Shown: piece by piece, positions 1 to 38,481 of the stretch
Position numbering within the stretch: position 1 is the first letter of the stretch
Layout of the letters: the number at the start of each line of letters is the position of its first letter
Source of the DNA: a virus
Taxonomy: Duplodnaviria; Caudoviricetes
DNA: 38,481 bases
Strand: one strand, 5' to 3'
IMG/VR virus record: IMGVR_UViG_3300010222_000009
Location: 1-38,481 of that record
Notes under the pieces: generated by a model
Seen by the model: the letters and a program-made list of their open reading frames with translations, nothing else
The model's database searches: none
What the model was told of the DNA's origin: nothing
Position numbers and translations under genes: made by a program

Positions 1-54
1 CAGAGCAATTCCTTCGTAAGGAATAGGCCGAGGGTTCAAATCCCTCCACCGGCT
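1..54 (+). tRNA. tRNA-Thr(CGT), 3' part (5' end outside window); integration target
   Basis: Anticodon arm ATTCC-TTCGTAA-GGAAT (anticodon CGT at 15-17), T-arm GAGGG-TTCAAAT-CCCTC, acceptor 3' strand CACCGGC plus discriminator T, no encoded CCA. Confidence 0.9.
40..54 (+). repeat. att core, left copy (ATCCCTCCACCGGCT)
   Basis: Identical 15-mer at 38427-38441; equals tRNA 3' end. Confidence 0.93.
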
Positions 55-153
55 TTCTACTAAACGTTTACATTCCGTAGCCACAACGCCGGATTGCGGT
101 TCCTCGTCCGACCCCTCAACGAACAACGATGTTAATTCATCGGGAGTGTCGGC

Positions 154-1125
154 ATGAGTTCCGAGGCGGAGGAGCCTGCCGATGAGGAACCGGACCCCAT
201 TGAGATATTCGAGGAGGCTAACGCGGAGTTCCAAGAGGCGATAGCTGAAATTGATGATGGAAACCCCGGAGCCGCCTCCTCCCGCATGGAGGCGGTGGAT
301 GGGTTCTTGAAGCGGATTGCATCGGCCGACCCCGACCCGATGCTTAAACGACAGTCAATCGCCATCGTTGCCGAGTCGGTCGGATTCATGACCAAAGGGG
401 AGACGGAGAAACAACTTGAGAACCATCTCCGCCAGCAAAAAAGCCAACGAGCGGAGCGGCCGGAGATTAGCCGGCTCTTGCAGGAGCGGGTTCGGAAAAT
501 CGAGAAACTCGTTGCCGATGAGAGCGGAGCAGAGGCCCGATATCGATTCTTATTCGATAACGACCCCTCGCTTATCGTTGACCCGGAAACGCTTTACTCT
601 CCGACCAAATTCCGGCGAGAATACAATGGCGTCTTTGATGTTCTCCCTCGGTTCGAGGGGACACAAGAAGATTGGGAGAACCTCCTACATGACCTCCAAC
701 AGAGTCGGTTAGTCTCAAAACCGGATGCTGTTGGCCCGCGGTCGGCCGCCATCCAAAAGCTGCGCTCGAAGGTTGCCAAATCCGAGGCGTATCTGAATGC
801 CGGCGATGCGATTCGGAACAACGGTATATTGATCGATGCTCCCTCTCCCGAGGAGGCAGAGGCGGCATCGGTAATCTGGATAGCCTCGGAGGAAATCAAG
901 CGAATCTGCGATGAGCAAGAGATCACCCCCGAGGCGCTCCGCCTCGAAATGGATAACCGCAACTTAAGAGCGGGGACCTCTGAAGAAAAGCGATTCGGCG
1001 GAAATCAGGCCTATTTCTGGCCGCTCCGGGCCGATGAGTTCGAGCCGAAACTCATCGAGTCGCCGGAATCGGTCGGGGAGACGGAGAACAGTGAGCAACA
1101 GCAATCGCCAGAAGGCGATGGATAA
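154..1125 (+). CDS. Hypothetical protein, first gene of replication module
   Basis: 323-aa acidic ORF with genome-typical codons; no motif recognised. Confidence 0.75.
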   Translation: MSSEAEEPADEEPDPIEIFEEANAEFQEAIAEIDDGNPGAASSRMEAVDGFLKRIASADPDPMLKRQSIAIVAESVGFMTKGETEKQLENHLRQQKSQRAERPEISRLLQERVRKIEKLVADESGAEARYRFLFDNDPSLIVDPETLYSPTKFRREYNGVFDVLPRFEGTQEDWENLLHDLQQSRLVSKPDAVGPRSAAIQKLRSKVAKSEAYLNAGDAIRNNGILIDAPSPEEAEAASVIWIASEEIKRICDEQEITPEALRLEMDNRNLRAGTSEEKRFGGNQAYFWPLRADEFEPKLIESPESVGETENSEQQQSPEGDG

Positions 1126-1148
1126 ATCACATAGCACTATACAAAACC

Positions 1149-1424
1149 ATGAGTGAAACACGGCCAACCAGACAGAAAGAGATTCCGGACGTTACAGAGA
1201 GCGAGCGGGAATCGATTTACAACCAGTTCGAGGAGTTCATGCAATCCGGCGGGAGCTGCGATGCAAACCAACGGTTGCATCTCCCGGGTGGGGAGGAGTC
1301 GGTCCCGATGTGTGACGGAGGATATGGTGAGCCGGCGTTTGAGTGGGTTCCCGTTGCTGTTTGGCCGCCGGGGTATCGGCCGATCTGTCGCTTTTGTGTT
1401 GCTGAATGGAGGCGGTCCAGATGA
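1149..1424 (+). CDS. Small Cys/His-containing hypothetical protein
   Basis: 91 aa, LH..C and CRFC motifs; stop overlaps helicase ATG (ATGA). Confidence 0.7.
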   Translation: MSETRPTRQKEIPDVTESERESIYNQFEEFMQSGGSCDANQRLHLPGGEESVPMCDGGYGEPAFEWVPVAVWPPGYRPICRFCVAEWRRSR

Positions 1425-3289
1425 GCGGGACGAACAACGATATCGAGATTGTTGGCGGTGGGGAGTATCCGCCAACGGAGTCGGTCAAACTCCATGGCCC
1501 TCCGGGAACGGGAAAAACGACACAGACCATGGAGCGGCTCAAGAGCCTCCTCTCGGAACACGGTTATTCTGTCTCAGATATATGTTTCGTTACCTATCGG
1601 AGAGAGATGGCGGAGCGGTTTCTCGAACGGCTCAATCAAGAGGAGCTAATCACCTACGATGCCCGCGTAAAGCCATGGAAACATGACACTCGGTTCATCG
1701 GGACGTTACATGCTGTCTGTAATCGGCTCTCCGACCTCGAAACTCCTCGGGAGGGCAATAGGCAAATCGGCGGTATCATGCATGAGTTCTGTATAGAGGA
1801 GTTCGGAGTACCGTACTTCAAGGCCAACGATGAGGAGGTGTTATCAACTCCCGGGGAACTCATGTTCTCCGCTCGAAGTTGGTGCATTGAGAATGAGATT
1901 CCGTTCGAGCAATGGCACAAGTCTCCGCAATACGCTCAAGTACAAGAGAAATGGGAGTATCGCCCCGAGATGCCGGAATTTAACGAGCGGTGGGAGGCAG
2001 AGAAAGCAGAGCGGGAGATTGCCGACTTCGAGGATATGCTCACCGCAGTTCGGGATGGGGGGTTAACTCCGCCTCGGAGGGTGATTGCTGTCGATGAGTA
2101 TCACGATTTTACGCCATTGCAGGATTCGATTTGCCGGCGGTGGATGGATGAGGCGGAGATTGTCATCGTTAACGGTGACCCGCTCCAAGTGGTCTATTCC
2201 TACAAGGGGGCCGACCCGAGCTATTACACCTCGCTGGATTATCCGGAGATTCTCCTCCCACAATCGTATCGGGTTCCTCGGAGCGTTTGGGAGTACGCCG
2301 GAAAGACCCTCCGGCCGGAGTATGAGCCGCCAGATATCGAACCGAAAACGCCGGAGATTGACCCCGATGGGTACGATGGAAGTGTTGAGGAGGTCCTCTC
2401 CGACCCTCTTGGTTCGGATGGAACGTATGAAGGGGGAAGGACCCCCGCCTCGTTTGTTGATCGGTATGGCGAGGATACGATGTTTCTGGTCCGAACCCGC
2501 TCTCAAGAGCGAGACGTTGGCGACTCGCTCAAGGATGCTGGTATCATATTCGGTTCGCAATCTGGCGGGGGTGGTTGGAACCAGTCTGATAAGCGACTCG
2601 CCATTTACAACGTCCTCGCCGCGCTCGATGGTGTTCGACACCCCGCCGGCCGGACGGGGCAACAGCCGCTCATCAATGCCGGCCGGGATAACTCCTTGCC
2701 ATGGGATGAACCGGAGCAACAGGGGACCCCTCCATCTGAGGTGTGGGCGCATGGAGATGAATGGTCAACGTTCTTTGATCGGGTCCCGGCGGAGCTCATC
2801 TCTGGGAAAACAAAGGAGAATCTCCTCACGGTCCTCAAAAATGAGCCGCGGTTGGCGGGGGACGAGATAGCAGAGTACACAACTCCGAAGTTTTGGACGT
2901 ATTTCACCAACGGCCCCGACTCCGTGCAACATCTCCTCTCGTATGACGGCAAGCCGCTCATTGCCAAGGCCCTCCGCCGGTATGACTCCGAGGTGAAACG
3001 CGGGACGTTCGATACCCGAGTGCAAACAATACATGCCAGCAAAGGCGGTGAGGCGGAGACGGTCATACTCTATGATGGCGTTCCGGATCGGGTATCGAGC
3101 TCGATTCGGAAGGATGAGCGAGAGGCAAAAAACGAGGCGAGGCTTTGGTATGTCGGTTGCACAAGGGCCAGCGACTGTCTCATCGTTGCCCGGGGCGGAT
3201 GGGATTGGGTCCGCGATTACCTCCCGAAAACCGAACGGGAGAAAGAGGAACTCAAGGAGGCGCTCGCCTCGGATGGAGGTCGCCAATGA
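1421..3289 (+). CDS. UvrD/Rep-like superfamily 1 helicase
   Basis: GPPGTGKT (Walker A), DEYHD (Walker B), GDPLQVVYSYKGAD, QSYR, TIHASKGGE, EARLWYVGCTRA. Confidence 0.92.
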   Translation: MSGTNNDIEIVGGGEYPPTESVKLHGPPGTGKTTQTMERLKSLLSEHGYSVSDICFVTYRREMAERFLERLNQEELITYDARVKPWKHDTRFIGTLHAVCNRLSDLETPREGNRQIGGIMHEFCIEEFGVPYFKANDEEVLSTPGELMFSARSWCIENEIPFEQWHKSPQYAQVQEKWEYRPEMPEFNERWEAEKAEREIADFEDMLTAVRDGGLTPPRRVIAVDEYHDFTPLQDSICRRWMDEAEIVIVNGDPLQVVYSYKGADPSYYTSLDYPEILLPQSYRVPRSVWEYAGKTLRPEYEPPDIEPKTPEIDPDGYDGSVEEVLSDPLGSDGTYEGGRTPASFVDRYGEDTMFLVRTRSQERDVGDSLKDAGIIFGSQSGGGGWNQSDKRLAIYNVLAALDGVRHPAGRTGQQPLINAGRDNSLPWDEPEQQGTPPSEVWAHGDEWSTFFDRVPAELISGKTKENLLTVLKNEPRLAGDEIAEYTTPKFWTYFTNGPDSVQHLLSYDGKPLIAKALRRYDSEVKRGTFDTRVQTIHASKGGEAETVILYDGVPDRVSSSIRKDEREAKNEARLWYVGCTRASDCLIVARGGWDWVRDYLPKTEREKEELKEALASDGGRQ

Positions 3290-3362
3290 GCCGGATGGTC
3301 GCGTTCATCGGATGCTCGGGTACGAAACTATCCGGCCTCCATCTCAAGGGAGGCGAGAACGA

Positions 3363-4268
3363 ATGAGCAACGATATCGAGGATGACCCCGAGGTAAAGAA
3401 TGTAAGACACAACGGAGCGAAAGATCGTTTTGTTTTCGTTTCTGGAGGGATGGATTCGGTTGCGATGGCCCATTTCCTCATTGAAAACGAGTGGTCGAAA
3501 GATTACGGAGCATGGAAAAAACGGCCCGTTGTGATTTACCTCGATACCGGGATTGGGCTTTCGAGCCAACGCATTTATGTCGAACTTCTTTGTGACCATT
3601 ACGGTTGGTCACTTTGGAAACTCCGAACAAATGAGAATTTCGAGGAGTTGGCCGAGGAACAAGGGTTCTATGGCCCGAGGAGTCATAACAAGATATTCAA
3701 TCGGCTCAAGGGCCGGCAATTCGATAAACTCTCAACGATATCGGCTAACGCTCACTTCTATACCGGCATCCGCTGGGATGAGTCTCCAGCGAGGTCGGAG
3801 AGCGTTCGGGAGGAGTACGATGATAAGATGGGGGCATGGTTCCATAATCCGATACTTGAATGGTCGGATGAGGATGTCGTTGAGTACCTCCGGGAAAATG
3901 ACGTTCCGTTCAATCCGAATTGGGACTCTCCCCATTTCACCGATTGCGGATGCGGAGCAACAGCATCGAGAGAGGAACTCATCGAGTTGGAGGCGGAGGG
4001 GTATGAGGTCATGGCTCGGAAACTTCGGGAATTGGAGGAGCGAACCGAGAAAGATGACAAAACCAGCGTATGGGCATGGGGTTCGTTCGAGGATGATGCG
4101 GTCGAATGGCTCGATGACTCCGATAACGAGGTTGCCTCCGCTCGATTCCTCTGCTCGGGGAATTGCTCCTCGAAATCGAGAGCATTGGATGCGGAGCGGT
4201 TGACTAACCGAGCGCCGGAGGGGAATCCCGGCGGCTCCGAGGAGGCTGGTTTCGATGAGCGAAAGTGA
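3363..4268 (+). CDS. PAPS reductase-family (PP-loop) protein
   Basis: SGGMDS PP-loop, YLDTG, GIRWDES, NPILEWS, C-terminal DCGCG; start chosen at ATG 3363 after GGAGG. Confidence 0.85.
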   Translation: MSNDIEDDPEVKNVRHNGAKDRFVFVSGGMDSVAMAHFLIENEWSKDYGAWKKRPVVIYLDTGIGLSSQRIYVELLCDHYGWSLWKLRTNENFEELAEEQGFYGPRSHNKIFNRLKGRQFDKLSTISANAHFYTGIRWDESPARSESVREEYDDKMGAWFHNPILEWSDEDVVEYLRENDVPFNPNWDSPHFTDCGCGATASREELIELEAEGYEVMARKLRELEERTEKDDKTSVWAWGSFEDDAVEWLDDSDNEVASARFLCSGNCSSKSRALDAERLTNRAPEGNPGGSEEAGFDERK

Positions 4269-6153
4269 AACCAAGAATGATATCGAGTTCGTTGATAAGC
4301 GGGAACTCCCGGAGGTCCGATATCGGAACGAGTACGTTAAGAAATGGAGCGAGGTCGCCACCGCTCTCCGATACCGCCTCCGCATCGAGGAGCGAGATGC
4401 GTATGATGCGAAAGCCTCCGCCGCCTCCCCGGAGCCGCTCGAACCCGGCGATGAGGTTGAGGTCAAGGCATGCAAACAATGGGTTGAGAATGGCGATGAG
4501 TACGGAACGAGCGGCAGATGGCATATCACCGATTCGAGCCATGAAACCCTCCTCGAACATGGCGGGTATTACGTTCTCGCCGTTTACGACCTCGTTGATG
4601 ATGTTGCTGGGGGAGAGCGGGTTCGCATTCTCGGAATGGAACTCGTTTCCGCCGAACGGGTTGATGAGGAGTTGTTCCGAGGCGGGAGTTGCGATTCCCA
4701 TCGGCTCGGGTACAAATGGTTATTCCCGGATGTTCATCCCTCCTCGGATGACCCTCGGGAGAGAGTCAAGGGAGACGGCCAGCAACCCGCCAACGAGCGG
4801 GAGGAGAACTCCGGGGGTGATGGCCCGGAACCCGAACCGGAATTCGCTGGGGAGTCGGAGAGCGGCGAGGAGGAGCCGCCAGCGGTTAAGGTCATCTCGA
4901 ACGAACAACGTCACCCATCCGACTTGAGGGATAAGGAGATATGGGTCGTTTGGGCATTCGATGATGCTGGCCGAAAACGACCGAGAGCGCCATGGCAAAC
5001 CGGCCATTGTTACCCGGTTAGTTGGGGGGAGGATGCGGCTCAACGACCGGAAACCTCGTTCGAGGAGGCCCGGAAATGGAGCCAATTCGGAGCGGAGATT
5101 CAACAGCAATGGCCGTTTCCGGAGGATTCTCCGGATAAGAGCCTCAAACTCGGGATGTTCCTCCCGCACGACTCGCCGGAACCCCCCATCATGCAAATCG
5201 ATTTGGATAACGTTCGCCATCCTGAAACCGGGGAGTTGGTTCCCGAGGCGGCATCCATCCTCGATGAGTTCCCGGAAACGTATGCCATCGTATCCGTCTC
5301 CGGAAAAGGCATCCATCTATATGTTCGAGCGGCTCTCGATGACCGGGGGAAGTTCGTTGAGCCGCTGGGGGAGTACGATGCGCCAGCGTTCGAGGGGTTG
5401 ACCGAGCCGCCGCAACTCGAATTGTATGACCATGGCCGCTTTTGCGCTATAACGGGCCAGCATATTGAGGGAGCGGGGACCGAGGTTCCCGAGGCTCAAG
5501 AGCGGGTTGACCGCCTCGTTGAGCAATGGGATACGACCGAATGCGCCTCATGTGGTCGGACGTATCAAACCCGGGAGCTCCCGGAGCCGGGGGATGACGG
5601 GCCGCTCGAATGCCCGGATTGCGGCGAGGAGATGGGTTCGGATACTCGGGAGTTCGACCCCGAGCGGTATCGGCGGCAACGGGATTTGGATAGTTCGGCC
5701 GGGAATCGTTCCCCGTATTTCTCGGAGCCAATTGAGCGGTTCGGGGAACCGAAAGCGAACGGGGCATCAACCGGCGAGGGATTCGGCGGAGCGCATCCCG
5801 CTCATGGCGGAACGTCATCCCCGGATTCGGAATCAACCAACTATGCGGTCAACGTCTCCGAAAACGCATGGTACTGTTTCGCTCATGGCTCCGGAGGCGG
5901 GCCGTTGAGCCTCGTTGCTGTTATTGAGGGGGAGTTGCGATGCCGAAACCCGAACCTCTCGAACCTTGATGATGAGGAGTATCTCAAGGTATGCCTCGCC
6001 GCTCGGGATGATTACGGATTCTCCGGTGACCCACCATACCGCGCGCTCGTTGGGGTTGCCCGGGAGCACAATCTTCCGATGGCCGATGAGGAGGAGGGCA
6101 TCCTCGGGCATGATACGTATGGCGTTGCCCGCCGAATATACAACAATAGTTGA
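4255..6153 (+). CDS. Primase-polymerase (AEP-like) with N-terminal PD-(D/E)xK-like domain and C-terminal Zn-binding domains
   Basis: IDLD, SVSGKGIHLY, LELYDHGRF motifs; CASC..CPDC ribbon; HPAH..WYCFAH; N-terminal YDA..EVKAC. Confidence 0.75.
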   Translation: MSESETKNDIEFVDKRELPEVRYRNEYVKKWSEVATALRYRLRIEERDAYDAKASAASPEPLEPGDEVEVKACKQWVENGDEYGTSGRWHITDSSHETLLEHGGYYVLAVYDLVDDVAGGERVRILGMELVSAERVDEELFRGGSCDSHRLGYKWLFPDVHPSSDDPRERVKGDGQQPANEREENSGGDGPEPEPEFAGESESGEEEPPAVKVISNEQRHPSDLRDKEIWVVWAFDDAGRKRPRAPWQTGHCYPVSWGEDAAQRPETSFEEARKWSQFGAEIQQQWPFPEDSPDKSLKLGMFLPHDSPEPPIMQIDLDNVRHPETGELVPEAASILDEFPETYAIVSVSGKGIHLYVRAALDDRGKFVEPLGEYDAPAFEGLTEPPQLELYDHGRFCAITGQHIEGAGTEVPEAQERVDRLVEQWDTTECASCGRTYQTRELPEPGDDGPLECPDCGEEMGSDTREFDPERYRRQRDLDSSAGNRSPYFSEPIERFGEPKANGASTGEGFGGAHPAHGGTSSPDSESTNYAVNVSENAWYCFAHGSGGGPLSLVAVIEGELRCRNPNLSNLDDEEYLKVCLAARDDYGFSGDPPYRALVGVAREHNLPMADEEEGILGHDTYGVARRIYNNS

Positions 6154-6154
6154 G

Positions 6155-6493
6155 TTAACCGATTGAAACTGTCACTGTTGCCTCATCATCCGGCTGAACG
6201 ATGAGATTGTACGCCCCTGATGCCGCCGCCTCATGTTCGAGTTCGGCGGCACTTTCGACAGTCTCAGCCAGCACCTCCGAATCGCTTGGATCGGCAAGGC
6301 TAACGGCAACGAACAACCCCGAATCGTTCTCGATATCGATGCTAATTGTATTTCCGCTCTCTACATCGAGGTTATACGTTGCGGTATCATCAACCGTCTC
6401 ATCAACGGCCGCATCACTCTCATCCGAATCATCTGAGAGACAACCAGCTAGGACCCCGACTCCGACCAATCCGAGGATTTCTCTCCGTTGCAT
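6155..6493 (-). CDS. Tat-exported lipoprotein
   Basis: MQRREILGLVGVGVLAGC: twin arginine, hydrophobic stretch and LAGC lipobox; acidic beta-rich body. Confidence 0.85.
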   Translation of the reverse strand: MQRREILGLVGVGVLAGCLSDDSDESDAAVDETVDDTATYNLDVESGNTISIDIENDSGLFVAVSLADPSDSEVLAETVESAAELEHEAAASGAYNLIVQPDDEATVTVSIG

Positions 6494-6559
6494 GCCCGTT
6501 ACTCATCGTTGGATTCCCATTATTGTACTGTATATTTTAGAGTTGACTACACTCCCGTT

Positions 6560-6648
6560 TTGATGTTAACTGTTTCGTCGTTAACTTTATATCGTTAGCC
6601 GTTCAATCGTTAACCCAACGGGTTACGTTGCCCGTTCGAGGGATTGGC
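6560..6648 (+). promoter_or_regulatory. Early operon promoter with GTTAAC operator-like repeats
   Basis: TTTATA box near 6586 flanked by GTTAAC at 6565, 6580 and 6609; AT-rich divergent intergenic region. Confidence 0.6.
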
Positions 6649-8958
6649 ATGTACGCACGCTCTACAGAACACGGCTCCGTCGAACCGCTCACAACCGAAA
6701 TCAACGACGTTACCGGGATTCTCCGGCTTATAATCGAACTCCCGTTCGAGGCTCGCCGGTTCGAGTTCTCGCTCCCCGCTGGGGAGGAGAGCCTTGATGC
6801 CTCGAACGAGGATGAGGTTCCCGTTCTCCGCCGCGTTCTCGATACGCATGCGGGAGAGGTCATCCGTACCCGCTCGCTCCCGACCGTCATCAAGGAGGTT
6901 TGCATTGCTCGGTTCGGAGGCGTTCGTACCCGAACCGAATGGTTCTCCGCGCGGGCAACCATCGAGCCGGTTCCGACCGCTATCGTTCCCGCCGATACGT
7001 ACCCCGACCCCGTTTCCGCTGGCGAGCCGGTCGATTCGACCGATGCGGAGGTTCGCAACGCCATCGAGGAGTTCGAGGCGAGCGGCGAAACGGCTATGAC
7101 CGATGGCGGTCGGGAGCGGCTCCCCCGCTTTTGCCCGAACGATGATGAGCGCCTCGAACCCCGCTCCGAAGAACCCCTTGAGGTCGAATGCCCGGAATGC
7201 GGATACGAATCTCCCCGGAATCTCCGAGAGGAGACGATCAAGATTTGCCATAAGAACGCCAGCATCTCCGAGAACTCCCGGGGCGAGGGAGAGCCATACG
7301 TGGCTGAAATCGAACTCGGGGGTGTTGTTCAAAACGTTGCGCTCTCCCGCCCGTTCGTTCGGGAGGAGGTTTCCGATCCGGAGGTTATGACGGATGGCGG
7401 CTCCGAGGAACTCGCTCCGGTCATCGAACCGACCGAGTTCGAGGAGGGTGAGCCGGTCGTTTTCCGCTATACCTCGATATCCAGCGGTACCGAGCAAGAG
7501 CGGAGCGGGGAGGTCATCGAAACCCGCGTTTCGGATAATTACTCATGGTCGTCTAATTGGGTTCGCATCGAGGGAGATGACGGTCGCTTTTACAAGGTTG
7601 ATGAGGAGGGTCGGGCGACCTCATGTGAACCGAGCGACTCCTCGGAAACCGGGTATAGTTTCCTCGCTAATCTCGGAGGCGATGCTCGGTTGATCCGGCC
7701 CGTTTCAACCGATAGCGGCGAGCCGGAGGATGACGTTGAGCGCATGCGAGGGGAACTCCGGGAGGTTTACTCCGAACTCATCGAGCGCCATGAGAGCCTC
7801 AAGGAACAAGCGAGAGAGGCGAAACTCGAATACCGTGAATCCGAGGCGGTTCATGATGAAATCCGAACGAAAGAGTTGGCGGCGGCTCGGGATGAGTGTA
7901 TCACCAACGTTCGGAGCATCGAGGAACTCCTCAACAAATGGAGCGAGCGGTATGATGAGCCTGCGACGGATGGCGGCCAGCGGAGAGTTCCCGAGAGCGG
8001 CGAGCGGGCAACGTTGACCGTTGTTGAGGAAACCAGCGGGGAGACGGTCGAACTCCCCGGCGAGGTTGACCATGCCTCCCGAGTCGAGAGCCGGGTTTAC
8101 GATGGCGAGGATGATGAGAGCGGGCACATGGAGCCGGGCGTTATGGGCTACGCCGAAACCGATGACGGTCGGCGGCTCTCGTTCAATACAGCCAACGACC
8201 GCCTAACCGAGCATCATCCCGAGGCGGAGGAGGCGGAGGATTCCGTTGAGTTCATCGGGGTTCTCGTTGAGGCGGAGTTCGAGAACCATGGCGAACTCAT
8301 GACCGATGGAGGCGGGCGAATTTCGGAGGTCGGCGGGGTCGGTTTTGCGTTTGCTGGCCCCGGCGACGAACTCCGCCAATGCCCCGAATGCGGCACGATA
8401 AACAACATGTTCGTTAACGACACCCGTTGCTATTCATGTGGGTTCCGCTGGGGGAGCGACGGCAAGGTTCTCGATGATGATGGGGATGATGACGGGGCCG
8501 AAATATTGACCGATGGCGGTCGGCCCGTCCGGGAGGAGGAGGAGCATCGTACCTTGATGGGAAAATACAACCCCGATGAATGGAACCCGGAACCCGACCC
8601 CGAGTATCATCGGAGCGGCGAGGTTTCGATTCATGACCCCATCGAGGGGGAGGCGTACTCCGAGCCGGGGCATTGGGCCGACCGGCCCGCCGATATGGAT
8701 GCGGAGCATGCCCGCCGCCTCGCTCTCCGAGGAGAGTTCGATGACCTCGGTGAGCATCAACCGCTCCCGCTCCTCTCATCAAGCATGCGGGGCGTTCCGA
8801 CCGAGGGGGTTCAAGGGAGTTATTCGCATGTCATTGAACTAGATGAGCCTTGTCCCGAATGCGGGGAACGTTGGGGCGTTCATTTCTGTCATTCAACGAT
8901 GGGAGGGGTTCACTCCGAGCGTTGTCTCATTTGTGAGGCGGAATTGATGGCCCCTTAA
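6649..8958 (+). CDS. Multi-module protein with five TDGG linkers (CxxC and beta-barrel-like modules)
   Basis: Open frame of about 769 aa from ATG 6649; TDGG at 7099, 7390, 7966, 8302, 8509; CPECG three times. Confidence 0.85.
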   Translation: MYARSTEHGSVEPLTTEINDVTGILRLIIELPFEARRFEFSLPAGEESLDASNEDEVPVLRRVLDTHAGEVIRTRSLPTVIKEVCIARFGGVRTRTEWFSARATIEPVPTAIVPADTYPDPVSAGEPVDSTDAEVRNAIEEFEASGETAMTDGGRERLPRFCPNDDERLEPRSEEPLEVECPECGYESPRNLREETIKICHKNASISENSRGEGEPYVAEIELGGVVQNVALSRPFVREEVSDPEVMTDGGSEELAPVIEPTEFEEGEPVVFRYTSISSGTEQERSGEVIETRVSDNYSWSSNWVRIEGDDGRFYKVDEEGRATSCEPSDSSETGYSFLANLGGDARLIRPVSTDSGEPEDDVERMRGELREVYSELIERHESLKEQAREAKLEYRESEAVHDEIRTKELAAARDECITNVRSIEELLNKWSERYDEPATDGGQRRVPESGERATLTVVEETSGETVELPGEVDHASRVESRVYDGEDDESGHMEPGVMGYAETDDGRRLSFNTANDRLTEHHPEAEEAEDSVEFIGVLVEAEFENHGELMTDGGGRISEVGGVGFAFAGPGDELRQCPECGTINNMFVNDTRCYSCGFRWGSDGKVLDDDGDDDGAEILTDGGRPVREEEEHRTLMGKYNPDEWNPEPDPEYHRSGEVSIHDPIEGEAYSEPGHWADRPADMDAEHARRLALRGEFDDLGEHQPLPLLSSSMRGVPTEGVQGSYSHVIELDEPCPECGERWGVHFCHSTMGGVHSERCLICEAELMAP

Positions 8959-8977
8959 CCGAGGCTCACCGCTTGCG

Positions 8978-9030
8978 GCCAACCGCCTCCGATGGTTCGG
9001 CATCGCCGGGTTCGATTCCCGGAGTCGGCT
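8978..9030 (+). ncRNA. tRNA-like mini element (T-arm plus imperfect acceptor stem)
   Basis: CCGGG-TTCGATT-CCCGG T-arm (9006-9022), CGATG/CATCG hairpin, GCCAACC/AGTCGGC partial pairing; intergenic. Confidence 0.55.
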
Positions 9031-9069
9031 TGCGGTTTCCGGTTATCCCGAAAACCGGGGAGCAAAGCA

Positions 9070-9426
9070 ATGAATGAGGATTCCGAGAGGAGTCAAGCAA
9101 GGCTCTCCCCCGAAACAGCGGAACAAGAGCAACCGTATCGAATCGGTGACCATGTGACCGACCGGGAGGAGGATGAGGAAAAGCCGATCCTGGTCGTTGG
9201 CGTTTCCGGTCATCTCGCTCGGGACTACCGAGTTGAGGGAGCGAACGCCACCGTTGCCGAACTCAACCCGCAGTACCCAAAGGCGGATGAGGTCGTTGAG
9301 GTTGTGTTCGTTCAAAAGACGGATACCAACCTCGCCAACAGCAAGCGGTACGCATATCCGAGTTCCCGGCTCAAGCATCGTAACTCGATTCATCCGACCG
9401 AGGCGGAGGAGGAAAACGAACAATGA
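9070..9426 (+). CDS. Haloarchaeal virus-type hypothetical protein
   Basis: GDHVTDRE..TVAELNPQYP..YAYPSSRL pattern resembling small haloarchaeal proviral proteins (recollection, not searched). Confidence 0.75.
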   Translation: MNEDSERSQARLSPETAEQEQPYRIGDHVTDREEDEEKPILVVGVSGHLARDYRVEGANATVAELNPQYPKADEVVEVVFVQKTDTNLANSKRYAYPSSRLKHRNSIHPTEAEEENEQ

Positions 9427-9728
9427 CGGTCGTTGATTGGGAGGATTTGACCGAGGAGCAACGGCGGCAAATCTTCGAATCGGCGGCGGTTCAAGAGGCG
9501 TTCGGATACCGCCTCATTGCCGATGGCATCGAGCATCTCGAACAACAAGATGAGGAGTTGGCCGACCGGATGGTTGATGCAACTCATCAACGGGTAAGCC
9601 GGTTGAACCGCTCAACCGTTGAGGAGGTTCTCGATGCTCATCGGGAGGTCATTAAGGAGCGAACGGCTCCGCTCCCGACCGAGGAGCATGGTTCAACGAA
9701 CAACGATGCGGTTCCAATGGAAAACTAA
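9423..9728 (+). CDS. Hypothetical protein
   Basis: 101 aa acidic; ATGA overlap with upstream gene. Confidence 0.75.
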   Translation: MTVVDWEDLTEEQRRQIFESAAVQEAFGYRLIADGIEHLEQQDEELADRMVDATHQRVSRLNRSTVEEVLDAHREVIKERTAPLPTEEHGSTNNDAVPMEN

Positions 9729-9731
9729 AAA

Positions 9732-10649
9732 ATGACGCAATGGCAACAGCACATGCGCGAGAACGCGGAAAGGTTCCCGGAGTCATCGTTCGATGAATCC
9801 GGCGAGGAAACGCTCAACAACGGGGAGAGAGGTTGCGGCCATCTCAGTGAGGGGAAGGGATACCTCCGCTCCGATGTTGCTGGGGTTGGCGGAACGCTTT
9901 CCCCGATGGTCCAAATCCCCAGCGAGCAACGAATCCCGTTCAAGGAGGAGCATTTCCGAACATGGAAAACGTTTCCCGGAGTTCAATTCGAGTTATCGCT
10001 CATCGAGGAGGCGGCGGGTATCGAGCCCGAGGGAGCCTCTCCGATGGAATACGTCTCCGCTCTCAAATCCGGCGGATGGGATGAGGGGGAACTATGGGAG
10101 CATCTTAAGCGTCTCGCGGGCTCCGCTCATCCGCTCGATGCTGGGATGGGAGGCTCCGACCATTACGGAACGATGCGGGTTGCTCAAGCCAATGATATCA
10201 TCATGTGGGTCGGGGAGACGTATTACCCCCACCCCGAGGATTTCATCTCCGAAACGAAAGAGCGAGGCTTGAACAAGGCCATCTCGATGAGTACCCGGAA
10301 CCCACCGCCGGTCATCAACCCCGGCAAAACGAGGTTGTTCCTCATTCATCCGAAGGGTATCGATAACTACCCGGAGACGGATGAGGAGGAACTCGATGGG
10401 ATGGGCATCGAGGAGGAGGATAGATACACCGCCGCCATCATCGGGTATGCCTACATAACCCGATGCATCTATACCGAGGATGCCGATGGCCGAATCCCGG
10501 ATTACATCGAGCGTTGGGAGGCGGCGGATGACCTCGATGTTGTTTCCCCCGGTCGGGAAATCAGCAGAGAGGAAATGGAGAACGAGAGCATCGAGGGGGC
10601 GGCAGAACAAGCGGAGGCGGCCAGCGATGAGGTGGGGGGAGATGACTAA
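9732..10649 (+). CDS. Hypothetical viral protein (ERGCG motif)
   Basis: 305-aa acidic ORF in tight operon. Confidence 0.8.
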   Translation: MTQWQQHMRENAERFPESSFDESGEETLNNGERGCGHLSEGKGYLRSDVAGVGGTLSPMVQIPSEQRIPFKEEHFRTWKTFPGVQFELSLIEEAAGIEPEGASPMEYVSALKSGGWDEGELWEHLKRLAGSAHPLDAGMGGSDHYGTMRVAQANDIIMWVGETYYPHPEDFISETKERGLNKAISMSTRNPPPVINPGKTRLFLIHPKGIDNYPETDEEELDGMGIEEEDRYTAAIIGYAYITRCIYTEDADGRIPDYIERWEAADDLDVVSPGREISREEMENESIEGAAEQAEAASDEVGGDD

Positions 10650-10893
10650 GGAGTTCGATTCGATGGATATCGAACTCGTTGAGGAGGCTTACAACCATCT
10701 CACGGAGCATTCCCCAGCGAACGCCTCCGCCGCCGCCTCCGACCTCTCGGAAATCATCCATCGGTACGGGGAGGATGACGTTCGGCCCGCCGGGTACTCC
10801 CGCGTTGCCGATGCTGTTGATGCGCTCAAGGAGAGCGAGGTCAAGAGAGCGGAGGAGATACTCAACTCGGTCATCCGGGAGGTAACCACATGA
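10642..10893 (+). CDS. Hypothetical protein
   Basis: MTKEFDS..., overlaps both neighbours, SD-like GAGGTG upstream. Confidence 0.7.
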   Translation: MTKEFDSMDIELVEEAYNHLTEHSPANASAAASDLSEIIHRYGEDDVRPAGYSRVADAVDALKESEVKRAEEILNSVIREVTT

Positions 10894-11489
10894 CCGACCG
10901 GGGCGAGCCGCTGGCGGTTGCGGATGATGCCTCCCTCCGGGAGTTCGTTGAGGCGATGCGAGAGAATGTTGCCGGGATGACCGGAGCGATATTCGGAACC
11001 GATGAGGATGACCTCCGCCTCGCCTCTCTCTCCGCAACGTTCGTTAGCGGCGATGGATACTCCGCCTCATCGAGCATCGATGCCCAATGGTTCGAGGAGG
11101 GGGATTTCGAGCATGGCATTGATGAATATCAACGGTTGGCCGAGGAGTTCGCCAGCAACAACGACCTTGAACCCGATGATGCTCCCTCTCAATGGGATGT
11201 TGTTGAGGAGGAGTTCCGGGAATTGCGGGAGGAGTTCGAGCGGCTCCGGTTTGACCATGTTCCCGAGTTTGGCTCCGATGGCTGGGGGGCCGCCGCCGGG
11301 AACAAGCCGGTCGAACCGCTGGCGGAGGAGATGGCGGATGCCGTCTTTACCATCCATCTCCTCGCTCGGATGCTGGGGGTTGACCTCCGCCGGGAGTTCG
11401 TCGAGAAAGCGGAATACAACCTCGAAAAGAGCGGCGAGCGGGATGAGAACGGCAAAATCATCGATGATGCGGAGGCGAGCGATGACTGA
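10890..11489 (+). CDS. MazG-like nucleotide pyrophosphohydrolase domain protein
   Basis: EEEFRELREE..LAEEMADAVFTIHLLARMLGVDL..EKAEYN all-alpha NTP-PPase signature. Confidence 0.8.
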   Translation: MTDRGEPLAVADDASLREFVEAMRENVAGMTGAIFGTDEDDLRLASLSATFVSGDGYSASSSIDAQWFEEGDFEHGIDEYQRLAEEFASNNDLEPDDAPSQWDVVEEEFRELREEFERLRFDHVPEFGSDGWGAAAGNKPVEPLAEEMADAVFTIHLLARMLGVDLRREFVEKAEYNLEKSGERDENGKIIDDAEASDD

Positions 11490-11814
11490 TAAGGTTCGCC
11501 TCCCCAGCGGCGAGGTCGTTGAGCGGTCGGAGTTAGAGGAGGGAGAGGAATGTACCCGATGCGGCGGGTTCGTTCCGCTCGTTGAGAAAGACGGAACCCT
11601 CAACCGGGATGACCCCCGGATATTCCGGTTCGAGCATGAGGGGATGGCGCTCAACGATGATACAAGCCGCCGGGTACTGTCCCCCCATCGGCTCGGGTAT
11701 CTTTGCCCGGATTGTGAACATGAGTTCCGCTCCGAGTTCCTCGGAGACTCATATGAGGGAACGCATCAACATCCGAACCCGAGCGAAATCAAAGAAAGCG
11801 ATACCGATGAGTGA
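11482..11814 (+). CDS. CxxC Zn-finger protein
   Basis: CTRC and CPDC pairs; overlaps neighbours. Confidence 0.75.
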   Translation: MTDKVRLPSGEVVERSELEEGEECTRCGGFVPLVEKDGTLNRDDPRIFRFEHEGMALNDDTSRRVLSPHRLGYLCPDCEHEFRSEFLGDSYEGTHQHPNPSEIKESDTDE

Positions 11815-13150
11815 ACAACGATACACATACGCAACGATCGGCATCAACGACCAACGAGAGGAGCCGGTCATCGTAACTGGCAAACGAAATGTGTCGTTCG
11901 AGATTGGCGGCGAGGAGTTCGACCGAACGGCAACGCTCCGGCTCCCGGAGCGGATGACCTCCTCGGAGTTCAACCAATGGAAATCGGAATCGGGGGTTGA
12001 CCTCATTGATATCTATTTCCATTGCATCAAGCAAACGCCTCGGAAACCGGAACCGGCTCCCGAGGATGCTGGCGGCGAGGTCGGAGAGGAGGAGCAATCC
12101 GAACTCGTTACCGATGGCGGCTCCGACCAACAACCTGACCTCTCCGCGTTGGAGGAGGGGAACGAGGTTCGAGTATTCTATCGGTCAACCCGCTCGGGGA
12201 ACGAGGTCAAGAGAGAGGGAACCGTCTCCGAGGTCATCCCCTCGGAGGAGAACCGTATCGTTCGGGTTCATACTGAGGAACGAGAGCCGCTTAAACACAT
12301 ATTTCTCTGCATGACCGAGGCGGAGGATAACAGCGGAAAGGAGCGGGTATTCGCTTTCTCCCAAACGGCGGAGCCGGATTCCCTCGGATGGGAGGAGCGC
12401 CATGACCTCGCCCGCCCGGAACTCGGGGAGGTTTATACCCTCCGGTTCGAGGTATCCCGAAACTCATACCTCGGGCCGGTTGACCGCATCGTTAGAACCG
12501 ACCGGGCAACCCCCATCATGATGACCGATGGCGGCGAGGAGGTTTGCCCGTCATGCTGCGAGGAGGGGGAGCGCCCCCCCGGCCTCGGAGAGAATCTCCG
12601 GGCATGCATGAACCTCGAATGCCGGGTTAACGAGTTCGAGGTCAATCGAACGGCAACCGATGGCGGCTCCTCGATGCCTAAGATGGCGCTCGAACATCTC
12701 AAGGAACTCGATGCAACGGATGACAAAATCGGGGAATGGCTCTCCGAAAAGGTCGGGGAACCCATCGGCGGGATGACCGACCTCTATGCCTCCGAGCATT
12801 CAATCCCGGATGCGATGAACGAGGTCGAACTCGGGGAGGGATTCTCCCTGAAAGAGCCGGCATACATCGAACTCCTAACGTTGCTCGATCACGGTCGGGA
12901 GGCGGCGGCATCCGACCCCCCGACTCTCGGAGTTCGCAACCGGCTCCTCATGCAACTCATCTTAGCCAACCCCGAGGCTTACGCTCGCATCCGTAAGGAA
13001 ATGGAGGAGCGGGCAAAGGAGGCTCATGAGGAGATGCAACAGCGAATGAATCAAGAGCGGGAACGCCAGCGGATGACCGAGCGAGCCGCCGACCTCGATG
13101 GCGATGCCGTTGATATCGCGCTCGATGATGAGGAGGATGCCGATGAGTGA
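11807..13150 (+). CDS. Second multi-module protein with three TDGG linkers
   Basis: TDGG at 12110, 12524, 12656; CPSC..CMNLEC module; C-terminal coiled coil. Confidence 0.85.
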   Translation: MSEQRYTYATIGINDQREEPVIVTGKRNVSFEIGGEEFDRTATLRLPERMTSSEFNQWKSESGVDLIDIYFHCIKQTPRKPEPAPEDAGGEVGEEEQSELVTDGGSDQQPDLSALEEGNEVRVFYRSTRSGNEVKREGTVSEVIPSEENRIVRVHTEEREPLKHIFLCMTEAEDNSGKERVFAFSQTAEPDSLGWEERHDLARPELGEVYTLRFEVSRNSYLGPVDRIVRTDRATPIMMTDGGEEVCPSCCEEGERPPGLGENLRACMNLECRVNEFEVNRTATDGGSSMPKMALEHLKELDATDDKIGEWLSEKVGEPIGGMTDLYASEHSIPDAMNEVELGEGFSLKEPAYIELLTLLDHGREAAASDPPTLGVRNRLLMQLILANPEAYARIRKEMEERAKEAHEEMQQRMNQERERQRMTERAADLDGDAVDIALDDEEDADE

Positions 13151-13484
13151 GGATTACGTAACGTTTCCCATTGAGGAGTTTCGCCTCCTCGTTGAACTTG
13201 CTGGAGTTTCGAGGAACCCCCGAACCGGGCCGAGAGCGATTGCCCCGTTCATCGGAGGCTCCGCTCGGGCAATGGCGGCGAGGCGAGCGCATGACCAAGC
13301 GAAAAACGTTCTCCGGGAGGAGGGGGCCGAACCGAGGCATACCCCCGGAATCAATCGGGAGCCAATCGAGGATTGGGTTTGGGAGCGAAAGGGCTTGTTT
13401 GTTGGCTCGCAGTATGAATCCCTTGACGCAATCGTTGATGAAATCATTGCGGCCATTGAGGAGGCGAACGATGGGGGAGCATAA
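13143..13484 (+). CDS. Hypothetical protein
   Basis: MSEDYVTF..., overlapping start, ends NDGGA. Confidence 0.7.
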   Translation: MSEDYVTFPIEEFRLLVELAGVSRNPRTGPRAIAPFIGGSARAMAARRAHDQAKNVLREEGAEPRHTPGINREPIEDWVWERKGLFVGSQYESLDAIVDEIIAAIEEANDGGA

Positions 13485-13734
13485 AATCGAGTTCGATGCT
13501 GGGGAGGTCATCCGGCCCGAGTTCTCCCCGGAGAACGACCTCGTTGCCATCTATGTCTCCGATGAGGGGCTTGAGTCGCTCCGGGAGGCGATTTGCCCCG
13601 ATCAATCCCTGGGTTCGAGCGGAGATGAGAGCCTCGCCGCCCCCGAGATTGGCGGCGAACTCCTTGATGATGGATTGGTTGACCTTGGGATGGTCCGGGT
13701 CCGGTATGAGGTCCGGGTCCCCGAGGAACTATAA
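13471..13734 (+). CDS. Hypothetical protein, last of early operon
   Basis: MGEHKIEF... acidic 87 aa; converges on adhesin gene. Confidence 0.7.
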   Translation: MGEHKIEFDAGEVIRPEFSPENDLVAIYVSDEGLESLREAICPDQSLGSSGDESLAAPEIGGELLDDGLVDLGMVRVRYEVRVPEEL

Positions 13735-13739
13735 GCTCG

Positions 13740-15614
13740 TTACAGGGGGATTGTGTTCCCCGTTATCCCAATTCGGTTAGACTTGCAATGGCCGGTATTG
13801 TACCCAACGACCTCCGCGTTCACACCGTTATTGTCTGTTTCGCCCTCCCAAATGAGAGAGCCATCGGATTCCTTGAACGCTTTGAGGTTCCCGTTATCCT
13901 CCCCGACGTATATGTTACCGTCAACATGAGCCGGGGCGGATGCTGGATATGCAAAGCCGGGGCTACTATTTTCCCAATTTTTCAACCCATCCGCCCGGGC
14001 AATTGAGTAAAGACTCCCATCGGCGCTAGGGATGTATACATATCTATCATAAACCGTGGGGTCGGCGTAAGTCCCGCCGCTCCCGAATGAGAAATCCTTT
14101 GAACCGTCATCCTTGTTCAATTTCACAAGCGTTGTTCCGATCGTTCCGGCAAAAACGGCGGAGCCGGTCACCGCCGGGAAAACCCCTTGTATCGATGAGC
14201 CCGAGAGTGACGTTTGCCAATTGACCGACCCACCGGATGCCGACATACGGGTTACATCGGCTTTTTCCTCCCGAACGACATACAACGAACCGTCATCGTA
14301 TACCGGCGTTTTCGGCTTGCCCGTAAGCTCCTTTTTCCAATTCACATCGCCGTTTGCGGGGTCTAATGCATACACAAAGCCATCATGCGAGCCGACATAT
14401 ACATCCGAGTCCAAGGGCATCGGCGGGGCTTGGATGTTGCCCCCTGTGTCCTTTGTCCATTTGATAGAGCCATCGCTCTCATCAATGGCATACACCCGGC
14501 CCGATTGCGCTCCGGCATACAGCACCCCATCCCGTAACGCAACCCCGGAGTCACAAGCGAAATCGGCGGCGGAACTCCAAAAAACCGAGCCATCGGCTTT
14601 ATCGAGGGCGGTAACTCCCGCCTCTGCCGAATCCCTGTCGGGAACATAGAAATTATCGGAGTCTACGGCCCCGGCGTTTTGGCCCATGTTGGAGATGCCT
14701 GTTTTCCATATCCGGGACCCATCGGAGTCATTGAGTGAGTAGTGTACCCCGCTGGTTTGGCTCACAAACACATCGCCGGTCCCGATCGGCTCTTGCACGG
14801 TTATCGTTGCCGTATCGCTATCATCCGGCGATTTGACCGTTGCCGTATAGTCTCCGGCTGCCTCATCGGAGTCGGTATCCCATTGGAGGTAAATGACCGC
14901 CCTATCCTCCCCTTGTATATAGAGGTCGGGATACCTATCCTCCTCGGTCCCATCGATTTCGAGCCAAACGTCCTTTTGGTCTTCCGCCAACCCGGTATTT
15001 TCTACTGTAACGGTTGCCTCCGCCGTATCTCCTTGGTTGACCGGGGAGTTGGTATCGTCAATATTCACCTCATACGTTGCCGTTTGGCTCCCAACGGTCA
15101 CACTTTCCGTATCGGGGTCATCATCGGAGGATACTTTCGCAGTATAATCTCCCTCATCGCCGCTCGATGTATCCCATAGGAGGGTTGCGTCAAGTGATTC
15201 CCCGGCGTTGAGGGAAATGCCCCTATCCGCATCAACTTGATTGCCATTGATTTCGAGGGTTATGTCTTGGGTCCCGGAGGCGTTGCCGATGTTCTCAACG
15301 GTATAATCAACCTCCAACGTTTCCGTCTCCTCAACCGGGGAATTCGTTGAGATAATCACAATGTCGAAATATGCGGCGTCAACGGCCCCGATGAACGGCT
15401 TTGAATACGCATTGTAGTAATCGGAGCCATCATCGTATTGAGCCGCAACGTGGTACGTATCCGATGCGGAGAGGTTGTTAAAGGAATACTCCCCGTTGGA
15501 GTCGGTCGTTGTGGTCCCGGCGAGGGAGTCTTGCGAATCGTTGATGAGGGTGATTTTGACTCCCTCAACCGGGTCATCGTTGTTATCGGTCACCTTGCCC
15601 CGTATTTCGGCCAT
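13740..15614 (-). CDS. Putative receptor-binding/tail adhesin: Ig-like domain, 2 CARDB-like domains and PQQ-type beta-propeller
   Basis: GKVTD..PVEGVKITL..TTTDSNGEYSF; two TVENxG..W(D)T repeats; repeated G-x-x-x-W propeller blades; last tail gene. Confidence 0.8.
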   Translation of the reverse strand: MAEIRGKVTDNNDDPVEGVKITLINDSQDSLAGTTTTDSNGEYSFNNLSASDTYHVAAQYDDGSDYYNAYSKPFIGAVDAAYFDIVIISTNSPVEETETLEVDYTVENIGNASGTQDITLEINGNQVDADRGISLNAGESLDATLLWDTSSGDEGDYTAKVSSDDDPDTESVTVGSQTATYEVNIDDTNSPVNQGDTAEATVTVENTGLAEDQKDVWLEIDGTEEDRYPDLYIQGEDRAVIYLQWDTDSDEAAGDYTATVKSPDDSDTATITVQEPIGTGDVFVSQTSGVHYSLNDSDGSRIWKTGISNMGQNAGAVDSDNFYVPDRDSAEAGVTALDKADGSVFWSSAADFACDSGVALRDGVLYAGAQSGRVYAIDESDGSIKWTKDTGGNIQAPPMPLDSDVYVGSHDGFVYALDPANGDVNWKKELTGKPKTPVYDDGSLYVVREEKADVTRMSASGGSVNWQTSLSGSSIQGVFPAVTGSAVFAGTIGTTLVKLNKDDGSKDFSFGSGGTYADPTVYDRYVYIPSADGSLYSIARADGLKNWENSSPGFAYPASAPAHVDGNIYVGEDNGNLKAFKESDGSLIWEGETDNNGVNAEVVGYNTGHCKSNRIGITGNTIPL

Positions 15615-15616
15615 TG

Positions 15617-15970
15617 TTATTGATTCACCTTGGTTGTGGTTAGCTCATAATCAAGCTCGAAATCGTTTTCCTTGTTGATTTCCGCATGCGTTATCCGGAT
15701 GGCGAGCCCGGACGTTGAGGAGCGGAGAACGACCTCCCGGAGCGTTTCCCCGTTAGCCTCGCTCAAGCCGATCGTTGCCTCATGCAACGCTTGCCCATCG
15801 CCATCGGTTTGATTGGAGTAACCGCTCCCCTCCGCTTTCGAGATGACCTCGTTGCCGATGCTCGTATCCGTCTCGCTCTCATCGTCCCCATCGGACCCCA
15901 TCGCAATCTCATCAACGAAACTCAAAAAGTCATCTCGGAGTTGATTCCTTACGTTGTTGACGTATACCAT
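15617..15970 (-). CDS. Tail tip/baseplate protein
   Basis: EIAMGSDG..SEANGETLREV pattern; position between hub and adhesin. Confidence 0.6.
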   Translation of the reverse strand: MVYVNNVRNQLRDDFLSFVDEIAMGSDGDDESETDTSIGNEVISKAEGSGYSNQTDGDGQALHEATIGLSEANGETLREVVLRSSTSGLAIRITHAEINKENDFELDYELTTTKVNQ

Positions 15971-15974
15971 TGTG

Positions 15975-17288
15975 TTACCCCCCGCTCGATTTATCGACGA
16001 TTACCTCCGAGTCCCCTTGAACATCCGCCGATTGGAGTTCAAAGTCAACCTCAACCCCACCGGGCGGGGTGTAATCCGTCATTGTGAAATCTACTTGTTG
16101 GCCGTTGGGGGGCGTATAGGGCTCCGCCGCATCGAAATTCCGTTTGGTCACCTTGAGAGTCCATGCGAGGTCAAGCGGATCGGTGAAATCGGCAACCTCA
16201 TCGGCGGCGGCGGCGGAGTCTTGCCCCCGAGCATCGAGGCGGGCAATCTCATCCGATACCTTAACGAGCGTATCGAGAACGCCCTCCTCGTTCTCCGCCA
16301 AGCGGATGTTAGTTGTGTCCTCTTGCCATCGATGCTCGATTTGAGCAACCCGGAACTCCGAGTTTACGTTCCGGTCGGGATACTCAAAGCGGAGGATATC
16401 TCCCGGGGAATACCCGAATTTCTCCCATGTCTCAACGTCATACAAATCGATGATGCCCCGCCGCCGGAGGAGGTCCCTGGCTTTCCGTTTCGCCTGTTCC
16501 TTGCTCGATATCTGCGGGTAGTATTTCGATATCTCGATAACAACGGGGTCATCGGTATCGAGTTTATCCCGGAGGTCATCTTGCGCTTGTTGTTGGGATA
16601 CCTTGACCGCATCCCGGTTATTATCCTCCGCTTTTCCGTAATAGAGGATAAGCTCGAAAATCGCTTGTTTGCCGTTGCTCCGCTCTTGAGCGGTGAAATA
16701 CCTCCCATCGGTTAGGTTGCTCGGAGCCGATGCGTTCCCGGTCGGTTGCATGAAAAACTCATTATCGAGGTTGGCTCCCCAATTCCGGGTATCCGCAACG
16801 TTCGAGCAAAACGTCAAGGCGTCATCGAGTTTTGCCCCCTCGAAAACATGGGAGATGGTCGGGTCTTTGTTGAGGTTGACGTTGGCCCCGCCCGCCCAAT
16901 CAACCGGGGTTAGCGAGGTAACCAAATCCTCAAGGATATACGAGACGGTTTGAGAGTCATACCCCCGATTGACCGTTCTCTCCCGGAGAAACCCATCGAA
17001 CGAGAGGATATCAACCGTTGTTGTATCCCTATCGCCCTCCGGTTGCCCGGCAACGTATCCGGCGAAATTTCGGGAATAGGAGGAGTCGGCGGTCGTTTTT
17101 ACCGAGAGTTCGACCTTAGTGCCATACTCAAACGTCTCATCGAGGTTGCCATCGGGGTCATCGAGCCATAGTTTGCTCTCGTTGGCAAAGCGGTTGAATG
17201 CCCGCTTTACGTATACGTCTTGCAACCGGGATTTATCGAGAGAGTTCCCGAGCGAGGGCCCGTAATCAACTCTCCAATCAACGGACAT
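15975..17288 (-). CDS. Baseplate hub/Tal-like tail protein
   Basis: 437 aa after Dit position; FAGYV, PGDILRF..FRVAQIEHRW C-terminal hub pattern. Confidence 0.7.
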   Translation of the reverse strand: MSVDWRVDYGPSLGNSLDKSRLQDVYVKRAFNRFANESKLWLDDPDGNLDETFEYGTKVELSVKTTADSSYSRNFAGYVAGQPEGDRDTTTVDILSFDGFLRERTVNRGYDSQTVSYILEDLVTSLTPVDWAGGANVNLNKDPTISHVFEGAKLDDALTFCSNVADTRNWGANLDNEFFMQPTGNASAPSNLTDGRYFTAQERSNGKQAIFELILYYGKAEDNNRDAVKVSQQQAQDDLRDKLDTDDPVVIEISKYYPQISSKEQAKRKARDLLRRRGIIDLYDVETWEKFGYSPGDILRFEYPDRNVNSEFRVAQIEHRWQEDTTNIRLAENEEGVLDTLVKVSDEIARLDARGQDSAAAADEVADFTDPLDLAWTLKVTKRNFDAAEPYTPPNGQQVDFTMTDYTPPGGVEVDFELQSADVQGDSEVIVDKSSGG

Positions 17289-17776
17289 TATCTCTCAACC
17301 CCCGGCTTGAACTTGAGCATGTATTCAAACCTCGATACCCCGGCGTTGCTCGGGGGCCGGAATTGGTCAATGTTGACCACCGGCTTAATCCCGTTCTCCC
17401 AATCGATGCCCGATTGCTCGGTTGCCGTATACTCATCATCGCCCTCGTAAAACTCGAACGGCCCGCCCTCCGCAAACATGTAATACTCGATGCGGTTGAC
17501 TTGCATCCTTGGGGTCACCGGAGAGGTCCCAAATGTAGATTCAAGGGCGTCCTTATGCGGCTTGGGTACGTTCCTCGAATCCATAAATATCCCCTGAACG
17601 GTGACCTCATGCTGTATAATGCGGAGGTCCCTAACGATTTCCGTTCTCTGTCTCGGGAGCGGTTGTCCCTTGAGGTCGTTATCGAGAACGGGTCGGACCT
17701 CGAAATTCGGGGCGAAATACGCAACCACCGTGTCGCTCCCGACCTCCTCTAACCGGATTTCGGTATGATCGGACAT
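17288..17776 (-). CDS. Distal tail (Dit)-like protein
   Basis: 162 aa immediately downstream of tape measure; synteny only. Confidence 0.55.
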   Translation of the reverse strand: MSDHTEIRLEEVGSDTVVAYFAPNFEVRPVLDNDLKGQPLPRQRTEIVRDLRIIQHEVTVQGIFMDSRNVPKPHKDALESTFGTSPVTPRMQVNRIEYYMFAEGGPFEFYEGDDEYTATEQSGIDWENGIKPVVNIDQFRPPSNAGVSRFEYMLKFKPGVER

Positions 17777-17778
17777 TG

Positions 17779-19257
17779 TTAGATGTTACTCCTCGAATCG
17801 AATGCGCTCCCTTGCTCTTGGGTTACGTTACGTTGGTCAACCTCAACGGTCCCATCGGCCCGTTGCCGGATGGCATCCCGCTCGAAATTGATTTGTACGG
17901 TCGGGGAGCCGCCTCCGCCGCCGGTCCCGCTCGGGGTTGCTTGCATCGCATTCCCGACCTCGCCGGCCAACCCGGAGAGGGTCCGGCGGAATTGTTGCCG
18001 CCGTTGTCGGGCCCCAGATGCGAACTCCTCAAGCAAGTCGGAGCCCCAACGCCTCGCCTCTCGGTCATTGGCAACCCGGTCGAACGAGATTGCGCTCGAA
18101 ATTATATCCTTGACCCCCCCGACCTTATCCTTGACTTTATCCTTTGCGCTCTCGATGCCATTGCTGAACTTGATCATGAGGTCCTTTCCCCAATTGACGG
18201 GGTTGAGGCTCTCGAAAACGCCCCGGATTTTGCCCCCAACGAAACTTAGCGGCGAGGTAATGATGCCGACCGCCTCCGACCGAATCCAACTCCCGATATC
18301 CTCGAACATCTCGGGGAACATCGAGCCGCCGATGAGCATCTCGTAAATGTTCCCGGCCCAACTCCGGAATACCTCAATAACGTATCCCAAGGCATCCCGG
18401 ATGAGCCCCGGGACCGTCTCGGTAATGAATGAGGCGATGTTGCCGAACGTGTTTTTAACGGAGTTCCATAACGTAGCAATTACCTCTTTCGCCCCCTCAA
18501 TGGCCCCGGAAAAGCCATTCTCAAGGAACCCGATGATGGCCCCCCCGAGAACGGCGAGGAGCGGGAATATCCCGGTGAGCGTTAGGAGCGTAACGATGAA
18601 ATCCGCCAAGGGCCCCCCGATGATGTTGCGGATGCCCTCCCCGAGTCCCTTGACCATATCGAGAACTCCGGTTACCTTGAGAACCCAAACCCCGAGGAGC
18701 CCGAGGATAGCGCCAACGGCGGCGGCGAAAGCGAGGGAGCCGGAGATGAACCCCCAAATGGCTCCGAGGGCCTTGCTCCCGAGCGTTGCAACGAACGTCC
18801 CCGAGATGATGGTTTCGAGTCCGGCGAGGAGAACCGCAAGCCCCCCCAATACCCCGCCGATGCCGATGATGGCGGAGGTCGTTTTACGTATTGGGTCCGG
18901 GAGGTCCCGGTATTTATCGGCGGCATCGAGGGCGAGGTTCCCGGCCCCCTCCAAAGCGGGGGCCAAATCCTCCCCGATTTGCATTGCGAGGAGCGAGAAC
19001 CCGAGCCGAACGGTTGAGAGCTCGGCGGAGAGGGTCGGGGAATTCGAGATGATGGCTCCCATCGCCGCCGCCGTTGCCGCTCCGATGCCGATGAGAGCGG
19101 CCCGATGGCGTTGCATCCATCTCGATATTGTTCCCGATTCTTGACGGGCCGTTTTCGCCGTTTCCTTGATTGAGGAACGAACTCCCTCATCGGCTTTTTG
19201 AGCGGCTTTCGCTCCTCGGGTTGCATACTTGATTGTTACGTCGGAGACGGTTGCCAT
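17779..19257 (-). CDS. Tape measure protein (short, 492 aa)
   Basis: Ala/Gly/Ile-rich helical protein with hydrophobic stretches after chaperone genes. Confidence 0.85.
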   Translation of the reverse strand: MATVSDVTIKYATRGAKAAQKADEGVRSSIKETAKTARQESGTISRWMQRHRAALIGIGAATAAAMGAIISNSPTLSAELSTVRLGFSLLAMQIGEDLAPALEGAGNLALDAADKYRDLPDPIRKTTSAIIGIGGVLGGLAVLLAGLETIISGTFVATLGSKALGAIWGFISGSLAFAAAVGAILGLLGVWVLKVTGVLDMVKGLGEGIRNIIGGPLADFIVTLLTLTGIFPLLAVLGGAIIGFLENGFSGAIEGAKEVIATLWNSVKNTFGNIASFITETVPGLIRDALGYVIEVFRSWAGNIYEMLIGGSMFPEMFEDIGSWIRSEAVGIITSPLSFVGGKIRGVFESLNPVNWGKDLMIKFSNGIESAKDKVKDKVGGVKDIISSAISFDRVANDREARRWGSDLLEEFASGARQRRQQFRRTLSGLAGEVGNAMQATPSGTGGGGGSPTVQINFERDAIRQRADGTVEVDQRNVTQEQGSAFDSRSNI

Positions 19258-19264
19258 CGGTTAG

Positions 19265-19501
19265 TTACCTCGCTGGCCGTTGGGCTTGTTGAGCCTCTTG
19301 TTCGGCTTTCTTACTCTCCTTTGCTCGCTTCTGTTGGATTCCCTCAACGATGGCGAGATGGGCTTGATACTCGGGAGCGGGGAGTTCTCGGGGGTCGAAC
19401 GGCATCCCGTACTCTTGAAAGAGTTTGGAGTCATCCATGACCCCTTTCTCGAACGGCGTTTCCGGAATAACGCTCTCCCCTTTCCCATATCTCAAAAACC
19501 C
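19265..19501 (-). CDS. Tail assembly chaperone -1 frameshift extension (gpT-like part)
   Basis: Slippery G GGT TTT (19501-19495) just before the chaperone stop; -1 frame reads FLRYGKGESVIPETPF...QRPAR up to the TMP start. Confidence 0.8.
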   Translation of the reverse strand, partial: GFLRYGKGESVIPETPFEKGVMDDSKLFQEYGMPFDPRELPAPEYQAHLAIVEGIQQKRAKESKKAEQEAQQAQRPAR

Positions 19502-19953
19502 TCCCGAACCTCCTCCGGCATCTCGGAGAACGAATCGATTGCATCCGCCAGCGGCTCCTTGATATGGTCGGGCATGGCCTTTCGATGCGCTTTCTTGTTC
19601 TCGAATCCATCGGGGCCAGCAACAACGCCATGCTCGATGAGTTTGTTCTTGAGAGCGCCGGAATCGGTCGTTACCTCCTCTCGGTTCCGGGAGGTATCGA
19701 TGTTGACCGCCGCTTGCTCCGCCTCCCGCCGCTCCTCCTCGGAGAGAATCCGATATCGGAATGTGATCTCCCCGACCGTTTCCCCGTTCTTGTTCCGAAC
19801 GGGCAACGTAATCGATTTGTGGGTTGACTGTTGCTCCTCCCAATGCCCAACCGCTTGTTGGAACGTAAGTTCCTCATCGCCAGCATCCTCGTTCTCCGCT
19901 CGGTTCTCCTCGGTCGTTGGCTCCTCGTTTGGAGCCTCGGTATCGCTTTCCAT
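19492..19953 (-). CDS. Tail assembly chaperone (gpG-like)
   Basis: 153 aa between tail tube and TMP, ends in slippery heptamer. Confidence 0.8.
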   Translation of the reverse strand: MESDTEAPNEEPTTEENRAENEDAGDEELTFQQAVGHWEEQQSTHKSITLPVRNKNGETVGEITFRYRILSEEERREAEQAAVNIDTSRNREEVTTDSGALKNKLIEHGVVAGPDGFENKKAHRKAMPDHIKEPLADAIDSFSEMPEEVREGF

Positions 19954-19999
19954 TGTTGAGCTCCCTCATTCGGGAAATCCGCTAACGTTGGTCGTTTGC

Positions 20000-20992
20000 C
20001 TATGCGGGTTGGTGGATTTCGATTTCCATCTCTCGGGGCATCAAGCCGATATCCGGCTCAAGCTTCCCCTCGCCGGGAACCGGAGAGGCCGCCGCATCGA
20101 TGGTTGTTCCCTTGAGGCGGATGTAAAGCGCATCCGTAAGGTCGGCCCGAGCCGCCGTTGATTCCGGGTTCTTGTTGAAAACGAACTCGAAATCCATCGG
20201 CTCGCCATCGTTGTAAGCCTCCTCATACCATACGTAATCGGTTTGCGTGATTCCGAGCGTATGGTCATGCTTTTCCTCCGCCGTTTCCTCCGAGATGCTG
20301 TAAGCCTCCCGGCCCCGGCCATGATGGTTTGCCTCAAGCCCATTATCGAGTGAGAAATCAACCGAAGTCGGGGTTTTGATGGGGCCGAGTTGAGTTCCGT
20401 CCGATGTTCTCGATACCGTAACATCCTCCAACATCCAAAAGCGGTATGGAGATTCTTGAGGAATCGAGAGGCTCGGAGCGGCAGCGGGGGAGCCGCTCTC
20501 CGAGGTCGTTGGGTCAAGGCCAGCGGCCATGACGTTGAACGTCGTTGAGAGCGGTTCGCCTTGAGAGGCGCTCATCGAGAGGCTCGCCTTACATCCGGTG
20601 TAATAAGCCTCAAGGTTGCCATCTTGCCAGTGGCCGACCGTCATCGTTGGGAGCCTATCCGCCTCGTTGAAAACGACCTCATCGTAATCGCCGCTTCCCG
20701 GAGATTGGGTTCCGTTATCCGTTCGGCTGCCGAGACCCACCTCGATTGGCGGAGTTGCGTCAACGAGTTGAACGGGAACATCGAACTCAAGCTCCTTTGG
20801 GTCGGGGGAGTTGACGTAAACGCCTCGGGATTTCCCGCCGGTTGCCATCGGAGTTTGCGGGTTCGGGTTCGGAGGGTCGGCATCCTCCCGAATCAACCCG
20901 AAATAGTTGCTGGGATCGCTCGCTTTCGAGTATGCCGTTCCCTCAATGCCAAACGTAAGAACGCCACCGGAGGCGAGGAGATACCTAACCAT
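20000..20992 (-). CDS. Major tail tube protein
   Basis: 330 aa beta-rich; YTGCKASLSMS..GEPL, DFSLDNGLE motifs; synteny. Confidence 0.8.
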   Translation of the reverse strand: MVRYLLASGGVLTFGIEGTAYSKASDPSNYFGLIREDADPPNPNPQTPMATGGKSRGVYVNSPDPKELEFDVPVQLVDATPPIEVGLGSRTDNGTQSPGSGDYDEVVFNEADRLPTMTVGHWQDGNLEAYYTGCKASLSMSASQGEPLSTTFNVMAAGLDPTTSESGSPAAAPSLSIPQESPYRFWMLEDVTVSRTSDGTQLGPIKTPTSVDFSLDNGLEANHHGRGREAYSISEETAEEKHDHTLGITQTDYVWYEEAYNDGEPMDFEFVFNKNPESTAARADLTDALYIRLKGTTIDAAASPVPGEGKLEPDIGLMPREMEIEIHQPA

Positions 20993-21182
20993 CGTTCTCT
21001 TCCTCCGAGCCGCTGGGGGTTGCCTCCCGGAGAACGTCGGAATGTTGCTCCGCCCCCTCGGGTTGAAGTTCGACCGTCTCCCCCTCCTTGATGACTAACC
21101 CGGCCCGAACTACCCGCCTCGGGCCATCGAGTTCGTACTTTTTCGTTTCCGGTTCCTCACTTTCGGTGTTTGTTGCGCTCAT
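20985..21182 (-). CDS. Small hypothetical virion-associated protein
   Basis: 65 aa acidic ORF between terminator and tube genes. Confidence 0.6.
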   Translation of the reverse strand: MSATNTESEEPETKKYELDGPRRVVRAGLVIKEGETVELQPEGAEQHSDVLREATPSGSEEENDG

Positions 21183-21186
21183 GGTT

Positions 21187-21663
21187 CTATATGGTGTTTA
21201 CAATCCCATCGAACGGGATTTGACCGCTGGCCGTTGAAACCTCCGAATCCCAATCCGCTCGGGATGCGTTCCCGATTGAGGCATCCTCGAACCCCTCGCT
21301 TTCGAGGAACTCGATGTTATCCTCAAACCATGCCTTGATTCCATCTCGGAGTTGGAACATGACGGTTGAGGAGGATGCCGCAAATTGAACGAGAACTTGA
21401 TATTGATGCTCGTGGAGGTTATGGCGGCGGTCGGGCCGTTCGGCGGAATCGGCCCCCTCTCGAACAACTATCATCGGGTAAAGCGGTTCCGTATCCGGGA
21501 AACTCGTTACTATGAACGGATGGGCATCATCCCGCTGACCGTCTTTGGGGTCAATGAGGTACTCTCCCGACCCTTGAGCGCCAGCGTTCGAGCGGAGCGA
21601 ATCCCGGAACGTATCCCGAACGATATGCTCGGAGAGGTTCTCGGTTTGAACAACATTTGCCAT
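21187..21663 (-). CDS. Tail terminator-like protein
   Basis: 158 aa, YPMIVV motif, upstream of tube gene. Confidence 0.6.
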   Translation of the reverse strand: MANVVQTENLSEHIVRDTFRDSLRSNAGAQGSGEYLIDPKDGQRDDAHPFIVTSFPDTEPLYPMIVVREGADSAERPDRRHNLHEHQYQVLVQFAASSSTVMFQLRDGIKAWFEDNIEFLESEGFEDASIGNASRADWDSEVSTASGQIPFDGIVNTI

Positions 21664-21740
21664 TTCTCTTTGCCTTGTTTGGCTCGCAATCCGAGGCTTG
21701 TTTACTCTCGGATGCTTACCCAGCGGTTCTTTCCCGAGCG

Positions 21741-21754
21741 CCTTTATTTTAGTT
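21741..21754 (-). promoter_or_regulatory. Putative late promoter element AACTAAAATAAAGG (copy 2)
   Basis: Exact 14-mer also at 28440-28453; both intergenic, upstream of minus-strand structural genes. Confidence 0.6.
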
Positions 21755-21853
21755 CGATTTTACCGGCCTGCTCGGGGGGTTGGAACCCGGTTCGGGGCGC
21801 TCGAACCCTACTTGAACGGTCGGAAACCCGCATGCAACGGCCCGGTTTGGCCG

Positions 21854-22390
21854 TTATTCCTCCTCTTGACCCTCGATGATGTTGTTGATGCGCTCCTCAA
21901 CGTTCTTTTGATACGTCGGGCCGACCTCTTGAGCGGCGAGCCGACCGGGGCCGAACGGCTCAAGCCCCTCATCGGCAATGGCCCATCGAATCGCATCAAC
22001 CATCTCCTCGAACGTTCCATCATCGGGGGAAACACCTCGCTCCCTTGCCCAATCAGCAATTGCCTCGAACGGCGGAGGGGAGCCGGGGGTCGGAACCCTC
22101 CCGAACTCCGCAACAGCGAGTTGAACAGCGTCTCCCCCAACCCGGAACTCATCGGAACCCTCGGGGTCGGCGGGGGCCACCGTAATATCCCCCGCCGCCT
22201 CGCCAGTATTCCGGTACGAGCGGGGATGCGAGCCGACCGCTCCCTCCCCCCGGTCAAGGTTCTCCCTCCATGCCCGTTGAGTACGAACCGCCGCCTTGAA
22301 CGCCTCCTCCCGAGCGATTTGTTGGAGCCGCTTTCCACCCTCGATGATACCCTCATACTCGTTGATATCAACCGAGTATGCACCCGGCAT
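21854..22390 (-). CDS. HK97 gp10-like tail completion/neck protein
   Basis: RNTG..I, EFGR.PG..PP..AI.DW motif; synteny. Confidence 0.7.
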   Translation of the reverse strand: MPGAYSVDINEYEGIIEGGKRLQQIAREEAFKAAVRTQRAWRENLDRGEGAVGSHPRSYRNTGEAAGDITVAPADPEGSDEFRVGGDAVQLAVAEFGRVPTPGSPPPFEAIADWARERGVSPDDGTFEEMVDAIRWAIADEGLEPFGPGRLAAQEVGPTYQKNVEERINNIIEGQEEE

Positions 22391-22392
22391 CG

Positions 22393-22764
22393 TTACCTCC
22401 CCGGTCGGGGTTCGAGGATGGCGCTCAACTTTTCAGCATCGGCCATCGGATGCGAATCATTGATGACCTCCGCAACCTTGTATCGATCACCGTTGCGATC
22501 GATTTCGTCCGGCCCGCCGGTTCGCTGGGAATCGATATCGATGCTTGAATCAACCGTTATCTTGAGACGGTCGAACGAGGCTTTACCCTCAAGCCGGGAG
22601 CTCTCCTCCTCGCTCGGTCGGGAAACGAACGCATTGATTTCGACCTCCTCGATGGTTGAGACATCCTTATCGAGTTCATCGTAATCATCGAAAACGGCAT
22701 TCGTTATCCGTATGAGGGTCACTTTCTCGCCATGGCGGGCAACGAGAGCGTTCGGGTTAGTCAT
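22393..22764 (-). CDS. Head closure-like protein
   Basis: HGEKVTL..DEIDRNGDRYKV pattern; start at MTNPNAL. Confidence 0.6.
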   Translation of the reverse strand: MTNPNALVARHGEKVTLIRITNAVFDDYDELDKDVSTIEEVEINAFVSRPSEEESSRLEGKASFDRLKITVDSSIDIDSQRTGGPDEIDRNGDRYKVAEVINDSHPMADAEKLSAILEPRPGR

Positions 22765-23176
22765 CGGACCCCTCCGAAACGTTTTCGCCTCGCCATGTTC
22801 CCGGTAGGTCGAACTCCTCCGGCTCGGAAACAGTACCATCGAGGTCGGAGCGGTTGATTTCCCCGGCCATGTTCCGAACGAATTGGGTCAAGTAAGCCAT
22901 TCCCTCCTCAATTTCTTGTAATTGCTCCCGAGTTTCGGCATGTTCCCGCTGGCGTTCCGAGCGCATCTCATCAAACCGCTCGTTTATCTCTCGGAGTTCC
23001 CCCTCGCTCCGCTCGAACTCCTCTTGACCGAGCATGAACTCCCGAAATTTGGTATTCTTTTCATGCTCCCTGAGAACGCCCTTCCCCCGCCATGAGATGT
23101 ATGCAACGATTCCCGTTAGAATGACCGAAAAGCCGGCGGAGATGGCGGCGAGGATGACTTGAGCGGAGAGGCTCAT
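22757..23176 (-). CDS. Membrane protein with one N-terminal TM helix and a coiled coil
   Basis: VILAAISAGFSVILTGIVAYISW followed by heptad-rich region. Confidence 0.7.
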   Translation of the reverse strand: MSLSAQVILAAISAGFSVILTGIVAYISWRGKGVLREHEKNTKFREFMLGQEEFERSEGELREINERFDEMRSERQREHAETREQLQEIEEGMAYLTQFVRNMAGEINRSDLDGTVSEPEEFDLPGTWRGENVSEGSDD

Positions 23177-23796
23177 ACAATGACCCTCCGAAACCGTTTG
23201 AGCCGCTCTTGATGCTCCTCGTTCAACGTCATCCGCTGGCCGAATGAAACCGAATAGCCATCCATGGAGACGGATTCAGCCCCGCTCGATTTTGAGGCTT
23301 GAGCCGCATCGAGGAGTTGATCAACGATGAGTTTTTCAGCAATCGATTTTACCTCATCGGGGGGGTTTGGATACCCCCAATCAAGCGTTATCTCGATGTT
23401 CTCCCAACCCTCGGGCCAACGGGCATATTTCCGCTCGATGATCCCAGCGTTTCGATTGGAGAGAGAGTTCGGTTGCGGCTTGATGCGATAATCCGAGGCA
23501 TCGAGCGAACTCCCGGAGAGTTTGACCGAGGAGAGGTTGATGATGGGGTAATACAACCCGTCTCCGCTCGCATGCTGGGGAAGTGAGAGTTCCGTTCGGC
23601 CGCTACCGTCAACGGTAACGGTTTCATCGAGATGCTCCTCAAAATCCCGCTGGCAATACTCATCAATGACCGATTTGGCTCGGTCATTGAGTTTCGAGAT
23701 GAGGGTATCAAGTTCCGAGGAGTTTTGCACGTTCGAGAGGTCGTTTGCCGATACCCCCGACGTTTGCTTGATGAGTTGGCTATCTGCGTAACTCAT
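23173..23796 (-). CDS. Head-tail adaptor (gp6/gp15-like)
   Basis: MSYA.., IDEYCQRDF, WGY..PP.EVK, SVSMDGYSVSF, L.RFRR terminus. Confidence 0.8.
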   Translation of the reverse strand: MSYADSQLIKQTSGVSANDLSNVQNSSELDTLISKLNDRAKSVIDEYCQRDFEEHLDETVTVDGSGRTELSLPQHASGDGLYYPIINLSSVKLSGSSLDASDYRIKPQPNSLSNRNAGIIERKYARWPEGWENIEITLDWGYPNPPDEVKSIAEKLIVDQLLDAAQASKSSGAESVSMDGYSVSFGQRMTLNEEHQERLKRFRRVIV

Positions 23797-23802
23797 CGGG
23801 AG

Positions 23803-24660
23803 TTACCCCCTGTAATGCCGCTTGAGCGAATCAAGCGTTGGGTTGTTTGAGGTGTCGTTGCGCGAAAGCCTCACCCGGACCCTAACGTTTTTCGATGAAT
23901 CGATTGGGGCAAGCGGATAGTTTTGCTTTACATCGGTTTCGATGACCGTACCATCCGCCAACTCAACATCGATTTGTACCGATTCGCCGTTGAGCGTTTC
24001 CTCCCATGTCACATAACCCCATTCCGAAACATCGGGGGTTTGGTCCCATTCGATGACGCAATCACCGGAGGATACCCCGCCGCTCACCCGGGCGGTCACA
24101 TCAACGAAAACACGGGTTGAGCCGGTTGTTGATTCGGTCGTATCGCTATATACGTTCCCGGTTATGTCAACGTCATCGCTTGTCACCGGCGTTGAGGAGT
24201 TACTCGTATACCCCTCGGTGTAAGTTGACCCCTCCGCATCCGCCGTTACGTAATATTTTGTACCCGAGGATAACGTTGCGCTAAATTCGGCAACGTCCCC
24301 GCTTGAGGATACGGATGTATCGGTATCGAGCGTTGTGTTATCCGATGCCCGGATGAGGTACGCCTTTGTGAGCCCGGAGGTGTTTCCGCTAACGGTTGCT
24401 TTTACGCCCTCAAGTTCGGTGTTCGGGTTGATTATCAACCCCCTCCCGTTATCCCTCGATGCGGAGCTGTCATCCGGGGAGCGCGTTGCGGTCGAACCAT
24501 CGACAACTGAGACCCCCAACCCAACCGAGCCGTTGTTGACCTCGGTATCCGTATGGGTGAGCGTTATACCCGATTCCGAAAAGTCGGCAACCTCCTCGGC
24601 GGAGAGTTCGGAAATACCGCCGCCGCCCCCGCCGCTGGACCCGCCGTAAATGTCGCTCAT
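23803..24660 (-). CDS. Ser/Thr/Gly-rich virion protein (head fibre/decoration candidate)
   Basis: 285 aa beta-rich with poly-Gly N-terminus, in head region. Confidence 0.6.
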   Translation of the reverse strand: MSDIYGGSSGGGGGGISELSAEEVADFSESGITLTHTDTEVNNGSVGLGVSVVDGSTATRSPDDSSASRDNGRGLIINPNTELEGVKATVSGNTSGLTKAYLIRASDNTTLDTDTSVSSSGDVAEFSATLSSGTKYYVTADAEGSTYTEGYTSNSSTPVTSDDVDITGNVYSDTTESTTGSTRVFVDVTARVSGGVSSGDCVIEWDQTPDVSEWGYVTWEETLNGESVQIDVELADGTVIETDVKQNYPLAPIDSSKNVRVRVRLSRNDTSNNPTLDSLKRHYRG

Positions 24661-24664
24661 GCGT

Positions 24665-25072
24665 TCAACTCCTCCGATCGGATTGGTAAGTCACCCGGAG
24701 AGAGGGGTCAGACCCGCTCGGGGCCGAATCGAACGACACAACGACCCGGAGGTATGCGAGCGGAACGTCCGGGTTGGCGGCGATGATGACCGCATCCCCA
24801 CTATTGCCCGATGCCGATACGGATACCCCGCTCGTATCGGTTGCGGGCTCCGAAAAGTCGGAGTCCAGCGAGGAGGCGCGTTCGAGCCGGGCCGTCAAGG
24901 ATTGGTCGGAGAGGTTGGTAACGTAAACTGCTCCGGTGTCTTGACCCCGAACGTCATACGACTCTTGAGCCTCCGCTTTGTCATCCCCATCGGTATCGGG
25001 GAGATCATGCTCGTTCGTATCCGTGATGTTGGATAGCGTGAATACTGATTTGTCGTTAGTTGCCTTGGGCAT
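24665..25072 (-). CDS. Hypothetical virion protein
   Basis: 135 aa, beta-rich, YLRVVV motif. Confidence 0.7.
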   Translation of the reverse strand: MPKATNDKSVFTLSNITDTNEHDLPDTDGDDKAEAQESYDVRGQDTGAVYVTNLSDQSLTARLERASSLDSDFSEPATDTSGVSVSASGNSGDAVIIAANPDVPLAYLRVVVSFDSAPSGSDPSLRVTYQSDRRS

Positions 25073-25259
25073 CGTTGTTCTCCCCCTTTTTTACAATCTC
25101 GATTTCCGCATCATCGGGCGAAATGCCCGCCTCGGTATCAACAAGAACCGTCTCCTCGCCGCTTTCGGGGTCCCGAGCGGTTATGCGGAGGTCGCAATCG
25201 AGCCCAATGCTCTCATTCCTCCGCATCCTCGCTCTCCTCCGTTTCCTCGGGCTCCTCAT
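25056..25259 (-). CDS. Small hypothetical protein (start uncertain)
   Basis: Acidic C-terminal half, overlaps next gene start. Confidence 0.45.
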   Translation of the reverse strand: MRSPRKRRRARMRRNESIGLDCDLRITARDPESGEETVLVDTEAGISPDDAEIEIVKKGENNDAQGN

Positions 25260-25297
25260 CCCGAACGCCCCGGGGTTTTCCGTTTAGGAACTCCTTT

Positions 25298-25819
25298 TTA
25301 TTCGCCATCGGTGACCTCCGAGATACGTTTCCGCATCTCCTCCTTGTTGAGCGCATCATCCCCCGACCATTCGAGGGAAAGGCCCAACTCCTCGTTGGCG
25401 AACGAATAGAGTTCGGAGCGGTTCATCTCATTGAGCGGTTCCGGCGGTTCGGGGAGTTCCTCATCATCCCCAGCGAGTCGGTCGGCGGTCATTGAGCCGC
25501 TCTCGTTCCCGCTGGCCGTCTCCTCGTTCTCGTCCTCCTCGGATGGTCCATCGGTCGGCTCCTCATCGGACCCACTTGAGGAGCCGCTCTCGGCGTTAGA
25601 GGAGCCCCCCTCCGAATCGTAAGTTATCCCCGAGGGGAGTTCCTCCGGTTCGAGCGGAATATGCCCCGCCTCGATGAGCCGCCGATGAGCACCCGCATCG
25701 AGGTCATCTCCGACTTCGAACGTTCGCTCCCCCTCGCCGTTTTCACTCACCGGAAACCGTTCCCGGTAAGAGGTTGTCACCGTTCCCGAATCATCATCGG
25801 TCCGCTGGCGGTATTCCAT
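25298..25819 (-). CDS. Post-capsid protein with C-terminal HeH/Rho-N-like motif
   Basis: LNEMNRSELYSFA..LGL..LNKEEMRKRI; directly after MCP. Confidence 0.7.
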   Translation of the reverse strand: MEYRQRTDDDSGTVTTSYRERFPVSENGEGERTFEVGDDLDAGAHRRLIEAGHIPLEPEELPSGITYDSEGGSSNAESGSSSGSDEEPTDGPSEEDENEETASGNESGSMTADRLAGDDEELPEPPEPLNEMNRSELYSFANEELGLSLEWSGDDALNKEEMRKRISEVTDGE

Positions 25820-25831
25820 CGGATTACCCCG

Positions 25832-27028
25832 TTAGATTTGGTAGTCCTTGAGATGGCGCGAGAGGTTGCCGTTGCCCCGGAGGATGGGAGCGGAGAACTC
25901 TCCCATCGCAACGAGTTCCCCGAACCCGAGGCGGGCAAGGGGAACGGTCGAAAGGGGCATGAGCGCCCGGTCCCGCATCTCCCTCCGGTTCATCACAAAC
26001 ACGTCTCCCTCCGAGCCGACTAGCGCTCCGGAGCCACCGGAGTCGTCATCATGCTCGGTTACGTTATGAGATGCGTACACCTGAACCCCGGAGATGCGGA
26101 TGCTCTCGTACCCGAAATCAAACGAGTTCCGATCATCGTTGTAAACCCGCTTGGTTTCCTGTTCGTTTTCGAGATAATCGAACAGCGAATGCGAGGTCCA
26201 AATCTCAAGGTCCGACTTGTTCACTCGGTCTTGAGATTGAATCATGTTCTTGATTTCCCCTTTAATATCCTTAGCTAGGCCATCGGTTGAGGAAATCGAG
26301 GTTGCTGACTTGTCCACGTCGTTGCCGGCGTTGCCGATGATGGTTGCGAAACCATCGTATGCGTTGCTATCGAGCAGATCACCCGTACCGGAACCAACCG
26401 AGGAGTCACCGTACAACATCGCCCGCTCCTTGGCTTGCATCGAATTCGCAACCCGCTCTCCGAGGGTCGTATCCCTTACGTCAAAGAAGAAATCCGACCC
26501 TGCGGCGGCAAAGTCGGAAATCTCAACGAGGTCAACCCAAATTTCCATGTCGGTTGAACCCCGGGAGAACCCGATGCCGGCCTTGTTGTTGTTCGTAAGG
26601 TCTAGGATATCGGTTTCCGACGTGAAACCGATGGCGCCATCCCGGGAGTCAATCCGGATATACTCGGCGCTAAACCCTTGCTGACCCTCTTGGGGAACCC
26701 GCTCAACGAGCGGGGCCTCCTCCCGGATAAGTTGGATGAAGTCCGGGTCGAAAACGAGAGGGGTTGCGTTGGAAACCGCCGACTCATCCATTGCGGTCTT
26801 TTGATGCATCTCCCCCGAACGATGCCGTTCGAGCGTCTCTGAGAGATGCTTGGCGGCATACCCCTTGAAGTTATCCCGAACCTCCTCATCGGCAAATGCG
26901 GCTTGCCGATTGGTGGTTACCTTGCCGAACTCCTTCTGCAGCACCGGAATGTTGTTTGCTTGCCAAATCTCCTCGAACGTCTTTTGCGCGTTCGTAAGGC
27001 CAAGGGCCTTTCGCATTTGAACGGACAT
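25832..27028 (-). CDS. Major capsid protein (HK97 fold inferred)
   Basis: 398 aa after protease/scaffold; ERAMLYGD..YDGF, ISGVQVYAS motifs. Confidence 0.85.
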   Translation of the reverse strand: MSVQMRKALGLTNAQKTFEEIWQANNIPVLQKEFGKVTTNRQAAFADEEVRDNFKGYAAKHLSETLERHRSGEMHQKTAMDESAVSNATPLVFDPDFIQLIREEAPLVERVPQEGQQGFSAEYIRIDSRDGAIGFTSETDILDLTNNNKAGIGFSRGSTDMEIWVDLVEISDFAAAGSDFFFDVRDTTLGERVANSMQAKERAMLYGDSSVGSGTGDLLDSNAYDGFATIIGNAGNDVDKSATSISSTDGLAKDIKGEIKNMIQSQDRVNKSDLEIWTSHSLFDYLENEQETKRVYNDDRNSFDFGYESIRISGVQVYASHNVTEHDDDSGGSGALVGSEGDVFVMNRREMRDRALMPLSTVPLARLGFGELVAMGEFSAPILRGNGNLSRHLKDYQI

Positions 27029-27030
27029 TG

Positions 27031-28407
27031 TTACTTACCTCCGAATGCCGGGGAGGGTTTGCTGGCGTTCCCCGAGCCGCCTTTGTTTTCGCTTTCGTTG
27101 CCCGATTCCGAACCCTCGGAATCCCCCTCCTCGGGTTCATACGTTGAGATGGTTCCCGCTGGAGATGGCCCGCTCCGACCATCGCCGGAGCCGGTATCCT
27201 TGAACAACTCCGAGCGGAGTTCGTCGACGAACGAATCGGTAACGTCAACCTCGAACTCCTCCTCCGCCAGCGCATCCCGAACCTCATCGGAGATGAGCGA
27301 GCGGAGAGCCTCCTCATCGGTTAGCGCATCGAGGAGAACCTCATCGAGCGCATCCCGGATTTGGGAGCGGAGTTCGGGAGGGTCGTTCTCGCCGGATTTG
27401 CCATCGTTCGGTTCCCCGGATTCCTCCTCCTCATCCTCCTCCCCCTCACCATCCTCATCGGATTCGAGGGTTTGAGAAACGAACTCCATGACCTCGGCGG
27501 TCGGGAGATCGCTCATGGATTCGGCATCGGAGGAGGAGAGCGCCTCCTCCGCAACCGATTCGAGGAGGTCGGCATCCGCCTCATCGGTTTCGCTGGCCCA
27601 ATCGATAACCTCGGTGATTGGGTCATCCTCGGAGTTGCCATCAACCCCGAGGTACGTTTCGACCATTTCGAGAGCGGATTTCATCTCGCTCTCGGATTGT
27701 TTCGATTGCATGGTTTGGTTTTGTTGTTCGTTCGGAGCGAGCGAGGAGCGCATCTCTTGAGTGATTGCCCGAGCGAGGCGCTCCGGCTCGCCATCGTATC
27801 CGCCAGCATCGGCAACCGCTTTCGCCGTTGCCATTGCCGAATCGGATACCATGGCATCCGGGTTCGATGGGATACCAACAGCGGAGCATTCGAGAAGGTC
27901 AACCTTATGAAAGATTTGACCATGCTCGGAGTCCTCCTTTTCCTCCGATTTCTCAACGATGAACCCGACCGAGAACCCGACCGGAGCAACCCCCTCATCG
28001 AGCATCGTTTCCAATTCTTGAGCATCATCCGAACTCGGTCGGAGAGCGGCGGTTGCGAAAAGTTGCTCATCATCATTGATGCGAGCATCTTTCCATCCGC
28101 CGATTTGCTCAAGAACTCGGTAATCGGGGAAATTCGTTTCCGTACTTAGGCCATGGTCAAGCCACATTCCGACCTCGCCGGAGCGGAATTGCGCGGCTTC
28201 ATGCTCAAGCCCTTGTTCGGAGAACTCATCGCCATCCCTATCCTCGGATGGGGAGGAAACCGGAACCTCAATATGGGTAACCTCGGTTCCATCATCCTCC
28301 TCTTTCCATACCTTGATTTGCTCTCGCTCAACGGAGAACGATTTCCGTATCTCGGTTTGGCCGGAGTCGTTCTCGCTCCGATACGTCGTTTTGGGTTTGA
28401 TAGGCAT
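27031..28407 (-). CDS. Prohead protease (HK97-type) fused to acidic scaffold region
   Basis: DRDGD, MWLDHG, GFSVGF, LLECSAVGIPSNPDA; low-complexity acidic C-terminal half. Confidence 0.88.
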   Translation of the reverse strand: MPIKPKTTYRSENDSGQTEIRKSFSVEREQIKVWKEEDDGTEVTHIEVPVSSPSEDRDGDEFSEQGLEHEAAQFRSGEVGMWLDHGLSTETNFPDYRVLEQIGGWKDARINDDEQLFATAALRPSSDDAQELETMLDEGVAPVGFSVGFIVEKSEEKEDSEHGQIFHKVDLLECSAVGIPSNPDAMVSDSAMATAKAVADAGGYDGEPERLARAITQEMRSSLAPNEQQNQTMQSKQSESEMKSALEMVETYLGVDGNSEDDPITEVIDWASETDEADADLLESVAEEALSSSDAESMSDLPTAEVMEFVSQTLESDEDGEGEEDEEEESGEPNDGKSGENDPPELRSQIRDALDEVLLDALTDEEALRSLISDEVRDALAEEEFEVDVTDSFVDELRSELFKDTGSGDGRSGPSPAGTISTYEPEEGDSEGSESGNESENKGGSGNASKPSPAFGGK

Positions 28408-28439
28408 CCGACTCCTACTCCACAGTACCGGGTAGTTAA

Positions 28440-28479
28440 CCTTTATTTTAGTTGGCTTTTAGCAGATTAACGGTTAAAC
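28440..28479. promoter_or_regulatory. Late promoter/operator region upstream of protease gene
   Basis: CCTTTATTTTAGTT shared with 21741; TTAGCAGATTAACGGTTAA resembles 35746-35766. Confidence 0.6.
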
Positions 28480-28500
28480 AAGTATGTGTAGTTTAATAGA

Positions 28501-28667
28501 GGACCCACGTATGCTAAACTGGCTCACGGGCCGAGGCTTATCTCCGATGACGCCTCCGCTCCGGAGCGAGCCATGGCCGGCGTACCCCCGTACCCGTCCG
28601 GAGTCGGAAACTCCGGGGATCAGGGCGGAGGCGGGTGCGCGAAAACTGTAGGTCCCGGCCACCTTTT
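28501..28667 (+). ncRNA. Candidate structured non-coding RNA (strand uncertain)
   Basis: Nested helices 28501-05/28651-55, 28551-61/28623-33, 28598-604/28610-16; TTAAAC about 25 nt upstream and TTTT downstream. Confidence 0.45.
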
Positions 28668-28687
28668 CGACCCCCACTTTCAACGAC

Positions 28688-31399
28688 CTACTTAGCGGCG
28701 GCTTTCTCCCATTGATACCATGTAGCTGTTGAGATGCTGAGATGCTCGCAGGCTTTGTTAACGGAGCCGCGGGATTCCTCAACGGATTCGAGGAGGCCGC
28801 CGATTCCGACCCCCGGCTGTCCGTGTAACTTGAGAACCTCTCTCATCCGGTCGGAATCTTTCGGAACCGGCCATGCTCGAACCCCAGCGAGAGCGTTGAG
28901 GCTCCGAACGTCACTGGGCATATCCTCCTCAAGAACCGGCTCTTGAACGCATCGGCAATTAAACGGTTGGTCATCCCCGACCTTGAACGCCTCTCGGGGG
29001 TAATCGCTGGGTTGGTCGGAGTCTGAGACGGATGGAACAATGAACGAATCCTCTTTCGAAACAACCTCGCCATCCATGACCGCATGCCAATCTCGGGTTC
29101 GGGAGTCATCGGTTGCGTTCCAACCTTTGCCAGCAACAAGGTCGGAAGATTCGGCCAACGCTTGACTCCCCGCCGATTGGCTCATTCGCGTTTCGGTTCG
29201 GGCAACGAGGCGGGCATGGTTCGGGATGTTCGTATCGAGAACCTCCCGGAGTTCGGCGGTTGCCTCGGTGACATTGCCCCCATCCTCCGCAACGTTGAGC
29301 AACGTTCTCCGAACCGTCTCCTTGACGGTATCGCCAACGGTGACCATCCGAGCCGCCGCCTCTTGTTCCATCCGTTCGTAAGCGAACGTATCCTCAACAT
29401 CGAACGAGATTTCAACAGCAACCTCCTCCTCATCTTGTTTTTGCGAGAACCGCTTTTCCGCCTCCTCCTCAAGTTTCCCAGCATGATATTCGGCGGCGAT
29501 TTCCATCGCCTCCCGGTTGCGTTGAACGATGATGCTGGCGAGCGAGGAGCCGATGGCCGAACCGATATCCTCAAGGTCGTTCTCGAAATTCGGCATCGTT
29601 CCGAAATCTGTCGGCGGTTCATCCTCGGGGAAATGCTCCTCCGCCAGCGAGAGGAGGTCATCCTCGAACGAATCAATACCCGCCTCAACGTCATCGGCGG
29701 TATCATCAATATGATTGGCCAGCGGCGGGAATTGGAACTCGAAATCCTCGTTGCGGAGCGAATCATCCCGGAGGAGCATCTCCTTGTAATCGAGGCTCTC
29801 CTCCTCGTTCTCCATGGCTCCGCATATCGCCTCCGCCTCCTCCTCGGTCAAGTCAGGGTTGTTCTCAAGGAGCGTATCAACGCATTCATCGAAATCCTCG
29901 AACGGGCCGACCGGCTTACCCTCCGCTCGGAGTATGTCGGCCCGGTTCGGATTTCCCGAATCATCCCCAGCGGAGCGAGAGCCGGAGTAAGCGGAGAGCA
30001 ACCCGCCTCCCGGAGCCGGGGATGGCGGGTTCTCAACATCGGCCCAATTCTCTAAGGCCCAACCGGGATTGTTTCGGGCAACCGAGCGCATGAGTTCGAG
30101 GGGCATATCCCCCCAATCGAGCGGCTCCTCCCCTCTCTCTTGACGGATTTCGTTGACCGTTGCTGTTCCGCTCTCTAAATCCTCTTGTTGCCGCTGGCGT
30201 TCTCGCTCTTTCATCGCCGGGTTATCGATTTGCCATGCAAATTCAAGTTCCCCGTCAACCCGATGATACGGCTCCATGAAAGCGAGAACATGCCGGTTGA
30301 GGTCAGCGGCCATCCGATCAAGAACCGGCTTTGTTGTGGTTCGGAAAACGTTGGCCGCTTGTTCTTTCATCGTTGCCCGATTGATGTTCTCGATATCTCC
30401 GACTTCGCCTTGATTCAACCCGAAAACCATCCAAACGAGTTGATGATACCACTTTTGCGATGCCATGAACTCCAGTTCATCGGGGGTTGGCCGGAACGGT
30501 ATCCATTCGATTTGGGAGCCATCGCCGCCGATTATCGGGAGAACATGCTCTTGACCCTTGACCTCATCTCGCCAATATTGACGAAAGTTCTCAATTTCAT
30601 CTTGATTCGCCTCGATGACATTAACAACGCCATCGGGAACCTCGTTCTTAGCGAAATATGAGAGGTTCGAGGTATCTTGATTGAGGATGATTTCAGCAAT
30701 CCGCTTTGCCTGTTGAACTTGACCGAACCCGTAATGCCGCCATGGAGCCGGGTTCGTTTCCGTCCAAAGGATTTGCTCTCGGGAGAATCCGATGGGTTCG
30801 CCTCGCCGGGAAAGATACGGAGATTGCCCGCCGAACTCCTCCGCCATATCATGCAGGGATTTCGTTGGGTCGAACGGTTGGAACGCCCCCGAGAATTGGA
30901 ATTGCCAATAAGCCGCATCCGGCGGCTCGGGGAGCCGGTCATGATTATCAATGGATTTCGTAAATACGGCCCCATCCCTCGGATACAACTCATCAAGGAA
31001 CCCCCGTTCATCGGGTACTTTCTCGATGACCCCGGAATCAATCGAGACGATATCATGAACCCATTGCTTAGTGAGATGGTCGAACGGTTGCCCGTTGCTG
31101 TTGTAATTCCCCCGGAGGAACTCCTCGACTCCCTCCGCCGCTCGGGTATGCTCAACAGAGGGGTCATCAACCGTTGGCCGGATGACCCAATCGGTCGTTG
31201 AGACTTGCGTTTTGATTGTACCCAGCGGGAGGGAGATGGGATGCGTCTTTTCGAGCATCCGAACAACTCCGAGATCATCCCGGCGGGGAACACCTTTGTC
31301 CGGTTGAAAAAAGAAAGTTTGGCGCTCGCCTCTCGGTTCGGTTCCTTGTGCGTTTATCATCCCGAGTTCTCGCCGCTTACCGGGAGCAAATACGGGCAT
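28688..31399 (-). CDS. Portal protein fused to MuF (SPP1 gp7-like) domain and C-terminal HTH-like segment
   Basis: YGFGQVQ..YFAKNEVPDG..VFGL portal motifs; ARLVARTE..W.AT.D.RTR.WH..DG..FNCRC MuF motif; one 903-aa frame. Confidence 0.88.
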   Translation of the reverse strand: MPVFAPGKRRELGMINAQGTEPRGERQTFFFQPDKGVPRRDDLGVVRMLEKTHPISLPLGTIKTQVSTTDWVIRPTVDDPSVEHTRAAEGVEEFLRGNYNSNGQPFDHLTKQWVHDIVSIDSGVIEKVPDERGFLDELYPRDGAVFTKSIDNHDRLPEPPDAAYWQFQFSGAFQPFDPTKSLHDMAEEFGGQSPYLSRRGEPIGFSREQILWTETNPAPWRHYGFGQVQQAKRIAEIILNQDTSNLSYFAKNEVPDGVVNVIEANQDEIENFRQYWRDEVKGQEHVLPIIGGDGSQIEWIPFRPTPDELEFMASQKWYHQLVWMVFGLNQGEVGDIENINRATMKEQAANVFRTTTKPVLDRMAADLNRHVLAFMEPYHRVDGELEFAWQIDNPAMKERERQRQQEDLESGTATVNEIRQERGEEPLDWGDMPLELMRSVARNNPGWALENWADVENPPSPAPGGGLLSAYSGSRSAGDDSGNPNRADILRAEGKPVGPFEDFDECVDTLLENNPDLTEEEAEAICGAMENEEESLDYKEMLLRDDSLRNEDFEFQFPPLANHIDDTADDVEAGIDSFEDDLLSLAEEHFPEDEPPTDFGTMPNFENDLEDIGSAIGSSLASIIVQRNREAMEIAAEYHAGKLEEEAEKRFSQKQDEEEVAVEISFDVEDTFAYERMEQEAAARMVTVGDTVKETVRRTLLNVAEDGGNVTEATAELREVLDTNIPNHARLVARTETRMSQSAGSQALAESSDLVAGKGWNATDDSRTRDWHAVMDGEVVSKEDSFIVPSVSDSDQPSDYPREAFKVGDDQPFNCRCVQEPVLEEDMPSDVRSLNALAGVRAWPVPKDSDRMREVLKLHGQPGVGIGGLLESVEESRGSVNKACEHLSISTATWYQWEKAAAK

Positions 31400-31401
31400 T
31401 G

Positions 31402-32139
31402 TTATTCATTCGCCTCCTCGTTGCTGTTTGATTCCCTGAGCCATGGTTTTACGTAACTTTCGACAGTCTCCGATTCGAGTTCCTTGAGTTCCTCGATATT
31501 CCGAACGATGAAATGGAGCGCCTCCGGCTCCGATTGATTCATTTGAACGAACGTCTCCTCAATTTCCGTTGCTAACGATGCCCTATCCTCCTCGGTTGCA
31601 TCCTCGGAGAGTATCCATGCGTATGCATGCGAGCGGTCATCCCGGAGTTGGGTGACCTTCTTAATTGGGTCGGGCCACATTTCCCGCTCATCAACGAGGT
31701 CGGAGAGCTCCTCATCGGTGAGATGCTGGCCCAATATCCGCTTTCGAGGATGCTCCCCCTCCCCCTTGAGAGCGGTTTCGATGACCGCTCCGGGAGCAAC
31801 TTGAGAGCATGCCAACTCGACGAGGTCGTTTGTTGAGTAATCATCATCGGCATTGAACCCGACCCCGCCGCCGTTCGCAATCGAGCGGAGAGCCTCCTCG
31901 ATTTCCTCGGTATGGAATCGCTCGATGAGGAACGTTACCCGTTTGTTGCGCTCCTCGGTATACATCGCCGGGTTCTCCGGCTCCGGCGGGAGAGCGAGCG
32001 TTGCGAGGTCAACCCCGAGGCGCTCCGCCGCCCCCTCGATGACCCCGGCCCGACCGAGGTAACGGATGGTTGCGATTGAAACGCTGGCGATGGTTGCGAG
32101 CGATGCGGCGAACCCGATGATGAAAGTTAGGTTGTTCAT
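31402..32139 (-). CDS. Hypothetical protein with N-terminal TM helix
   Basis: 245 aa between TerL and portal. Confidence 0.75.
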   Translation of the reverse strand: MNNLTFIIGFAASLATIASVSIATIRYLGRAGVIEGAAERLGVDLATLALPPEPENPAMYTEERNKRVTFLIERFHTEEIEEALRSIANGGGVGFNADDDYSTNDLVELACSQVAPGAVIETALKGEGEHPRKRILGQHLTDEELSDLVDEREMWPDPIKKVTQLRDDRSHAYAWILSEDATEEDRASLATEIEETFVQMNQSEPEALHFIVRNIEELKELESETVESYVKPWLRESNSNEEANE

Positions 32140-32141
32140 TG

Positions 32142-33587
32142 TTACAACTTGATTGAGCCGAACCCCATCGAGGAGGGAACGTCATCCCCATCCTCAACCG
32201 CCATGATTGCATACCGGAGGCAATCGAGGAGATGGTCATCCGCCGATTTCGCTCCGATATCCTCTTGTTTATATGAAAAGAACTCGTTGACGAGTTCCTC
32301 GCATCGGCCAGCAATCAGCAACTCCGGCGGGAGCGGCTCGCCGTTTTCATCCGAGGGGTTGAGCCAACCCGATACCTTTGGGATACCGGCGTCGAGGCTC
32401 TTGTTCGCCTCAATCGCCTCGAACTCCCGAGGGTCATATTGAGGGGCATCCTCGCTCCCGGAGTTGAGTTCCTCGATATCCTCGGGCATGTGTTCGCATA
32501 CGATGACCCCTCCCGGTTTCGGCCCGAGCCATCGCATTGATTCCGGGAGCGGGGATTTCGTTCTCATGAACTCATCGAGAGCAACGAGCCGATTTCCGCC
32601 GACCGTTCGACCAAGTTCGATGACCGCTCGGGGGTCGGGATGCCATCCATGGTCATACCCGTAAATCCGATACTCGGGGTCAACCGGGACCGTCCGACCA
32701 TCCCAAAGGTCAACGGCAATATGGCGTTCGTTATCCGTTTCATGGATATCGAGCGGTCGAATATGCTCCTCCCGGTTGAGGTCGTAAACCAACCCCTCCG
32801 CCGCCGCAAACCCGCCATGCAACGCTTGTTCCTCAACCGAGGTTTCCGCATATTGCCGCCGCTGGCGCTCCTTGACCGCATCGGAAAGATACGGGTTATT
32901 GAGCATCGATGCCCGTTTTACATGTATCGAAGTTCCGAGTTCCTCGCCGGATTGGTTGACCCTCTCCCGCAAAATCCGGTAAGCCGCATTGTACCCGTTC
33001 CCGGTAAGGCTCCAAAATTGCCCATATTGCGGCTCGAACGAGCGGAGGCGACTCGGAACAACATCGAGCGCAATCTCAAACAGTTTTTCCGAGGGGTGGT
33101 ATTTGCTGGGTTCATCAAGCCATACCGATTGAAACTCATCACCAATGACCGATTGCGGGTGGTCGGCGGAGGCGAGCCGTATAATCGAGTCGTTGGTAAA
33201 TGTCAAGCGATGGTCGTTCCGATTGTAATCAGCAACGATGGGAGATTGTTCCGGGCCGTTGAAGTTGCTCGTTAGAATATGAGTTCGCTGGCCGGGGAGG
33301 TTCTTGAAAAGTTCCTCGAACGTCGTTTCATTCCCCTTTTGAAAATCGATAGCCATCGCCGCATGTTTCGAGCCGGGGGAGGCTTGAGCGAGCGTAATGA
33401 GAAGCCTCGCTCCCGTTGTGGTCTTTCCCGAGCCGAAACCCCCGAGGAAAGCCGTGATGTCGTACTCCCCGCTCATGAACGCATTAAGCGCCTTTCGTTG
33501 AGCCTCCCAAAACTCGAACGAGAGTTGCCCTGTCTCCGGGTTCCATTCCATCCCCTCCGGTTGGCCCGCCGATGCTGTTGCGCTCAT
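32142..33587 (-). CDS. terL: Terminase large subunit
   Basis: GGFGSGKT Walker A, WLDE Walker B, GYDHG and DDHLLDCLRYA RNase H-like nuclease motifs. Confidence 0.93.
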   Translation of the reverse strand: MSATASAGQPEGMEWNPETGQLSFEFWEAQRKALNAFMSGEYDITAFLGGFGSGKTTTGARLLITLAQASPGSKHAAMAIDFQKGNETTFEELFKNLPGQRTHILTSNFNGPEQSPIVADYNRNDHRLTFTNDSIIRLASADHPQSVIGDEFQSVWLDEPSKYHPSEKLFEIALDVVPSRLRSFEPQYGQFWSLTGNGYNAAYRILRERVNQSGEELGTSIHVKRASMLNNPYLSDAVKERQRRQYAETSVEEQALHGGFAAAEGLVYDLNREEHIRPLDIHETDNERHIAVDLWDGRTVPVDPEYRIYGYDHGWHPDPRAVIELGRTVGGNRLVALDEFMRTKSPLPESMRWLGPKPGGVIVCEHMPEDIEELNSGSEDAPQYDPREFEAIEANKSLDAGIPKVSGWLNPSDENGEPLPPELLIAGRCEELVNEFFSYKQEDIGAKSADDHLLDCLRYAIMAVEDGDDVPSSMGFGSIKL

Positions 33588-33769
33588 CGGTCAATGACCT
33601 CCTCAACAGCATCATCGAAATACGAGCGCAACCTTTGAGCAAACGCCGCCGTTCGCTTATCGAGTCCGCCGCATCTCGGGCAATGGATTACGTTGGCCGT
33701 TTCTTTGATCGGAAGAATCCTATTTCCACAACAAGGGCATTCGGTCGGCTCAGGTTGTTGTTGACTCAT
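33584..33769 (-). CDS. Small Zn-finger protein
   Basis: CPCCG..CPRCG; overlaps TerL start. Confidence 0.7.
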   Translation of the reverse strand: MSQQQPEPTECPCCGNRILPIKETANVIHCPRCGGLDKRTAAFAQRLRSYFDDAVEEVIDR

Positions 33770-33944
33770 CGGAACCCTCCTCATCAAACCGCTCGGTTAC
33801 CTCCCGGAGATGGTCGGCGGTCATCGAGCCGATGCGCTCCTCCTCACTCATGGCGTCACCCCCGTTGCGGAGAGGAACATGGCAATGCCGACAACAGCAT
33901 ACGGGAGCAACCCGAGCCGGAGCCATTTGGCGGCCCTCATTCAT
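33750..33944 (-). CDS. Small hypothetical protein (start uncertain)
   Basis: Fills gap with overlaps on both sides; CCCRHCH motif. Confidence 0.4.
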   Translation of the reverse strand: MNEGRQMAPARVAPVCCCRHCHVPLRNGGDAMSEEERIGSMTADHLREVTERFDEEGSDESTTT

Positions 33945-34296
33945 CGGCCCTCCATTCCAAACGGGCAACGATAAACGCTCCGAGGAGTACCATGATGGTA
34001 TCGAGAACGGTATCCTCCGCCGCATAATCCTCGGAGGTCTTACCCCCGAACGGGAACACCCCGAACTCATACTCCGCCAACTCCCAAAGGGCCGATGCCC
34101 CGAGCGCAACGGAGAGATCAAACGGGACCGTTGAATCAGGCCGGGATGCGAAACCGCCAACAGCAACCCCGCCGATGAAATGGGCAACGTTGTCGAACCA
34201 AAAGTATCGGCGGTATGACTTGGCCCGGAAATGCAAGCCGGCGAGGATTGCCCCGGCAATGGCCCCGATGAGGTTTGAGCGGGTAAGGAGGTTCAT
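33937..34296 (-). CDS. Small multi-pass membrane protein, VanZ/DUF2238-like
   Basis: WFDNVAHF..LWELAE..DTVLD motifs within hydrophobic helices. Confidence 0.65.
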   Translation of the reverse strand: MNLLTRSNLIGAIAGAILAGLHFRAKSYRRYFWFDNVAHFIGGVAVGGFASRPDSTVPFDLSVALGASALWELAEYEFGVFPFGGKTSEDYAAEDTVLDTIMVLLGAFIVARLEWRADE

Positions 34297-34724
34297 TCGT
34301 TACCGTCTCCCCCACCGAAATCAACCATTGCCTCGTAAACGAATTGCCCAATCTTCATGACCGGAGCCGCTCCGAACCATTTCAGGGTTGCCAAGACCCA
34401 AACGATGATGGCCCCGTATTGGAGGAACGTTAAGAGCGGCGAGAACGTCTCCCCCGCATCGAGCGTTCCCCCGATTACGGCATCAAAGGAGAGTTGCCCC
34501 GTGAGAATGAGGAACGTTGCGGAGACGGCCCCGAGGAGCAAGAGGATGATCGGGGATGCCATGATAAGGAACGCAAGGAAATCATCCCAATACCCGGAGC
34601 GGTCTTTGAGTTCAACATCCTCCGGCGGCTCGGGGGAGTCGGAGTCGGCATCGGTATGCGGTTGAGCGGTCGGTTTCTCAACGGAGTCGGTTTCGTTGGT
34701 ATCAGAACTCATGATTGCCCTCAT
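34293..34724 (-). CDS. Membrane protein with two TM helices
   Basis: FLAFLIMASPIILLLLGAVSATFLILTG and LLTFLQYGAIIVWVLATLKWFG. Confidence 0.75.
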   Translation of the reverse strand: MRAIMSSDTNETDSVEKPTAQPHTDADSDSPEPPEDVELKDRSGYWDDFLAFLIMASPIILLLLGAVSATFLILTGQLSFDAVIGGTLDAGETFSPLLTFLQYGAIIVWVLATLKWFGAAPVMKIGQFVYEAMVDFGGGDGNE

Positions 34725-34738
34725 TTGTGAGTTTGGAC

Positions 34739-34885
34739 TTACTCATCGGAATCCTCCTCCCCGAGAACTCTCTCAACGTGATTAGCGCAATCCTCGTATA
34801 CGTTCGCCGCCGTTCGATTGCGCTCCTCTCGGTTCTTTTCCGCCAACCGCCGGAAATCCTCAACGACCTCGCTAACTTTCGCCAT
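34739..34885 (-). CDS. Small hypothetical protein
   Basis: MAKVSEVVEDFRR..., GGAGGT upstream. Confidence 0.55.
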   Translation of the reverse strand: MAKVSEVVEDFRRLAEKNREERNRTAANVYEDCANHVERVLGEEDSDE

Positions 34886-35015
34886 CGTTCCGACCTCCAT
34901 GGCGTTCCGGCCCCAGCGGATGACCCCGCGCCTTGATTTCCTCCCAACGCTCAATTACCCTTCCCGCATCGAACTCTCCGGGGGATGGGTCACCGTACCC
35001 GGCCATATCAACCAT
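34872..35015 (-). CDS. Small hypothetical protein
   Basis: MVDMAGYGD..., overlaps TerS end and next gene. Confidence 0.45.
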   Translation of the reverse strand: MVDMAGYGDPSPGEFDAGRVIERWEEIKARGHPLGPERHGGRNDGES

Positions 35016-35673
35016 CGTTTCCCTCCTCATTCTCCGCCTCACTTGATTTCCATTCGACCGAGATGGGAGCGCCTCCCTCCTCGCCCGCGTGCGTATGTGA
35101 CATGTCGCCATCGATGTTGACCGTTCTCCCCTCGGTCAACTCCTCGAACGTCTTTACCAACTTACGGAGTTCCTCAACCCGATGGTTGAACGCCGAATAA
35201 TTGGCATCGAGGAGGTCGGCCAACGATGCGATTTCCTCTTGACCTAAGCCGGTTGCGCTCGCCTCCTCGATAATCTCGTTGTACGCATCCCAAAACGAGC
35301 GGTCATCCGCATCCTCCTCAATGTTCCGAACCGCTCGCCGGAGCCGCATGAACTCATAGTTTATCATCTCTTGAAGGTTCTCGATGTTGCCCCGAGCCTC
35401 GATTGCCTCCATTTCCTCTCGGTCATCCTCCGAGAGATAATCGGAGAACAATCCATGTTTGAACTGCGGGGAATCCTCCCCCCGAGGAGAATTGCCGCCA
35501 TGGAGCCAACATCTGCCCCGACCTTGATGCTCCGTTCGATGGCCCGCTTGTTGCTGGCAATACCCCTCAAATATTCCGTTGGAGGATTTCCGAGCGTTGC
35601 AATATTCATCCGGCTCCCGTTGGGGAACCTCCTCGGTTGGCTTGCCAATAAGCTTCTCCTCGGGTTGTGTCAT
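35008..35673 (-). CDS. Terminase small subunit
   Basis: CNA..C..GRCWLHGG..KHGLFS motif followed by helical region; first gene of late operon. Confidence 0.75.
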   Translation of the reverse strand: MTQPEEKLIGKPTEEVPQREPDEYCNARKSSNGIFEGYCQQQAGHRTEHQGRGRCWLHGGNSPRGEDSPQFKHGLFSDYLSEDDREEMEAIEARGNIENLQEMINYEFMRLRRAVRNIEEDADDRSFWDAYNEIIEEASATGLGQEEIASLADLLDANYSAFNHRVEELRKLVKTFEELTEGRTVNIDGDMSHTHAGEEGGAPISVEWKSSEAENEEGNDG

Positions 35674-35809
35674 GAGGTTGTACTCCGATCCCCCGGCCGT
35701 GTGGGGTTGCTCTTGTACGGAGTACAACGTTGAAACGCAAAATGGTTAGCAGAATTAACAGTTAACGGCGGATGTGGCTGGTAAGCCGATCAACGCAAGT
35801 ATCGAAAGG

Positions 35810-35873
35810 GATGCGGAGCCGGGCGTGAATCGTTCGAGGGATTGGCATGGTCGAACGAACCCGGCTCCGCATC
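35810..35873 (-). ncRNA. Candidate hairpin antisense sRNA targeting the start of the 6649 gene
   Basis: 14-bp plus 8-bp perfect stems; 35831-35849 identical to 6633-6651; CGAA-TTTAAATA promoter-like sequence on minus strand 26 nt upstream. Confidence 0.65.
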
Positions 35874-36250
35874 GGATTTTCGGATGCGCCGTATTTAAAT
35901 TCGCTGGCGTTGTCGGACCGCCGCCTCTATTACACGCGCATGAGCAAGAAACGTCGCTATCTAAAGATTCTGCGGATTAGGTTGCAAGTCACCGCCGCTA
36001 GTGGAATTAAGAACCATGATAGATTGTCGCAAGTCGGACCACTTGCGACAGTAAGGAAACCTCTCCGATAACCCTCTGTGTTGCGGTTAGTCGGCTTTAT
36101 TTCACCGAGCCGGTGCAAGTCATAGAACTCCCTATTTATGAAATCTGTAGATGGAGACGTTTCTGCTACACGCGCGTACAATAGAGATAGGAATAACTAA
36201 CAGGGGAGGCTCCGGATGACCTCCGGTGGGGGCCAAATCACGCTATCAAT

Positions 36251-36475
36251 TTAGTTGTCGTTTTCTCCAAGGAGCTCACTCAGTTCCTCCTCATCGAGCG
36301 ACTCAAGCATTTTTTGCACTTGAGGATCGTTGTCGAATTCGGATTCGAGGACCTCCCGAATAAGCTCACTCATGTTTTTTCCGGAGACGGCCGCTTTAAG
36401 ACGAATTTTCCGCTTGAGGTCGGTCGGAACCTTGGCTCCGATGGGCTCTGTTGTGCTCATTTCGTCTGAGTTCAC
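36251..36475 (-). CDS. Ribbon-helix-helix transcription regulator
   Basis: IGAKVPTDLKRKIRLKAAVSGKNMSELIREVL; true start possibly MSTTEP. Confidence 0.85.
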   Translation of the reverse strand: MNSDEMSTTEPIGAKVPTDLKRKIRLKAAVSGKNMSELIREVLESEFDNDPQVQKMLESLDEEELSELLGENDN

Positions 36476-36711
36476 CGTAGTAACAGTTAACGGGTTAACG
36501 GTTATAAGAGTGTGGGTCTATCCCGTATTATCGGAATGCCGTCATTTAGTTTCACTTTCACCGTACACGCGGTTTTTTGAAATGGGTATTTTTGGTAATC
36601 AACCGGAGTCAAGCAAGCAAATTTGAAAATTGGGTATCAATGTGCGTTAACCGTATTACCGTTAACTATTTACTAATCGCACCCTTCACAGTTGACTCGT
36701 GGAAGTAGCCT

Positions 36712-36930
36712 ATGGATAACGGAAATAAGCGGAATGAAAAGGTAACGGTCGGGACGAAAGTTAGCGAGCGGAAAAAGAAAAAGTTGGAGCAGGAGGCCAT
36801 CGAGCGGTCGGAACCCGGCAACCGTGTTACTGTGGGCCAAATCCTTCGGGAGCTAATCGATGAGCATGTTGACCTCGATGGATTCGAACCGCCATCCGAG
36901 GATGATGGCTCGGCGGAAATGGAGGCATGA
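36712..36930 (+). CDS. Ribbon-helix-helix regulator, divergent
   Basis: VTVGTKVSERKKKKLEQEA..TVGQILRELIDEH. Confidence 0.8.
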   Translation: MDNGNKRNEKVTVGTKVSERKKKKLEQEAIERSEPGNRVTVGQILRELIDEHVDLDGFEPPSEDDGSAEMEA

Positions 36931-37106
36931 CCATGAGCGAGGCATCGAACTCGAACGGGTCGGCGGTCGGCGGAGCCGATCAACGAACAGACCCGGAGGA
37001 GGAACTACAAGAAAACAAGGACCGGCTCAAACGGCTCGCAGAATCTGACCTCCCTGTTGCGGAGGATGCTGAAAGAGCCTTAGAACGACTCAATTCGGCG
37101 GAGTAA
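36927..37106 (+). CDS. 59-aa protein next to integrase (missing from ORF track)
   Basis: MTMSEASNS..RLKRLAESDLPVAEDAERALERLNSAE; ATGA overlap with RHH gene. Confidence 0.65.
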   Translation: MTMSEASNSNGSAVGGADQRTDPEEELQENKDRLKRLAESDLPVAEDAERALERLNSAE

Positions 37107-37122
37107 CGGGGGAGACGATATG

Positions 37123-38385
37123 CTACTGCTCACCCAAGAGAAAGGCCCGGAGTTCGGGGTTGGCTTGAACCCGGTCCCGGAGCCATTCGATATCGTTGGC
37201 CGTTTCCCCCTCTGCTTGGAGCGCAGAGTCAAAGAGCCGATCATCTTGCTCTCGGACTTGCTCCGCCGCCTCGGGGTCAAGAGCCTGTCCGCAATGGACG
37301 CATACCGGCTCGTTGCGGGGGGTGTCAAGGCCGCATCTGGGACATTCGAGCGGAGCCGTTGGGTCGGTTTCCTCAACGGATACGTCGGCCCCGTGCGCCC
37401 GGGCAATTTCCCGGTCGGTTTCCTCGGAAAACACAGCAATATACCTCGCCGCAATGTCGCTCCCACGTTTCCATCCGTGATGATTTTCGAGATGGACTTG
37501 CGAGACGTTTTGAGCGGCAAGGTACGACGCGCTGGATTTGCGCATGCGCGTAAATGTCGCCTTACTCGGGGGGTTAATGTCGGCTTTCCGGGCCGCGGAG
37601 CGGAGGATTTTCAGTTTCATTTGATAACTGATATCCTCCCCGTTGTTGGTGTTGCACCAAAGCGGAGCATCGGGGTCATCCCGGCGAGGATGGTTCGAGA
37701 GCCATTGTCGGACATGAGGGACGGACGGGATGAGGACAACGGAGCGTTGTCCGGTTTTCCCGTCGAATGTGACGCTCATCCCGTGAGCATGGTCACCAAC
37801 GTCCCCGACAGTCAACTCTCGGATTTCACCGCTCCGAGCCCCGGAATCCCATGCCATAGTGATGAGTGCCTTGTCTCGGAGGAGGTTGCATGCATCAATC
37901 ATCGGGATAATGTGCTCCTCCCATCGGTACATGTCGTTGGGGTCGGGCATCGGCTCGTAGTTATTGGAGGTCGTTGCCGAGATTTGGGAGATGCTGTCCG
38001 GGAGATTCCTGGTATCGTCCGGATCACCGGACGAAAGGTGAGCGGCCAAACGTCGGATGGCAACCCTGTAGTCTCGGTTTGTCTCCTCGGAGTCGAACGT
38101 TCGGTGTATCCAGCGAACGAAATCTTTCGCAACCTCCTCATCATCAAGAGCGTCAACGAGTCGGTGATCGGGGAGTTCATCGGGGTCGTATCGCTCGGAG
38201 TCTCCGGCGAGGATGGTGCAGTGACGGAGGAGCTTGAGATGCCGGTGATTGCTGTAGTCGGACGCTCGGAACCGGAGTTCATCGGAGAACTCGATGAGCG
38301 CCTCCCGGTCGGCGGGAGCCAGTTTCTCGGAGTTCTCGATGCGCTCTCGGAGCGTGTCGATGTGTTCTGTAGTATTGCGCTCCAT
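37123..38385 (-). CDS. int: Tyrosine integrase, SNJ2-like, with C-terminal Zn ribbon
   Basis: RDKALI..DSGARSGE (R), GKTG (K), RMRKS, HHGW, RY catalytic Tyr; CPRC..CVHC; adjacent to att; start taken at MERNTT. Confidence 0.92.
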   Translation of the reverse strand: MERNTTEHIDTLRERIENSEKLAPADREALIEFSDELRFRASDYSNHRHLKLLRHCTILAGDSERYDPDELPDHRLVDALDDEEVAKDFVRWIHRTFDSEETNRDYRVAIRRLAAHLSSGDPDDTRNLPDSISQISATTSNNYEPMPDPNDMYRWEEHIIPMIDACNLLRDKALITMAWDSGARSGEIRELTVGDVGDHAHGMSVTFDGKTGQRSVVLIPSVPHVRQWLSNHPRRDDPDAPLWCNTNNGEDISYQMKLKILRSAARKADINPPSKATFTRMRKSSASYLAAQNVSQVHLENHHGWKRGSDIAARYIAVFSEETDREIARAHGADVSVEETDPTAPLECPRCGLDTPRNEPVCVHCGQALDPEAAEQVREQDDRLFDSALQAEGETANDIEWLRDRVQANPELRAFLLGEQ

Positions 38386-38426
38386 ATACCAGCGTATTAC
38401 TGGCGGCATGTAAACATGCGGTTTAC

Positions 38427-38441
38427 ATCCCTCCACCGGCT
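38427..38441 (+). repeat. att core, right copy
   Basis: ATCCCTCCACCGGCT identical to 40-54. Confidence 0.93.
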
Positions 38442-38481
38442 CTTTCTGTTGGCTTCGACTCTCCTGTGACTCCTGTTCTCC

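What the first reader, a model, noticed from the sequence alone, without database searches (positions are those of the whole stretch)
6649..8958. Polyprotein-like ORF: microprotein modules joined by five TDGG linkers
Seen: (M/A/L)TDGG at 7099, 7390, 7966, 8302 and 8509 divides the protein into six segments. Three segments carry CxxC Zn-finger motifs and two start with a shared beta-rich motif. Third codon positions vary (ACC/ACG, GGC/GGA/GGT) while the peptide is invariant, suggesting protein-level selection. Established: Gly-Gly|X is the cleavage site of ubiquitin/SAMP processing (JAMM proteases) and of ASFV polyproteins. Inference A: a viral polyprotein cut after GG, releasing small effectors with C-terminal diglycine that might also engage host sampylation. 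Inference B: ACSGATGGMGG is a recombination microhomology for in-frame cassette shuffling. With the antisense hairpin upstream and the tRNA-like element downstream, this looks like one regulated, possibly undescribed system.
Basis: partly seen in the sequence, partly recalled or inferred. Interest (0 to 1): 0.85.

Follow-up and report, generated by a model that had tools for sequence, protein, structure and literature searches.

The report
Swappable halovirus protein cassettes, host tag
A virus of salt-loving archaea builds two proteins as chains of small interchangeable modules joined by a short tag (two greasy residues, then Thr-Asp-Gly-Gly) that host proteins also carry in tails and linkers, and the tag likely marks where modules are swapped and is predicted, but not shown, to be a site cut by a host protease.

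Summary
Confirmed: ORF 6649-8958 (769 aa) of a temperate haloarchaeal tailed virus has five in-frame TDGG. A sixth, decayed junction (TDSG, 7708) and a second chain (11807-13150, three TDGG) were missed. Homologues are mosaics: with the motif masked, 134 of 244 alignment ends lie within 5 residues of it (random 25), module order is permuted, and modules move between the two loci. Similar chains with unrelated modules occur in 9 of 401 Halobacteria genomes. The tag (E-[LIV]-[MV]-TDGG) follows each lineage's codon bias, so the peptide is what is conserved, although the DNA core is uniform within this lineage. New: it is a host motif, enriched 5.6-fold in host proteins and present in 26 of 30 cytochrome oxidase subunit I tails or linkers. 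Cassette swapping is shown by comparison. Cleavage is untested, and JAMM1 or sampylation has no support. The tRNA-like element belongs to the next gene. I found no paper on the motif. The scan noted cassette chains with other motifs in other viruses, none with this one.

The parts
6649..8958 (+). Chain 1, 769 aa, seven modules
6649..7110 (+). N-terminal anchor module ending AMTDGG (first module in 7 homologues; replaced by an unrelated one in G403)
7111..7401 (+). Cassette with Cys-rich zinc-ribbon-like start, ends VMTDGG
   Evidence: weak Pfam, E 0.013
7402..7719 (+). Cassette ending in decayed junction TDSG (7708-7719), TDGG in P0002
7720..7977 (+). Helical, coiled-coil-like cassette, ends PATDGG
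   Evidence: P0023, P0017; helices from a low-confidence model
7978..8313 (+). Cassette shared with P0002, P0003, P0009; ends LMTDGG
8314..8520 (+). Two-CxxC zinc-ribbon cassette; stand-alone 41-48 aa forms exist; ends ILTDGG
8521..8955 (+). C-terminal two-CxxC module; stand-alone forms exist; predicted to fold alone (pLDDT 79), no fold match
11807..13150 (+). Chain 2, 447 aa, junctions at 12110, 12524, 12656; fixed ends, swapped and permuted internal cassettes
6633..6651 (+). 19-nt translation-start region of chain 1, repeated exactly at 35831-35849
35790..35900 (-). Hairpin upstream of the late operon whose minus-strand loop is complementary to the chain 1 start (possible antisense RNA or shared operator)

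Best explanation
The gene is a chain of small interchangeable protein cassettes joined in frame at a peptide tag (hydrophobic-hydrophobic-TDGG) that host proteins also carry, and the tag likely serves as the crossover point for swapping cassettes and is predicted to be cut after Gly-Gly by a host protease. Shown: modules change exactly at the tag, change order and move between loci; the peptide, not one DNA word, is shared across unrelated elements and with host proteins. Inferred: (1) small viral genes ending in the tag (where its Gly codons double as the Shine-Dalgarno of an overlapping gene) fused into chains; (2) the 10-14 nt of shared codons let short-homology recombination add, drop and reorder cassettes in frame; (3) a host factor reads the peptide, most likely a protease releasing separate microproteins from one early gene. 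Odds: swapping at the tag about 0.93; selection on the peptide about 0.85; cleavage about 0.45; JAMM1 as the enzyme about 0.07.
For: Mosaic homologues: 22 chains, 105 segments, 18 shared module clusters; 134 of 244 motif-masked alignment ends within 5 aa of the motif against a random mean of 25, maximum 40. Order swap P0042 versus P0043; motif-only 7-9 aa cassettes. Logo over 87 contexts in 25 proteins: E/R 61, then L/I/V 54, M/V 64, T 75. Codons -1 and -2 keep second-position T (12 and 10 of 14) while positions 1 and 3 vary. Asp codon is GAT in 12 of 12 internal sites of this lineage and GAC in 27 of 29 in other elements; 22 different 12-nt cores among 37 such junctions. 26 of 27 neighbouring motif pairs are in frame and open. 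Host: 18 observed against 3.2 expected, 11 permutations 0-4, no out-of-frame DNA excess; oxidase subunit I 26 of 30, including 7 of 7 subunit I+III fusion linkers; symporter tails 12 of 15. Modules also exist as separate genes. Haloferax joins ends at 4-20 nt homologies (PMC12281630, passages).
Against: No cleavage datum of any kind. The DNA core is more uniform than codon use predicts in this lineage (GAT 14 of 14, GGC 13 of 14, GGY 14 of 14; background 0.78, 0.56, 0.42), which a DNA-only model also explains. Decayed junctions are tolerated (TDSG here; ADGS in P0046, ANGG in P0011). The host motif is not obligatory: 3 of 10 glutaredoxin-thioredoxin reductase fusions, absent from 3 of 15 symporter tails. 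It is often repeated 11-13 aa apart and sits 2-3 residues from C-termini, which suits a binding motif as well as a cut. Some host sites (oxidase subunit II linker, lactamase-LTD linker) are probably outside the cell (inference). Alignment ends and orthologues are not independent samples.
Confidence: 0.45

Rival explanations
1. The tag is an uncut docking motif for a host factor (chaperone, scaffold or degradation machine); the chain stays whole as beads on a string, and cassettes still swap at the shared codons.
For: Tandem copies in host tails and at both ends of DUF4212 proteins; sporadic gain and loss in linkers; copies 2-3 residues from the stop.
Against: Does not explain well why nearly every viral junction keeps it, or why modules start immediately after GG (78 of 112 starts within 5 aa).
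Confidence: 0.27
2. No factor reads the peptide: it is a favoured flexible-linker or Shine-Dalgarno by-product of gene ends, spread only because it is a common short homology.
For: All 5 terminal copies examined have SD-like Gly codons and an ATG 7-8 nt on; SD constrains upstream C-termini in haloarchaea (PMC6728339, passages); DNA core uniform here.
Against: Oxidase tails keep it 3-30 residues before the stop without SD-type spacing; the hydrophobic pair and Thr are not part of an SD; permuted motifs are not enriched; wobble bases vary across elements.
Confidence: 0.18
3. A site-specific recombinase acts on ACCGATGGCGGY as an integron-like site.
For: Core has 3-4 bp inverted arms; a tyrosine integrase lies at 37123-38436.
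Against: Core differs between elements, occurs almost only in frame, arms are very short, and relative G403 has both chains but no DNA match to the integrase.
Confidence: 0.05
4. The nascent peptide makes the ribosome release the chain and go on (2A-like stop-go), or internal starts make the pieces.
For: Ends in Gly like 2A peptides (recalled).
Against: Residue after GG is free, Pro in 2 of 87; 6 of 41 internal sites have any ATG within 18 nt and at varying spacing.
Confidence: 0.05

Closest known systems
Polyvalent proteins of phages and conjugative elements (Iyer et al. 2017, PMC5512222; abstract and passages seen)
   Same: Unrelated domains strung in variable order in a mobile-element protein, with predicted release by proteolysis.
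   Different: Those hold recognisable enzymes, often their own zincin peptidase, and are scarce in archaea; 'linker' occurs 0 times in the text. Here modules are unannotated microproteins, no peptidase is embedded, and every joint bears one motif shared with the host.
African swine fever virus pp220/pp62 and adenovirus Gly-Gly-X processing (recalled, no call)
   Same: Gly-Gly at module ends with a free next residue.
   Different: Those are structural, fixed in order and cut by a viral clan CE protease; here the genes lie on the non-structural strand, order varies, and no such protease was found.
SAMP/JAMM1 system of Haloferax volcanii (PMC4443979, passages seen)
   Same: JAMM1 cuts a linear SAMP1-MoaE fusion right after GG in vivo, so a host GG-cutting enzyme exists.
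   Different: The substrate shown is a ubiquitin-fold protein ending VSGG; no module here matched such a family.
CxxC zinc-finger microproteins of haloarchaea and haloviruses (PMC7911831, passages seen)
   Same: Several cassettes are such small CxxC proteins and have stand-alone relatives.
   Different: Described as separate genes; 'DGG' occurs 0 times in that paper.

Membership tests
Polyvalent proteins | Several disparate domains in variable order in a mobile-element protein | tested here: met
Polyvalent proteins | Domains from the described enzyme set, often a zincin peptidase | tested here: not met
   No Pfam or PHROG family for P0001; no HExxH in either virus's called genes
Polyvalent proteins | Injected with the DNA | not testable with these tools
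   Gene lies among replication genes, opposite the structural operon
ASFV-type GG polyprotein | Cleavage after Gly-Gly | not testable with these tools
   No peptide data reachable
ASFV-type GG polyprotein | Virus-encoded GG-specific protease | tested here: inconclusive
   Only the S78 prohead protease is recognised; conserved ORFs 154-1125 and 9732-10649 stay unassigned
JAMM1/SAMP substrates | Beta-grasp domain before the GG | tested here: inconclusive
   No such Pfam hit for ten segments; whole-chain model unusable; 7-50 aa cassettes are too short
Prohead-protease-processed head cargo | Same motif in capsid, scaffold or portal | tested here: not met
   No TDGG in structural genes of the window or G403; one EDGG in each portal
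Integron or site-specific cassette arrays | DNA site conserved independently of frame and codon bias | tested here: not met
CxxC zinc-finger microproteins | Two CxxC in a small domain with stand-alone forms | tested here: met
   Modules 8314-8520 and 8521-8955; zinc binding itself not tested
tRNA gene (8959-9030) | Cloverleaf scoring as tRNA | tested here: not met

The most novel reading that the evidence does not exclude
Haloarchaea have an undescribed Gly-Gly processing pathway: a host protease cuts at hydrophobic-hydrophobic-TDGG in disordered tails and linkers (cytochrome oxidase I/III, symporters), and unrelated viruses and plasmids exploit it as a plug-and-play polyprotein system whose cut site is also the recombination joint.
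Probability: 0.4. Interest if true: 0.9.

Novelty: new variant of a known kind. Interest (0 to 1): 0.75.

Why it matters
It gives a defined, testable peptide signal shared by haloarchaeal hosts and their mobile elements that I found in no paper. If cut, it reveals a new archaeal protease pathway, a route by which viruses assemble and renew sets of microproteins under one start signal, and a short tag for expressing several proteins from one gene in Haloferax. Even uncut, it explains how many long unannotated halovirus ORFs should be split for annotation.

Tried and rejected
DNA for most homologues was not found: scans of viral, metagenome and genome contigs gave no confirmed close locus for chain 1 (two weak ones) and one for chain 2. 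No match among annotated phages; four cultured haloviruses have no multi-TDGG chain. The two-motif DNA pattern gave 0 viral hits and mostly unrelated genome hits. One sequencing run, probably the source, showed no variants or joints; no RNA holder listed. Single-sequence fold of P0001 was unusable (pLDDT 37). The C-terminal module had no fold match. JAMM1 with residues 215-262: no answer, neither support nor evidence against. Atlas searches did not name ORFs 9732-10649 or 154-1125. Supplements of PMC10575869, PMC7305310 (one file unread), PMC8241124 and PMC10869688 held no TDGG, ADGG or PDGG; PMC10117724 (cut file, sheet list and 5 rows seen) showed protein sequences, no processing data. Raw peptide data outside these files could decide the question. 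The first breakpoint test failed on BLAST options and was redone. L145 (G085) is a repeated surface domain with internal ITDGG and was left out of the chain count.

Full report
Setting. The window is a 38.5 kb haloarchaeal tailed virus: portal, large terminase, prohead protease, tail tube and tyrosine integrase by Pfam, capsid, tape measure and primase by PHROGs; its terminase is 33-36% identical to those of Halorubrum and Haloarcula viruses. Structural genes are on the minus strand. The ORF lies on the plus strand after the primase.

Observation. The 769-aa ORF and its five TDGG are as described, far above chance (0 of 20,000 shuffles with 3 or more). A second ORF, 11807-13150, has three more, and these eight are all the TDGG in six frames. 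TDSG at 7708 is a decayed sixth joint. One contig at depth 51 spans the region in the probable source run; that is not independent support.

Modules swap at the motif. Protein searches gave 6 long relatives, 26 representative hits, 11 short and 14 relatives of chain 2. Cut at the motif, whole segments match end to end while neighbours differ. Of 25 proteins with two or more TDGG I dropped three cluster mates of P0003 and kept 22 (P0054, another mate, stayed in): 105 segments form 38 clusters, 18 shared; 134 of 244 internal alignment ends fall within 5 residues of the masked motif, against 25 at random (ends are not independent). Starts are sharper than ends (78 of 112 against 56 of 132), so a cassette is domain, acidic spacer, tag. 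Two cassettes swap order between P0042 and P0043, and one occurs in both families. Relative G403 has, at the same place and behind the same leader, a chain with a different first module that shares only the zinc-ribbon cassette. Two modules also occur as stand-alone proteins.

Peptide or DNA. In 14 joints of the window and G403 the core is more uniform than context-matched codon use, which fits crossover at, or common descent of, these codons. But the two codons before Thr keep hydrophobic identity with free first and third bases, and the logo is E-[LIV]-[MV]-T-D-G-G (D, G, G fixed by my selection). A frame-blind pattern for three motifs hit 14 of 401 Halobacteria genomes, reversed control 0. 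I translated loci of 12: nine hold in-frame chains of other modules, two hold repeats in host membrane-protein tails, one is an unrelated repeat domain. The three chains whose surroundings I scanned have tyrosine integrases nearby; the mobile nature of the other six is inferred. Their modules are shuffled among themselves and gave no hit to the window's families. They use GAC where this virus uses GAT and many wobble variants. So unrelated elements share the peptide, not the DNA word.

A host motif. In 2.4 Mb of five genomes (own gene caller; 1,951 of 2,245 genes after removing 40 kb around the selecting hits; the genomes were chosen through motif hits) hydrophobic-hydrophobic-TDGG occurs 18 times against 3.2 expected; permutations give 0-4 and local shuffles 1-6; the DNA word is not enriched out of frame. 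Of 12 such sites in proteins with a clear Pfam domain, 10 lie outside it, in tails or linkers (one unclear site left out). In 30 fetched oxidase subunit I loci (best per genome, of 61 matches) 22 have [TAS]DGG after the last helix, and by eye 3 more have PDGG and 1 PEGG; all 7 I+III fusions carry it in the linker; the 4 without are one subtype with a C-terminal extension. Symporter tails have it in 12 of 15 and DUF4212 tails in 11 of 13, many from close relatives. Glutaredoxin-reductase fusions have it in 3 of 10, unfused ones in 0 of 14, so it is not obligatory.

Likely origin. Five viral genes ending in the tag use GGA or GGG codons resembling GGAGGTGA with an ATG 7-8 nt later; internal copies do not. 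Haloarchaea use such intragenic SD motifs for reinitiation (PMC6728339, passages). Gene ends of this kind are likely the raw material: fusion turns coupled genes into one chain, and short-homology joining (4-20 nt, PMC12281630, passages) would reshuffle it in frame. This step is inferred.

Mechanism. I favour cutting after GG by a host enzyme (0.45): the tag is host-wide, is used by unrelated elements, sits at the I/III boundary, and modules begin right after GG with any residue. JAMM1 cuts a linear SAMP1 fusion after GG (PMC4443979, passages), but no module resembles SAMP. An uncut docking motif (0.27) or a passive linker (0.18) remain open. No experiment or peptide record was available.

Flanking elements. 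The T-arm-like element at 8975-9050 is conserved in G403 but in front of the next gene, about 400 nt and one ORF away from the chain. The start region of chain 1 is repeated in a hairpin upstream of the late operon: 19 nt in the window, 18 nt in G403, only 9 nt across viruses; 8 of 300 random 60-nt windows have an exact 17-mer elsewhere. This co-variation suggests antisense control or a shared operator, untested.

Novelty. Searches listed no paper on this motif in haloarchaea (listings only; subscription journals are largely missing). Closest are polyvalent proteins (PMC5512222, abstract and passages). The scan's earlier notes describe cassette chains with other motifs in other viruses; none had TDGG. 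Verdict: real, a new variant of cassette polyproteins, with a host motif as the novel core.

Noticed in passing
window 35790-35900; G403 20775-20885: Strong hairpin upstream of the small terminase gene carrying an 18-19 nt copy of the chain 1 start region, co-varying in two viruses; in the window the antisense part is in the minus-strand loop.
   Followed up: partly
window 8975-9060; G403 31421-31510: Conserved non-coding element with a GGGTTCGATTCCCGG T-arm and further stems in front of ORF 9070-9426; not a tRNA by ARAGORN or Rfam.
   Followed up: partly
L080 (minus strand, about 5011-5173); L242-L271: Haloarchaeal cytochrome oxidase subunit I tails and I+III linkers carry one to four copies of the tag.
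   Followed up: yes
L149, L272-L286: DUF4212 protein and the adjacent sodium:solute symporter carry the tag at N-leader and C-tail, sometimes as tandem repeats.
   Followed up: partly
L146, L147, L148: A PadR-like domain (named by eye) is a separate gene ending in the tag in two elements and an internal cassette in a third.
   Followed up: partly
L150, L153: Cassette chains end in a large primase-like module (by eye), so big enzymes may be cassettes too.
   Followed up: no
window 9732-10649: 305-aa ORF between the two chains, 75% identical in G403, no family or Atlas hit; a candidate for any virus-encoded processing factor.
   Followed up: partly
window 154-1125: Conserved 323-aa ORF with weak primase-like Atlas neighbours (TM under 0.5).
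   Followed up: partly
window 28688-31399: Portal fused to a Mu gpF-like domain.
   Followed up: no
window 13740-15614: Probable tail adhesin with carboxypeptidase-regulatory, CARDB and PQQ-type propeller domains, replaced by another protein in G403.
   Followed up: no
window 3363-4268 and 10890-11489: PAPS-reductase-domain gene and MazG-like gene among the early genes; neither matched a called gene of G403.
   Followed up: no

Follow-up and report, generated by a model that had tools for sequence, protein, structure and literature searches.

A conserved hairpin upstream of terS in a haloarchaeal provirus probably encodes a trans-acting antisense RNA against a predicted early operon

The DNA analyzed here is an integrated haloarchaeal tailed virus (provirus) of 38,481 nt, and "the window" denotes that whole stretch. 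Its minus strand carries the head and tail genes, which begin with terS (35673) and proceed towards lower coordinates, and its plus strand carries a helicase gene, a PAPS-reductase-like gene, a primase gene and the TDGG operon. The nearest cultured viruses reach only 33–36% identity in TerL. The tRNA end at the left side was the sole Rfam match in the window at gathering score, two unrelated matches with E values of 4–5 lying outside the hairpin described below; it is 98% identical to one genome in the family of Halococcus thailandensis, the best of 21, a likeness that serves as a pointer to the host only. The features that frame the locus are as follows.

1–54: tRNA 3' end on the attL side (Rfam match; anticodon CGT read from the sequence)
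35008–35673, minus strand: terS, terminase small subunit, first gene of the late operon (PHROG 9231/509), 130 nt downstream of the hairpin
35755–35767: GTTAAC-type box between the hairpin and terS, a 13-mer also found in the RHH-gene promoter; candidate repressor operator and putative separate late promoter
36251–36460, minus strand: ribbon-helix-helix (RHH) gene, candidate repressor (PF01402 above cut-off)
37126–38436: tyrosine integrase gene, preceding the repeated 15-nt tRNA core
38427–38441: 15-nt tRNA core repeat on the attR side, behind the integrase

One near relative could be fetched, the 37.6-kb record IMGVR_UViG_3300046052_000026 (G001), which is 82% identical to the window in TerL, 81% in the capsid protein and 56% in TerS. 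It closes on a 55-nt terminal overlap, with an estimated completeness of only 41%. The PAPS-reductase-family gene of the window (3033–4268) sits between helicase and primase, and G001 retains only a 91-aa matching piece.

A long hairpin preceded by a promoter-like box lies upstream of terS and has the following parts.

35810–35823 / 35860–35873: outer stem, 14 bp; in a minus-strand RNA, 35860–35873 is the 5' arm and 35810–35823 the 3' arm
35824–35859, minus strand: 36-nt insert (inner stem and loop) that carries the antisense sequence
35830–35837 / 35851–35858: inner stem, 8 bp, within the insert
35838–35850: loop, 13 nt, within the insert
35831–35849, minus strand: perfect 19-nt antisense block
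35805–35873, minus strand: predicted hairpin small RNA of ~68 nt, both ends predicted
35892–35903, minus strand: BRE/TATA-like box CGAA-TTTAAATA, putative promoter of the predicted RNA

A preliminary description of this DNA had reported the 14-bp hairpin, its 8-bp inner stem and its 13-nt loop, and all of these coordinates hold. Folding z scores are −7.9 for the minus and −5.2 for the plus strand, with 0 of 200 shuffles doing as well on either, and the 14-bp stem is the longest among the 10 perfect stems of at least 10 bp in the window. The box was likewise found where it had been described: its first T stands 26 nt before the stem base, and TT.AAATA occurs nowhere else in the window. In the mapped promoters of halovirus HF2, the TATA motif begins at −26, according to the passage on them in PMC8707807. 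The spacing between box and stem, 26 nt in the window and 27 nt in G001, is thus the spacing mapped for HF2, and box and spacing are kept in both genomes.

The 5' end of the predicted RNA would lie near 35873–35870, and the 3' end is uncertain, with just three U after the stem. A terminator scan found none at the hairpin, where the U run after the stem is three in the window and four in G001; given so weak a terminator, the predicted RNA may run on into the late operon. Rfam models gave no match to the hairpin, either at gathering score or at E values up to 10. The DNA contig of X1 passes through the locus unbroken. In the contigs of the RNA runs X2 and X3 (4–6 million letters), neither the hairpin nor positions 1–20000 were covered, which is uninformative either way, as a 68-nt RNA is easily lost and the contigs were filtered. 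The RHH gene was covered in each of these runs by one 187-nt contig of depth 3, the only covered part of the 22.7 kb compared; this is a weak hint of expression, since both runs give the same contig and are possibly one data set.

The antisense block points to the start of a gene 29 kb away, around which the following features were placed.

6586–6636, plus strand: early promoter TATA (TTTATAT, 6586) and predicted leader; the start site is predicted
6617–6622 / 6631–6636, plus strand: leader 5' hairpin, its 3' arm overlapping the target
6633–6651, plus strand: target site, comprising the 3' half of the leader, an SD-like GAGG and the ATG of the TDGG gene
6649–8958, plus strand: TDGG gene, 769 aa, first of the non-structural operon, with five TDGG motifs and CxxC modules
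6667–6679, plus strand: second possible pairing block for the 5' arm of the RNA (12 of 13 positions), codons 7–11; partner 35857–35869, used in the cofold model

As the preliminary description had it, positions 35831–35849 are identical to 6633–6651, and the last bases of this target are the ATG (6649) with which the 769-aa TDGG gene begins, a start used by all five aligned homologues. We infer the early status of the operon from its position and its non-structural content. In both viruses the target leader is predicted to begin ∼35–40 nt before the ATG with a small hairpin (9 bp in G001, in the same relation to the target), the 3' arm of this hairpin reaching into the 5' half of the target and the GGGAUUGGC part being more open in the model. 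No counterpart of the second pairing block was seen in G001.

The TDGG protein belongs to no Pfam or PHROG family. Together with the product of 11582–13150 in the window and those of 29337–31022 and 34157–35389 in G001, it is one of several modular proteins whose domains, unrelated to one another, are connected through (M/V/A)TDGG linkers; these are in most cases encoded by ACC/ACG GAT GGC GG. The homologues have their N-terminal 107 aa in common and their later modules shuffled; the linkers are possible recombination joints or processing sites. Neither a family nor a paper was found for these proteins. A separate 10-bp stem with a 30-nt loop and identical arms lies inside the homologous 522-aa and 410-aa genes (window 11975–12024; G001 34322–34371), and its conservation may merely reflect that of the coding sequence.

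We then asked how unusual the match is. The preliminary description had put the chance expectation of 19-mer repeats at ∼0.003, a figure that proved too low. The longest exact repeat, counted over both strands, reached at least 19 nt in 1 of 40 base shuffles, in 9 of 40 order-3 and in 10 of 40 order-5 Markov genomes. The window also holds an unrelated 18-mer repeat, and 4 of the 138 hairpins in 20 halovirus and provirus sequences showed a loop match of at least 18 nt. The 19-mer alone is not rare; the non-random part is its context. Shuffled inserts matched any predicted start region by at least 14 nt in 7 of 20,000 trials for the window. The likeness exceeds the 19 nt, with 27 of the 36 insert positions matching in register, and no site in the genome makes a better duplex partner for the insert than the TDGG leader (−43.0 kcal/mol among 3823 windows, mean −16.6, S.D. 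4.9), the next unrelated site reaching −34.3. Thirty-six-nucleotide windows that match a predicted start region by 18 nt occur at one locus in G001, the hairpin insert, and at two in the window, the other being a coding repeat. A survey of 491 hairpins from 22 halovirus and provirus sequences gave 11 with a loop match of 13 nt to a predicted start; of these, only the ones in the window and G001 had a stem of at least 12 bp. No second target of the insert was found in the window. Two more loop matches, of 19 and 23 nt, were seen in G003, inside coding sequence and not at starts; one apparently non-coding hairpin there (36114–36187; L200) has 19 nt in its loop that also occur within a gene at a distance of 1 kb.

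The most telling comparison is with G001, in which the element and its possible targets are laid out as follows.

20802–20861 of G001: syntenic hairpin upstream of terS (fold z −5.1)
24002 of G001: gene for a zinc-finger-like, 101-aa CxxC protein; second match, 15 nt, in codons 4–8, on the sense strand just after the ATG
13719 of G001: DUF7344 gene; third match, 14 nt, in codons 6–11, on the sense strand just after the ATG

Co-conservation of loop and target, a check proposed in the preliminary description, was followed in this one relative, where position, insert length, promoter spacing and identity were all kept and three concerted changes were seen. The G001 stem, of 12 bp, is the longest of the six perfect stems in that genome. 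The stem core GAGCCGGG/CCCGGCTC is common to both viruses, the outer pairs differ yet still pair, and the enclosed insert is exactly 36 nt in each. The G001 box, TTCAAATA, precedes its stem by the 27 nt given above; TT.AAATA occurs twice in G001, and in both genomes the box faces the strand that would give the antisense RNA. The G001 insert matches 18 nt of that virus's own TDGG leader (29318–29335; ATG at 29337). The gene behind it is syntenic and encodes 561 aa, sharing one internal 70-aa module with the window gene; the N-termini are unrelated. Neither the hairpin regions nor the leaders of the two genomes align by blastn.

Relative to the window, G001 shows three changes, each of them present in its hairpin as well as in its target: a C and a G are added, and the GGC core is followed by T. 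Cofolding gained −16.1 and −9.1 kcal/mol for the two cognate pairs and −2.9 and −2.4 for the crossed pairs, energies that apply to 37 °C and standard salt, not molar KCl. These data indicate that complementarity has been maintained by concerted changes in the putative RNA and its target, as judged from one comparison of two genomes and not from many events. G-U wobbles were neutral as to strand (9 versus 7 positions), and the plus-strand and minus-strand folds were −40.1 versus −42.0 kcal/mol in the window and −31.6 versus −30.6 in G001.

The suggestion that the complement of the AUG is exposed in the loop fits one virus of the two. In the window, the 19 matching bases divide into 12 in the loop and 7 in the inner stem. 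The perfect match in G001 ends two bases short of the ATG, which is itself mismatched, and the match continues over TCC and GAAAG of codons 2–4; in the best predicted fold there, some of the seed is paired and a loop of only 6 nt stays open, a fold with a 14-nt loop being 0.3 kcal/mol higher.

The four copies in G001 have a 12-nt core in common. When the G001 insert was shuffled, any 14-mer match arose in ∼1% of trials, and one at a start region in 10 of 20,000. A duplex scan of G001 ranked an unrelated site at 36741 (−42.0 kcal/mol) above the secondary targets (−41.4 and −37.1). The window orthologue of gene 24002 (36% identity) does not carry the site, and no counterpart of the DUF7344 gene was seen at the syntenic place in the window. 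The N-terminus of the 24002 product resembles that of the G001 TDGG protein, and for this reason the 24002 site may be a by-product of module shuffling. The leader of gene 13719 also opens with a predicted 5' hairpin.

Searches for further relatives covered several collections. The viral_contigs collection, searched with TerS, the TDGG protein and the exact 18-mer, returned nothing. TerL as query gave G001, one 5.4-kb metagenome contig that starts 222 nt before terL and so misses the hairpin, and no genome; other close relatives were represented by proteins only, among them TerL proteins of 75–92% identity. A broad TerL alignment comprised 10 genome and 29 viral loci, and a scan of 26 of these (L011–L036) found the stem or seed in none except G001's own, 13 others of 23–42% identity being left out of the scan. 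The stem pattern matched 120 loci in viral_contigs, from 34 of its 64 parts, none like this element or virus. The seed pattern matched 13 of 401 Halobacteria genomes, but no match lay in a comparable hairpin or showed likeness to either virus, and capsid and portal searches hit 5 of 401 and 1 of 21 genomes, all distant. The hairpin region had no blastn match in phages, and seven cultured haloviruses showed no counterpart of the hairpin. A covariance model of the two RNAs, poorly aligned and with 6 pairs, found just both RNAs and the G001 target in 1.07 Mb. In L027, a distant halovirus fragment, a perfect 19-bp stem with a 15-nt loop lies at 3512–3564, ∼770 nt upstream of terL; no target for it was found within the 7.6-kb contig.

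The hairpin neighbors what looks like a DNA-level switch. GTTAAC boxes lie at 6565–6614, 28435, 35755–35767, 36486–36499 and 36646–36666 of the window, which places them in five promoter regions (early, prohead-protease, late, RHH and cro-like); of the 15 copies, 9 lie between genes, and related boxes stand at the early promoter. The motif is absent from the promoter of the hairpin. The boxes seem to be candidate operators of the RHH protein, which would act separately from the RNA. The divergent RHH gene (36251–36460, minus strand) and an RHH-like gene (36712–36930, plus strand) resemble a cI/cro switch, of which G001 retains the plus-strand counterpart (21654) only. In G001 a different 11-mer is common to the late and cro-like promoters, and neither an integrase (PF00589; control positive in 14 of 14) nor an RHH-repressor match was found. 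Just before the terS ATG, an 11-bp hairpin on the minus strand (35677–35728; z −3.0) hides an SD-like GGAG.

We consider the hairpin a real, conserved element, probably a trans-acting antisense RNA. Stated fully, the likely reading is that it is the gene of a ∼68-nt minus-strand, trans-encoded antisense RNA that represses translation of early genes, as the preliminary description had proposed and as the comparison with G001 supports. All the competing readings, even pooled, appear unlikely to us. In the proposed mechanism, the host polymerase would start at the stem base from the TATA at 35899. The loop bases would pair first with the leader where it is unpaired, at GGGAUUGGC(AUG), and pairing would extend by opening the inner stem of the RNA and the 5' hairpin of the leader, giving a duplex of 19 to ∼30 bp that spans the SD-like GAGG, the AUG and the codons that open the gene. 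Initiation would then be blocked, and the host ds/ss RNase known from phiH might cut the ends of the duplex. In Haloferax, SD sequences are of little importance; the block of early translation may consist of steric hindrance at the AUG.

The proposal is at its least certain where timing is concerned. The hairpin promoter has no GTTAAC box, so the RNA would be independent of the repressor and present in the lysogen, where it could serve as a constitutive second lock beside the RHH repressor and silence leaky early transcripts. In infection, the accumulating RNA would shut early translation down, and it would exclude only viruses with the same leader sequence. The preliminary description had offered lysogeny, immunity or late shut-off as the role; confinement to integrated lysogeny is doubtful. 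G001 keeps the hairpin and has more targets while giving no integrase or RHH match, and thus the RNA probably acts in non-integrated growth too, probably in a delayed early shut-off or in the exclusion of like viruses. A farther-reaching version, which we hold to be distinctly unlikely, is a reprogrammable guide cassette: a conserved stem whose fixed 36-nt guide is rewritten with its targets, silencing several early genes at once and defining halovirus immunity groups by nothing but RNA sequence, and which is handled by a protein (an uncharacterized haloarchaeal ds/ss RNase or another RNA-guided factor) rather than working by pairing alone.

Among the alternatives, the hairpin could be the 5' leader, a stabilizer or attenuator, of the late terS message, with antisense action coming from the late transcript or a piece cut from it, so that early shut-off would be coupled to late transcription. 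It lies on the same strand as terS, 130 nt upstream, behind the strongest TATA in the genome and with a weak terminator, and other predicted leaders here also begin with hairpins. However, the second TATA-like/GTTAAC cluster and the 11-bp leader hairpin (35677–35728) between it and terS suggest a separate late promoter, and a stabilizer alone does not account for the covariation of insert and target. We regard this reading as improbable.

In another reading, the hairpin is incidental, and the shared sequence would serve as a DNA operator to which a viral protein binds, both at the early start and a short way downstream of the minus-strand promoter. All copies do lie near starts, the four in G001 share their core, and the virus encodes RHH-type proteins. 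An operator, however, requires neither a conserved 12–14-bp stem nor a fixed 36-nt insert, and the viruses differ by insertions inside the core, in both copies. The copies all have the same orientation relative to the sense strand. The shared site is not palindromic and is copied exactly over 18–19 nt, while separate palindromic GTTAAC boxes mark the promoters; the site therefore does not look like an RHH operator, and we think it quite improbable that DNA binding explains it.

Type I-B spacers are ∼36 nt in size, and 36 nt is also the length of the insert that the conserved stem core encloses in each virus. This invites the view that the RNA guides a protein effector, a host Cascade-like complex or another RNA-guided protein, which would repress either the DNA or the RNA; the partial matches found at several sites also resemble seed-only repression. 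Yet the flanks are inverted, not direct, repeats and match no Rfam CRISPR repeat, the 41 ORFs scanned include no cas, Argonaute or TnpB family, the targets center on start codons and not on TATA boxes, and the fixed length rests on two examples. This makes a protein guide very improbable.

That the element is a neutral relic, a duplicated gene 5' end whose copies stay alike through gene conversion or recent copying, seems to us more improbable again. A lone 19-mer repeat is common under the Markov nulls, and the likeness in the window spans ∼45 nt of gene start, as a duplication would give; against this, G001 has the same layout despite unalignable flanks and a different gene N-terminus, along with the conserved promoter and extra targets, and of the 11 start-matching hairpins only these two have long stems. 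Finally, transcription of the plus strand, yielding a sense-strand leader copy that would act as a decoy and draw off a leader-binding factor of host or virus, is scarcely credible: the plus strand folds nearly as well, but the conserved TATA faces the minus strand and no conserved plus-strand promoter lies upstream.

Returning to the antisense reading, literature searches of open-access PMC and bioRxiv listed no trans-encoded antisense RNA of an archaeal virus, judged by the titles and opening lines of abstracts among the papers returned; the antisense control that we found described for archaeal viruses is the cis-encoded Tant of phiH. If the reading is true, haloviruses use c4-like RNA control of their early program and possibly have RNA-defined immunity groups. 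The two viruses would also offer a natural, short pair of sRNA and leader with a built-in non-cognate control, the G001 pair, for learning how archaeal sRNAs block initiation, whether by covering the SD or the AUG, and which RNase cuts, as well as a possible scaffold for designed gene silencing in Haloferax.

Several known systems bear comparison. The P4 CI and P22 sar RNAs are encoded within or opposite their target operons, and CI acts via transcription termination. Like them, the predicted RNA would be a small phage RNA restraining early or antirepressor genes (for sar, as outlined in PMC12197685). CreA/CreR-type crRNA-like regulators differ in that the flanks here are inverted repeats that match no Rfam CRISPR repeat. 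According to PMC3510493, sRNA162 of Methanosarcina mazei masks a ribosome-binding site in trans, as the RNA proposed here would; it is a cellular RNA that pairs through a single-stranded linker, and it is unrelated in sequence and shape.

The phiH Tant RNA is read from the strand opposite T1, and its duplexes lead to loss of the ribosome-binding site, in the accounts given in PMC4284463, PMC6210493 and PMC8707807; a host RNase trims the T1/Tant hybrids, according to those parts of PMC4284463 and PMC8707807 that treat them. By analogy, the element described here would also belong to a haloarchaeal tailed virus, be antisense to an early transcript, stand beside a DNA-binding repressor and have the first ribosome-binding site removed or blocked. 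Unlike Tant, which is cis-encoded, the hairpin lies at 35.8 kb and its target at 6.6 kb, the two are only partly complementary, and up to three targets are present in G001.

The nearest parallel in form is c4 of P1 and P7. In P1, as summarized in a section of PMC12197685, c4 pairs through its loops near the ribosome-binding site. Its target is the icd-ant antirepressor operon adjoining the RNA gene, whereas here the distance to the target is 29 kb (∼9 kb in the circle) and the target is no recognizable antirepressor. Our element also differs in coming from an archaeal virus and in being one long hairpin with a 36-nt insert, with no match to the Rfam C4 model and no sign of a tRNA-like precursor. 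It resembles c4 as a short, structured phage RNA with loop complementarity near a ribosome-binding site, perfect over 19 and 18 nt, covering GAGG and lying at or near the ATG, and sequence differences between such RNAs could give heteroimmunity.
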